64,000 nucleotides of DNA from a candidate division FCPU426 bacterium (GTDB lineage Bacteria > Oederibacteriota > Muellerivitia > Muellerivitales > Muellerivitaceae). The notes beneath the pieces are model-generated. The model was not told the DNA's origin. It was given only the letters and a program-made list of their open reading frames with translations, and made no database searches. The DNA lies in contig CAWCKJ010000001.1 in assembly GCA_963796105.1 (NCBI GenBank), positions 1-64,000 of the forward strand, written 5' to 3'. A program made the position numbers and the translations under genes. Shown here piece by piece: positions 1-64,000 of this stretch (within the stretch, counting starts at the first letter, position 1; every line of letters starts with the position of its first letter).

Positions 1-9692: not shown

Positions 9693-10304
9693 ATGGTATT
9701 CCGGCAATTCATTGCGCGAGTTCTAAACAGCCTTCACATGCGGGTGAGGGTGAACATTTTCACACTATGGGTCCGGTTTAAACTGTGGTTTTGGGGTGCA
9801 AAGGTGGGACGGCGGCTCATCTGTCGGGGCAATGTAAGGCTCTACAACCGCGGAGCCATTGAAATAGGTGATGATGTCATTCTCTCATCGGGTTGGGTGG
9901 CCAATCCTGTTGGCGGCTCCCAATGCACAACATTCTATGTCCAAAAAGGCGCTACCTTACGAATTGGCAATGGGTGCGGTATTTCCAATACTGTTATCTG
10001 TTGTAGAACCGGGATTACCTTGGAAGATGAGGTGTATATTGGCGGCGGTTGTTCCATCTATGACAATGACTTCCATCCGCTTAACGCCGAGGACCGGTTG
10101 GCCAATCGGGGTAACATTTCAACCAAATCAATCACCATTCGCAACCGCGCCTGGGTTGGGGGGCACTGCATTATCCTTAAAGGGGTAATCATTGGTGAAG
10201 GTTCCGTTATTGGGGCGGGAAGTGTGGTGACGGGCAATATCCCGGCGGGGGTGATCGCTGGTGGGATTCCCGCAAAGGTTCTGAAGCGTCTGAAAAAAAG
10301 ATGA
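9693..10304 (+). CDS. hexapeptide-repeat sugar O-acyltransferase
   Basis: IYDNDFHP, AWVGGHCIILKGVIIGEGSVIGAGSVVT, GIPAK; ATG 9693 after AGGTGA. Confidence 0.9.
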   Translation: MVFRQFIARVLNSLHMRVRVNIFTLWVRFKLWFWGAKVGRRLICRGNVRLYNRGAIEIGDDVILSSGWVANPVGGSQCTTFYVQKGATLRIGNGCGISNTVICCRTGITLEDEVYIGGGCSIYDNDFHPLNAEDRLANRGNISTKSITIRNRAWVGGHCIILKGVIIGEGSVIGAGSVVTGNIPAGVIAGGIPAKVLKRLKKR

Positions 10305-11845
10305 ATTCCACCCATCGCGTTGTTATCAATACCTTAGCCACTTATACCCGATCTGTTCTTGGCGCCGGGTTGGCGCTTTTCAGCAGTCGGTGGGTGTTGA
10401 ATGCCCTGGGACAAACCGATTTTGGTTTATACAATGTGGTCGGGGCAGTTTTGTTTTTTGTGACGTTTTTCAGCGCTACATTGGCCGCTTCTTCGGTCCG
10501 CTATTTCGCTTATTCCATCGGGAAAGGCGACCCGGATGATACCAATAGATGGTTCAATGCAGCACAGCTATTACATGCATTGCTTGCAGTAGTGTTGATT
10601 ATGGGGGGATGGCCGATTGGCGAACATATCATCAGGCAAGTCCTCACGATACCACCTGATCGCATGGCGACCAGCATTTATATATTTCGATTATCTTTGT
10701 TATCGGCCTTTTTCATTATGTTTGCAATCCCAACGGTTGCCATGTTCACAGCAAAGCAACTGATATATGAGCAAGCTGTCATTGGGATTATATCGTCGAT
10801 GTTAACGTTCGCCTTTGCTTTTATATTGATCAGTGGTGTGCAGGGCGATCGATTGGTTTTTTATGCCAGGTATATGGTGGGTATTACCATCTTTATTCAA
10901 AGTTTATATATGTTCAGGGCTGTGAGAATCATGTCGGAATGTAGACCCGTGCTTCATCGTTTGTTTGATGTAACTCGATGGCGGATGATCATTAAGTTCT
11001 CTGCGTGGCATGCGATAAATGGAATTGGATATGGGGCAAGTAATCAGGGCATTTCAGTTTTACTGAATATATTTTTCGGACCAAAAGCAAATGCGGCCTA
11101 TGCTATTGCGAATCAAGTATCAGGCCAGGCAAACCAACTTTCAACGGCAATGGTAGGTGCGCTTTCTCCAGAGATCACATCTGTTGAAGGTGGTGGCAAC
11201 CGCGCGAGGATGTTGTTGTTGTCCAACCGCGCAAGCAAGTTCTCAACACTACTGGCTCTTTTGTTCGTTGTTCCTGTAATGATCGACATGGATTATTTAT
11301 TAATTCTGTGGTTAAAAACACCACCTGAATATGCCGCGTCATTCTGTCGCTTAATCCTTCTGGCATTTTTGTTGGACAAAATCACAATTGGCAATGAAAT
11401 GGCCGTTAATGCTGTCGGGGAAATTGGGGTTTTATTTGGTGTGACTGGATTATTAAGAATCATCACATTGCCCTTGGGATATTTATTCGTTTTAGGTGGT
11501 GGAAATGCCGTACATTGTGTCGAATCTATCGTAGTTATGAATATTGCAATAACAGTATTTCGCATTTTTTGGTTGAGCAGAATATTAAAAGTCAATTTTC
11601 GTGAATGGGTACGGGATGTGGCTATGAAATGTATCATCGCAACGATAGTGGCGATGACATTAGCTTCAGCGCCATTTATATTATTAGATCCTTCAATTGG
11701 CAGGCTCGCTTTAATTGTATTGATGGGCGCAGGTGGATTGTTGGTAATAAGTTGGAAATACTCATTGAGTGATAGCGAACGCAAATATATATATGAGAAT
11801 GTCCAAAAAGCGATTATGAAGTTAAAGATACGTCTGCATGTTTAA
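10301..11845 (+). CDS. wzx: Wzx-type polysaccharide flippase
   Basis: Multi-TM ~510 aa, N-terminal NTLATYTR...SRWVLNALGQTDFGLYNVVG, NAAYAIANQV; in glycosyltransferase cluster. Confidence 0.85.
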   Translation: MNSTHRVVINTLATYTRSVLGAGLALFSSRWVLNALGQTDFGLYNVVGAVLFFVTFFSATLAASSVRYFAYSIGKGDPDDTNRWFNAAQLLHALLAVVLIMGGWPIGEHIIRQVLTIPPDRMATSIYIFRLSLLSAFFIMFAIPTVAMFTAKQLIYEQAVIGIISSMLTFAFAFILISGVQGDRLVFYARYMVGITIFIQSLYMFRAVRIMSECRPVLHRLFDVTRWRMIIKFSAWHAINGIGYGASNQGISVLLNIFFGPKANAAYAIANQVSGQANQLSTAMVGALSPEITSVEGGGNRARMLLLSNRASKFSTLLALLFVVPVMIDMDYLLILWLKTPPEYAASFCRLILLAFLLDKITIGNEMAVNAVGEIGVLFGVTGLLRIITLPLGYLFVLGGGNAVHCVESIVVMNIAITVFRIFWLSRILKVNFREWVRDVAMKCIIATIVAMTLASAPFILLDPSIGRLALIVLMGAGGLLVISWKYSLSDSERKYIYENVQKAIMKLKIRLHV

Positions 11846-12770
11846 AACACCTGTTGCGATTTTTGGATTCAATCGACCCAGTTTAATTAATCAAGTGTTT
11901 GAACGTGTCCGCGAAGTGAAACCGCAACAACTGTTTCTCATCCTTGATGGCCCGCGCGTTAATACACCTGATGATTTAACAAAATGCAATATGGTAAAAG
12001 AGATTCTTTCGCGTGTTGATTGGCCTTGCGAGACATTACGCAATTACTCAAAAACCAATATGGGTTGCCGCCGACGAATAAGTTCTGGCATCTCATGGGT
12101 ATTTGAACATTCGGAAGAGGCTATCATATTGGAAGATGATTGCGTTCCAGACCTGACCTTCTTTAAGTTTTGTGCCGAATTATTGGCACGCTATCGTAAT
12201 GATTCTCGCGTTGGCATGATCGCTGGCCACATCGAACACTTTGACCCACCACGCGTAAACGGATGCAGCTATTACGTAGACCACTTTACCACAATTTGGG
12301 GTTGGGCGACCTGGCGTCGAGCTTGGGCAAAATACGATGCAGAGCTGACCAATTGGCCATTGGCAAAGGAACAAGACATTTTAATGCGTGTTTTAAAAAA
12401 ACAACGTTACGTGAAATCATGGACGCGAATGATTGATCGAGTTTGCGAAGGCAAGACTGACACCTGGGATACCGCATGGGCATTCACATTGTTTTATGAA
12501 AACTGGTTATGCGTCCATCCGAAACAAAATCTAGTCACCAACATTGGTTGCGGAAGTGATTCCACACATACCATAAACGTAACATCTCAATGGGCCAATC
12601 AACCTACAGTACCAATGGACTTCCCTCTGGTTCATCCCGCCCATTTAATTCCCGACCTTTGGTCGGAGAAACGTGTACAAGAAACCCTATACTCGCCTTC
12701 AATTACTAAAAGAATCATGTCTCGAGCGAAAAAGCTATTTAACCCCCCCAAAAAAAATCTCACGAATTAA
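11838..12770 (+). CDS. GT-A fold nucleotide-sugar transferase (HlpA-like/GT2-related)
   Basis: FNRP, DGPR, NMGC, IILEDD, WGWATWRRAW, NLVTNIG motifs. Confidence 0.85.
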   Translation: MFKTPVAIFGFNRPSLINQVFERVREVKPQQLFLILDGPRVNTPDDLTKCNMVKEILSRVDWPCETLRNYSKTNMGCRRRISSGISWVFEHSEEAIILEDDCVPDLTFFKFCAELLARYRNDSRVGMIAGHIEHFDPPRVNGCSYYVDHFTTIWGWATWRRAWAKYDAELTNWPLAKEQDILMRVLKKQRYVKSWTRMIDRVCEGKTDTWDTAWAFTLFYENWLCVHPKQNLVTNIGCGSDSTHTINVTSQWANQPTVPMDFPLVHPAHLIPDLWSEKRVQETLYSPSITKRIMSRAKKLFNPPKKNLTN

Positions 12771-12783
12771 GGCCCCATACAAA

Positions 12784-14064
12784 ATGCGAGTTCTTTGGTT
12801 CACCAATACTATCTTGCCCGCTGCCGCAAAAGAGATAGGTATACCAGAAGCTCCAAGTGGCGGTTGGATGGACGCATTGCTTAAGGCAATGCGGCAATAC
12901 ACTCCGGATGTTGAGTTTTTTGTTCTCGCCACGCATCGGATTCATCGAAGTGTCACTGTGGATGGCGTGACTTATGCGACCTTTGGTAATCCACGAAAAA
13001 TGGTTTTTTCAGATAACATACCTGCCGATTTGGAAAAGGAAGTCCAGCAACTGGTCAGTAAGTTCAACCCCGATGTCATCCACATTCATGGCACAGAATA
13101 TTTCTACGCCTGTCTAAGCCCCAAAGCTCTTTGCCATAAACCCGTGCTTGTTTCACTCCAAGGCATCATCAATGGCCTTCATCCGTACTATAACGGTAAT
13201 CTATCACCGCTTGAATTGGCTCCTTATCGCACATTGCGTAATCGCATATTCCAAGATGGTGTGTTCGAGAATCAGCGAAGATGGGCTTTAGAGCGATCAA
13301 CCATGGAACGAAAATCTCTGTCCTATCACCAGCACTACGCTGGTCGTACTGCTTGGGATAAGGCCTTGCTGTTAAAATTCAATCCAAAAGCTACTTATCA
13401 TCACCTGGATGAGATCATGCGGCCGGAGTTTTATACAAACCGGCACGATTTCGCCAAAATTCGACGGTATTCAATTTTCTGTTCTGCTGCCGCCTCTTAT
13501 CCACTTAAGGGTTTGCATTGGCTACTTCGGGCTGCTGCAATATTGAAACCACGCTACCCAGATATTCAAATCAGGATTGCCAACGCCCAAAAGACGTTAA
13601 TGCCGCCGCAGGGGCTGATAGCTTGGCTGAAGGATTGTGATTATCCGGCCTATCTACGGCATCTCATTCGGGAGCTTGACTTGCAAGAAAATGTGGTAGG
13701 TTTGCCAGCATTAACTACTAACGAGGTAGCGACTGAGCTTCAAAAAGCACATGTTTTCTGCTTGCCATCGCTTTGCGAAAATAGTCCTAATTCTCTCGCG
13801 GAGGCTATGCTTATCGGCACCCCAAGTGTGGCAGTGAAATCAGGTGGTGTTCCTTCCATATTGGAGCACGAAAAAGAAGGTTTACTTTGTCCGGCGGCTG
13901 ATCATAATGCCATCGCAGATTCAATTGGTCTATTATTCGCGAATAAAAAATTAGCCGAGAGATATGTTACTAATGCGCGGAAAACGGTTTTAGAACGGCA
14001 TAATTCAAAGCGAGTAGCAGATATGACATGGGGGATTTATGAAAAAATATGCGGCAATGAATAA
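12784..14064 (+). CDS. GT4 family glycosyltransferase
   Basis: MRVLWF start, DVIHIHGTE, KG, ENSPNSLAEA (EX7E). Confidence 0.88.
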   Translation: MRVLWFTNTILPAAAKEIGIPEAPSGGWMDALLKAMRQYTPDVEFFVLATHRIHRSVTVDGVTYATFGNPRKMVFSDNIPADLEKEVQQLVSKFNPDVIHIHGTEYFYACLSPKALCHKPVLVSLQGIINGLHPYYNGNLSPLELAPYRTLRNRIFQDGVFENQRRWALERSTMERKSLSYHQHYAGRTAWDKALLLKFNPKATYHHLDEIMRPEFYTNRHDFAKIRRYSIFCSAAASYPLKGLHWLLRAAAILKPRYPDIQIRIANAQKTLMPPQGLIAWLKDCDYPAYLRHLIRELDLQENVVGLPALTTNEVATELQKAHVFCLPSLCENSPNSLAEAMLIGTPSVAVKSGGVPSILEHEKEGLLCPAADHNAIADSIGLLFANKKLAERYVTNARKTVLERHNSKRVADMTWGIYEKICGNE

Positions 14065-14105
14065 AAGGTGGTGGATTATTAGTTTTTTCCTGATCACTAA
14101 CTGTT

Positions 14106-14774
14106 TTGGAGGCTTTGGTGATTTCTACGATTAAAAAAATTGTTAAAGCGAAAATCCCTTTTATATTGCCAATTATTAAAACCGGCATTTCGGTTATAAA
14201 ACAGCATATTTCCAAACGATATATTAAAAGACTTTTAAAAGAGCGAAAGGCAATATATCTAGAACTAGGGGCGGGAGATAAAAAAGGGGAGGGCGCATGG
14301 GTTACAATTGATATTACGAAGCAATGTGATATTTACTGGGACCTTGGAAAAGGGTTGCCTTTTCCAAATAAAAGTATAACAAAAATATACTCTTCACACT
14401 TTTTTGAACATCTTTCATTTAAAGAAGGCCAACAAATTCTTGATGAATGCATGCGAGTACTTATTCCAGGTGGCACGTTTTCAATATGTGTGCCAAACGC
14501 AAAATTATATATTGATGCATATATAAAATCAAAAACTTTAGATCGTAATCAGTATTTCAGCCACAAACCCGCATATAACAATACAACACAAATAGACTAT
14601 GTAAATTACACAGCTTTTATGGACGGTCATCATAAATATATGTTTGACAAGGAAAATCTTCTTAATGTTTTGAAGTCGAAAGGTTTTAAAAACGTGCACT
14701 TAAGAAAGTTTGACCCAAATCTTGATCTTAAAGTCAGGGACTTTGAATCTATTTATGCAGAAGCTGTTAAATAA
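14106..14774 (+). CDS. class I SAM-dependent methyltransferase
   Basis: LELGAG, IYSSHFFEHL, RVLIPGG...VP; exact start uncertain. Confidence 0.85.
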   Translation: MEALVISTIKKIVKAKIPFILPIIKTGISVIKQHISKRYIKRLLKERKAIYLELGAGDKKGEGAWVTIDITKQCDIYWDLGKGLPFPNKSITKIYSSHFFEHLSFKEGQQILDECMRVLIPGGTFSICVPNAKLYIDAYIKSKTLDRNQYFSHKPAYNNTTQIDYVNYTAFMDGHHKYMFDKENLLNVLKSKGFKNVHLRKFDPNLDLKVRDFESIYAEAVK

Positions 14775-14870
14775 AGTTAAACCAAGCTCTGTTAATAGCT
14801 GGTATTTTAAAGCGATTTAAAATGGCAACGTTAATGAACCGAATTGGATATCTTTTGATATTAAATGTTT

Positions 14871-15924
14871 CCTGAGTTCAATAAGTAAGTGCAACACTTA
14901 GTGCCTAAAGAAGGCCGCATGAATAGGATATGCGGCCATGAAAAAGAACTACAAGCATTTAAGCATTGAAGAAAGAGATCATATAGCCGTTTTAAAGGAG
15001 AAAGGTCTTAGCCTTCGGGACATCTCCTTTTTCTTGGGAAGAAATCCATCCACCATCTCCAGAGAACTCAAACGAAACGCGCCCCCCATCCATTCTAGAT
15101 ATTACCTTCCTCATCGAGCCCATCAACGCTATGTCTTGCGAAACCAAAAAAGGGCATGCCGTCCACCCTGAAAACAAAACAAATTCGAGCCTATGTGGGC
15201 CGTCAACTGAAACGAGGCTGGTCTCCCGAACTCATTTCGGGTCGTTTAGCTCGGTTGTTGCCGCAAGTGACTATTAGCCCCGAAGCAATCTACCAATGGG
15301 TGTACATTGAAGCCACTCATCTCATTGCCTGCCTGGTTCGACACCATCGCAGGAGATACTCTTTCGGTCATGGTCGAAAACACGCCAAAAAACATATTCC
15401 AGGCCGTGTTCCCATCAGTAAAAGACCCAAGATCATCAACCGGCGAAAGCAGTTTGGCCATTGGGAAACCGACACCATCGTCTCTCGCGAAAGTAAAGCT
15501 GTCGTTCGGACCCTCGTCGAACGCAAAAGTCGTTATTGCAAACTAAAAAAACTAAAACGAAAGACCGCTCCGCAGATGAGCCAAAGTCTCAACCGAACGT
15601 TAAGTCGTTATCCTAAAAAAGCCCGCCGAAGTTTGACCTACGACAATGGGAGCGAAAACGCCAACCATTTGGAAACCAACCGCGCGCTTGGTACTAAATC
15701 CTATTTCTGTGCGCCTTATCACAGCTGGGAAAAACCAACCATAGAAAACACCAATGGTCTTATCCGCCGTCATTTGCCAAAAAAGACCGACTTTGCTAAA
15801 GTGCCTCCAAAGAAATACAGAGACATCGAAAGATGGCTAAACGATAGGCCCAGAAAGTGTTTGGGCTTTCTAACTTCCGCGGAAGTCTTCAGGCGTTGTG
15901 TTGCACTTACTCCTTGAATTCACC
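14871..15924 (+). mobile_element. IS30-family insertion sequence, copy 1
   Basis: Imperfect terminal IRs (CCTGAGTTCAATAAGTAAGTGCAACAC / GTGTTGCACTTACTCCTTGAATTCACC); flanked by TTT on both sides. Confidence 0.9.
14938..15917 (+). pseudogene. IS30 transposase, frameshifted near 15168
   Basis: YKHLSIEER/STISRELKRN HTH in one frame; GHWETD, TYDNGSE, ENTNGLIR, RPRKCLG in another; 1-nt deletion relative to copy 2. Confidence 0.88.
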
Positions 15925-15972
15925 TTTATGAATTTATTTGGTATAGATTGATTTCCAAGGTGGAATTATTTT

Positions 15973-17292
15973 ATGAACGTTTTCGAACACAAAACTTCCG
16001 ACAGGGTTACTTTGATAGATATTTATCTATCAATTGGCATTTTTATCATTTTTGTTCCGTATGTTTATTACCGCGTTGGAGGAATACCGTCAATTATTAT
16101 CGCTTTAATATGGTTTGAAATGACAGGGAAAAAAAATTTCCATTTTATAACCCTTGATCGCTATGCCAAAAAAACTCTATTCTGGATCTTGATTTGGGTT
16201 TTGTATATTTCGTATCGCCAATTCACATGCGATGGTATTGAAACGGATGCTTTCGCACAGATGTCCATTCAGACTTTAATTTGGTCTTATCTTTTTTGGT
16301 TTATTGCACAATACTATATTGGTAACAATCAATTAAACCGATTTAAATTTATTACCCTCGTAGCACTATGTGGTTTTATGATCTCAGCCACCATACAATT
16401 TCAAGCTTTATTAATAAATCCATACTTCTCAAGATCGATTACCGGAATGGCGGGGGCAACTTCTTCTAACCGAGCGATAGCGGAGGAAGCATATAAACTA
16501 GGGGTTGGTGGTTTTGATATTTTGTATGCAATCATTCTATTGAGCGTACCGATAATTTTTACATTTCTAAAAAGCAAACCACCGATTCGATACTTATTCT
16601 TGGTTGCTGGATTACTGTTAATGGCGGCAGGATTTCAAGCAACCTACACAATAGGAACGCTAAGTATGATTTTAGCATTCCTAATCATTTTATTATTCCA
16701 CCAAAGAATAATGCGACCAGTTAATTTTCTAATTGCGTCAGTTCTTTTAATTCTTTTTTTTCAAGTTGAAATTAGAGATTCATTGGTGTCGCTTTTAAAT
16801 TATATATTGCAAATAGTAAGTCTAAATGCAGAGTACGCTGGAAAGATACAAGCCATACAAAACGGACTTACATATTTAAGTTTAAAAGAGGACACTATTC
16901 GCTTTGATCAGTACGGTGAGTCTATAGACGGATTTTTAAAAAATCCATTATTCGGAGATATATCTGGTTTATGTGGGGGTCATTCAGCAATATTAGATTC
17001 TTTAGCCCGCTTTGGTTTAATTGGGACTATCCCGTGGATAATGATTATTTTTTATTTCACCAAACAAACAAATCAATCGGTCTACAAAAACGATCTTAAT
17101 AAAATTATGTTAGGCAACATTTTCTTGATACCGTGGATTTTTACATTGTTTTTCAACCCAACCATTGGCAGAACGGTTTATGCTTCATTTTTTTTAATTA
17201 TTCCGGGATTAAGTTTGTTTATTAAGGAAAATATCGAAATTGTCCCGTTCGTAGTTGAAAAGAAGGTGGTGGCTCCTCTGCCCAGACTGTAA
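15973..17292 (+). CDS. Wzy/O-antigen-ligase-like multi-TM polymerase; last codons replaced by IS256 sequence
   Basis: ~10+ TM segments, periplasmic loop with R...NPLFG...GGHS..LD.LARFGLIG motif; AT-rich. Confidence 0.72.
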   Translation: MNVFEHKTSDRVTLIDIYLSIGIFIIFVPYVYYRVGGIPSIIIALIWFEMTGKKNFHFITLDRYAKKTLFWILIWVLYISYRQFTCDGIETDAFAQMSIQTLIWSYLFWFIAQYYIGNNQLNRFKFITLVALCGFMISATIQFQALLINPYFSRSITGMAGATSSNRAIAEEAYKLGVGGFDILYAIILLSVPIIFTFLKSKPPIRYLFLVAGLLLMAAGFQATYTIGTLSMILAFLIILLFHQRIMRPVNFLIASVLLILFFQVEIRDSLVSLLNYILQIVSLNAEYAGKIQAIQNGLTYLSLKEDTIRFDQYGESIDGFLKNPLFGDISGLCGGHSAILDSLARFGLIGTIPWIMIIFYFTKQTNQSVYKNDLNKIMLGNIFLIPWIFTLFFNPTIGRTVYASFFLIIPGLSLFIKENIEIVPFVVEKKVVAPLPRL

Positions 17293-18659
17293 AGTCTGGG
17301 TGACCATTTTTTTAAAAAAAGAGAGGAAACCACCATGAAAAAGTTACACCGTAGCGCCTCAAAAGGCGACAAGAATTTTGTTCAACTGCCGTTAAGCCGG
17401 GAAGAGCGAGTGGCGATGATCCAGGATGGGCTCAACAGCCTGGCTTGTCAGTTGGGGTTGTTGGCGGCCCAGGAATTGCTTCAAGCGGAAATCCAAGACT
17501 TGTGCGGGCCGATGCACTGGCGCCAGCCGGAGCGATCCGCAAGCCGTTGGGGAAGCCAGGGTGGGACGGTGGTGCTGGCCGGACGCAAGGTTCCTATCCA
17601 GAAGCCCCGTGCGCGGATGAAAGACGGCGGTGAAGTTCTCCTTCAGACCTACCAGAAGCTTCAAAACCCCCAAGCCATGCCGGAAAGCGCGCTTCGACAC
17701 ATGGTCCGGGGGGTGTCCTGCCGGGAGTACGAAGGCTGCCTGGAGCCCTTGGCGGAGGGGTTTGGGATGAAGCGCTCCAGCGTGAGCCGGGGCTTCGTGA
17801 AGGCCTCGGCGAAACAGATGAAAACCCTTACGGAAAGGCGTTTTGAGGGGCAGGAGTTCGTGGCGGTGTTCATCGATGGGGTGCCCTATGGGGGTGAGAT
17901 GCTGGTGGTGGCCCTGGGGGTGAAAGCCGGGAAAAACGCCGGGGAGAAGGTCATTTTGGGGCTGCGCCAGGGGGCCACGGAGAATGCCCAGGTCTGCACC
18001 GACCTTTTGACGGACTTGAGGGATCGGGGGTTGAGCTTCGAAACCCCCATGCTGTTCGTGCTGGATGGGTCCAAGGCTTTGGCGGCGGCGGTGAAGCGGC
18101 TGTGCGGATCGCAGGTTCGAATCCAGCGCTGCCAACAGCACAAGATCCGAAACGTGCTGGGCTACGTGGCCAAAAAGCACCACGACGACATCCGAAGCCG
18201 CATGGCGGAGGCTTACGCCTGCAAGGACTGGCGTGAAGGCGAGAAGCGCCTCAACACCCTGGCCGCCTGGCTCACGCGGATCAACAAAGACGCAGCCGCA
18301 AGCCTGAGAGAAGGCCTGGAAGAGACCCTGACGGTGGCCAAGCTGGGCCTACCGGCCCTGCTGGCGAAGAGTTTGGTGACGACCAACCCCATCGAGTCGG
18401 CGTTCAGCGTAGCCGGCAAGGTGACGGGGCGGGTGAAGCGGTGGCGGGGTGGGGACATGCGCCAGCGCTGGGCGACAGCGGGCCTGATGCGTGCGGAAGG
18501 AGCCTTCAAACGCCTCAGGGGATACAGGGAAATTCCAATTTTACAGGCGGCTTTGAGGAGGTGCACGGCGAACGACGTTGACGGAGAAACGGCTGCGGCC
18601 TAAGGTAATCAAACCAGGAGCCACCACTTCACTAATTCAACTGTCGGCGGGACAACTTC
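17236..18659 (+). mobile_element. IS256-family insertion sequence
   Basis: Imperfect IRs GAAATTGTCCCG.../...CGGGACAACTTC; 8-bp target duplication AAAATATC at 17228-17235 and 18660-18667. Confidence 0.93.
17335..18603 (+). CDS. IS256 (mutator-type) transposase
   Basis: VFIDG, VLDGSKAL, QRCQQHK.RN, TTNPIES motifs; intact frame. Confidence 0.93.
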   Translation: MKKLHRSASKGDKNFVQLPLSREERVAMIQDGLNSLACQLGLLAAQELLQAEIQDLCGPMHWRQPERSASRWGSQGGTVVLAGRKVPIQKPRARMKDGGEVLLQTYQKLQNPQAMPESALRHMVRGVSCREYEGCLEPLAEGFGMKRSSVSRGFVKASAKQMKTLTERRFEGQEFVAVFIDGVPYGGEMLVVALGVKAGKNAGEKVILGLRQGATENAQVCTDLLTDLRDRGLSFETPMLFVLDGSKALAAAVKRLCGSQVRIQRCQQHKIRNVLGYVAKKHHDDIRSRMAEAYACKDWREGEKRLNTLAAWLTRINKDAAASLREGLEETLTVAKLGLPALLAKSLVTTNPIESAFSVAGKVTGRVKRWRGGDMRQRWATAGLMRAEGAFKRLRGYREIPILQAALRRCTANDVDGETAAA

Positions 18660-18786
18660 AAAATATCAAAACACAAGCCAACCGGTAATTACAAATTAAA
18701 ACCTGAATTTTGTAACTAAGCACAATGTACATAGGAAAAGACTTAATAAATGGGTGAAAAAGCTATATTAAACAGGAGAATACTTG

Positions 18787-21198
18787 ATGGATATTAATAA
18801 AGACAGAAAAATACTATTTCTCGAAGCCTGTAATTATGTCAATGCTCCGCTTGGTGGACAACTTACAATGGCCCGTATGCTCATGCGGGCCTTTGGCCCG
18901 AGGTTATCACTTGTCGGTTGGACCAATGACCCAGACGCACCTATTGGCCGCTGGCACAAACGGATTTTCGACGGCGTTGAATACGATTTTTTCGCGACAG
19001 ATTATGTACCCACGCCTATTCCCAAGCCACCTCTTGTTCCCGCTCGAGCAAAGAATTGGTTTCGCTTTGCAAAATACGGCAATGAGATTCTTTCATGCGA
19101 TGTCCGAAACATTTTAACGCGGGAAGCATCCATCGTTATGGCGCTCCCATTCAAACCGAAACATAACGTATGTTTCTGGTTTCCGGGTGTTTACTCACCT
19201 TTGTCCGCCTCCCGTTATAGATGGGCAAAACCATTTGCGCCTCTTTTTGACGCGGTTCTGAATCAAAAGTTGCGAAAATATGTAGGAACAATCTTGGCCG
19301 CCGCTGATGCCGAGGCAATCGCGGATTTACGTCATCGCGCGGGTGGTGTTTTGGACGATTCTGATATCCTCTTTTTCCCGACCCGTGTTGATACCACGCT
19401 GTTTAAACCTGGTGATAAGAATGACGCCCGTAAAAGATTATCTCTTCCATCGGGTTCGATGCTTGTATTGACATCCGGTCGTCTTCAAAACATTAAAGGT
19501 TGGCCCTTGTTATTAAATGCATTCAAACTATTTAGGGCCAACCGAGACAAAGCCAAGTTGGTTTTTGTAGGTGATGGTGTTGATCGGCCATCTATCGAGA
19601 GGGCTATTACCAATCAAGGACTAGGCACATGTGTCACTCTCGCCGGTCACCAACCTCCTACACAATTGGCGCTGTATTTACAGGCAGCCGATTTGTTTGT
19701 CATGGGTTCCAAAAAAGAAGGCTGGAGTACATCTTTGGTAGAAGCTCTGGCAACTGGACTGCCTATTGTCACTACCCAGTTCAGTGGTGCGACGACTATT
19801 GTTAAAGACGGTATAAATGGATTTGTGGTTTCTCGTGATGCTAACATTTTCGCTAAAGCCATGGAAAATGCCGTTAAGTTGGAAGGGATATCTAACTATT
19901 CTGTTCGTGAATCGGAAAAATATTCTTTAAGTAATCTTGCGTCTGAATTGGAAAAGATTTGGCTTGTTAAAAAAGATGCATATTACAAGAATGAATTTGA
20001 TTCTAGTGAAAATAAAATTTCAATTAAACCCCGAATATTACTTCTTGAAGCATGCAATTTCGTTAATGCGCCGCTGGGTGGTCAACTCACGGCGGTTCGA
20101 ATGCTAATGAGGGCTTTCGGCAAACGACTAGCACTGGTTGGGTGGACAGATGACCCCGCCGCACCTATTGGGAAATGGCATAAGCGTGTTATTGATAGTA
20201 TAGAGTATGAATTTTTTGCAATTAAATTTGTACCAATGGCAAACCCAACTCGTCCTCTAATCCCTGCCCGTCTCTCCAGCTTTTTGCGGTTTAGAAGGTA
20301 TCGCAAATCAATTCTCTCTTGTGGCATACGTAATATTCTGACTCAAGAAGCAACAATCATGATGGCGCTGTCGTTCACTGCTAATCATAATGTTTGTTTT
20401 TGGTTTCCAGGACTTGCCTCCCCGTTGTCCGTCTCACGTTACAAATGGGCGATAATATTTTCTCCTATATTCGATATGATCACAAACCGACGGTTGCGAC
20501 TTTATGCAAAAACGATATTGGCTGCAGCGGATGACAATTCTATTGCCGATTATCGTCGGAAAGCACAGGGCGTTTTAAACCATTTGGATATTTTTTCATT
20601 TCCTAGCAGGGTAGATACAATGCTTTTTCACCCGGGCGACCAGCTCGCTAGTCGTAAAATATTGTCACTTCCGATTGATGATTTGGTCTTGGTGACTTCC
20701 GGCCGTTTACATAGCGATAAGGGTTGGTTGTTGCTTTTAGAGGCGTTCCAAGTTTTTCTTGCCAGTCATCCCAAGGCCTGGTTGATTTTTGTTGGTGATG
20801 GTAATGAGCGTTTGGCCTTCAAAAAAAACGTGCTTAAAAAGGGGTTACGGGAACATGTGGTTCTCACTGGTTATCAACCACAAAACACTTTGGCTATCTA
20901 TTTGCAAGCTGCAGACTTATTTGTAATGGGCTCTAAGAAGGAGGGTTGGAGCACATCATTGGTGGAGGCATTGGCTTGTGGCCTACCGATTGTGACTACT
21001 CGCTTTAGTAGTGCAGATAAAATTGTAAAAGATGGTGTGAATGGATTTATTGTGCCGCGTGAGCCTATCGTATTTGCAAAGGCTATGGAGGATGCATTGG
21101 GATTATCGGGTGTGGCCAGTTATTCAGCGCGCGAAGTGAAAAATTATTTATTAACTAATCTGGAGTCGGATATGGAGGAAGTATGGCCTATTTTATAA
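18787..21198 (+). CDS. glycosyltransferase made of two tandem GT4 modules
   Basis: LEACN.VNAPLGGQLT..RMLMRAFG and KKEGWSTSLVEALA each occur twice, ~410 aa apart. Confidence 0.9.
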   Translation: MDINKDRKILFLEACNYVNAPLGGQLTMARMLMRAFGPRLSLVGWTNDPDAPIGRWHKRIFDGVEYDFFATDYVPTPIPKPPLVPARAKNWFRFAKYGNEILSCDVRNILTREASIVMALPFKPKHNVCFWFPGVYSPLSASRYRWAKPFAPLFDAVLNQKLRKYVGTILAAADAEAIADLRHRAGGVLDDSDILFFPTRVDTTLFKPGDKNDARKRLSLPSGSMLVLTSGRLQNIKGWPLLLNAFKLFRANRDKAKLVFVGDGVDRPSIERAITNQGLGTCVTLAGHQPPTQLALYLQAADLFVMGSKKEGWSTSLVEALATGLPIVTTQFSGATTIVKDGINGFVVSRDANIFAKAMENAVKLEGISNYSVRESEKYSLSNLASELEKIWLVKKDAYYKNEFDSSENKISIKPRILLLEACNFVNAPLGGQLTAVRMLMRAFGKRLALVGWTDDPAAPIGKWHKRVIDSIEYEFFAIKFVPMANPTRPLIPARLSSFLRFRRYRKSILSCGIRNILTQEATIMMALSFTANHNVCFWFPGLASPLSVSRYKWAIIFSPIFDMITNRRLRLYAKTILAAADDNSIADYRRKAQGVLNHLDIFSFPSRVDTMLFHPGDQLASRKILSLPIDDLVLVTSGRLHSDKGWLLLLEAFQVFLASHPKAWLIFVGDGNERLAFKKNVLKKGLREHVVLTGYQPQNTLAIYLQAADLFVMGSKKEGWSTSLVEALACGLPIVTTRFSSADKIVKDGVNGFIVPREPIVFAKAMEDALGLSGVASYSAREVKNYLLTNLESDMEEVWPIL

Positions 21199-21219
21199 CG
21201 GTTATTTAGGTAACTTCTC

Positions 21220-22479
21220 ATGAATACCGTACCTAAAATTCTTATCTCCGCTTATGCATGTTCCCCGAAACATGGTAGCGAGCAGGGCATGGGATGGAAC
21301 TGGGTCAACCAGATATCAGAACAATTCGAGACATGGGTCTTGACTGACGAATATTACGCTGTTCATTGCCGGGAATATATAACTACACATGATATTGTGA
21401 AGCCGAAGCTCCATATCGTTGGTATTAAGCGCCCGGGTGGTCGCCACCGCATCTATGGCTATTTCTGGTTGCATTATCTCACCCAAAATTTATGGCAGCG
21501 CAAAGCTTTTATTTTCGCAAAAGAACTCCATGAGCGAGAACATTTCGATCTTATCCATCAGCTAAATATGATTGGTTATCGCGAACCTGGTTACCTTTGG
21601 AAGTTGGATAAAGGCAAACCTTATATTTGGGGGCCGATAGGTGGGCATACTCAGATGCCGGTAGCTTTTTTGCCGTTTCTTGATTTCAAGGACAGGTTGG
21701 TATATCAACTCCGGAATTTGTTGAACGATTGGCAGATGACGCATTCGCGGCGCGTTCGCTATGCAATGCGCCGGGCAGATGTGCTATTTGCCGCCACACG
21801 GACAGATGCGGAGGCTATCCACCGGATTCACGGACGCGAGGCCATCCTTTTGAATGAGACAGGAACAACTATACGAGTTGAGAAGATACCAAATGATAAA
21901 TATATTAATAATGTACGGCCTTTGGAATTGGTTTGGTCAGGTGTATTCCTTGGACGCAAGGCATTACCGCTTGGCCTTCATGCATTGGCGCGTGTGCGGA
22001 AGTTGAAGCCGGATTTGAAGGTGAGATTAACGATACTAGGGGAAGGCTCATGTAGTTCGGCATGGAAGAATTTGGCTTTAAAACTCAAAGTAAACGATAT
22101 ATGCGCATGGGTTGGATGGTTGCCTCATGAGCAGGCGCAAGCACAAATGTCGAGGTCGGATGCCATGCTATTTACTAGCCTACAGGAAGCAACGAGCACA
22201 GTCGTTCCAGAGGCGCTTATGCAAGGTATCCCGGTTATATGTCATGACGCCTGTGGGTTCGGAGATATGGTAACGGACAAATGTGGTATTAAAGTCCCAA
22301 TGACAGATCCAGAAACCAGTATAAAAGGTTTTGCAGGCGCTATTCTGGCATTGGCGCAGGATCGGCGCCGGCTGGCAGATTTGGCAGGTGGTGCACTATC
22401 TCGAGCCCGAGAATTAACATGGGAGAACAAAGCGAAATACCTACTAATGGAGTATAACCGGTTACTTAAAGGTGGTTGA
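21220..22479 (+). CDS. GT4 family glycosyltransferase
   Basis: KILISAYACSP..GSE.GMGW, WGPIGG, EATSTVVPEA (EX7E). Confidence 0.9.
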   Translation: MNTVPKILISAYACSPKHGSEQGMGWNWVNQISEQFETWVLTDEYYAVHCREYITTHDIVKPKLHIVGIKRPGGRHRIYGYFWLHYLTQNLWQRKAFIFAKELHEREHFDLIHQLNMIGYREPGYLWKLDKGKPYIWGPIGGHTQMPVAFLPFLDFKDRLVYQLRNLLNDWQMTHSRRVRYAMRRADVLFAATRTDAEAIHRIHGREAILLNETGTTIRVEKIPNDKYINNVRPLELVWSGVFLGRKALPLGLHALARVRKLKPDLKVRLTILGEGSCSSAWKNLALKLKVNDICAWVGWLPHEQAQAQMSRSDAMLFTSLQEATSTVVPEALMQGIPVICHDACGFGDMVTDKCGIKVPMTDPETSIKGFAGAILALAQDRRRLADLAGGALSRARELTWENKAKYLLMEYNRLLKGG

Positions 22480-22723
22480 GAAGTGGATGCTTACAAAATG
22501 CCTTGATCACACTTTTTTCACCCAATAGTGAGAGACTATTTTTCTTGTATTGCTACCATTTTTTGACTAAAAAGCGTCATAAAAAATCCTGAATTCATAA
22601 TAACTTTTAATTTCAGACACCAAGGGCGGTAGTGAAATGAAACGATTGTTTGCAATAATGGCAATTCTGGGTTTTGATCCTCGAAAAACTTTAGCTTTTT
22701 TTAAAGGACTTCCATTTTATATA

Positions 22724-23781
22724 CCCGAGTTCCATAAGTAAGTGCAACACTTAGTGTCTGAAGAAGGCCGCATGAATAGGATATGCGGCTATGAAAAAGA
22801 AATACAAGCATTTAAGCGTTGAAGAAAGAGATCATTTATCCGTCTTGAAAGGAAAGGGTCTTAGCCTTCGAGCAATTTCACGCGCCTTGAAGAGGTCTCC
22901 TTCCACCCTCTCCAGGGAACTCAAGCGCAATGCTCCCCCTATCCGTTCTGGTTATTATCTTTCCCATCGAGCCCATCAACGATATGTTGACCGCAACCAA
23001 CAACGGGCACGCCGTTTACGCCTGAAAACAAAACGAATTCGTGCCTACGTCCGTCGTCAATTGAAACGAGGTTGGTCTCCAGAACTCATTTCAGGTCGTT
23101 TAGGCCACCTACGGCCTAAGCAAACCATTGGCCCCGAAGCCATCTACCAGTGGATTTACGCTGAGGCCACTGATCTGATTCCTTGCCTCGTTCGACACCA
23201 CCGGCGACGATCTCTCATTTCGGCCACAGCCGTAAGCACGCCAAAAACCATATCCCAGGCCGTGTTTCCATCGACAAAAGGCCCAAGATCGTCAATCAAC
23301 GCAAGCAGTTCGGCCATTGGGAAACCGACACCATGGTCTCTCGTCAAAGCAAAGTCGCTATGCGGGCTCTCGTCGAGCGTCAAAGCCGTTTTTCCAAGTT
23401 GGGAAAGCTCAAACGAAAGACAGCTCGCCCAAATGAGTCATAGCCTCAATCGCACTTTATGCCGCTTCCCTCAAGACGCCCGCCTGAGTCTGACCTATGA
23501 CAACGGAACCGAAAACACCAACCACTTGGAAACCAACCACGTGCTTGGTACAAAATCCTTTTTCTGTGCCCCTTTCCACAGTTGGGAAAAAGGTACGGTG
23601 GAAAATACTATCGGTCTTGTCCGCCGCCATTTGCCTAAAAAGACTGATCTTGCTAAAGTGTCCCTCAAAGAATTCAGAACCATAGAAAGATGGCTCAATA
23701 ACAGGCCCAGGAAATGTTTGGGCTTTAAAACTCCGGCGGAAGTCTTCCGGCGAAGTGTTGCACTTACTCCGTGAATTCAGC
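22724..23781 (+). mobile_element. IS30-family insertion sequence, copy 2 (diverged relative of copy 1)
   Basis: Same IR core AGTAAGTGCAACAC; flanked by ATA at 22721-22723 and 23782-23784. Confidence 0.9.
22791..23774 (+). pseudogene. IS30 transposase with compensating frameshifts
   Basis: Open end to end, but the GHWETD catalytic segment is in another frame (ORF 23183..23443). Confidence 0.8.
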
Positions 23782-24512
23782 ATACATGATTTTTTAACAT
23801 TTCGTCGACAACAAGAACGACACGGCGGATCGGGTGATTTCCCATTCGGAAAACCATATCCGTGTCTTGGCGAACGATTTTCAGAAAGTGGTTCTGCAAA
23901 AGGGCACTATTTTCATCAAGATTTATTAGTGGCCAGAAGAATATTCTTGAATAATCCGCAGATTCATTTTGACGTAGGTTCAAGGATTGACGGGTTTGTC
24001 GCCCATGTTGCATCGTTCAGAAAGATTTTCGTGTTTGACATCCGTCCTTTAACTAGCAATATTACAAATGTTGATTTCCTCCAAGGGGATCTTATGGCCA
24101 AGGTTCCAGAAAGATTTAAAAATTATTGTGATTCGCTCTCATGTTTGCATGCGGTTGAACATTTTGGTCTTGGGAGATACGGGGATCCTATACGTTCAAA
24201 TGGTTATCTTGTTGGGTTGGATAACTTATATCAATTATTAAAAAGTAATGGAAAATTTTATTTTTCTGTGCCAATTGGCCCCCAGCGGATTGAGTTTAAC
24301 GCCCACAGAGTGTTTTCACTAAAGTACCTTTTGGAAATAATTAAAGGCAAGTTCAGAATAGAACTATTTTCATATGTGGATGATAATGGCGATCTTCATG
24401 AAAATGTTGCTCTGGCAGATGATTTCATTGACAATAATTGCGGTTGTATATATGGATGCGGTATTTTTGAAATGACAAAGGTCTAATAAGTAAACTACTC
24501 GGGGAATTAGAT

Positions 24513-25700
24513 ATGAAGATTCTTTTTTATCAACGTGATTATCCTGCCCCCGAGGATTATGGCAGGGATTATGCGGAGATTGCAGCCGGTCTGGCAGCGA
24601 GAGGGCATAGTGTCACAGTATTGACCCCGCATAGAACTATACCGGAAATGGAATGGCGCGGGACTCGAATTCTTGATTTACCAAAATCAGGTTATAACGT
24701 CTTTTGGTATTCTTTAAATATTCTTAATAAAATTGCAGATGAAATGCCGCTTTCTGAAGCGTTTAATGTTTTCTTCGCCCATGAGTGGTGGAACCTTGGT
24801 TCACATGCTCTTGCCCGAACGGCCATACGGCAGGGGGTTCCCGTATTATTTGCACCCTGGGCCAGCTTGAATCTATATGCTATTGGACGCGACCATCGGG
24901 GCCAGTTTAAACGGTTAGCCTGTCGTATAGTGTCGCTTTGGTATGGTCGTAAAACACCAACATTAAGCTTGTACGACGAAGTGGATGCCGGTTACGCATC
25001 CCGAGTTGGCATCCATTGGCCATGGACTCTTGGTTCTCTGCCAATCTACCGTTACCCACCACACGATCCGTCTTTTAATTGGTCAAAGGCTTTAACCCGA
25101 AATACTGATGGTAAACGGATATTATTCTTTAACGCAAGACTTGATATTTGGCAGAAAGGCTATGACATCCTTTTAGAAGGATTCCGCCAAGCGGCAGCGC
25201 AAGCTGGAAATACATTCAAAACCTTATTAGTGCTTTCTGGACGTACACCCGATGGTCCCCTTGCGTCGGATGGACCGAAGGCCGAAGAAATGTCACGTCC
25301 CCTTTGCGACACCGGGCTTGCGGTATGGAAAGGGTTTGTTTCCGTCGAGGAACGCCGTAATATGCTTGCTCATGCTGATATGTTCGTTTATCCCAGTCGC
25401 GTTGATGGACCACCCCGGCCATTGCGCGAATCCCTATGGCGTCATACCCCAATCATGGTCACCCATGAGACTGGTTTGGCATCTTATGTCGCCCGTTACG
25501 GAGCCGGAATACCGATTGGGTCACCGGACATAGATCATATTAGAGAAGCGATCCTACGATTTGACCGAGCATCATCGGAGGAAATTTTGGCAATGCGCAA
25601 GGGGGCTGCTAAATTGGCTGAACACCTTAGTGCCGAGCGTATAGCCGAGGATTACGAGGTTGCATTGCAAACTGCAATACAGAATTACAAAAAATATTAA
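24513..25700 (+). CDS. GT4-like glycosyltransferase
   Basis: GLAARGHSVTV, RLDIWQKG, PSRVDGPPRPLRES motifs. Confidence 0.82.
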   Translation: MKILFYQRDYPAPEDYGRDYAEIAAGLAARGHSVTVLTPHRTIPEMEWRGTRILDLPKSGYNVFWYSLNILNKIADEMPLSEAFNVFFAHEWWNLGSHALARTAIRQGVPVLFAPWASLNLYAIGRDHRGQFKRLACRIVSLWYGRKTPTLSLYDEVDAGYASRVGIHWPWTLGSLPIYRYPPHDPSFNWSKALTRNTDGKRILFFNARLDIWQKGYDILLEGFRQAAAQAGNTFKTLLVLSGRTPDGPLASDGPKAEEMSRPLCDTGLAVWKGFVSVEERRNMLAHADMFVYPSRVDGPPRPLRESLWRHTPIMVTHETGLASYVARYGAGIPIGSPDIDHIREAILRFDRASSEEILAMRKGAAKLAEHLSAERIAEDYEVALQTAIQNYKKY

Positions 25701-25716
25701 AAACCGAAAACAAAAC

Positions 25717-26946
25717 ATGAATAGTTCCACCCATATCCATTGCGTCTGTGGCGGATTCGGATTTCCGGTTGGTACAGCCAGCACCAAGCGCATTATGCTC
25801 ATGGGCCGGGCCTTACGAGCCGCCGGAATGTCCTTTCACGTTTGGCATCTCGGCCCGAGTGCTTTTCCTGAAAACATACTCAAGCAGGGTGAAATAGATG
25901 GTATTTCATGGGAATATTTAAGCCCCTCCATTCGGCGTCCGACGTATCGTTGGTTGAGGATACTTTATTATCTTTATGGATGCTTATTATTACCTCTTCG
26001 CTTGGCGAAACATCGGCAGGACATGTGCGTTTACCTATATTACCAAGGTGATTTGGTTGACTTTTGGGTTCTTTTAATTTGCCGCTTGTTACACATCCCA
26101 GTTGCCCAGGAATGTTGTGAATGGTGGCCGGGTACGCCTAATGAGTCCCGTCTTAACCGTTGGATGTATCATCGTATAATGTTTCGCTGGAGCACAGGTG
26201 CATTGCCGATTTCCACTCTAATTGAAACCCGCATCCGGCAAGTGATGAAGAAGGACTATCCATTAATGAGGGTTCCCGTTTTGGTAGATGCTGATGAAAT
26301 CCAGCGAGAATACGACCATCCACCGGAAACGCCCGGCACGGACAAACCATATTTATTCTGGTGCGGAATGGTGGACGGGTATAAGAATGATGCTCTTTTC
26401 ATGATACATGTCCTCGGGGAACTAAGGAGACGATATGCACTCCGGCCGCGTCTGCTATTAGCTGGCCCCATCAGCGACCCGGTCCGTAAAGAACTATTAA
26501 CTGTGGCAGTTGATGCAGGGCTCACACTAGGTGAGGTTATTATCACAGGATTCATATCGGAAACAGAATTGTTCCGGCTTGCCACTCATTCAAGGATAGC
26601 CTTGTTGCCACTCTGGGATGATGACCGATCCAAATCTCGTTTCCCGACTAAACTCGGGCTTTATTCTGCTTCTGGCCAGCCGATTGTGACAAGTGCCATG
26701 GGCGAAATGCCCTTTTTTCTTAAAGATGGGGTTACAGCGCTATTCGCCCCGCCGGGCGATGAAGTTGCTTGGGCAACAGCTATAGAGCGTTTATTAAAAG
26801 ATCAGGTATTGCGCTCTCGTTTAATTGATCGGATACGGTTGGAATTATTACCACATTTTGAATACCGCAGTATTGGCCCATCATTAAAGTCGTGGTATGT
26901 GGAACTTAGTCGGCAATTTGGACGCCAAGCCGATGGAGATGCATAA
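25717..26946 (+). CDS. GT4-like glycosyltransferase
   Basis: FPVGTA, RFPTKLGLY.ASGQPIV, GE...L.DG motifs; ATG 25717 preferred to ORF-track start. Confidence 0.82.
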   Translation: MNSSTHIHCVCGGFGFPVGTASTKRIMLMGRALRAAGMSFHVWHLGPSAFPENILKQGEIDGISWEYLSPSIRRPTYRWLRILYYLYGCLLLPLRLAKHRQDMCVYLYYQGDLVDFWVLLICRLLHIPVAQECCEWWPGTPNESRLNRWMYHRIMFRWSTGALPISTLIETRIRQVMKKDYPLMRVPVLVDADEIQREYDHPPETPGTDKPYLFWCGMVDGYKNDALFMIHVLGELRRRYALRPRLLLAGPISDPVRKELLTVAVDAGLTLGEVIITGFISETELFRLATHSRIALLPLWDDDRSKSRFPTKLGLYSASGQPIVTSAMGEMPFFLKDGVTALFAPPGDEVAWATAIERLLKDQVLRSRLIDRIRLELLPHFEYRSIGPSLKSWYVELSRQFGRQADGDA

Positions 26947-27726
26947 ATGAAAGCCTTCACCGAAGACATTCTTGGGTATGCGGTGGCAACGGGGGATATT
27001 TCCACGTGCGCGGAGAATATGGCTAATTGGATCGCCAAAGGCGATCATTGCCGATGGCTTGCTTGTTTAAACCCTCACTGTTATGTGGTTTCCTTAACAG
27101 ACAAACTATATTCAAATGTCCTTAAGGAAGCTGACTGGCTGATCCCCGACGGCATTGGTATCGTAATGGGCTCTAAATTCTTGGGTGGGAAAATCAATGA
27201 AAGAGTAACGGGTTTCGACGTTTTTTCTAACCTTCTTGAAAGATTGAATCGAAAACGCGGTACTAAAGTCTTTTTTCTTGGCGCATCAGAAGAAACCCTT
27301 GCGATTATTAAAGGAAAAATGAGAAAGGATTATCAGAATATCCGAGTGGTCGGCACATTTTCTCCACCATTTAAACCGGAATTTACACAGCAAGAATTGG
27401 ACGACATGATAAAGGCCATCAATTCCGCCAAACCAGATGTTCTTTGGGTTGGAATGACAGCCCCTAAACAGGAAAAATGGATTTACCAAAACAAGCATCG
27501 TTTGAACGTGAAATTCGCGGGTGCCATAGGCGCGGTTTTTGACTTTTACGCTGGAAACATCAAACGTTCCCATCCTATTTTCCAAAAACTCGGTTTGGAA
27601 TGGCTGCCCCGTTTGATCCGCGAACCTCGGAGATTGTGGCGTCGTATGTTTATTTCCGCCCCAATCTTTCTTTGGCATCTTTTATTAGCGAAACTTTCGG
27701 ATACCAAAAGAAATGCATACCTCTGA
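26947..27726 (+). CDS. WecB/TagA/CpsF family glycosyltransferase
   Basis: NPH, PDGIG, RVTGFD, VGMTAPKQEKW, GAVFDF, GLEWLPRL..EPRRLWRR. Confidence 0.93.
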   Translation: MKAFTEDILGYAVATGDISTCAENMANWIAKGDHCRWLACLNPHCYVVSLTDKLYSNVLKEADWLIPDGIGIVMGSKFLGGKINERVTGFDVFSNLLERLNRKRGTKVFFLGASEETLAIIKGKMRKDYQNIRVVGTFSPPFKPEFTQQELDDMIKAINSAKPDVLWVGMTAPKQEKWIYQNKHRLNVKFAGAIGAVFDFYAGNIKRSHPIFQKLGLEWLPRLIREPRRLWRRMFISAPIFLWHLLLAKLSDTKRNAYL

Positions 27727-27753
27727 TATCCGAAAAATAAATTCCGGAAATGG

Positions 27754-28362
27754 ATGCTGTGTAATATGAATTTAAAACAGATTAACGGCTGGAAAACTTA
27801 TTCTTTTATTATTTTTTTTATAATTCTTCTTATTCAATTTATCTATTACGTTCATGTAATACAGGAACCTTCAATTCTTCCTTCGGAAACTGATATGGTC
27901 TTGGTTTACAGCGTGGATCCAATCCGAATCCCGGCTGGAATAAACCTTGCCCGCCAATACCATGCGTCCTATTTCATGGTTTCGGACAAAGGGTTGCATG
28001 ATCTACAAAATGAAATAAAAAAGTACGGAAAACCCGGAACGGCCCAAATTTTCCTTGAGGGAGAAGCAACGACAACAGACCAAAACGCCCGGTTCTCCGC
28101 TCCCATGATTCGCAGTTTACCGGTCAAAACGGTCATATTAGTCACTTCCTGGGCCCACATGCCACGCGCTTTGTTTCTGACACGAAATTATCTTTTTGGC
28201 TCTCCCGTAAAAGTTTATCCCTTTCCCGCCGACAGCACGCCACCTGGGTGGTGGAGAGAAAATGTTTTTTGGCAGGAATACGTTAAGTTCTGGGGGAGCC
28301 TGGGACGGGTCATTTTGGCAACCGTTGGCATCCAAAATTGGCCTGGGCATTTTTCGATATAA
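27754..28362 (+). CDS. YdcF/DUF218 (ElyC-like) protein, copy 1
   Basis: N-terminal TM, TT..NA, LVTSWAHMPRA, EYVK motifs. Confidence 0.8.
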   Translation: MLCNMNLKQINGWKTYSFIIFFIILLIQFIYYVHVIQEPSILPSETDMVLVYSVDPIRIPAGINLARQYHASYFMVSDKGLHDLQNEIKKYGKPGTAQIFLEGEATTTDQNARFSAPMIRSLPVKTVILVTSWAHMPRALFLTRNYLFGSPVKVYPFPADSTPPGWWRENVFWQEYVKFWGSLGRVILATVGIQNWPGHFSI

Positions 28363-28580
28363 TCCAGGATCTGGATTCTTTAAAAGAGTTTTCGATTTTC
28401 AAAGGGTCCGGACCGCAAGGCCGAGATTTTCAAGCACTGCTAAAAAAGCCACACGGCACTTTTCAAAAAAACCGTCATTGAAAATCGGAATAAGGAAATA
28501 AGGGGATTGTTTCAGCCCTGAATGGCGGAGGTTGCGGCTATAATGACACCCAAACATGATTAAATTCCGGGAGGAACTTC

Positions 28581-29531
28581 GTGGATAAAAACTCCAAAAT
28601 CTACGTGGCTGGACACAAGGGCTTGGTGGGAAGCGCCCTGGTTCGCGGCCTTCAACGGCAGGGTTACAACAACTTGGTCTATCGCACTCACAAGGAACTG
28701 GAACTAACCCGACAGGCAGACGTGGACGCCTTCTTCCAAAAGGAAAAGCCCGAGGTGGTGTTCCTGGCCGCCGCACGGGTGGGCGGCATTCTGGCCAACG
28801 AGACTTACCAGGCCGAATTTATCTATGATAACCTGATGGTTCAGGCCAATGTGCTGGAATCGGCCTATCGCAACGGTTGTAAAGAGCTTCTTTTCATGGG
28901 CTCCTCATGCATCTACCCCAACAATAAAACCGTGGCCATTAAGGAAACGGATTTCATGGACGGTCCCCTAGAAAAGACCAATGACGCCTACGCCATCGCC
29001 AAGATCGCGGGGATGAAATCCTGCGATGCCTACCGGCGCCAGTACGGGGTCAGGTATATCGCTGTGATGCCCACCAACCTTTACGGCCCCAATGACAATT
29101 ACGACCTCAAGGACGCCCATGTGCTTCCGGCCCTGATGAGGAAATTCCACGAAGCGAAAGTGGGCAATAGCCCCACCGTGACGGTGTGGGGAAGCGGCAC
29201 CCCGAAGCGGGAGTTTCTTTACGTTGACGACCTAGCCGACGCTTGCCTGCATTTATTGGTAAATTATAAGGGTGAAGAATTCTTCAATATCGGATGCGGG
29301 GAAGACCTGACCATCCGCGAGCTGGCCGAGTTGATCGGCAAAATCGTGTGCTTTAAGGGCCAACTGGTTTTCGACCCCACCAAGAAAGACGGTACCATGC
29401 GAAAACTTCTCGATATCAGCCGGATCAAAGAAACGGGTTGGGCGCCCAAGGTTTCGTTGGAAGAGGGCCTCAAACGTACTTATGAAATCATGCAAATGGA
29501 ACTGGCCGAGGATGGAATAGTAAAAAAATGA
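28581..29531 (+). CDS. fcl: GDP-L-fucose synthase
   Basis: AGHKGLVGSA, LAAARVGGI.AN, GSSCIYP, YAIAKIAG, PTNLYGPNDN, WGSGTPKREFLYVDD. Confidence 0.96.
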   Translation: MDKNSKIYVAGHKGLVGSALVRGLQRQGYNNLVYRTHKELELTRQADVDAFFQKEKPEVVFLAAARVGGILANETYQAEFIYDNLMVQANVLESAYRNGCKELLFMGSSCIYPNNKTVAIKETDFMDGPLEKTNDAYAIAKIAGMKSCDAYRRQYGVRYIAVMPTNLYGPNDNYDLKDAHVLPALMRKFHEAKVGNSPTVTVWGSGTPKREFLYVDDLADACLHLLVNYKGEEFFNIGCGEDLTIRELAELIGKIVCFKGQLVFDPTKKDGTMRKLLDISRIKETGWAPKVSLEEGLKRTYEIMQMELAEDGIVKK

Positions 29532-30100
29532 AGAGCCGTTTCCTGAAAATAGCCTTGGTATGTCTGGCCCTGTTGATCCTCCAAAGTGTTTATAGCCTCT
29601 CCACCATCTATTCAACCACCGTTCTTCCAAATAAACCTGGCGCTGTTATCGTGTTCTGCGGAGAACCCAATCGCGTGGTTTCGGCTTTCAAAATAGCCCA
29701 GTCAATAGGCTGTGCCAATCTGATCATTTCGGGGACCCAACAGGAAATGGACGTCTTGAAACCCTTCCTAAAGAATAAGCCGGATATCCAAATCCAAATG
29801 GACTATTACGCCCAAACGACCGATGCCAATGCACGGAACACGGCGCTGATTGTGAAACGGCTGGGAGCAAAGTCCGTTGTCCTCGTGACTTCCTGGTACC
29901 ACTTGTCCCGGGCCGCTTTTCTCATGCGCCTTTACCTTGTGGGGAGTGGAGTGAAGGTCTACCCGGTGGCGGCGGAAGAACGTCCGGCTCGTTTCTGGGA
30001 CGAGGGACAGTTTTGGTTGGAGTCAGTGAAGTTTTGGGGAAGCCTGGGCCGAGTAGCTTTAGCTAAGTTGGGATTTGAAAAACCCTGGTTTCACAGCTAA
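29528..30100 (+). CDS. YdcF/DUF218 (ElyC-like) protein, copy 2
   Basis: TTDANA, LVTSWYHLSRA, ESVKFWGSLGRV; paralog of 27754..28362. Confidence 0.8.
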   Translation: MKSRFLKIALVCLALLILQSVYSLSTIYSTTVLPNKPGAVIVFCGEPNRVVSAFKIAQSIGCANLIISGTQQEMDVLKPFLKNKPDIQIQMDYYAQTTDANARNTALIVKRLGAKSVVLVTSWYHLSRAAFLMRLYLVGSGVKVYPVAAEERPARFWDEGQFWLESVKFWGSLGRVALAKLGFEKPWFHS

Positions 30101-30164
30101 ACAGATAATTTTCTTGGAGATTTTCCGTCCTAGCAAAAAACGAAAAGCAAAATTCATTCAGACC

Positions 30165-30193
30165 TTGACAATGTGTCGCTAGTAAACGACAAT
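30165..30193 (+). promoter_or_regulatory. sigma70-type promoter with overlapping palindromic operator of the TA operon
   Basis: TTGACA (30165-30170), 17-bp spacer, GACAAT (30188-30193); inverted repeat TGTCG/CGACA at 30174-30191. Confidence 0.65.
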
Positions 30194-30199
30194 TGATCC

Positions 30200-30550
30200 A
30201 TGGAAGCTAGGCCCCGAACCGTTATTAATTACGCTAAATCCGACGGGGTCGAACCGGTCGATGTTTGGTTCCGGCATCTGAAAGATCCGATAGGGAAGAA
30301 GGCAGTTTCAGATCGGATTAAAAGGGTTAGGTTGGGCACCTTGGGCCACGTTGACAACGTTGGCGAAGGTGTTTGGGGTTTGAAGGTGGACGTGGGACCG
30401 GGTTACAGGGTTTATTTCGGTCAGGACGGACCGGTGTTGGTTATCCTTCTTTGTGGAGGAGAAAAGCACGGCCAGGACAAAGACGCGGCAACCGCGAGGA
30501 AGTTTTGGCAAGACTATAAAAGCCGGAAGCAGAAGGAGGATGGCAAATGA
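30200..30550 (+). CDS. RelE/ParE-superfamily toxin (addiction-module killer type)
   Basis: RI.R...G.LG, VGEGV..L.VDVGPGYRVYF, ILLCGG.K..Q.KD. Confidence 0.9.
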   Translation: MEARPRTVINYAKSDGVEPVDVWFRHLKDPIGKKAVSDRIKRVRLGTLGHVDNVGEGVWGLKVDVGPGYRVYFGQDGPVLVILLCGGEKHGQDKDAATARKFWQDYKSRKQKEDGK

Positions 30551-30903
30551 AAAATAAAAAAGTTTATTCCCCGAGGGGTAGTGAGTTTAAAGACACTGTT
30601 GTTCGTGAGCTAAAAGAGGATGCCGCATACCGCGAAGAGTACCTCAAAGACCTTTTAATCGAGCAAGACCTTCCAATGTTGTCTCTTGGGCTTCGTGACC
30701 TTATTGAGGCTTTAGGGGGGATCGGGAAGCTTGCGAAGGAAACCGGCCTCAACCGGCAGAACCTTTACAAATCCCTTTCCGGTAAAGTCCGCCCGGATTT
30801 TCCAACCCTCTTGAAAATTATTAATTTCGCTGGATTCGACCTTTCCATCAAGAAGAAATCCAAAGGGAAACCTTCCGGGCACACCTTGGCTTTGGCACAT
30901 TAA
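30547..30903 (+). CDS. HTH antitoxin (addiction-module antidote type)
   Basis: GGIGKLAKETGLNRQNLYKSLS...P.F.T; overlaps toxin stop. Confidence 0.88.
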   Translation: MKNKKVYSPRGSEFKDTVVRELKEDAAYREEYLKDLLIEQDLPMLSLGLRDLIEALGGIGKLAKETGLNRQNLYKSLSGKVRPDFPTLLKIINFAGFDLSIKKKSKGKPSGHTLALAH

Positions 30904-31032
30904 AGTTAGAGGGCTTTAAACGAGTTTTTGGGATGCTCCGAGGATTGCAACTAATTTAATTGATAAAGATTGAAAGGCCCGTAGCACCGGGGCAGTTTTG
31001 TATCCAAAATTCCTCCGGGAAGATCCCCAAAC

Positions 31033-31215
31033 TTATTCCTTCGATTTGGCCTCGAAAGAGTGATTCCTTATTCTTTTTTTGATTGATTTAGTCAGTTGAA
31101 TTTCCCAATAGCGAAACCAAACTTTTTTACCACTTTTGGATTTGTAGCGCGGGAAGGTAGGGGCGATCAGCAAGCCAGCAAGGTCAATGGCTAAGTCTTC
31201 TACCGGTTTTTCCAC
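31033..31215 (-). CDS. hypothetical protein
   Basis: ORF in tandem with 31225..31476; no recognisable motif. Confidence 0.35.
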   Translation of the reverse strand: MEKPVEDLAIDLAGLLIAPTFPRYKSKSGKKVWFRYWEIQLTKSIKKRIRNHSFEAKSKE

Positions 31216-31224
31216 TTAAAAACC

Positions 31225-31476
31225 TCAGTCGTTTTCTGGCCCAAACAGGCAATTTCGTAATGATTTGGGAACCCGGTCTTTACCCTCGTAGATGATCTGT
31301 CCCATCCGCCATTGGGTTACCCGAAGGCATTTCAAAAGGGCGAAATCCGAATGAAGTGCAGGGGTTGGGTAAATGGCACCGAGCCGGGCATTCCTGAAGA
31401 AATATAGGTAATCCGATTCCAAACGGCCTCTTTCATAACGATATCTATAGATATTTCTGATAATAACGCCCTCCAT
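31225..31476 (-). CDS. hypothetical protein
   Basis: ORF divergent from the XRE gene; no recognisable motif. Confidence 0.35.
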   Translation of the reverse strand: MEGVIIRNIYRYRYERGRLESDYLYFFRNARLGAIYPTPALHSDFALLKCLRVTQWRMGQIIYEGKDRVPKSLRNCLFGPEND

Positions 31477-31491
31477 CCTATCTTGTAAAGC

Positions 31492-31716
31492 ATGAAAAAG
31501 TCCAAATACACTGAAGTCATAAAGTTTGGGGAGAATGTAAGGAAGTTACGGGTGAAAAAGGGTTTAACCCAGGAAGATTTGGCTGAATTAACCGGCTTAC
31601 AGGCCGCTTATATCGGTTTTGTTGAAAGGGGATTGAGGTCACCTTCCATTCGGACCACCGCCAAGCTTTACAAGGCTTTGGGTTGCCAACCTAACATCTT
31701 GTTCAAAGGCGTCTAG
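31492..31716 (+). CDS. XRE-family HTH regulator (controller-protein-like)
   Basis: FGENVRKLR..KGLTQEDLAE.TGL...YIG.VERG.RSPS. Confidence 0.9.
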   Translation: MKKSKYTEVIKFGENVRKLRVKKGLTQEDLAELTGLQAAYIGFVERGLRSPSIRTTAKLYKALGCQPNILFKGV

Positions 31717-31855
31717 CGGTCCGCGAACAGCCACTCATGTCAAAAAGGTGGCGAAAAAATCAACAAGGCTCTTTTTATTTTTCTTCCCTTGCCCCGGAGG
31801 TTTTAAAGTTTTATTATTTTCTTAAGGAAGTTTTAACCTGTGTAGGCGGCAGAGC

Positions 31856-32326
31856 ATGAAACTTTTAGGCGACATTTTTTCCAACCTTTTCCTTCTTGGC
31901 CTTGTGGTTTTCATTGGCCTCTTCTGCTTGATGATGGTCTTGGGCGGTATTGCTTTTATTGGCAAGATTTTGTTTTACGTTTTTTATCCCCTCTATTTCC
32001 TAACTTTAAAACCAGTCATTTGGGCTGTTAGTTCAGTTTTTCAAAGCCGGTGTCCTCAGTGCAAAGGGTTCTTCAAAAGAAATTTGGTCGATTTTGAAGT
32101 TGCTAGTGCGGAAGAAGTCCGCAAGACCGTTAACCGGGTTGATCGGGGAACCATTTATTCCAATCGGCTTTTTGTTCCAAATATGGGATACGAAGTAAAT
32201 CGTAAGGAACAAGTAAGCCTGATTCAAAAGACGATTCAAAACCATTGGGAGTGCAAAAATCCTAACTGCGCCCACCAGTGGCAAACCGAAGAATTCCAGG
32301 AATTTGAAGGTTCCTTGGAGCATTGA
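31856..32326 (+). CDS. membrane protein with zinc-ribbon-like C-terminus
   Basis: Hydrophobic N-terminus; CPQC ... CKNPNC.H.W. Confidence 0.65.
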   Translation: MKLLGDIFSNLFLLGLVVFIGLFCLMMVLGGIAFIGKILFYVFYPLYFLTLKPVIWAVSSVFQSRCPQCKGFFKRNLVDFEVASAEEVRKTVNRVDRGTIYSNRLFVPNMGYEVNRKEQVSLIQKTIQNHWECKNPNCAHQWQTEEFQEFEGSLEH

Positions 32327-32526
32327 AAATTTGAGTTGACCTAAATTTCTTAATTAACTCGCTAGATAGTGAATGTCCCTTCTGCCACCCAATCAAAAAG
32401 TACATAGTTATCAGGACAAACCCTTTAAGTTGGATTATTATGAATTTCCATGTTTGACGTCATCTGAACTGAATCTACTTTGAGCCAACGTTTGGCATCC
32501 TTAAAAGAAATACCTGGAAATAACTA

Positions 32527-33384
32527 ATGATTTTATCCCCGCAAACTTCCACTTTGGACCGCAATAGTTTTGAAGGCTTGGTTCCTGATAATTTTGACAA
32601 TGATTTGACTGTTGACCTAAGTCGTGTTGAATTTGTGAAACCTTGGGGCATTGTCGGTTTGTGTCTTCTGCTAACTGAATTGCAGGGAAAGGGTTTGAAT
32701 TTTGAAGTGGTCTTGCCTAAAAAGCATGACGTGCTGGTTTACTTGAAAAGGATTCATTTCGGGTCGTTCGTAGAGGAGTTGGGATTATCGGTAAAGTTTG
32801 AAGCCCTCAATAGAGTGAGTATTCAGGAACACTCGACGGAAGGAACTCTAATTGAATTGACTCGTCTCAAATTGAGAGATGATTTTCAGGCTAGATTTGA
32901 GCAACTGGTTCGTATTCTCCAACGAATCGGCCTGGATGAGGAACGTTCTTTTTTAACGGTTGGCTTGATGGGAGAGGCCGCCGATAACATCTTCTTTCAT
33001 AATTTTGGTCGTTGGCCTTTTCGCCAATTTGTCGGAGGGCTTTTCATGGTTCAAAAATGGCCTAAGGTCAACACGATTGAAGTGGCTGTTGGTGATTTCG
33101 GAATTGGAATCCGTGCTTCTCTTATGGAGGTTGATGAATATAAGAATTTACATACAGATGAGGAAGCCATTCGAAAAGCCTTGGAAACAAATGTTACTTC
33201 TCGGCCACAACAGCGTGGCGGCAATGGTCTTCCGTTCATTTTGCGGACAATTCAGGCTGATCTTCGCGGTGAAATGGATATCCGCTCAGGTGATAGTCAA
33301 TTGCGGGTAAATGGAGGGACTCAATGCCTGTTTAAAGGAAAACAGTTAGTTGGTACAATGATTGGGTTGACGATAAATTATTAG
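32527..33384 (+). CDS. STAS-like plus GHKL/HATPase-domain protein
   Basis: VDLSRVEFVKP N-terminus; E..DNIFFH (N box), GDFGIGI (G1), GGNGL (G2), IRSG, GT. Confidence 0.78.
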   Translation: MILSPQTSTLDRNSFEGLVPDNFDNDLTVDLSRVEFVKPWGIVGLCLLLTELQGKGLNFEVVLPKKHDVLVYLKRIHFGSFVEELGLSVKFEALNRVSIQEHSTEGTLIELTRLKLRDDFQARFEQLVRILQRIGLDEERSFLTVGLMGEAADNIFFHNFGRWPFRQFVGGLFMVQKWPKVNTIEVAVGDFGIGIRASLMEVDEYKNLHTDEEAIRKALETNVTSRPQQRGGNGLPFILRTIQADLRGEMDIRSGDSQLRVNGGTQCLFKGKQLVGTMIGLTINY

Positions 33385-33399
33385 GATTGGTACAAAGTC

Positions 33400-33744
33400 A
33401 TGGTTGTTGTACACCAAAAATCCGATGCGGGCAGGTTTGTCGCTTTTGATTTCAGCCGTTTTGGGCTGATGTTAAATGGTCGTGAGGACGGGATGAAGGC
33501 TTTCCCACAATTAGAAAGCGCTGTTTTATCTTTAAAGCCTGGCGAGAAGTTATTAATAGATTTAGGCAACGTGAAGATCTTAAATCCCTCGTTTGCCGAT
33601 GAAACTCTTTCCATTCTTTTGGAAAAACACCCGGATTCTTTTTTAATCACTGGCAAGTTGGGTCTTGCGGTTCAACGTGGCTTGGAACAGGTTGAACGCC
33701 AAAGAAGCATAAACTTTCCAGTCTTGGAATCTTCACCTAAATAA
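33400..33744 (+). CDS. STAS-like (DUF4325-type) protein
   Basis: L.GR..G and IDLGNVKILNPSFADE motif; follows the HATPase gene. Confidence 0.75.
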   Translation: MVVVHQKSDAGRFVAFDFSRFGLMLNGREDGMKAFPQLESAVLSLKPGEKLLIDLGNVKILNPSFADETLSILLEKHPDSFLITGKLGLAVQRGLEQVERQRSINFPVLESSPK

Positions 33745-33799
33745 TTCCCTCATAAGATTCGAAAATTTTCAATTTAGATTTAATTGCATCTTTCCTCTT

Positions 33800-34213
33800 T
33801 TATTTTAAAAACTCCTTTGCCAAATCCTCTGCTTTGTAAACCAGATAAGGCCAGGTCATTTCACCAACTGTAGGCTTTTGAAAAACCCAAAACAAGAGTT
33901 TTGAATTATCATCCGGGAAAGTAAGTAATCGGAGTTGTTCCTTTGTAAAACCTCGGACAACATATTTTTTTATGTCCTGTTCTTGACGGGTAGAACGAAA
34001 AATCTCAGCATCGGTTTCTCTGAAAAATAATGGGAGTGCCATTTGAAAATCCTGTGATTCCACAAGGATAACGTAAAAGTTGCCGGTAATTTTCCCATTG
34101 GACAATTCCATCAAACCCCAAAAGGGCTGTCCCTCAATATTCTCATCAGGAAATAATTTCTTTAAACGCTCGCCTAAATCCTTTAAGAAGCCTTTTTTAT
34201 CCTTTCCGTTCAT
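33800..34213 (-). CDS. hypothetical protein
   Basis: 137-aa ORF with AAGGA RBS, downstream of the XRE gene. Confidence 0.6.
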   Translation of the reverse strand: MNGKDKKGFLKDLGERLKKLFPDENIEGQPFWGLMELSNGKITGNFYVILVESQDFQMALPLFFRETDAEIFRSTRQEQDIKKYVVRGFTKEQLRLLTFPDDNSKLLFWVFQKPTVGEMTWPYLVYKAEDLAKEFLK

Positions 34214-34263
34214 AACGTTTCCTTAAATCTCAAACCTTTAAAACCATCGTGCTTCAAAGGAGT

Positions 34264-34575
34264 TTATTTGAAGTTTTTATAACCGCCAGGAACTGAATCA
34301 TCTGGAAAAAAATCATGTATTGAACAGTCAAAGACTTTCGCAAGCTTGAATAAGACCGTAGAAGGTACACGTATTTCTTTATTTCTTTCCCATCGCTGAA
34401 CCTGCCTTGGCTCCACGTCCATTATTACGGAAAGATCCTCTTGGGTCATTTTCCTTTTGCACCTTATTACAAAGATGCGACGCTGAATTTCTTCAAAAAA
34501 TGATTGTTCAGAAGGATATGGATGAGCCATTAATTTCATGCTATTCCAACTGAAATAATTTTTTAAGGTCTTCAA
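34264..34575 (-). CDS. XRE-family HTH regulator divergent from operon copy 1
   Basis: R..RKMTQEDLS......RQVQRWE...LFKLAKVFDCSI.DFF; start uncertain. Confidence 0.8.
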   Translation of the reverse strand: MKTLKNYFSWNSMKLMAHPYPSEQSFFEEIQRRIFVIRCKRKMTQEDLSVIMDVEPRQVQRWERNKEIRVPSTVLFKLAKVFDCSIHDFFPDDSVPGGYKNFK

Positions 34576-34702
34576 AAGACGTGGTGTTCCTTAAGAAATA
34601 ATTCAAAACTACCTCCTAGTCATACGGGCAAAAACCAAATGGAAGTTGAATGAAAACTTTGGTTATGCGGTGGGAGCCCGTAGGCGCTTATGGAGGGTTA
34701 GT

Positions 34703-35785
34703 ATGAAAAGGGATTCAGCTATTATTTTGGGATTATTGCTGACTGCAACTTCTGCTTTAATTTGTTCAATAGGCTGTCAAAACAAAGGCCCTTCCAACCC
34801 TTACGACTTACCTTTTACCCCCACTCCTACCCAGATCGTTCATATCACGGGATCAGTTAGCGCTTTTGCGCAAGACAAAGGTTTAGCCGTTCCGGGCCTT
34901 TTAATTCAAGCAATACCACCCTCAGCCGTTACGGTTTACAGCCAGTCAACTACTACAAGCGGAATAGCGACTTTCAACCCGCCCTACCTGGAAGTGGGGA
35001 ATTGGACATTCGTTGTACCCGCCCAAACGCCCTTTCCATTTGCCCCCAGCACGATCACCATGCCGGTATCCGTTGCGAACGAAACGGCCAATTTCAATTC
35101 AGCGGGAGTCACAATTCAGATGACCCCGCCTATTCCCGCCGCTTATACGGGAACAAATGGCGGAGTATTTGTTTATGGGCTTGCATACACCCAACCCGGA
35201 AGTCTTTTAGTTCCGGTTAAGTTGGGCTTTCCTTCTTTGCCCCCTAATTGGAGCAGGTCTTATTCCCCGACCACCATTGGGTATGTCTCGAACGATTCCG
35301 CCACGGTAACAATTACCGGCTCTTCCTGTGTGGATCAGCCACTCAGCTTTGCCGTGACAGCACTTGACCTGGAACCCACACCTTATCCCAGGGCTTATAG
35401 CACCCCTCAAACCATTACTAAAAACTTTACTTCCACGGTCACGGTGTCTTGGTATTCCCCAAACTTCAACAATATTTCAAATTGCAATGTCGAAAGGCAA
35501 TCCAACGCTGGAACCCTCACGGTCTCAAGCACAAATTCTTGCGCCACGGTGAATGTTTGGATCAATGAACCTTCCACCAATTGCACTTCCGGCTCATGGA
35601 ATACCCCAAATGGGAATACAAACGCCGAAGGCGGGGTGATTTCGTTTGGCCCTGGCTCTTACTCCTGTCAGTACACCAGTGACGGGGGATTCCCAACGTT
35701 TCATGCTTCTTGTAGCAGTAATGGAGCTTCCGGAAGTGTCCAAGTTGGGAATGGAACCTTTACGGTTTTAAACACGGGTTATTGA
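34703..35785 (+). CDS. lipoprotein with conserved N-region and variable Cys-rich tip, paralog 1
   Basis: RBS GGAGGG, lipobox-like SIGC, PTPTP linker, beta-rich Thr/Ser/Gly body. Confidence 0.8.
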   Translation: MKRDSAIILGLLLTATSALICSIGCQNKGPSNPYDLPFTPTPTQIVHITGSVSAFAQDKGLAVPGLLIQAIPPSAVTVYSQSTTTSGIATFNPPYLEVGNWTFVVPAQTPFPFAPSTITMPVSVANETANFNSAGVTIQMTPPIPAAYTGTNGGVFVYGLAYTQPGSLLVPVKLGFPSLPPNWSRSYSPTTIGYVSNDSATVTITGSSCVDQPLSFAVTALDLEPTPYPRAYSTPQTITKNFTSTVTVSWYSPNFNNISNCNVERQSNAGTLTVSSTNSCATVNVWINEPSTNCTSGSWNTPNGNTNAEGGVISFGPGSYSCQYTSDGGFPTFHASCSSNGASGSVQVGNGTFTVLNTGY

Positions 35786-35800
35786 GGAGGGGTACTCATC

Positions 35801-36895
35801 ATGAAAAAAATAACTTTAACCATCTTTTCGTTTTTAATGACGTTCCAAATCTTCTTATCCTTTTATGGGTGCAACAACAAGAACAGCCCTGCCACACCCT
35901 ACGACCTTCCATTTAGCCCCACACCAACCCAGATCGCCCACGTTTACGGCCCGGTCATGGTTTCGGTTATTGATAAAAATTTAGCCGTACAAAGCGTGAC
36001 GGTTTTAGCAATACCGCCTTCTGGGTCTGCCACTTTTTCGGGGGCAACAACGACTACGGGGATCGCAACCTTCAACCCGCCCTACCTTGAGGTGGGAAAC
36101 TGGACTTTCATTGTTCCACAGCAAACGGGTTTTCCCTTTGCCCCCTCCACCATCACGATGCCGGTTTCTGTTGCCAATGAGCAGGCCGGTTTTAATTCTG
36201 CCGGTGCAACAATTCAACTGACCCTTCCGGTGCCTGCGGCTTTTAGCTCTACCAATGGCGGGGTTTTTGTTTATGGGGTTGCATACAACCAGCCGGGAAG
36301 TCTCTTGGTGCCAGTCCAACTTTCCTTGTCCAGTCTTCCAAGCAATTGGAACTGGGGTTCCTCGCCAACCACCCTTGGCTATTCGGCAAGCGTAACCGGG
36401 GCCGTGACAATTACAGGGGCTTCCTGCGTTGATTCCTCACCAAACTTCACGGTTACGGCCTTTGATTTTGAACCCACGCCCTATCCAAGGGCATCGAGTT
36501 CTCCCCAAACGATCAGCAAGAATTTCACTTCTAACGTTACGGTTTCTTGGAACACAACGGGCCTCAACTCTAGTTTTTGCAACAACGGGACCGCCATTGG
36601 GATTGTTTACGGGACCCTTACGGTTTCGACCTCCAACGCTTGTTCCTCCACGGCTGTTGTATCAGTTTCCATGAACGCGGGAAATTGTTGTTACAGCCGT
36701 TTCGCCACCCCGAACGGGACCCAGAGCGGTGCTAATTGCGGGGGAGGGGGCATCCAATTCGGGCCGGGGAGTTATTCCTGCGAGATCGACAGCGGGGCCA
36801 CTTGGGGGGCTTTGAACTGCTCTTTCAAAGGAAATTCCAACACGGTCAACGTGCCCACTTCCGGGTCCGTGCAGATCCTCAGCGTGAATTATTAG
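35801..36895 (+). CDS. lipoprotein with conserved N-region and variable Cys-rich tip, paralog 2
   Basis: FYGC lipobox-like; shares GIATFNPPYLEVGNWTF and FPFAPSTITMPVSVANE with paralog 1. Confidence 0.8.
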   Translation: MKKITLTIFSFLMTFQIFLSFYGCNNKNSPATPYDLPFSPTPTQIAHVYGPVMVSVIDKNLAVQSVTVLAIPPSGSATFSGATTTTGIATFNPPYLEVGNWTFIVPQQTGFPFAPSTITMPVSVANEQAGFNSAGATIQLTLPVPAAFSSTNGGVFVYGVAYNQPGSLLVPVQLSLSSLPSNWNWGSSPTTLGYSASVTGAVTITGASCVDSSPNFTVTAFDFEPTPYPRASSSPQTISKNFTSNVTVSWNTTGLNSSFCNNGTAIGIVYGTLTVSTSNACSSTAVVSVSMNAGNCCYSRFATPNGTQSGANCGGGGIQFGPGSYSCEIDSGATWGALNCSFKGNSNTVNVPTSGSVQILSVNY

Positions 36896-36905
36896 GAGTG
36901 AAAAT

Positions 36906-37661
36906 ATGAAGTTTCATTATTGGTTGGGGCTGGTTTTTCTATTAACCGGATGCGAAAAGGGTCCAGCCGGACCAACGGGACCGCAAGGCCAACCGGGGGC
37001 GGGAATTCCCGGATATTCGGCGGAGTTTGAAAACGGCCTTTACCCTGACAGTGGGTATGGCGGATGCGATCCCCATTGGCTGGATGGTGGAAACCCCAAT
37101 ACGGCACAGGGGACCGGCCAGATTGAGGTTGCCACGGGAGCGGCAAGTTCCAATGTGGCTTTAGGCTTGATCCGTTTCAACCTTTCCTACGCCGTGCCTT
37201 TCAACGCGACCATCACCTCTGCCAGCCTTCAATTGACGACCCAAACCACCACTACCCTTTCCACCGGAACCTATGTTTTGGGGGCGCATCAAGTAATACC
37301 ACCGCCCGCAGGACAAGTGCCCTGGAACGATTCCAGCACTTGGAACGTGGTGGTTCCTCCGTATGGATGGAACGGAGGGTCAAGCTCACCTATCACCGCC
37401 GGAATGGATTACAACGCCACGCCTATTGACGCCGTGACCATTACCTCTTCTCAGGTCAATTCCAACCAAGTCCTTTTGGCTTGGAACATTACCCCTTCCC
37501 TTGCCCAGGTATGGGTTAACCCTTCCAACAATAATTACGGGGTTTTGATTTCCCCCGAGCCCGAGACGAGTGGAACCCTATCGGGGTTTATTTCCTTTTG
37601 GGACAACACCGGAACCAACCAGCAGAAACCGAAAATGCTGGTTACCTACACCATTCCATAA
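36906..37661 (+). CDS. lipoprotein with short collagen-like repeat and DNRLRE-like beta-sandwich
   Basis: LTGC lipobox; GPAGPTGPQGQPG; LIRFNLS...ATITSASLQL, NNYGVLI, PKMLVTY. Confidence 0.72.
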   Translation: MKFHYWLGLVFLLTGCEKGPAGPTGPQGQPGAGIPGYSAEFENGLYPDSGYGGCDPHWLDGGNPNTAQGTGQIEVATGAASSNVALGLIRFNLSYAVPFNATITSASLQLTTQTTTTLSTGTYVLGAHQVIPPPAGQVPWNDSSTWNVVVPPYGWNGGSSSPITAGMDYNATPIDAVTITSSQVNSNQVLLAWNITPSLAQVWVNPSNNNYGVLISPEPETSGTLSGFISFWDNTGTNQQKPKMLVTYTIP

Positions 37662-37670
37662 GGGGAAAAA

Positions 37671-38888
37671 ATGAAAAAATTAACTTTTATCGTGATCCTT
37701 TTAATTTTGTCTATTTCGGGACCAGTTTTCGCAAAGACCAAGCCGAAACTTACCCCCACTCCCAGCCCTTCACCCACCCCGCCGCCTAAACCAAATTGGC
37801 TTCCGCCCCCCCATGTGGATAACGACTCAAAAGCGCTTAACGCAACGGTGGCGGCCCATTATTCAACGGATGCTTCCGGGACATCAGGTTATGGCTTGTT
37901 TGATCTTTCGGCGATAAGGAAGTTGGATGAAAACGATGTTTCGGCAATGGGGACCATCCGCTTTAAAAAAGCCTATTCCAGTACGGATGAGGCCGGTGCC
38001 ATCGACTTAAGGGAAGCGAATCTTTCCCTATCCGAACCCTGGATGGAAGCCCGGATCGGTCGCATGGATTTATCTGATCTTGTCAGTACGACCCATTTTT
38101 TTGGGCTGTATCCCCTAATGGGAGAAAGACGGCTTGATGGAATCAAATTTTATCTTCCGTTCAAATTCTTTTTTGGGGTTGAGGATTACAAGAGCGTTTC
38201 AAGTCCACCTACTTCCTTGAGTTTCTTTTATTTTCCAACCCTTCTTTCCGCCCAAAACGCCATCCTCGACGGCTCCCAAGGGTTCTTTATGGGACAGGCA
38301 AGGATGAAGCTTAATTTTGGGGATTTAAGGACGGTTCTTCTTTTTAACTTGGGTGCCAGCTCATCCGATTATTTCCATTTCGGTTCCTTGAGTGGGAATC
38401 CTACCTATTCCATTTGCGGGGAAGCGAATTTCTCCAAGTTTTACACCCTTTACTTTGAATACGGTGTCCAGGATTCGTCCCATTCGGGCGATACGAACGC
38501 TTTTACTTTTGGGGCAAGGGTCGAACACCTGTTTACTTGGGAATTCCTATCCCTCGATCAGGTCACGTTTGAAGCCCAAATTCCATTGGCCGACAACCTG
38601 AACAACCCTTTCACCGGGGGTAACGGCATTAATCCTTCCCTGGCAATGTCCCCACAGATGGCTTGGTATGGAAAGGCAAGAGTGCGGATCAGATCCATAT
38701 TCATCGACTTTAATGTCACCAATACGGTGAACGACTTTACCTTGGCGCGGTTGAATTCCTCGAATATCAATACCCCTTTGCCAACTCCGGTTGGAAAAGG
38801 AAATGAAACGGATGGCCTAGAAATTCCGCTTTCGTCCTCAAGTTACAACAACATTGCTTTTGGAATCGATACGGGGGTTTCATTTTGA
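37671..38888 (+). CDS. putative outer-membrane beta-barrel protein
   Basis: Signal peptide, Pro/Thr linker, amphipathic strands, C-terminal FGIDTGVSF. Confidence 0.6.
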   Translation: MKKLTFIVILLILSISGPVFAKTKPKLTPTPSPSPTPPPKPNWLPPPHVDNDSKALNATVAAHYSTDASGTSGYGLFDLSAIRKLDENDVSAMGTIRFKKAYSSTDEAGAIDLREANLSLSEPWMEARIGRMDLSDLVSTTHFFGLYPLMGERRLDGIKFYLPFKFFFGVEDYKSVSSPPTSLSFFYFPTLLSAQNAILDGSQGFFMGQARMKLNFGDLRTVLLFNLGASSSDYFHFGSLSGNPTYSICGEANFSKFYTLYFEYGVQDSSHSGDTNAFTFGARVEHLFTWEFLSLDQVTFEAQIPLADNLNNPFTGGNGINPSLAMSPQMAWYGKARVRIRSIFIDFNVTNTVNDFTLARLNSSNINTPLPTPVGKGNETDGLEIPLSSSSYNNIAFGIDTGVSF

Positions 38889-39394
38889 GAACCATAGCCC
38901 CTTTGATTTTTTTCGTCACAAGTTCATATGCCTTCGCGGATGGGAACCCCTTTATGACCGTGCGGGACAGATACCAGTGGGCCATTGAACAAGTCATGCA
39001 ACACAAGGGCTCTCTTTATTCATCAAGTTCCAATACTGAAAATTCTCCCCAATCAGGGAAACATAAAAAAATAAACCAAGGCCCTGTCGCTACTCCCCAG
39101 CCCGTCTTCCAGACGCAAACCTTCAATTTTCAAACCGAAACCGACAAAGCCAAGATCAATGTGGCGATCACTAATTTTGGGACTTCTTTCATCATCGATG
39201 TGGTCAGCGACCAAGTAATCCAAGGGTGGTTATTAAAAGTTCAATCCGCCAGGGAAGTATTCCTGAAGGGAAGCGCCCCAAGTGACAACCCTTACAAATG
39301 CCGAATCCGGGTGGACCGCCCTTATATCAAGGACTTTGGGCTTACCGTTTATGTCACCCAGGACAGCGACCCGGCTTTTATTCAACTCTTTTAG
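38885..39394 (+). CDS. exported protein of unknown function
   Basis: Signal peptide (AFA-D); conserved in copy 2 (61102..61611). Confidence 0.75.
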   Translation: MRTIAPLIFFVTSSYAFADGNPFMTVRDRYQWAIEQVMQHKGSLYSSSSNTENSPQSGKHKKINQGPVATPQPVFQTQTFNFQTETDKAKINVAITNFGTSFIIDVVSDQVIQGWLLKVQSAREVFLKGSAPSDNPYKCRIRVDRPYIKDFGLTVYVTQDSDPAFIQLF

Positions 39395-39403
39395 GCGGAA
39401 TAG

Positions 39404-39853
39404 ATGGAAAACCAAAAACTGAAGTTAGAAAACCTAAAGTCATTTCACCCCTCGTTCTATCAATGCGTTCCGGTGTTTTTTATCCCATTCCCGTTGTTCC
39501 TCTTTGCCCTGTTGGGAGTCCGCCTTTATTACATCCTGATGTTTTTTTGGATCTTGGAATTGTCTTTCCTTTTTTACATCTGGGTTTTCCTCTCGACCAC
39601 CCTTTTCATCATCAGGCCCGACCGGATTGAGATTAAGACCGGGGTTTTCGTCAAACGGTCCCGGACGGTTCCTTTCGACCAAATCATCAACATTACCTGC
39701 AAACAAACCCTTGCACAAAAGCTTTTCCGAATCGGGGACATTTTCATAGATACACCCGGAGGGAAACCTTTTGAATTGGCCCTTGGGGGTATTGATAACC
39801 ATGAGGAAGTGGCGGAATTTCTCTTTGCCTTGAAGAAAAGAGGCAAAGCGTGA
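39404..39853 (+). CDS. membrane protein with bacterial PH (bPH_2/YdbS-like) domain
   Basis: Two TMs then IEIKTGVF...VPFDQI.NI...Q...QKLFRIGDI.I.TPG. Confidence 0.82.
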   Translation: MENQKLKLENLKSFHPSFYQCVPVFFIPFPLFLFALLGVRLYYILMFFWILELSFLFYIWVFLSTTLFIIRPDRIEIKTGVFVKRSRTVPFDQIINITCKQTLAQKLFRIGDIFIDTPGGKPFELALGGIDNHEEVAEFLFALKKRGKA

Positions 39854-40716
39854 ACCCTTTTCTTCCTGTGCTTTTGATTGTTTTTTTTGGGTGTCAATCG
39901 GTAATGGCCGACACCACTCCCAATGACCCTAAAACCGAAGAAGCGTTAAGGAATAACGTCATCGATTTTAGGGACTGGTTTATGAAACACCTTTCTCAAT
40001 TTCCAAAAGCCGATTCACATAGCACGGGGATGATGCCCCGAAATTACGCTTCTGTCCCAAAAAAGAACCCGACTTTCACTGCCAATCAGTACAACCAAGC
40101 GTCCAAATCCGATTGGGTGAAATGCCAAATAATGAATGGGCTTTCGACCTTGAGCCAGCAACTATCCAGTACGGCGGGAACGGCCTTTGCCCCCAATAGC
40201 GCGAATCAACTTCAACAAAACGCCGTCCAATTGCAACAAAGCAACGACCCTCAATTCCAACAAATAGGGGCGCTTTTTAGCCAACAAGCCCAAGCCTTGA
40301 AATCCGGGAATATCCAAGCCTCGGACCAGATAGCCAACCAAGTTTCAGCCATTCCACAACCCAACGTTCCCCCCGGATACCAACCGACTCAAGGCGAGAG
40401 CGCGATTGTCCAAGCCTTCAATCAGGTTATCGGAACCGTCTTGGCTGGTTTGGGTGGAGCCCTTGGTTCACTAGCCGTTGCGCAACTTTTACAGGCACTT
40501 GGAATCACCAACTTGGGTTCGCTTTTGGGCACGGGCCAATCAACAGGAAGCGCAATCGCGTTAGGGCAGAATCCGGGAGGGGCACTAAACACCGGGGGAG
40601 CCAACGTTGTTCAAACGGGAGGGGGAGCGTTGATGCAACAGTTGGGAAACGTCAATGTTAAACCGCTCCAACCACAAAATTCGGCTAACGCGGGTGGGCC
40701 GCCCCCAGCCCAATAA
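39850..40716 (+). CDS. exported Gln-rich protein with Gly-rich hydrophobic C-terminal half (possible VirB5/TrbJ analogue)
   Basis: Signal peptide, Q-rich helical centre, GLGGALGSL segment; conserved in copy 2; VirB5 role inferred from position only. Confidence 0.55.
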   Translation: MNPFLPVLLIVFFGCQSVMADTTPNDPKTEEALRNNVIDFRDWFMKHLSQFPKADSHSTGMMPRNYASVPKKNPTFTANQYNQASKSDWVKCQIMNGLSTLSQQLSSTAGTAFAPNSANQLQQNAVQLQQSNDPQFQQIGALFSQQAQALKSGNIQASDQIANQVSAIPQPNVPPGYQPTQGESAIVQAFNQVIGTVLAGLGGALGSLAVAQLLQALGITNLGSLLGTGQSTGSAIALGQNPGGALNTGGANVVQTGGGALMQQLGNVNVKPLQPQNSANAGGPPPAQ

Positions 40717-40739
40717 AAATAAAAAATCGGAGAAATTAA

Positions 40740-41102
40740 ATGAAAAAATCCAATTTTATGAATCATGTGAAACGGGCCGTGATGACGGCCTACCTTCTCA
40801 TTTTGGCAAGTAAGGCGCATTCGCAAGCGCTTACCAGTATGCCGGAGCTTTCACCCGTGAAACTGATGATTCTTTTTGTCCTTGATGCTTATGGGGTCTG
40901 GAAACTTTTGCAATGTATCAAAAATGTTTTGGATCACCTTGCCGATTCAAGCAAGGGGGACCCGACGGCGAAAGACCGGATTTGGGGAAGCGTTCTGGCT
41001 TTCATCGGGATTCTCATGGTGGGAGTCATGATAAATGTACTTCTTCTCAAGGCGGGGGAATTTGGGGCGAAGCCGGTTAGCTCAGTCCTGTCCGGGAATT
41101 GA
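40740..41102 (+). CDS. VirB2/TrbC-like pilin candidate
   Basis: 120 aa; long signal peptide ending AHS-Q, two hydrophobic helices around a charged loop; upstream of VirB6/B3/B4-like genes. Confidence 0.55.
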   Translation: MKKSNFMNHVKRAVMTAYLLILASKAHSQALTSMPELSPVKLMILFVLDAYGVWKLLQCIKNVLDHLADSSKGDPTAKDRIWGSVLAFIGILMVGVMINVLLLKAGEFGAKPVSSVLSGN

Positions 41103-41109
41103 TCCAACC

Positions 41110-43021
41110 ATGAAAAGAGTATTTCTTCTACCCTTGATTTGTCTTTGCCTTGGGGCATCCACCGTTAGGGGGGTTACCGTGTTATCGACCGATAGCGGCC
41201 CCTCCGAGCAAAGCATCAAGCAGGGTGTCAGCGACGGGATTTTTGACACCATGGCAAAACACGCCGGGGATTGGGTCGCTAATGGGATGGACAAAATCGG
41301 AAATTGGGCCTTGAAAACTTTATTCGGGATTTACGACAAATATATTGGAACCTTCCTGATTAAGATCCCCGATTTAGCTTCTCCCCAGACTTATACGGCT
41401 TTAGCCAACGGTTCACTAAACACTTCCGCTAACGCCGTCCAAGTTGTTTTAAACATTTTAAAAATCACCAGTGGGACAGGACTCTTCATCCTGATTGTTG
41501 GTTTTGTCATCGATACCGGCCAGAGGTCATCCGGCTTGTGGGATAGGTTTATAGATGGATCAGTCGTGATCGGATTTGTAGCGGCATTCCTTTTTCTTTT
41601 CGCTTGGCCGACAGTCAATTCCTACCTGACCAACGGCGTAACGGCAATGGGCTATTACATCTACAACCAGAACACTTTGAGGACTTCCGGGGTTTTGGAA
41701 GGAATCCAGAATATCGACCTTAATTCGGGGGGTGTAGCGAACTCCGTCCAATTGGCCCAATTTGACTTCCGGGGAAATTTCATCACCATCCAGGGAATCG
41801 TTTGGAACCTTATTTACCTTATTTCCATTTCCCTGGTCGTCCTGGGTTTCTACAACTGTTATTCGGCGGTGTCCGCGGGTGATTCCCAAAAAGGGAATTA
41901 TAAATTCTTCCAGGCCGTCGCGGGGATGATCCTGATTCTCGGTGTCCCGACGATCATCCACGTTTTCATCGCCAAGGGAGCCGATGCTATTGGGAGTCAA
42001 CAGGCCATTCCGGGCCAGACGCTAACCCCTTTTTCCTTGCGAGGACTGGTCCAGGATAACGGCGTTCAATATCCCCAGCAACAAGGGCAAGCCCCGCCCA
42101 ACATAGGAACTGCGGGGAACAGTACACAGGGTCCAGCCCAAAGCCGTATAGCTAAATTTTCCGCAGGTTTACTCAAGTGCGGGGTTTCGATTTGGGGACT
42201 CATCGTCTGTTTTTCCGTGATCTTCGCGAAGTTTTTTCAGGTTTTGAATATTTGGGTCATGTTCGTCCTTGGCCCCATTTTCATCGGGTGCCTTGGACAC
42301 CCCGCAACCTCTTCCATCTTTTGGGGCGCGGCCCGTTACTTCATAAAACTTATTCTTTATTCCGTGATTTGGGCCATCACCCTTAGTCGGCCTTTATTTG
42401 ATACCCAACATCAATTGGGGGGTGGAAACCATTGGGGTGAACAGTCTGTTGACGGCTATTGCGGTTCTGGCCGGCCTTCAAATGATCGCCAATGTCCAGG
42501 AGTTCGCTTCCTTATTCACTACCTTTTCGGGTGCAAACCTAAAAGGTGAAGGTTACAAGGAATCCTACCGTGATACCAAAGCAGCCTTTGGGTCCGCCAA
42601 TTCGATGCGTCTTGGAACTTTTGGAGCCCTGCAAGGTGCAACCGGTGAGACCAGTCAAGGAATGGCCGCCGCCACCGGTGCGGCGGTTGGTTCCATCATT
42701 CCGGGTGTCGGAACGGCGAGTGGAGCCTTGGCAGGACAAAAGACGATGAAGGGATTTAATGCCCTAGCCAAATTGGGGTCTATGGGTGGAAGAGGAAAAA
42801 ATGAAGAGGAATCGAAAAATCCGATTTCAAAAGCCATTCAAAATTTCTCAGGCAATGTGATCTCCAAGAATCTTAAAAAAGAAGACCAGCAAGGCAAAAC
42901 TTACACCTCGAATGAAATAAAAAAACGCCAACTCGTCAGCGAATACGCGAAAAAACTTCAAGGCAAGAAACCAAACGCAAAGCCGGGGGACCAGGGACCA
43001 AAAGGGAATAGGAACGTTTAA
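41110..43021 (+). pseudogene. VirB6/TrbL-like polytopic membrane protein, frameshifted near 42380
   Basis: Multiple TMs incl. FVLGPIFIGCL..P.T...FW; removing 1 nt joins ...WAIT to (L)VGLYLIPNINWG...; Gly/Ala-rich then basic tail; ATG 41110 matches copy-2 start 63305. Confidence 0.62.
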
Positions 43022-43312
43022 ATGGCGATACCGTTAGAAAAAGAATCCAAGATGTGGGGTCTCTTTTATACATCGGATTTTAACAAGTTGATGTTCGCCA
43101 CTATTGGGGACGCCTTTGCCTTCATGGCGTTTTTCATCCTCTGGGGCCTTGAAGGTGCCCTCGTTCTTTTCTTCGCGACTATGACCCTTGTGACCACTTA
43201 CTTCGTCATGAAGAGTTTTTGGCCTGAAAAATACTTTGAAAACATCGTCCGTTACCACAACGAACCTAAACATTATTTTCCCGGCGGGGAACCAAGTGAG
43301 TTTGAACTATGA
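43022..43312 (+). CDS. VirB3/PrgI-like small membrane protein
   Basis: 96 aa, E.KMWGL motif, two TMs, PKHY tail, overlaps the VirB4-like start. Confidence 0.6.
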   Translation: MAIPLEKESKMWGLFYTSDFNKLMFATIGDAFAFMAFFILWGLEGALVLFFATMTLVTTYFVMKSFWPEKYFENIVRYHNEPKHYFPGGEPSEFEL

Positions 43313-45876
43313 GAAACATTTTTAAATCAAAAAAGAAGCCGGTTTCAGTAGCGGGGTTACTCAGGATAAAGGCGGTAGGACCGGGTTACATCGTTTTAAG
43401 GAACCCGGAGCAATACGTTTCAATATTCAGGATTGCGGGAGGGTTGAATCCTTGGATGGAAGATCCGGATGTATTAGGGGAGAAAATCCGAAAGCTTGAT
43501 TCAATCCTAACGGATTTGAGAAGAGGTGAGGAAGTCCAATTCTTGACTAAAAGGATCAAGGCCGATCCTGAAGGCACTATTGAAAAATTCGATGAACGGA
43601 TTCACGACAATGCCCCGGAGGTTTTCAGGAACCAGTACCCGGAGTATTTAAGGAATTGGCTTAGGCAGTTCTACGCGCAAGAGAAGATATGTCACTACCG
43701 CTCATTCGTTCTATTTACTATTCCACCCCCTCGCTCTTCAAAACCCACCAAGGATTTCTTGAAGATCGAGGAGGTTCTTCGAAGGGGAAAATCCTGGGCG
43801 TCCCAACTCAATATGGTTGGAATGGATGTCCAGGAACCAACGGAAGAGGAGATTTACACCCTTCTTTATGAGGAGTTGTCCCAACAAAGATTTTATGGAA
43901 ACCCTGAAAGATTCAAGAACGCGGTGGGCTCCTCCGGTGGGGACTATGGGTTACAAACCCTAAGGGAGATGTTGACCACCTATCCTTGGGATTTTAGGGA
44001 GCCTAACTTCTTCAAAGTGGGGGATGTGTTTGGCAAAACCCTCTATGTGACCGAATTTCCATCGTTCAACGAGCAGAACCTTTTCTTTCAGGAGCTATAC
44101 GAGCTGACGGATGATTTCAAAATCTCTTTTTTCGTTAAGGGCGTGGATCTCTTTCGGGCTCAATCCATTGTTGAAAAGCAAATTCAAGGGGACCAGGGAG
44201 CCCTTTGGAAAAGAAAGAACGTCATGAATTTCGAGGCGAAAGCTTCGTTGGATTATCGCCAAAGCGTCCTTGAGCTTGTATCGGAAAGAAAGACTTCCCT
44301 AGCCAAATTTTCCCTCTACGTGACCCTCTTTTCCGACGAACAAAAAAAACTCATGACAAGTTTTGAGAGCTTGACCCGGATGTTCAAAAACGTTCACCCC
44401 TTATCAGGTTATGCCGAACAGAAGAGACTCTTTCTCTCGACCATTCCCCAGGCAACCGATGTAGCTTGCCACGAGCATCTTCAAGCCACTGCGGTCATCG
44501 CAAACGCGATTCCCTGTCTTTATGACCCCATTGCCGATACGGATGGAGTCCCGCTTGGCAAAACTCTTTCCGGTGAAATGGTTCAACTGAATTTATGGGG
44601 AAGGGAAACCGAAAACTGGAACGTTCTGGTGGTCGGCTCTTCCGGCACGGGAAAATCCTTCACCATCAACCAGCTTCTTATCAAAAATCTTGCGATGAAC
44701 CCCTATGTCATGATTATCGACAAATCCCAATCCTATAAAACCCTGTGTCGATTAGCCGGTGGGCGCTACCTGAATTACGACCTGGATAGTTCCCATCACT
44801 TGAATATCTTCGACTATCCAATCGATGAGATTAAGGAATTGGACGGGGAGATTGACCCGGATCATATCGCCAACATCATCATGTATTTGGGAGTAGTCCT
44901 TGCGAACATTAAAGATAACCGCATAGAGGAAGCCGAGGAGTTGGACAAAGCCCTTCTCCAAGAGGCGGTCAAACAGACCTATCGGAACAGCATTGGCGAG
45001 AAAAGGGTTCCTCTCTTGACCGATCTCAAGGAAACACTCTTAAAGATGGCCGATGACAAGAAAGTACCCGCCCAATTCCAATACATTTGCAGGAAACAAT
45101 CGGAAGTTTTGAAGTTATATACCGGCAAGGGGATGTACGCCAACCTGACCGACCGGGAATCGACCGTCAACGCGGACAACTCTTTTATTGTTTTCGATAC
45201 ATCGGGAATAAGTGATAACGACAAAAAAGCCGTAGGCTTGGCCGTCTTTGTGATCTCCAATTACTGCCTCAATAAGGCAAAGCAGAACAAGGAATTGAAC
45301 CGCCTATCCCAATTGGCAATGGATGAATGTTGGTATTTGGCCCAATATCCCGCAGGCCTAGCCTTCTTATTAAGAATCGCAAAGACCGCCCGGCATTTGA
45401 GGCTCCAACCCATCTTCGCCACCCAAGAGATAGGAGAGTTTTTCGGGGTGAAAGGTGTAGAAGCAATCCTCAAGAACACTTCCACAAAAATACTCCTAAA
45501 GCTGGTCGGGGACGACATTGACCACGCGAAGGGGCTCCTTCAATTAAATCCAACCCAAGTCGAGAGGGTAATGAATCTCCATTTGGTAAAAGGCGTTTAT
45601 TCACAAGCCCTGATCCACCAAACCCTTAGGCAGGGAATCGTGAACATTTTCCCCGATGAATTGGCCTATCACATTGCCACGACTTACGGCCCCGAGGCGG
45701 CAGTCCGCGACCATTACCTTGAAACCTATTCAAGCGAGGATGACCCTTTGACGACTCTTGGAGCTATCAGCAAATGGATTGAGGACAAGGAAAATAATTG
45801 TGTCCTGAAACCAACAATCAAGGATCAAGACAGATTGCCAATAGTTAAAAAGATCGAAGAGGTATTGATGAAATGA
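43309..45876 (+). CDS. virB4: VirB4-family type IV secretion ATPase
   Basis: 855 aa; Walker A GSSGTGKS, IIDK..SY..L....GG, Walker B MDECW, K.ARH, ATQ motifs. Confidence 0.88.
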   Translation: MRNIFKSKKKPVSVAGLLRIKAVGPGYIVLRNPEQYVSIFRIAGGLNPWMEDPDVLGEKIRKLDSILTDLRRGEEVQFLTKRIKADPEGTIEKFDERIHDNAPEVFRNQYPEYLRNWLRQFYAQEKICHYRSFVLFTIPPPRSSKPTKDFLKIEEVLRRGKSWASQLNMVGMDVQEPTEEEIYTLLYEELSQQRFYGNPERFKNAVGSSGGDYGLQTLREMLTTYPWDFREPNFFKVGDVFGKTLYVTEFPSFNEQNLFFQELYELTDDFKISFFVKGVDLFRAQSIVEKQIQGDQGALWKRKNVMNFEAKASLDYRQSVLELVSERKTSLAKFSLYVTLFSDEQKKLMTSFESLTRMFKNVHPLSGYAEQKRLFLSTIPQATDVACHEHLQATAVIANAIPCLYDPIADTDGVPLGKTLSGEMVQLNLWGRETENWNVLVVGSSGTGKSFTINQLLIKNLAMNPYVMIIDKSQSYKTLCRLAGGRYLNYDLDSSHHLNIFDYPIDEIKELDGEIDPDHIANIIMYLGVVLANIKDNRIEEAEELDKALLQEAVKQTYRNSIGEKRVPLLTDLKETLLKMADDKKVPAQFQYICRKQSEVLKLYTGKGMYANLTDRESTVNADNSFIVFDTSGISDNDKKAVGLAVFVISNYCLNKAKQNKELNRLSQLAMDECWYLAQYPAGLAFLLRIAKTARHLRLQPIFATQEIGEFFGVKGVEAILKNTSTKILLKLVGDDIDHAKGLLQLNPTQVERVMNLHLVKGVYSQALIHQTLRQGIVNIFPDELAYHIATTYGPEAAVRDHYLETYSSEDDPLTTLGAISKWIEDKENNCVLKPTIKDQDRLPIVKKIEEVLMK

Positions 45877-46472
45877 GTGCACCAAACGAAAAAGATGATT
45901 TGAAATTTCTGGAAAAGTTGGATGAGGAGCCGAAAAGGTCGGGGTATACCACAACCATTCTCATCGCCATTTCGTTTGTGGCCCTTGGAATCGCAACGAC
46001 TCTTTTTTGGGGGCGGTCGAAGATTTTCAATTCTCCCCAAACAAAAGTATCCGATACGAAAGGCCAACTAGCGGTACAGCAGGAATCCCAAAATACCGAA
46101 ATTATCAACTTCGCAGAAAAATTCACGATCATGGTTTTTAACGTGAGCTATACGGATATCAACCACCAGGAAGGCAAGGTTGCGAACCTCATGAGCGACA
46201 ACATGATGTCCTACTACCAGGATGCTTTCCTGGACCCAAAGTGGATTGCTTTCTTAACAGATAACAAAGCCTATGTCACATACCAGGGCATCGAGAGATC
46301 AACGGTTGAAAACACTGATGGAACCCATTATTGGGTTCGTGTCATCGGCAAATGCCTCTACAACTCCGATGCCAAAGGCCCAAACTCCCAGATTGAATTG
46401 CCGTTCCACTTGGTAGTGGTCGTCAAGAACGACAACGGAAAACTCATCGTTACTGATTTTCAGAGGTTATAG
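45873..46472 (+). CDS. bitopic membrane protein, VirB8/TcpC-like NTF2-fold candidate
   Basis: Single TM, then FAEKF...FN.SY helix and beta-rich C-terminus; directly after virB4. Confidence 0.55.
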   Translation: MSAPNEKDDLKFLEKLDEEPKRSGYTTTILIAISFVALGIATTLFWGRSKIFNSPQTKVSDTKGQLAVQQESQNTEIINFAEKFTIMVFNVSYTDINHQEGKVANLMSDNMMSYYQDAFLDPKWIAFLTDNKAYVTYQGIERSTVENTDGTHYWVRVIGKCLYNSDAKGPNSQIELPFHLVVVVKNDNGKLIVTDFQRL

Positions 46473-46474
46473 CC

Positions 46475-46828
46475 ATGGAAGAACTTGTTTTGCGGATCAA
46501 CCCCCAGCTAGCCAGGCGCTATATGCAAGCGGCAAATTTTTACATTGAAACCAATCGTTATCTTGTGACTTTAAAGCTTTTTGAAGAAGTAGTAGGGAAA
46601 TACGAAAAGAAAAACAACATAGGGAATTCCGAAGTTACCTGGATTTATGCCAAGTTCAGAAAACCCAATGGCCTATTAAAAACGATAAACCGTCTCAACG
46701 ATTTCTTCCCTGCGTTTACAAAAAGAATTGCCTTTATCGCGAGAGCTCAATTTCTCTTGGGAATATATGTTTTTTCAGTAAAAGACGAACATGGAAAATT
46801 GATAATCACGGATTACAAAAGGCTTTAA
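46475..46828 (+). CDS. chimeric ORF from a local tandem duplication
   Basis: N-part resembles the start of 46832..48304; last 16 aa resemble the end of 45873..46472. Confidence 0.65.
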   Translation: MEELVLRINPQLARRYMQAANFYIETNRYLVTLKLFEEVVGKYEKKNNIGNSEVTWIYAKFRKPNGLLKTINRLNDFFPAFTKRIAFIARAQFLLGIYVFSVKDEHGKLIITDYKRL

Positions 46829-46831
46829 TCG

Positions 46832-48304
46832 ATGGAAGAAAACGTTTTGCAGATAAACCCGGAATTAGCCCGAAGGTGCCTTCAATCGGCCCATCTATAT
46901 ATGGAAACAAACCGTTACCGGGAAGCCTTGAAGCTTTTTGATGATGTTATTGGCAGGCATCAACCCCAAAACGTTGAGGCTCACCTTGAATCGGCGAAGA
47001 TTTACGCCAAATTCAAGAAACCTAACTCCATTTTAAAGGTAATCACCCGCCTCCATAATTTCGCTGAAAAGACTCCCGAAAGCCTTGTCTTGCTTGCCAG
47101 AGCCCAATTTCTCCTTGAGCTTTATAGCGATTGCGAAGAAACGTTAAAAGAAATCTTTTCCAAGACAAGGGACTTTCCCGAAGCTGTCGCCTTGGAAGGG
47201 GAATTGTTTGTCCACACCGGGAGATATGAATCCGCAATTGAAAAATTTGAAAGTCTTAGCATTAGGTATCCAAAAAATTACAACTACCTGGCTCTTTTGG
47301 CCCTTGCCCAATATGTAGGGGGACGATACCACCGGACGATCACCAATTGCACAACGATCATGAAAACCGGGTTTGCTGATCCTAAAGTCACGAAATTGTA
47401 CGAAATGGCGAGGAAAAAGAAGCGCCGGGAAGCTTTGGGAAAGTTGAAAAAGGTGAAGCCCCTCAAATGGCTTTTTGCCCACCTATTTGACCCGTTCCTT
47501 GAAAGCGAAATGAGGGCTGAATCGCAAAGCCAAACAACCCAGGAGGATCTTGTCCAGGAAACGTTGGTGGATCACAGGACGGGCCTTTTCAATGATCGGG
47601 CGGCTACTCAACAAATACCAGCGCTTGCGGCCCGTAGGAAGGCCCAGTTTTTCTTGACCATGGCCGATATCGACTTTTTCAAATCATTTAACGACGTCCA
47701 TTACAACCATCAAGTCGGCAACGCTGTTTTAAAAGCCCTTGCGAAAGCGGGACAGAAAATCTTCTCAAAAAACAATATTTGGCGGTATGGGGGAGAAGAA
47801 ATTGTTTGGGCCGTGGATAGTTCTGAAGACCAAGTGATCGAAAAAGCCGAACAATTCAGGAAATATTGCGAAGAAAGCGTGGTCGAAGAAGCCAATGAGA
47901 TTATCAAGAAAGAGGGAATTAAGCATTTTGCGGACGGATTGGACCATAAAAAAGACGAAACCTTCTATATCTACTACCCGGTAACCATCAGCCAAGCCAT
48001 TGTTCAATGGGGCGAAGATGGGACAAACCTGGAAAGCGTCCTTACGGCGGCGGATAAGGGCCTCTATACCGCAAAGGAAAGCGGTCGTAATGCCGTTGTC
48101 TACAGGGGCACTCTCAAGAGTAGAGGGAAGCGGCCCATTAAATACACGCCTGAAATGCTCGGAATTCTTCACGACCAGTCCGTTAAAAAAGGTTCGCCCC
48201 ATTGGTGGGCTCAAATGAAAGGCCTTTCCGATAAGTCACAGGAAGAGGCCCTTGAGTACGCGAGGAATACCTTGAGCAATAAGGAGGTGCCAACGAAAAA
48301 ATAG
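46832..48304 (+). CDS. TPR-repeat plus GGDEF-domain protein
   Basis: TPR-like helices, D..TGLFN, DIDFFKSFND, RYGGEEI, VTIS, AD..LY.AKESGRN. Confidence 0.88.
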   Translation: MEENVLQINPELARRCLQSAHLYMETNRYREALKLFDDVIGRHQPQNVEAHLESAKIYAKFKKPNSILKVITRLHNFAEKTPESLVLLARAQFLLELYSDCEETLKEIFSKTRDFPEAVALEGELFVHTGRYESAIEKFESLSIRYPKNYNYLALLALAQYVGGRYHRTITNCTTIMKTGFADPKVTKLYEMARKKKRREALGKLKKVKPLKWLFAHLFDPFLESEMRAESQSQTTQEDLVQETLVDHRTGLFNDRAATQQIPALAARRKAQFFLTMADIDFFKSFNDVHYNHQVGNAVLKALAKAGQKIFSKNNIWRYGGEEIVWAVDSSEDQVIEKAEQFRKYCEESVVEEANEIIKKEGIKHFADGLDHKKDETFYIYYPVTISQAIVQWGEDGTNLESVLTAADKGLYTAKESGRNAVVYRGTLKSRGKRPIKYTPEMLGILHDQSVKKGSPHWWAQMKGLSDKSQEEALEYARNTLSNKEVPTKK

Positions 48305-48342
48305 TTCGTGCCGCAGGTCAAAACAATAAAAGGAGAAAGAAA

Positions 48343-48645
48343 ATGGGCTTAAAAGTCAGGATTACCAGGATGTTTCCGTATGACGGGGAACACACGAAGG
48401 CTTTTGTGGGAGCTAAGGTGCAAATATCAGGTCGAGTCTTTGGTTACAACGAATTGACCCTTGTAAAAAAGAAGGAAGGCAATGGGTTGTTTCTGGGTCT
48501 TCCCTCAAGACCGGGAAGACAGGAGGGGGAATATCACGATATTTGTTATATGGACCCGAATACCCGGAAGGAGATTGAAAAAGTCGCCATTGCTGAATAC
48601 GAGAAGAAGTTAAAGGAAAACAAGCCGCCGGAAGTCCAGGATTAA
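48343..48645 (+). CDS. SpoVG-like nucleic-acid-binding protein
   Basis: KAF, GLFLGLPSR....GEYHDIC, R.EI...AI.EY; RBS AAGGAG. Confidence 0.75.
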   Translation: MGLKVRITRMFPYDGEHTKAFVGAKVQISGRVFGYNELTLVKKKEGNGLFLGLPSRPGRQEGEYHDICYMDPNTRKEIEKVAIAEYEKKLKENKPPEVQD

Positions 48646-48675
48646 GTGATGGTGATCCTTGGTTGGAGAAATTTA

Positions 48676-48950
48676 TGAGCGAGCGTAGGAAAAACGACCG
48701 ACGGAATAAGAACCAAGATTACCTTATGACGGACGGCCAGATTGCTAATTTGGCGGGAGTGTCGATCCATACCGTCAAATATTGGCGGATGGTCGGAACC
48801 CTGCCATATGTAAAAGTCGGTCGTCATCCAAGGATTTGGTTTTCTGTCTTTCAAAAAGCTTTTCATAAACCTGATGCAAATGGCCCTTGGGAATTGACGG
48901 AAAAGTTTGGTAAAATACCTCCAACAGGGGACATTAGGAGGAAGCGATGA
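48676..48950 (+). CDS. excisionase-like HTH protein
   Basis: LMT...IANLAGVSIHTVKYW...G.LPYVKVGR; overlaps integrase start. Confidence 0.78.
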
Positions 48951-50038
48951 GCAAGCCTAATGTTTATGGATTGCCCCAACATCTTCGCAAGGATGAGTGG
49001 GGTTATTTTCTGGATTATTTTGTTGAGGAAGGAGGGAAAAGAAAACGAAATAGGGTAAGGCTGGGAGAGATTCCCTTGGAAAAGGCCAAGAAGATTTTGG
49101 CCCAACACATGCAAGCCATTGTTGAACATAAATTTTTGGACGTTGATAAGCCAAGGATTACTTTCAACGAGGCCGCACAAGGGTTTCTGGCTTACTCAGG
49201 GTCAAGAAAGAAAACTTTCAAAAGAGATGGGGAGATAGTTGCTTGTCTCGGAAAGTTTTTCGATAACCGGCCCTTAGAAAGCCTGTCACTGGACCTGATC
49301 GAGGAATATGTCACGCTCAGGAGAACACAGCGACCTACCATAATGGGCTCAAGCCTGAACCGTGAGATTGCTTGTTTGAAGGCGATTATCAATCGAGCGA
49401 TTCGGAACGGACAGCTTGATAAAAACCCGATTTCGTTCTTTAAGTTTTTTAAGGAAACACCGCGAAGTAGGACGCTGACTCCGGACGAATTTAGGCGCTT
49501 ATTGGAAAAATGCTCGGGGCGCACCAAGATTTTCGTGCATTTAGCCTATATAACTGCCATGCGCAAGGGGGAAATTATCGGGCTTCGTTGGGATCAAGTG
49601 GACTTTCAGCACAAAGTAATTGTTCTGGAAGCGGCTGATACCAAGACTTTGGAGAAAAGGGAAGTACCTTTGGACGAAGCGTTAATGGATGTGCTTCGAC
49701 AGGTTCCCAAGACTCTGGGAAGCCCATTCGTGTTTACCTTCAAAGGTAAACCCTTCGGGAACATGAAGACGAGCTTTAACACGGCGTGTAGGCGGGCCGG
49801 AATCAAGGATTTTCGTTTCCATGATCTCAGGCATTGCGCCATCACGAACATGCGGAAAGCCGGGGTTCCCGATAACGTGATAATGAGCATCAGTGGTCAC
49901 AAGACGACCGCTATGTTCCGGCGTTACGATTCGGTTGATAGGGCAGATCGTCATAAGGCCTTAGAGCGGTTAAGGCTGAATGACAAGTCTCTAGAATTGA
50001 ATGACAACCTTATGACAACTGGGAGTCAAAAGATTTAA
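48947..50038 (+). CDS. phage/ICE-type tyrosine integrase
   Basis: TAMRKGEI..LRW, TKT, FHDLRH, ISGHKT..MF.RY; N-terminal arm-binding-like region. Confidence 0.93.
   Translation: MSKPNVYGLPQHLRKDEWGYFLDYFVEEGGKRKRNRVRLGEIPLEKAKKILAQHMQAIVEHKFLDVDKPRITFNEAAQGFLAYSGSRKKTFKRDGEIVACLGKFFDNRPLESLSLDLIEEYVTLRRTQRPTIMGSSLNREIACLKAIINRAIRNGQLDKNPISFFKFFKETPRSRTLTPDEFRRLLEKCSGRTKIFVHLAYITAMRKGEIIGLRWDQVDFQHKVIVLEAADTKTLEKREVPLDEALMDVLRQVPKTLGSPFVFTFKGKPFGNMKTSFNTACRRAGIKDFRFHDLRHCAITNMRKAGVPDNVIMSISGHKTTAMFRRYDSVDRADRHKALERLRLNDKSLELNDNLMTTGSQKI
49977..50019. repeat. short direct repeats, possible integrase arm-type sites
   Basis: TGAATGACAA at 49977 and 49998, TATGACAAC at 50011. Confidence 0.45.
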
Positions 50039-50123
50039 GAGAGTCATGGCTCCTAACAGAAAAGGGTATGTTTTAAATGGTTTTTTTGAGGAGAGCAACG
50101 TACTTTTACTCTTGAGGTCGTTG

Positions 50124-51719
50124 TTCGTAACCAATGGATCTTTTATTGATGGTAATGCTATGGACGGTTTCCGTAAGTGCTTAACCGATGATTTCTCCTC
50201 TATATACTGCTTTAATCTCAGGGGCAATCAGCGGACACAAGGAGAACTTTCCAAAAAAGAAGGGGGTAAAATATTTGGTTCGGGGAGCCGGGCATGTATT
50301 GCTATAACCCTGCTTATCAAAAACCCGGAGATAAATGGTTCCTGCAACCTTTTCTATCACGATATTGGCGACTACCTCACCCGTGAACAAAAGTTCAAAA
50401 TTATTTCAGAATTTGAAAGTGTAAAGACCATTCCTTGGACCAAGATTACTCCCAATTCTAATCATGATTGGATAAACCAACGCGATCCAGCCTTCGAAAA
50501 ATTTATTCTCTTGAGTGGTAATGAACCTCATGTATTTTTTAGTGAATTTACAACGGGTGTTTTATCAAGCAGAGATTCTTGGGTTTACAATTTTTCGGAT
50601 ACTACACTTTCTAAAAACATGAAAAAGATGATCGAATTTTATAATGACCAAACAATGCACTACAAGATCAAATGCTCTTCATATAAAGGTAATGGGAAAC
50701 CGGATTTAGAAACATTTATTAACACCGATTCCAAAAATATTAGCTGGTCAAGGTCGCTAAAAAATGACCTTATGAGACTTCAGTTTCATGAATTTTCAAG
50801 GAAACTCATGGTTAATAACTTGTACAGACCTTTTTGTAAGCAATGGATTTACTTCGATAAAAATTTCAATGAATACCTATCAAAAACTCCTAAATTGTTC
50901 CCGGAAGGGAGAGACGAGAATCTAGTAATTTGTTTAACGGGTAAGGGTTCAACAAAATCCTTTTCAGCTTTAATAACCAATACCTTGCCGGATTACGAAA
51001 TGATTTCAAAAGGCCAACTATTCCCCCTTTATACTTACGAAAAGGCGGAAGAATCTAACAACCAATCCCTACCCGGCTTCGGCACTACTCAGGGTGGATA
51101 CATCAAGCACGAAAATGTCACAGAGGTCATCCAAACCGATTTTAAGAGGATATACAATCCCAATGTCACAAAAGAAGACGTCTTTTACTACGTTTACGGT
51201 ATCTTACATTCACCCGAATTTAAAAACCGGTTCCCTTCAGATTTGGCTAAACAAATACCACGTTTACCCTTTGTCAAAGACTTTTGGGCATTTAGCAAAG
51301 CTGGACGAGCTTTAGCCAAATGGCACCTCAACTACGAAACCGTGGACCTTTACCCGCTTAAGGAAAGCAAAGACGAATTTGAACTTAATTCAAAGGAATT
51401 CTTCAAAGTCAGGAAGATGACCTTTGGCAAACGCGACGGCCAAGTGGACAAAACCACCATCATTTACAACAGCCATATCGCCTTAAAGGGGATTCCGTTG
51501 GAGGCCTATGATTATGTGGTCAACGGCCGCCCGGCACTAGAATGGATAATGGAGAGATATCAGATTGCCACCGATCCGGACAGCCATATCACCAACGACC
51601 CCAACGAATGGTCCGACGACCCCAAATATATCCTTAAATTAGTGAAACGCATCGTCACCGTAAGCCTTGAAACGATGAAAATCGTGAACTCTTTGCCGCC
51701 ATTGAATGAGAAAAAATAA
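50124..51719 (+). pseudogene. type ISP restriction-modification enzyme, C-terminal part only
   Basis: FVTNGSFIDGN..DGFRK, NLRGNQRTQGELSKKEGGKIFGSGSR, DWINQR, YRPF.KQW, YVYGILHSP, YVVNGRPALEW; nuclease, helicase and most of the MTase absent. Confidence 0.85.
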
Positions 51720-51806
51720 TAAATGATATTCTCTTAATAATCAGTCTTAGTGTTTCAGGGCACTATTTTCGGGGACTCAAGTAGTTTTTACTGAGAGGAG
51801 TTAGAC

Positions 51807-51965
51807 ATGGCTTCAAAGAAAAAGGTTTCATTTTGGGCAACAGAAGTAAAGAAGGTGCCTGTAAGAGTAAAGTTCACTACTGCCGATGGTAGAAAAATAT
51901 CCTTTACTGGCACTAAAGCCGTCAGCAAGGATGTACGGGTAAAATTTAGCGCGAAGAAAAAGTAA
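51807..51965 (+). CDS. small basic protein (52 aa), not in the ORF track
   Basis: RBS GAGGAG; MASKKKVSFWATEVKKVPVRVKFTTADGRKISFTGTKAVSKDVRVKFSAKKK; TAATG overlap with the PIN gene. Confidence 0.7.
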   Translation: MASKKKVSFWATEVKKVPVRVKFTTADGRKISFTGTKAVSKDVRVKFSAKKK

Positions 51966-52474
51966 TGAAGACTCAAAAAGTTTATCTGGACACTTCAGTT
52001 TTTATGGCAGAGTTTAATAAAAAAGATCCACGTCATTGTCTATTAACCGAATTTTTTAACGAAGCTAAAAAAGCACAAGACATTGAATTGTGTTCATCAA
52101 AATGGGCTTTAACCGAAATGTATAATCGTTTGACAAAAGATCAAATCGAAGAATTAAAGATTGTTAAGTACATCAAAGATTTGCTCGATAAAAATACAAT
52201 CAGAAGTATCAAATTAAGATTTTTAGATGTTAGTCCTAATAAGGAGTACAACTTCAACCACTTCTTTAATCATTTAACAGGTGATCTGATTAAATTTAAA
52301 ACTGGTCCTAATAGACCCGGTTTGGGGGATATTCTTCATATAAGGATAATGAAGAATAATAGAGTGAATAAAATAATTACTTTTGACGCTGACTTCGAAG
52401 TAATTGAAGGCTTAACGACTATAAATCTACATAAAACTAAAATAAGCACGGCGTTACCAAAGATAATAATTTAA
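51965..52474 (+). CDS. PIN-domain (VapC-like) ribonuclease
   Basis: VYLDTSVF, LTE, GDILH, ITFDADF acidic tetrad. Confidence 0.82.
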   Translation: MKTQKVYLDTSVFMAEFNKKDPRHCLLTEFFNEAKKAQDIELCSSKWALTEMYNRLTKDQIEELKIVKYIKDLLDKNTIRSIKLRFLDVSPNKEYNFNHFFNHLTGDLIKFKTGPNRPGLGDILHIRIMKNNRVNKIITFDADFEVIEGLTTINLHKTKISTALPKIII

Positions 52475-52548
52475 TTGGATAAACCTCTTCTCGGGTTCTC
52501 TGGAGATTTGATTTGTTGAATTTTCTACTTTATTAGGAAATAAATGAC

Positions 52549-53256
52549 ATGCCAGAAAAAAAGAAAGCCAATAATAGACCGACGGTTGTTTTGGATGACG
52601 CATATCTCGCAGAGGAAGAAAGGAGGAAAAGAGAACACCTTTTTGCTGAGTACAAAAAGGAAAACTTAAAAATCCAACAGGTCAATTACGAACATCTTGA
52701 TAAATCGCTTTTTACCGCCTCTGCCGGAAGCTTGGTTTTAACAATCACTTTTATCCATGACGTTGTTCCGGTAACTTATTGGACTTGGGTTTGGGTTTTA
52801 ATTTCCGCTTGGATTTGTTTTGTTCTTTCAATATTATCACTGATTTTTTCATTTAAAGCTTCCAACATGGCCATCAACGCCCGGCTTGTAGCGGCCGAAA
52901 ACTATTATCTCAATATGGATGATAGCGCCTTTAATGCGAACAGCACTGCCCTAGTATGGCTTAAATGGCTTAATACCTTTGCCCTGATTTTCTTCATTTT
53001 TGGGGCCTCTTTGACTGTAGTTTTTGCTACGATAAATATTATTCATTACCGGGAGGCTATAATGGCTGAATCAAAATCAGGGGAAAACAAATCGGTAAAA
53101 CATAGTGATGCGGTTCCTCCAACCGAAATGCAGAAGATCCCGACAGCCCCGGTCAAAAAATCTAACGTAACTCCCGCAAACCCTCTATCTCCCCAAGAGG
53201 GCAAATCAAATGAGGGAACAAGCAAAAGTAACGGTGGTTCTCAAAAGGAGAAGTAA
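52549..53256 (+). CDS. membrane protein with disordered C-terminal tail
   Basis: DK.L...SAG.L.L motif, about 3 TMs. Confidence 0.7.
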   Translation: MPEKKKANNRPTVVLDDAYLAEEERRKREHLFAEYKKENLKIQQVNYEHLDKSLFTASAGSLVLTITFIHDVVPVTYWTWVWVLISAWICFVLSILSLIFSFKASNMAINARLVAAENYYLNMDDSAFNANSTALVWLKWLNTFALIFFIFGASLTVVFATINIIHYREAIMAESKSGENKSVKHSDAVPPTEMQKIPTAPVKKSNVTPANPLSPQEGKSNEGTSKSNGGSQKEK

Positions 53257-53257
53257 A

Positions 53258-53449
53258 ATGGATCAAAATACAAACGGTGAAAAACCTTGCAGAGAAGCTG
53301 GATTTCCTACCCCCATGAATAAAGTTATACCCTCTCCGAATCAAAAAGGCCAGCCCCCTTCAAATAAGACGCCCGTTAAGCCTTCAGCTCCAGCACCATC
53401 TAACCAAGGCGGGGGACAGTCCCAGGGCGGATCCGCGCCGAAAAAATGA
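53258..53449 (+). CDS. small Pro/Gly-rich disordered protein
   Basis: RBS AGGAG before ATG 53258; ATGA overlap with next gene. Confidence 0.5.
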   Translation: MDQNTNGEKPCREAGFPTPMNKVIPSPNQKGQPPSNKTPVKPSAPAPSNQGGGQSQGGSAPKK

Positions 53450-54207
53450 CCAAAAAAGATCAAGCAATAAAAAAAGCTATTGAAATATTAGAGAAGAATC
53501 CTTCTGGGCTTCGTTATACAGCTATGATCAACAAAGTTTCAGAAGCATTGCCTGATTTCCCTAAAAATACTATTCATGGTTCTCTTTGGGAAATGGATAA
53601 AATTTATCCAGATCAGGTGTTCAAACCGGCTCGCGGATTATGGAAACACACAAAATACAGAGAATTAGACAAAGAATTTGTTGGTTCTTCCTCAACCATG
53701 GTTCTAATTGAAACAAAAAATAATAATAAGGTCAAAGAAGAAGACTTCTATCAATCCTTTGCCGATTGGTTAAAGAACGATTTAGAAGATTGCACAAAAG
53801 CTATTCCTCTTGGCGGTAATCGTTTTGGTGGAAAATGGGGAACACCAGATGTAATTGGTATACGGGAAGCATCAAGAAGCGACATTATTAAAGGCACTAC
53901 GGAAATCGTTTCCGCAGAAATTAAATTGAATGAATCAAGCCTTATTGAGGCTTTTGGCCAAGCCTGTTCTTACAAGCTTTTCAGTCACAAATGTTATTTG
54001 GTCGTGCCGGATTCATCCAGTGAAGATGACATCGCCCGTTTGGATTCGCTTTGCATGATTTTTGGGATTGGCCTCGTCCTTTACGACAGCAGTAATGTTG
54101 CAAAGCCTACCTACCAGATCAAAACCCGACCCCAAAAACACGAACCTGATATGTTCTATGTAAACCGCAATTTAAAGCTCATCGAAAAAGAATTATTCGA
54201 AAATTGA
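53446..54207 (+). CDS. winged-HTH plus PD-(D/E)XK nuclease-like protein
   Basis: N-terminal helical domain; EEDFY, PDVIG, SAEIK, AFGQACSY. Confidence 0.7.
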   Translation: MTKKDQAIKKAIEILEKNPSGLRYTAMINKVSEALPDFPKNTIHGSLWEMDKIYPDQVFKPARGLWKHTKYRELDKEFVGSSSTMVLIETKNNNKVKEEDFYQSFADWLKNDLEDCTKAIPLGGNRFGGKWGTPDVIGIREASRSDIIKGTTEIVSAEIKLNESSLIEAFGQACSYKLFSHKCYLVVPDSSSEDDIARLDSLCMIFGIGLVLYDSSNVAKPTYQIKTRPQKHEPDMFYVNRNLKLIEKELFEN

Positions 54208-54221
54208 GTTTTTAATAATCC

Positions 54222-54425
54222 ATGACCAACTTTTCCACCTGGCGAACCGCGATCCTCAACGCCAAAACCATCCCCGACCTAGCCCAAATAGGCCATGAAA
54301 TCGCTGTTTACCAGAAACAATCCGATTTCTTAGACCCTAAAAAGATGGGAGAATCCCAACTAGCCCCCCTCCGTAAAATGTTCGCAGAGAGAATGAAAAT
54401 CCTTAAATCTAAGCGTAAGGAATAA
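54222..54425 (+). CDS. hypothetical protein
   Basis: Co-oriented, closely spaced ORF. Confidence 0.5.
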   Translation: MTNFSTWRTAILNAKTIPDLAQIGHEIAVYQKQSDFLDPKKMGESQLAPLRKMFAERMKILKSKRKE

Positions 54426-54429
54426 GTGA

Positions 54430-54732
54430 ATGTCCAAAAAATATTTCGCATTACAGAAGGAAGCAGATAAATTCTGTTTATTTGTGGGGATAAAACCCGA
54501 CATAGTTGACCGGGCAAAATCGTTAATGGTTGAATTCTTTTACGAGGAAGGCACCTGTAATAACCATAAAAAGACGCCTGAACTTATCCGCGTGGAATAT
54601 GAACCTTTGGAGAAAGATACTATAAAATTAAGGTATCTTTGCTGTTGTGAGGAATACAAAACCAAGTTGCAACTCTTGGTTTACCCTTTTCTGAGGAAAG
54701 ACACAGAACTTTTAAAATCTTTAAACGAATAG
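54430..54732 (+). CDS. hypothetical protein
   Basis: RBS AAGGA; C..H and CCC residues. Confidence 0.55.
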   Translation: MSKKYFALQKEADKFCLFVGIKPDIVDRAKSLMVEFFYEEGTCNNHKKTPELIRVEYEPLEKDTIKLRYLCCCEEYKTKLQLLVYPFLRKDTELLKSLNE

Positions 54733-54972
54733 CTTGAAAACCCTTCCATCTTTTCCGAACAGATTCATAGTGAATCTGCATTGGCAATCGCTGCCCTCGG
54801 CTTGTTGCCTCTGGCGACCAACCAAATTCCTTATTTTTTTACTCCCTCAAAGTGAAGATTCCTGACAACTTTAAATTCGTTAAACCGGTTTCCATAAAAT
54901 CCATCCACGCTAGGCACAATTCACAAAACGGCGATATGCTTACTATGAGTATTGTTTTAGCCGGGGTGGTAT

Positions 54973-55215
54973 ATGGAACAAAGTGAATCAAAAAGGTGCT
55001 TTATCCTCAACAAAGACGTCCATTTGATCCATGAGATTATTATGGACCTCCGGGACAGCCTGATAATTAAAAGCAGGGGAGCAAGAAGGTGCAGCGAAGC
55101 CTTTAGTTGCGATAAACAAAAGATGAAATGCAAGTGGGTCTCAATGCAATATAACTTCGACGGAATGAACCCAAAAAACTTACCGCCCCCGGAAGAAAAC
55201 CCTCTCAATAATTAA
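54973..55215 (+). CDS. hypothetical protein
   Basis: GGGGTGG upstream of ATG; no motif recognised. Confidence 0.4.
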   Translation: MEQSESKRCFILNKDVHLIHEIIMDLRDSLIIKSRGARRCSEAFSCDKQKMKCKWVSMQYNFDGMNPKNLPPPEENPLNN

Positions 55216-55257
55216 TCTTTAAACACGGCTTTCCAGGCAGTTATCCAACATTCCCTA

Positions 55258-55821
55258 TTACATGTTTCCACGATTGTCGTCAGTATCCACCGGAAAGATT
55301 TTTGAGGCGTGTTGTGTCAACACCTTGTCCAGGTCGATCCTGTTATCCGCGAAATGGATCAATTCCTTGGGTTGAATATCCGGAAACAGCGCTATTTCAA
55401 CATGCTTTCCAGTTTGCTTAACCAATTCCATTATGGGGGAATAATCGTCATCCTCGGTTACTAGAATAGCGGTTTCGTATAAATTTCGTGCCGCGTAAAA
55501 GACCATTTCGGAAGACAGCATGACTTCAACGCCCTTTTCATGGTAACTATTTTTATCGTGGTTAAGCACCATGCGCCCCAATCTCGTCTCAAGATAAGGT
55601 GTACGGTCGAGGGAATCCAGGAATGGTTGCTGGATTTTAGCCTTTTCTGGGAAGTTTTTCTGGTCGTAGGCGACATTATAGTAGAAGGAACGCACTAATT
55701 TCCGTTCCGGTCCGACTAGGGCGGAACACAGTTGGTAGTAATCAACCCTTGTCGCCCGATTGTTTCGTTTAAGTCCAAAATAGAAATTGTTTCCATCGAT
55801 AAAAACACAAACCCGTTCCAT
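55258..55821 (-). CDS. NYN (LabA/DUF88) domain protein
   Basis: VFIDGNNFY, YY, EKGVE, LVTEDDDY.P...VK..GK.V, L...AD. Confidence 0.85.
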   Translation of the reverse strand: MERVCVFIDGNNFYFGLKRNNRATRVDYYQLCSALVGPERKLVRSFYYNVAYDQKNFPEKAKIQQPFLDSLDRTPYLETRLGRMVLNHDKNSYHEKGVEVMLSSEMVFYAARNLYETAILVTEDDDYSPIMELVKQTGKHVEIALFPDIQPKELIHFADNRIDLDKVLTQHASKIFPVDTDDNRGNM

Positions 55822-55893
55822 TTTTACCTGTTTTTCCTGTTTAGTTTAGAAAAGGGGATTAATTATAAAAAAGAAAAACTAAAATACAATGTA

Positions 55894-57186
55894 GGGCACC
55901 TCTAAAAATTCATTGTAAAGAGGCAGTGGATTCGGTACAAGGAAGAATCGGCGCGTGAAAGCGTTGAAAATTCCTTTTGTGAGGTGTCACCCATGGGCCA
56001 AACCGGTTTTTTTGATCTACAAGATCGATTGAAATCACTGGATGAGATGGGAGACCCGCTGGAAGCCCTGAACCGGGTGATCCCTTGGGAGGATTTCCGA
56101 AGCGTGTTGCGGAAAGGTTTGCGCAACAAGGATAGAAAGAGCGAAGCGGGACGCCCGCCTTACGACGAGGTTTTGATGTTCAAGGTGCTGGTTCTACAGG
56201 CATTGTACAACCTAGCGGACGACCGGACGCAGTTCCACATCCAGGACCGGCTGAGTTTCATGAGGTTCTTGGGGTTGGGGATGGATGCCCAAGTGCCAGA
56301 TGCCAAGACGATCTGGCTGTACCGGGATATGCTGGCGCAGGGAGGGTGGATCGACCCATTATTCGATAAGCTCAACAGGCATCTGGACAAGGCTGGGTTG
56401 AAGGCACAGGAAGGTCAGATCATTGATGCCTCCATCGTGGAAGTACCCCGGCAAAGGAACAGTAAGGAGGAGAACGACCAAATCAAGAAAGACGAAATCC
56501 CGGAAGGGTGGAATAAAGAACCGGAAAAACTCAGGCAAAAAGATCTGGATGCCCGGTGGATGAAGAAAAATGGGGTGAACCACTATGGGTACAAGAACCA
56601 TATCAATGTGGACAAAAAATACAAACTGATCCGGAAGTTCGAGATGACGGCGGCATCGGTGCACGACAGCGAGATTTTTGAGGTGATTTTGGACGGGAAG
56701 AACCGGAAGAAGATTTGGGCGGATAGTGCGTACCGATCAGGTAAAAAGAGTAAGGCTTTGAAGCGTAAAGGCTATGACAACCGGACTCATTATAAATCCA
56801 AACGGAATCATCCGCTAACGGCGTTCCAGGAGAAATTGAACAAGGCCCGGTCTAAGGTTCGGGTTCGGGTGGAGCATGTATTTGGGCACATGGAAGTGGC
56901 GATGGGAGGCAATTGGTTGCGGGTGGTGGGAAAGGTGAGAGCCCGGATGAAGATTGGAATGAGGAACATCGCTTACAATATGCAACGGTTTGCTTACCTG
57001 ATGGGACGAATGCGCCCAAAGACGGTTGTTGGATAGATTTTGGCTGTTTGGAAGGTTCTGAAGGCTACTGAAAGGTTGAAAGAGAGCGAAGCAGGGAGTA
57101 AAAGCCCTCCGCATCAGTGGGTTGAATGCTACGAAACGGCTTTCATCATCTGATAGCACTTCAAACAGGAATTTTTAGAGGTTCCC
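55894..57186 (+). mobile_element. IS5-family insertion sequence
   Basis: 18-bp IRs GGGCACCTCTAAAAATTC / GAATTTTTAGAGGTTCCC; 4-bp target duplication TGTA at 55890-55893 and 57187-57190. Confidence 0.93.
55993..57036 (+). CDS. IS5 transposase
   Basis: GRPPY, DRLSFMRFLG, PDAKT, IIDAS, YGYKNH, ADSAY, R.RVEHVFG; intact frame. Confidence 0.93.
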   Translation: MGQTGFFDLQDRLKSLDEMGDPLEALNRVIPWEDFRSVLRKGLRNKDRKSEAGRPPYDEVLMFKVLVLQALYNLADDRTQFHIQDRLSFMRFLGLGMDAQVPDAKTIWLYRDMLAQGGWIDPLFDKLNRHLDKAGLKAQEGQIIDASIVEVPRQRNSKEENDQIKKDEIPEGWNKEPEKLRQKDLDARWMKKNGVNHYGYKNHINVDKKYKLIRKFEMTAASVHDSEIFEVILDGKNRKKIWADSAYRSGKKSKALKRKGYDNRTHYKSKRNHPLTAFQEKLNKARSKVRVRVEHVFGHMEVAMGGNWLRVVGKVRARMKIGMRNIAYNMQRFAYLMGRMRPKTVVG

Positions 57187-57460
57187 TGTATTAGATATTC
57201 TGAAAACCAATTTTGAGAAAGCGGTGGCTTGAAAATCTATTTTTTGTTTGCGCTTAATTTTATCGTTTCACCCTTATTCGTGATTAAATCCTAAAATCTT
57301 TATCAGGTGAACAACTAAATACAAGGGGTCGACAACGGACTTGCTCGCTTCGACGAATTGGCTGACCCAAAATACACCGATACAGGGGGTATTTTCGACA
57401 TCATGGCCATAACAGTTATCCAAAGCCATTTGGTAGCCTGAACCAAATAAAAAAAGTTAA

Positions 57461-57790
57461 TTAATCAATTGTTTTAGTTGTGATGACCTTTTTCTTTCTT
57501 GGAAAGCCCCGCAATGGTCGGTTTGTTTTAGGAGCCTTAAAAAATTCAATGATAGGGCAATCCAGTGCTTTCGACAATTTTCGTAATGTTTTAAGACTCA
57601 CGCCCCCTACCGTTTCCCATCTTTGGATTTCCTTTGTGTCCGCATTAACCCTTCCACCAAGTTGGTCTTGGGTTATCCCTTTTTCACGGCGGATTTCCCC
57701 TATTCGGTGATATAGATTCCTGAAAAATTTCTCATCCGTTTCCCATTCAAGCATTTCAGCATCGTCCTTAATACACTTCCCGAATAACAC
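57461..57790 (-). CDS. XRE-family HTH regulator divergent from operon copy 2
   Basis: RIGEIRREKGITQDQL......KEIQRWE...L.KLSKALDC.I.EFF; paralog of 34264..34575; start uncertain. Confidence 0.82.
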   Translation of the reverse strand: MLFGKCIKDDAEMLEWETDEKFFRNLYHRIGEIRREKGITQDQLGGRVNADTKEIQRWETVGGVSLKTLRKLSKALDCPIIEFFKAPKTNRPLRGFPRKKKVITTKTID

Positions 57791-57810
57791 CTAGAAAACT
57801 CTAGGTGTTA
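57785..57810. promoter_or_regulatory. perfect inverted repeat, candidate operator
   Basis: TAACACCTAGA-AAAC-TCTAGGTGTTA between the divergent XRE gene and the operon. Confidence 0.55.
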
Positions 57811-57944
57811 AATTTTTGCTGAAAATACCAGAATATCCGTCTAGTCAATTCGAAAAATGTTCTTTGTAGGGCAATCCAGCCGAGGGTTAAAAAGATGATT
57901 GTTTGTAAATCGATAGAATTTGTGACGCTTATGGAGGGTGCAAT

Positions 57945-59024
57945 ATGAATAAAACCTGGCTTCTTGTTACAACGCTTTTTCTGTCGGAAATTCTAGGGAT
58001 CTGTTTTATAGGCTGCCAATCCAATCGCGGTCCCTCCGTTCCTTACGATATTGGCTTTACTCCTACTCCTGATCGAATTCATGGCGCCGTAAGCGCGTTC
58101 GTGGAGGATAAGGGAATCGGTGTTCCCAATGTGTTGGTGAAGGCGATACCGCCTTCCGGGGTGACGGTCTATAGCCAGGCAACCACGGCCAGCGGGATCG
58201 CAACTTTTAACCCTACATGGCTTGATATAGGGAATTGGACTTTCGTGGTTCCGGCCCAAACGCCTTTTCCATTCGCTCCCAGCACAATCACTATGCCGGT
58301 CTCGGTCGCCAATCAGACGGCCGACTTCAATTCCGCGGGAGCGACGATTTATTTAACCCCGACCGTGCCGGAAGCCTTCACTTCCACGAATCCTGGAAAT
58401 CCCTTCACCTATAGCCTCGTTTATAGCCAACCCGGAAACTTGTTTATTCCCGGAAAGATCGCTTTCTCGGCATTCCCGAATAATTGGAGCGGAACTTACG
58501 GACCCGCGACGATTGGATATGGAAGCGCCGATACGGCCACCGTCACGATTACAGGTCTTACTTGCGTGGACCTGCCACCCAGTTTTTCGGTGACAGCCCT
58601 CGACCTGGAACCCACGCCATATCCAAGGGCTTACAGTTCACCCCAGACCATCACCAAGGGGTTCACTTCCTCAGTCACTGTGACCGTCACCAATAACCTT
58701 ATAGGAATCGGTACTTGCGGGAGCAATAACGCCTTTCAATTCGACGGGGGGTTGAAAATCACCGCCACGAATTCCTGCACCCCGGTCACCGTTTGGTTCA
58801 CCAGCGGCAATTGCTGCAATACCAACGTCTCCATGAATGGCCAGTCGGTCAACACGGAGGATTGCGGGGGACCAAAATTTACCTTGGGACCGGGCAATTA
58901 CGGATTCACCATCAATACCACCCAATATTCCCCGGACTTGTACTACTCCTACCTGGGAAAAACGGGTTATGTCGCGGTTCCCATCAACGGATCAACCACC
59001 ACTGTCTTTACCGACTCCTATTGA
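57945..59024 (+). CDS. lipoprotein with conserved N-region and variable Cys-rich tip, paralog 3
   Basis: FIGC lipobox-like; GNWTFVVPAQTPFPFAPSTITMPVSVAN shared with paralog 1; same CGCTTATGGAGGGT leader. Confidence 0.8.
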   Translation: MNKTWLLVTTLFLSEILGICFIGCQSNRGPSVPYDIGFTPTPDRIHGAVSAFVEDKGIGVPNVLVKAIPPSGVTVYSQATTASGIATFNPTWLDIGNWTFVVPAQTPFPFAPSTITMPVSVANQTADFNSAGATIYLTPTVPEAFTSTNPGNPFTYSLVYSQPGNLFIPGKIAFSAFPNNWSGTYGPATIGYGSADTATVTITGLTCVDLPPSFSVTALDLEPTPYPRAYSSPQTITKGFTSSVTVTVTNNLIGIGTCGSNNAFQFDGGLKITATNSCTPVTVWFTSGNCCNTNVSMNGQSVNTEDCGGPKFTLGPGNYGFTINTTQYSPDLYYSYLGKTGYVAVPINGSTTTVFTDSY

Positions 59025-59035
59025 AAGGGAACTAT

Positions 59036-59791
59036 ATGAAAACCATTTCGATTCTGGCGATTGCTTTTTTATTAGCCGGTTGTGAAAAAGGGCCTTCCGG
59101 CCCAACCGGGTCCCAAGGCCCAGCCGGACCGACCATTCCGACTTATTCAACGGTATTTGAAAATGGGATTTATCCCGATTCGGGATATGGCGGGTCGGAC
59201 ACCCATTGGATCGATGGAAGCTTCCCCAATATCGCCCCTGGTACAGGGGAAATCTTGGTGGCCACAGGATCAAACACAGCAAACGTGGCATTGGGTTTGT
59301 TGAGGTTCGACCTGTCCTACGGCATACCCTCCAACGCCACCATCACAGCCGCGAGCCTCCAATTGGCCACGGAAACCACCACGAACCTTTCCACGGGCAC
59401 TTACGTTTTCGGCATCCACCAAGTCATACCACCCCCAGCCGGCCAAGTACCTTGGAACGACTCAAGTACCTGGAACGTGCTTGTATCCCCATATGGATGG
59501 GATGGGGGAGCCAGTTCACCCATTACGGCAGGGGTGGATTACAACTCATCTTTCATGGACGCGGTGACTGTTACCGCCTCCCAGATGAACGCGACCCAAG
59601 TTCTCCTTGCCTGGAACATCACGCCATCCCTTGCCCAGGTTTGGGTGAACAAGGCCAACAACAATTACGGGGTTTTAATCTCGCCGGAGCCGGAAACAAG
59701 CGCGTCGCTTTCTGGCTTCATATCGTTTTGGGACAACACGGGGAACAGCCAGCAAAAACCGAAGATGTTGGTCTCTTACACCATACCGTGA
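59036..59791 (+). CDS. collagen-repeat/DNRLRE-like lipoprotein, copy 2
   Basis: LAGC lipobox, GPSGPTGSQGPAGP; colinear with 36906..37661. Confidence 0.75.
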   Translation: MKTISILAIAFLLAGCEKGPSGPTGSQGPAGPTIPTYSTVFENGIYPDSGYGGSDTHWIDGSFPNIAPGTGEILVATGSNTANVALGLLRFDLSYGIPSNATITAASLQLATETTTNLSTGTYVFGIHQVIPPPAGQVPWNDSSTWNVLVSPYGWDGGASSPITAGVDYNSSFMDAVTVTASQMNATQVLLAWNITPSLAQVWVNKANNNYGVLISPEPETSASLSGFISFWDNTGNSQQKPKMLVSYTIP

Positions 59792-59800
59792 GGGGGTTAT

Positions 59801-61105
59801 ATGTACCGATTTTCATTGATAAAAAATTACAAGGTAATCGGCACTATACCGACCTCATTTAAAGATTTATGGAAGGTCGGTATGAAAATGAAAATGGCAT
59901 TTTGTATTTTCTGTCTGCTGATTTTTATAAACGTTTCTTCCGTATATGCAAAACCCAAGGGGAAGAAAACACCAACTCCCACCCCTAGTCCCACTGCGAC
60001 ACCCAAGCCAAACTGGGTTCCGCCGCCTTACGTGGACAACGAATCCAAGGCACTCAACGCGAACGTCGTAGCCCATTATGGCAGTGACGCGTCCGGGAAC
60101 CTTGGGTTTTCCTTGCTCGACCTTTCAGCTGTCCGAAAACTTGACGAGAACGACGTTTCGGCTCAAGGAACAGTCAGGGTTACCAAATTCTTTTCCTCGT
60201 CCGACGACGGGGTAGGCCTTCAATTAAGGGAGGCAAATTTCTCCCTGTCGGAACCTTGGATGGAGGCGCGGATCGGGCGGATGGATTTATCGGATATTGT
60301 CAGTACCACCCACTTTTTCGGGCGTTATCCCTTGATGGGTTTGAGAAGGCTGGACGGGATAAAGCTTTATATTCCCTTTAAGTTCTTTTTCGGGGTGGAA
60401 GATTACAAGAGCGTTTCCAGCCCTCCGACTTCGTTGAGCTTCTTTTATTTCCCGACGCTCCTTTCCGCCCAGGACGCCGTTATTGACGGCTCCCAGGGAT
60501 ATTTCATGGGCCAGCTCCGGATGAAACTCAATTTCGGGGATTTGAGGACGGTTCTTCTTTTCAACCTGGGGGCCAGCGCGGCGGATGATTTCCAATATTC
60601 CTCCATGAGCGGGAACCCGGCCTATTCCATTTGCGGCGAGGCTAATTTCGCCAGGGACTACACCCTTTACTTCGAGTACGGGGTGCAGGATTCCGCCCAC
60701 TCAGGCGATACGAACGCTTTCGCCTTTGGGGCCAGGGGAGAGCACCTTTTCACCTGGCATTTCCTATCCCTGGACCGGATCATCCTGGAGGCCCAAATCC
60801 CGATTGCCAACAATCCCGATAATCCCTTCACCGGGGGAAATGGGATCGACCCTCCATCCGCGCAGCTTCCCCAAAGGGCCTTGTATGGACAGGCGCGGAT
60901 ACGAATCCGTTCCATTTTCATCGATTTCAATGTCACCGATTCCATGGGCGATTTCACCTTTGCCCGGTTGAACCCCTACAACATCAATACGCCTTTGCCC
61001 ATGCCGGTCGGGGGCGGGAACGAGACTAACGGGCTTGAAATTCCTCTTCTTTCACCCGGTTACAACACCTATGCCTTCAGCATTGATACAGGGGTTCAGT
61101 TTTGA
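59801..61105 (+). CDS. putative outer-membrane beta-barrel protein, copy 2
   Basis: Colinear with 37671..38888; ends FSIDTGVQF; start may be 59882/59888. Confidence 0.62.
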   Translation: MYRFSLIKNYKVIGTIPTSFKDLWKVGMKMKMAFCIFCLLIFINVSSVYAKPKGKKTPTPTPSPTATPKPNWVPPPYVDNESKALNANVVAHYGSDASGNLGFSLLDLSAVRKLDENDVSAQGTVRVTKFFSSSDDGVGLQLREANFSLSEPWMEARIGRMDLSDIVSTTHFFGRYPLMGLRRLDGIKLYIPFKFFFGVEDYKSVSSPPTSLSFFYFPTLLSAQDAVIDGSQGYFMGQLRMKLNFGDLRTVLLFNLGASAADDFQYSSMSGNPAYSICGEANFARDYTLYFEYGVQDSAHSGDTNAFAFGARGEHLFTWHFLSLDRIILEAQIPIANNPDNPFTGGNGIDPPSAQLPQRALYGQARIRIRSIFIDFNVTDSMGDFTFARLNPYNINTPLPMPVGGGNETNGLEIPLLSPGYNTYAFSIDTGVQF

Positions 61106-61611
61106 GGTACTTCGTACCATTTATGTTTTTTTTAATCATTACCCCCGCAATAGCAGAGGAAAACCCATTTATTGCTGTCCGGGAAAGGGATCAATGGGCC
61201 ATTGAACAGGTAATGGAACATAAGGCTCCGGATGATTCTTGGGCTGGGAATCCAAGCGGGGAAACTTCAGGCACCCACCGGGCAAAGAGGGCCATGCCGA
61301 AGGCACTTCCAACCGGAATCCCTTTCCAGACCCAAACCTACAACTTCCAAACCGAAACCGACGTGGCCAAGGTCAGCGCATTGGTTACGAATTTCGGCCC
61401 CAATTTCATTATCGATATTTCAAGCGACCAAACCATCCAGGGATGGCTTTTGAAACGCCAATCCAACAGGGAAGTGTTTTTGAAAGGGGGAACGCCCACG
61501 GATAACCCCTACAAATGCCGGATCAGGGTGGACCGGCCCTATATCAAGGATTTCGGGTTGACCGTTTATGTCACCCAGGACAGCGACCCGGCATTCGTTC
61601 AACTCTATTAA
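61102..61611 (+). CDS. exported protein, copy 2
   Basis: DNPYKCRIRVDRPYIKDFGLTVYVTQDSDPAF identical to 38885..39394. Confidence 0.78.
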   Translation: MRYFVPFMFFLIITPAIAEENPFIAVRERDQWAIEQVMEHKAPDDSWAGNPSGETSGTHRAKRAMPKALPTGIPFQTQTYNFQTETDVAKVSALVTNFGPNFIIDISSDQTIQGWLLKRQSNREVFLKGGTPTDNPYKCRIRVDRPYIKDFGLTVYVTQDSDPAFVQLY

Positions 61612-61624
61612 TCAAAGGTGAACT

Positions 61625-62068
61625 TTGGAACAGAACATTTCTGAAAATTTCAGGGTACTGCATCCATCCTTTTTTCAATACCTTTCCGTTTTCATTGTTC
61701 CCGTGGCCTTGTTCCTTTTGGTTCCCCAGGGAGTGAGGCTTGTCTATGTCCTCAGGGGATTTTGGATTCTTGAAGTTTTCCTATTCCTTTGCGTTTGGTT
61801 ATTCCTAGCTACTACCAAGTTCATCATAAAACCTGATTGGTTTGAAATCCGCACCGGAATCTTGGTGAGACGCTCCAGATCCATTCCTTACGACAAGATC
61901 ATCAACATCACTTGCAAACAAAACCTTGTCCAAAAGCTTTTCAATATTGGTGACCTTTTTATTGAAATCCCCGGTGTGGAACCATTTGGAGTCGCCTTAT
62001 CAGGTGTTGAAAGACATGAGGAACTAGCGGAACTGTTTTTCACCCTCAAGAAAAAGGGTGAGATATGA
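61625..62068 (+). CDS. bPH_2-domain membrane protein, copy 2
   Basis: Colinear with 39404..39853. Confidence 0.8.
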   Translation: MEQNISENFRVLHPSFFQYLSVFIVPVALFLLVPQGVRLVYVLRGFWILEVFLFLCVWLFLATTKFIIKPDWFEIRTGILVRRSRSIPYDKIINITCKQNLVQKLFNIGDLFIEIPGVEPFGVALSGVERHEELAELFFTLKKKGEI

Positions 62069-62925
62069 AAGGGATTTTCTTTTCTTTGCTTATTTTGTCC
62101 CTGGTCCACCTTCCGGTTATCGCTAGTCCCGTTCCCGATGACCCCAAAATAGAGGAGGCCTTGAAGGCAAACGTTGTAGATTTTAGGGACTGGCTCATGA
62201 AACAACTTTCCCAGTTTCCCAAGGCCGATCCAGCAAAGGCGGTTGTGAGGAGTTATGCCGCTGTCCCCAGGAAACTCCACATCTTTACGGCCAACCAGTA
62301 CAACCAGGCGAGTCATTCCAATTGGGTGAAGTGCCAGGTCATGCAGGGCCTTTCCCTCTTGAGCCAGCAATTAGCCAATACGGCGGGGACTGCTTTCGCG
62401 CCCCAGAGCGCCAACCAACTCCAGCAATACGCGGTCCAGTTACAGCAAAGCGATGACCCGCAGTTCCAGCAGGCGGGAAGTCTTTACACCCAAGAAGCCC
62501 AGGCCTTGCAGTCGGGGAACATCCAGGGAGCCGACCAGGCGGCCAACCAGGTCGCGGCCCTGCCCCAACCATATGTCGCCCCCGGCTATCAGCCCACCCA
62601 AAGTGAAAGCCAATTGGCCCAAGTCTTCAACCAGGTTGTCGGGACGGTCATCGCCAGCTTGGGTGGAATCCTAGGAACCTTGGTTGTTTCCCAGCTTTTG
62701 CAGGCCCTTGGGATACCGAATTTAAGTTCCCTCTTGGGGACGGGACAGCAATTGGGGACATCCCTTGGGTCGGGACAGAGTTCTGGAACAGCCCTAAATA
62801 CAGCAGGAACCAACACGAATCAAACCGGGGGAAGCGTCGCCCTCCAACAATTGGGGGGCGTCAACGTCAAGCAACTGCAATCCCAGGGGTCGGCTAACGC
62901 TGGCGGGGCACCGTCAGCCCAATAA
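62065..62925 (+). CDS. exported Gln-rich protein, copy 2
   Basis: Colinear with 39850..40716. Confidence 0.7.
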   Translation: MKGIFFSLLILSLVHLPVIASPVPDDPKIEEALKANVVDFRDWLMKQLSQFPKADPAKAVVRSYAAVPRKLHIFTANQYNQASHSNWVKCQVMQGLSLLSQQLANTAGTAFAPQSANQLQQYAVQLQQSDDPQFQQAGSLYTQEAQALQSGNIQGADQAANQVAALPQPYVAPGYQPTQSESQLAQVFNQVVGTVIASLGGILGTLVVSQLLQALGIPNLSSLLGTGQQLGTSLGSGQSSGTALNTAGTNTNQTGGSVALQQLGGVNVKQLQSQGSANAGGAPSAQ

Positions 62926-62941
62926 ATTGAAGGAGTAGAAC

Positions 62942-63304
62942 ATGAGGATAAGAAGCAAGTTGGTTTGGATAAAGACGGTCTGGATTACGGCTTTAGTTTT
63001 CATGTGCGCGGATAACGTTCGTTCCCAGGCATTGGCGAGTATGCCGGAATTGTCCCCCCTCAAGATGATCATCCTGTTTCTCCTGGACGCCTATGGCCTT
63101 TGGAAGATTTTGATGTGCGTCAAGAACGTCCTGGACCATCTGGCCGAATCCAGCAAGGGGGACACGACAGCTAAGGACCGGGTTTGGGGAAGTGTTCTTG
63201 CCATCGTGGGAATTCTCATGGCGGGAGTTGTTTTGAACGTTGTCATCCTCAAGGCGGGCGAATTCGGGGCGAAACCTGTCAGTTCCGTCCTGTCGGGGAG
63301 TTGA
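62942..63304 (+). CDS. VirB2-like pilin candidate, copy 2
   Basis: Mature part nearly identical to 40740..41102; signal peptide diverged. Confidence 0.58.
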   Translation: MRIRSKLVWIKTVWITALVFMCADNVRSQALASMPELSPLKMIILFLLDAYGLWKILMCVKNVLDHLAESSKGDTTAKDRVWGSVLAIVGILMAGVVLNVVILKAGEFGAKPVSSVLSGS

Positions 63305-64000
63305 ATGGTCAAGCGGCTCCTACCCCTCATCTTCATATGCCTTTTGGGAGCCACAAGGGCTGAAGCTATTTCGCTCCTATCCACCGACAGCGGCCCATCC
63401 TCACAGACCATCGAGCAAGGGGTGTCGGGAGGGATTTTTGATGCCATGGCCAAACACGCGGGGGATTGGGTCGCACAGGGGATGGATAAAATCGGGGATT
63501 GGGCCTTACAAACCCTCTTCAAGATTTATGACAAATACATTGGCACCTTCCTGATCTATATCCCGAATTTAGCCTCACCCAATACCTACAACGCATTGAC
63601 CAACAATATGGGGGCCAACGCCGTCCAAGTGGTATTGAATCTCCTGAAGATCAGCAGTGGTACGGGGCTTTTCATCCTCATTGTGGGATTCGTGATCGAT
63701 ACGGGACAGAGGTCATCCGGCCTTTGGAACAGGTTTGTGGACCCAAGCCTTGTCATCGGATTCGTGGCGGCGTTTCTGTGTCTTTTCGCCTGGCCGACGA
63801 TTTTTTCTTATTTAACGACCGGCGTGACGGCTATGGGTTACTACATCTACAACCAGAACACCTTGAGGACTTCGGGGGTATTGGAAGGTTTTCAGAATAT
63901 CGACTTGAACGCGGATGGTGGGGCCAGCACTTTCCAATTGTCCCAGTACGACTTTCGGGGAAATTTCATCACGGTCCAAGGGGTCATTTGGAACCTGATT
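63305..64000 (+). CDS. VirB6-like membrane protein, copy 2 (runs off the window)
   Basis: MVKRLLPL...STDSGPS...GIFDAMAKHAGDWV colinear with 41110 onward; open to window end. Confidence 0.68.
   Translation, partial: MVKRLLPLIFICLLGATRAEAISLLSTDSGPSSQTIEQGVSGGIFDAMAKHAGDWVAQGMDKIGDWALQTLFKIYDKYIGTFLIYIPNLASPNTYNALTNNMGANAVQVVLNLLKISSGTGLFILIVGFVIDTGQRSSGLWNRFVDPSLVIGFVAAFLCLFAWPTIFSYLTTGVTAMGYYIYNQNTLRTSGVLEGFQNIDLNADGGASTFQLSQYDFRGNFITVQGVIWNLI

Follow-up and report, generated by a model that had tools for sequence, protein, structure and literature searches.

The operon at positions 34264..50038 of the DNA analysed here (a stretch of 64,000 nucleotides, called the window) is probably the mating-pair module of a tRNA-targeting ICE, with its own VirB4 lineage and an outer-membrane barrel module that would replace VirB9 and VirB10, neither of which was detected. 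Judged from its sequences, the operon family is best read as a candidate new MPF class, in which the outer membrane would be crossed without VirB9/10.

Gene content of the operon

An ORF map of the window and library matches confirm the gene order that had been proposed from sequence alone, i.e., a near gap-free plus-strand run, from 34646/34703 to 50038, divergent from an XRE-family regulator (34264..34575, minus strand; HTH_3, E 1e-9). Upstream of the regulator lies a small conserved gene (33800..34213, minus strand), which is also found alongside several operon copies and had no match in a Pfam search. A promoter and terminator scan found fewer sites than in shuffled sequence, and RNA runs X18 and X19 yielded no usable coverage across it. 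All genes of the run described below are on the plus strand.

The run begins with three lipoproteins. Variable lipoprotein 1 (34703..35785) has a lipobox Cys, invariant in 20/20 aligned sequences, a Pro/Thr linker and a CnaB/adhesin-like domain. Its profile matches uro-adherence factor A (E 4e-6), and its sequence makes it a candidate surface adhesin. Variable lipoprotein 2 (35801..36895) is a paralog with 55% identity to it, and lipoprotein 1 paralogs share 51-57% identity. The third protein (36906..37661), initially described as a collagen-repeat lipoprotein, does carry a short Gly-X-Y stretch, but it is mainly a DNRLRE/CBM96-like domain (NF033679, E 4e-15); its C5 paralog carries CBM96. Next are a predicted 16-stranded porin-fold outer-membrane barrel ending in Phe (37671..38888), an exported protein with an N-terminal helix and, in its predicted structure, an Ig-like beta-sandwich at residues 78-169 (38885..39394), and a bPH_2 membrane protein (39404..39853; PF03703, E 3e-14) whose gene is confined mainly to the subclade of the window operon. 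The Gln-rich exported protein that follows (39850..40716) might possibly be a VirB5-like minor pilin; R388 VirB5 was the top match among 20 references (E 0.006, at an HHalign probability of only 4%), and a PDB search returned no relative.

Secretion components occupy the center of the operon. The VirB2-like pilin (40740..41102) and the VirB8-like bitopic protein (45873..46472) had been named as such, and both assignments draw their support from alignments of relatives. The window pilin had no library match of its own, and within its family 4/14 aligned members match T4SS_pilin (best E 1e-5) and 1/14 matches TrbC. The VirB8-like profile matches IcmL-like 5cnl (E 2e-4) and R64 TraM (E 8e-5) and, weakly, PrgL and TcpC. 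Between these genes lies an extended VirB6 (41110..43021; TrbL/VirB6, E 6e-8), which is about 630 aa long in intact copies. This identification holds, but the gene is not intact in the window: a frameshift near 42380 splits it into ORFs 41035/41110-42549 and 42398-43021. Three close paralogs retain a single frame, and a related contig has one base missing at 42380 relative to the window. A small membrane protein (43022..43312) had no match in family libraries; we infer that it is VirB3-like from its size, hydrophobicity and position, and the gene is kept directly ahead of VirB4 in other copies. VirB4 itself (43309..45876; P-loop_TraG, E 3e-26; TraC-F, 195 bits) has intact Walker A (residue 443) and Walker B (residue 671) motifs.

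Behind VirB8 is a TPR-only ORF (46475..46828) absent from the initial gene list, a partial duplicate with 51% identity to the N-terminus of the next protein. The latter, a TPR-GGDEF protein with an intact RYGGEE motif (46832..48304), is encoded behind VirB8 phylum-wide. The operon ends with genes for a SpoVG-like nucleic-acid-binding protein (48343..48645; PF04026, E 3e-7), an excisionase-like HTH protein (48663..48950; HTH_17, E 4e-4, and TIGR01764, E 1e-3, both below cut-off) and a tyrosine integrase (48947..50038; PF00589, E 5e-31).

The window contains a second operon copy (57461..64000, plus strand with XRE on the minus strand) that had been overlooked. It starts at 57461/57945, runs beyond the window end and has the order XRE, lipoprotein, DNRLRE, barrel, exported protein, bPH_2, Gln-rich protein, pilin and VirB6; its VirB4 is 82.5% identical to that of the first copy. 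Six VirB4 copies occur in the genome of the window (G000), two of them assigned to the window. At 3400..4752 (plus strand) are RadC and an ArdC gene with an inserted RIT element, typical backbone genes of conjugative elements.

Element boundaries, transfer genes and VirB4 lineage

An arm-type direct repeat at 49997..50021 (plus strand), common to the C13 and C15 junctions, is followed by an att core (50124..50130, plus strand) that matches the anticodon loop of tRNA-Thr(CGT) and forms the right end of the element. Contigs of X1 and X2 diverge from the window at 50130 and enter the 3' half of tRNA-Thr, and the C13 operon copy has the same type of right end. Adjacent to the core, only the C-terminal part of a type ISP restriction-modification gene is left (50131..51719, plus strand; PF18135, E 2e-107). 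Its reading frame continues through the core, and we infer it to be a secondary integration site. Searches for the N-terminal half of this gene and for the left end (attL) of the window copy found neither. Because of the secondary site and the VirB6 frameshift, the window copy may depend on its sister copies.

The proposal of an integrative element is borne out by the integrase and right att junction in the window and by att-bounded relatives in G002. This near-closed genome carries a tandem pair of complete elements (65 and 49 kb) at tRNA-Thr(TGT) on contig C4, delimited by att repeats of 54-62 bp (131787, 197213 and 245911). After each att, the order is coupling protein (T4CP), relaxase-like gene, cargo, operon, xis and int, and cargo comprises 30-50 kb. 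VirB4 of the second copy is 93% identical to the window VirB4.

The sequence-only reading had recognized no coupling protein or relaxase; in the complete G002 elements, a coupling protein and a relaxase-like gene lie at the end opposite the operon. It had also named a relaxase and VirD4 outside the window as evidence against its proposal, and coupling-protein and relaxase-like genes do occur there, within the G002 elements and elsewhere in G000. The G000 genes include coupling proteins matching PF10412 and PF12696; a search of the window's contig detected no T4CP or relaxase-like gene. Integrase arm-type repeats precede all five T4CP genes of the clade in G000, and three of these repeats match arms that follow the operon integrases of C3 or C16 (18/18, 22/22 and 21/22). 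A putative contig join would link the window contig to the C16 T4CP.

The relaxase-like family is characterized by a wHTH, a conserved His and a PDG..E.E motif, which we take to be of the MOBC type. The top Atlas clusters for it have a score of 0.94, and 17-29% of their members carry Replic_Relax; Pfam Replic_Relax (PF13814) had no match in G000, where controls were silent as well. These features fit a putative relaxase of the Replic_Relax/MOBC-like kind. The family occurs in 17 of the 20 genomes carrying the VirB8-like gene; of the remaining three, two contain T4CP matches, and the third encodes a protein with the PDG motif at the tail of its operon. In distant operon copies, the last gene is TopB or SSB, or a ParA/B-T4CP-relaxase set follows. 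The copy in G031 has no neighboring integrase and is possibly domesticated.

The operon VirB4 proteins form one clade (support 100/98) outside the T, F, B, FA and FATA references, in a tree that excludes MPF_C, verified MPF_G and Patescibacteria references. The careful version of this tree omits 12 rows (outgroups, long branches and near-duplicates). Union with MPF_F was rejected at borderline (p-AU 0.047), and the clade lies outside 10 FA/FATA-like rows, with an FA+FATA split supported at only 88/83. All NCBIfam class models scored below cut-off against the window VirB4, and identity between operon and plasmid VirB4s is 22-28%. The idea of an undescribed VirB4-powered apparatus is supported, as to lineage, with respect to the sampled classes T, F, B, FA and FATA, none of which was found to contain this VirB4. 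Within the phylum, the system is multi-copy and patchy (VirB8-like gene in 20/99 genomes). VirB4 keeps 93% identity in two other genera, versus 82% between G000 paralogs, which suggests horizontal spread.

The predicted outer-membrane barrel module

Structures were predicted for two operon proteins, the barrel and the exported protein. The AlphaFold2 model of the barrel (pLDDT 85) has 16 strands, in agreement with the initial description of a beta-barrel-like protein. It superimposes on OmpM1 (8bym) with Z 20.2 and rmsd 3.6 over 269 aligned residues, and 16-stranded porins in general (OmpM1 8bym, OmpT 5oyk and the OmpF family) give Z of about 20 and rmsd 3.6-3.7. The predicted fold is the same as that of these porins, but the barrel shares only about 9-14% identity with them, belongs to no Pfam family and is encoded in a T4SS operon. 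Its C-terminal F405 is invariant (35/35 sequences).

The barrel is present in 25/26 VirB4-selected operon copies with visible upstream DNA, counted after removal of G025:C12 (contig begins inside VirB6), G019:C81 (truncated VirB4) and G018:C27 (unrelated, FATA-like); the sole operon lacking it is that of G031. In seven genomes of family f1, the barrel, the exported protein and the lipoproteins also occur together as a resident module without VirB4. The suggestion that the system uses its own barrel with lipoproteins stands as to the predicted porin fold in the operons, but the module also exists apart from them. The exported protein gene directly follows the barrel in resident modules too, and is genetically tied to it. 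In about 10 genomes with the barrel, no operon is visible. Given these genomes and the resident modules, the barrel module may have a transfer-independent job. A pilus would be too wide to pass through a porin of 16 strands.

Complex prediction for the barrel and exported protein gave a score of 0.00, uninformative either way. The fold of the exported protein resembles the RemA CTD (Z 9.5, rmsd 2.1, 73 aligned), and VirB9 was absent among its best 50 structural matches. A role as a host T9SS-type C-terminal sorting domain was considered and rejected on sequence grounds (HHalign probability 2.6%; host-CTD HMM, E 0.24).

Competing explanations and relation to known systems

The barrel module (barrel, Ig-like partner and lipoproteins) likely takes over part of the VirB9/VirB10 role. 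Under an unlikely alternative, the conjugative ICE does have a core complex, but one too divergent to be recognized, concealed among the lipoproteins or in the Ig-like exported or Gln-rich protein, and the porin is an accessory. With VirB4 only 22-28% identical to plasmid VirB4s, its partners may be as remote. The C-terminal domain of VirB9 is a beta-sandwich of about 90 residues, and the exported protein contains one of that size. Every diderm MPF class is reported to have VirB10 homologs (PMC4027160), and porin rings encircling the Legionella (Dot/Icm) OMCC have been described (PMC12857230). However, the VirB10 family PF03743, whose reach includes TraB and TraM according to PMC4027160, had a match in 0/99 phylum genomes in a sequence-level search with controls positive in 2/14. 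The VirB9 (CagX) profile had no match in G000, and VirB11 and VirB1 families had none to any operon ORF, in line with what had been noted from the sequence. Profiles of the barrel, exported and Gln-rich proteins reached probabilities of 4% or less against R388, R64 and TraB/TraK-type references, giving no support to their being VirB9, VirB10 or TraN homologs, whereas the same comparison recovered VirB8 and pilin relatives. The barrel is modeled as a porin, and no bitopic VirB10-sized gene remains in the operon. BamA is present in G000 (538 bits, above cut-off), so the host is not a monoderm as in MPF_FA/FATA.

We regard as improbable that this ICE-borne T4SS serves mainly contact-dependent adhesion or protein delivery, with the DNA module a passenger or secondary user. 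The adhesin-like domain of the variable lipoproteins, the conserved TPR-GGDEF protein, the possibly domesticated G031 copy with no integrase beside it and the resident barrel-lipoprotein modules would suit such a function, as would the precedent of relaxase-less Patescibacteria T4SS (PMC12102498). Against it stand the T4CP and relaxase-like genes within the same att-bounded elements, the ArdC, SSB, TopB and ParAB backbone genes, and near-identical VirB4s across genera. Least credible is Ced/ComB-like DNA import with the porin as entry pore. A porin fold is suited to uptake, the minimal set of pilin, VirB6 and ATPase is shared, and ComB is a T4SS that imports DNA (PMC12857230). Yet CedD matched at E 0.018 and 13.7 bits against a cut-off of 600, compared with 195 bits for TraC-F, and a multi-copy, patchy, integrase-bounded distribution is unlike that of a housekeeping uptake system. 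The T4CP and relaxase-like genes at the opposite end of the element make ordinary conjugative export far likelier than the Ced-like uptake or particle extrusion once suggested.

In the preferred reading, a mating-pair module with a barrel in place of VirB9/VirB10, Int and Xis would excise a circle, none of which was seen among the assembled contigs. Excision would bring the T4CP and relaxase-like genes to roughly 0.3 kb after int, in the same orientation, and might be tied to completion of the transfer kit. The Replic_Relax/MOBC-like protein would nick DNA, and the coupling protein would hand it to an inner-membrane complex of VirB3/4/6/8. VirB2-like and possibly VirB5-like subunits could build a short pilus or periplasmic conduit. 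The barrel module would provide the outer-membrane exit and/or display the variable lipoprotein adhesins for mating-pair contact, and the TPR-GGDEF protein may link transfer to c-di-GMP. More tentatively, the family might represent a ninth class among conjugation machines, a Gram-negative T4SS without a VirB7/9/10 ring. DNA would then exit, together with unfolded relaxase, through the element-encoded 16-stranded barrel, under built-in c-di-GMP control, and the coupling and relaxase genes would join the operon only on excision.

Diderm systems of the Guglielmini classes MPF_T/F/B/G/C/I (R388, F, CTnDOT, R64) share with the element a similar order of VirB2/4/6/8 genes (with a putative VirB3 in the element), a VirD4-type coupling protein and an outer-membrane host. 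The element differs in its undetected VirB9/VirB10, an operon without VirB11/VirB1, its predicted porin-fold barrel, a VirB4 clade separate from the sampled references and the TPR-GGDEF gene fixed behind VirB8. Monoderm MPF_FATA/FA systems (pCF10, pGO1-type, Tn916, pCW3) have in common with it a minimal inner-membrane set with no recognized OMCC or VirB11, an extended VirB6 and surface adhesins (candidate ones in the element); in contrast, the element has a diderm host and a predicted outer-membrane barrel, no wall hydrolase, and a VirB4 not nested among the references sampled from these classes. Patescibacteria T4SS (PMC12102498) have VirB3 (putative in the element) and no core complex (undetected in the element) and, like the element, VirB2-like pilins, VirB6 and a phylum-specific VirB4 clade; they are FATA-related, chromosomal and mostly relaxase-less, whereas the element is ICE-borne, has a T4CP and relaxase-like gene, and resides in a BamA-containing host. 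Tyrosine integrase plus Xis, a tRNA att core, tandem arrays and MOB-only satellites are shared with tRNA-targeting ICEs/IMEs that carry a T4CP and Replic_Relax/MOBC-like relaxase. Unlike in these, its MOB and MPF modules occupy opposite ends of the element and come together only across attP. Our literature search, which covered few subscription papers, found no paper describing this system.

Under the eight-class MPF scheme, uncultivated clades were expected to add few classes (PMC3548315). An ICE family that is phylum-wide, moves horizontally and has no detectable VirB9/10 although its host is diderm runs counter to that expectation, and is also at odds with a VirB9/VirB10 ring thought universal in double-membrane bacteria. 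Profile-based annotators would probably miss or misclassify elements of this family. With its small number of genes, the system lends itself to studying how T4SS substrates can cross an outer membrane and what role T4SS-associated porins play.

The operon and its relatives

The plus-strand run reported from sequence alone, from the lipoprotein genes divergent from an XRE gene to the tyrosine integrase (34703-50038), was borne out. Its XRE, bPH_2, TrbL/VirB6, VirB4, TPR-GGDEF, SpoVG and integrase ORFs are supported by Pfam and NCBIfam, the pilin and VirB8-like protein were recognised through alignments of relatives, and the Gln-rich protein matched VirB5 best, if weakly, among the references. 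VirB6 is whole in close paralogs and is split in the window copy by a frameshift near 42380; because a related contig of sequencing run X1 lacks one base at 42380, we attribute the split to an error of assembly or to a lesion in the strain.

The host genome (G000, 96.8% complete) carries six VirB4 genes, four 82-100% and two 32% identical to that of the window. A second, intact-looking operon copy starts at 57.5 kb (57461-64000, continuing to 68536 of the window's contig, C1) and, judging from synteny with contig C19 of the related genome G001, probably runs on at the end of contig C3 to a tRNA-Gly-targeting integrase. Between the copies (50046-54207) lie low-GC, defence-like genes, among them a type ISP remnant and one for a PIN protein.

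VirB4 matches occurred in 19 of 61 sampled relatives, and the VirB8-like gene and the barrel in 20 and 31 of 99 phylum genomes, respectively; peat metagenomes were the best labelled holders of matching DNA. The order lipoprotein(s), barrel, exported protein, Gln-rich protein, pilin, VirB6, VirB3, VirB4, VirB8, TPR-GGDEF is largely conserved across five families, with rearrangement or loss of parts in genomes G050 and G031. Of the operon copies selected by VirB4, 26 have visible upstream DNA, and the barrel lies inside 25 of these, a count that leaves out G025:C12 (contig starting in VirB6), G019:C81 (truncated VirB4) and G018:C27 (an unrelated FATA-like system). VirB4 is closer to that of two other genera (93%) than are paralogs within G000 to each other (82%), which suggests horizontal spread.

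Locus L059 (G031:C30), possibly domesticated, has the operon amid housekeeping genes, without barrel, lipoproteins or adjoining integrase. Locus L121 (G093:C105) has two barrel genes in the operon, each preceded by lipoprotein-like genes. A resident module of family f1 (G000:C4 665951-669486, L012; also L109-L117) consists of lipoprotein, barrel and TPR-fused exported protein, without VirB4, and may serve display or uptake at the outer membrane.

VirB4 lineage and envelope components

No VirB4 class model of NCBIfam reached its cut-off (best, TraC-F, 195 of 567 bits), and the closest plasmid VirB4s share 22-28% identity. Nineteen phylum VirB4s formed one clade in a quick tree (SH-aLRT 99), as did twelve in a mixture-model tree (100/98), a third branch next to {T, B, F} and {FA, FATA}; its union with F was borderline rejected (p 0.047). 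The sequence-only reading had inferred an undescribed VirB4-powered apparatus, and this VirB4 does fall outside the classes sampled; because the reference set is small (a single sequence for T, for B and for I, none for C or G), we propose only a candidate new class.

The host is diderm, with BamA present. PF03743 (VirB10 family) matched in none of 99 phylum genomes, with positive controls, and CagX had no match in G000. The barrel, exported protein and Gln-rich protein gave negative comparisons with the VirB9/VirB10-type references (R388, R64, an F-like plasmid), while VirB8 and pilin controls were recovered. These tests uphold the earlier failure to recognise VirB9 or VirB10, mostly at sequence level, structure prediction having covered the barrel and the exported protein.

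The 405-aa protein is predicted to fold as a 16-stranded barrel (pLDDT 85) that in structure comparison most resembles porins (OmpM1, Z 20.2, rmsd 3.6, 269 aligned), and Atlas concurs; it belongs to a small family, with 56 representatives after clustering at 50%. The 169-aa exported protein has a predicted helix and Ig-like sandwich, with DUF3244 and T9SS CTDs as top structural matches (Z 9-9.6); its membership of the host CTD family (48 matches) was rejected by sequence comparison. The lipoproteins, which contain an adhesin-like domain, are the most variable parts (51-57% identity between paralogs).

Coupling proteins, relaxase-like genes and complete elements

A coupling protein (T4CP) and relaxase had not been recognised in the operon, and their absence from the system is not supported: T4CP and relaxase-like genes occur in G000, and both lie inside complete elements of the related genome G002. 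A PF10412 profile search gave ten matches, which fall in nine open frames of G000, none on the window's contig. Directly after every such frame comes a gene for a protein of 270-300 aa that begins with a winged helix and has a conserved His and a PDG..E.E motif, the last linked to MOBC relaxases. In the Atlas clusters closest to this protein, 17-29% of members carry Replic_Relax; Pfam PF13814 (Replic_Relax) had no match in G000, its controls being likewise silent. Relaxase profile matches were found in 17 of the 20 genomes with the VirB8-like gene.

In G002 (five contigs), two whole elements stand in tandem at tRNA-Thr(TGT), from att 131787 to att 197213 (65.4 kb) and on to att 245911 (48.7 kb), both in the order att, T4CP, relaxase-like gene, cargo, operon, xis, int, att. 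Excision would put the T4CP about 0.3 kb behind int on the same strand. G000 T4CP genes of the operon's clade have arm-type repeats upstream, with matching repeats behind integrases. In a divergent clade ParA/B, T4CP and relaxase lie 3' of the operon within ~4-13 kb, and distant families add TopB or SSB. Elements holding only T4CP, relaxase-like gene, xis and int, at tRNA-Asp, -Thr and -Ser (G000:C13 63853-74390, C15 52269-57538 and C4 440347-451740), are likely IMEs using the operon's machine in trans. In the interval G000:C6 309341-317000, directly upstream of a T4CP, inspection picked out repeat-spacer DNA, a Cas4/Cas1-like gene and a gene of 1299 aa, possibly a CRISPR system on an element.

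The right end of the window copy is a 7-bp core (50124-50130) equal to tRNA-Thr(CGT) anticodon loop sequence. Contigs of X1 and of a second run, X2, pass from this core into the tRNA-Thr 3' half, as does the C13 copy. In the window the core lies within a type ISP gene, which would be a secondary integration site. A search for the left end found none. C16 and C1 both begin with one RIT three-integrase element (C16 1-3484, window 1-3486; 99.8% identical, 84-bp terminal inverted repeats), whose same end is flanked by the two ardC halves; this suggests an invertible element joining the contigs. Because of this shared start, the C16 T4CP-relaxase pair probably lies ~22-24 kb before the window. Given such a join, the window copy may sit inside a larger tRNA-Gly element ending with the second operon copy. 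Between ArdC/RadC and the operon, a polysaccharide biosynthesis cluster with IS30-/IS256-like insertions (7605-29531) is probably cargo.

Probable transfer across the outer membrane

Conjugative export by an ICE is very probable, counting together an apparatus in which the barrel module takes the place of a VirB9/VirB10 ring and one with a divergent core complex. Single-stranded DNA and unfolded relaxase may cross the outer membrane through the barrel, as polymers or unfolded proteins do through other 16-strand barrels. Alternatively, the channel may be formed by another assembly, with the barrel displaying the lipoprotein adhesins, an option kept live by the resident module without VirB4 and by the barrel-less G031 operon. 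The GGEEF-type motif, intact in all close copies of the TPR-GGDEF gene, suggests c-di-GMP control of transfer.

No description of this system turned up in the literature searched. Eight MPF classes are described (PMC3548315, PMC12282955), and the papers compared, which included PMC12102498, report VirB10 homologs in all diderm classes (PMC4027160), an outer-membrane core complex in all Gram-negative T4SSs and porin rings on Dot/Icm (both PMC12857230). As an ICE-borne T4SS the system is of a known kind; its predicted outer-membrane architecture departs from every class described in those papers.
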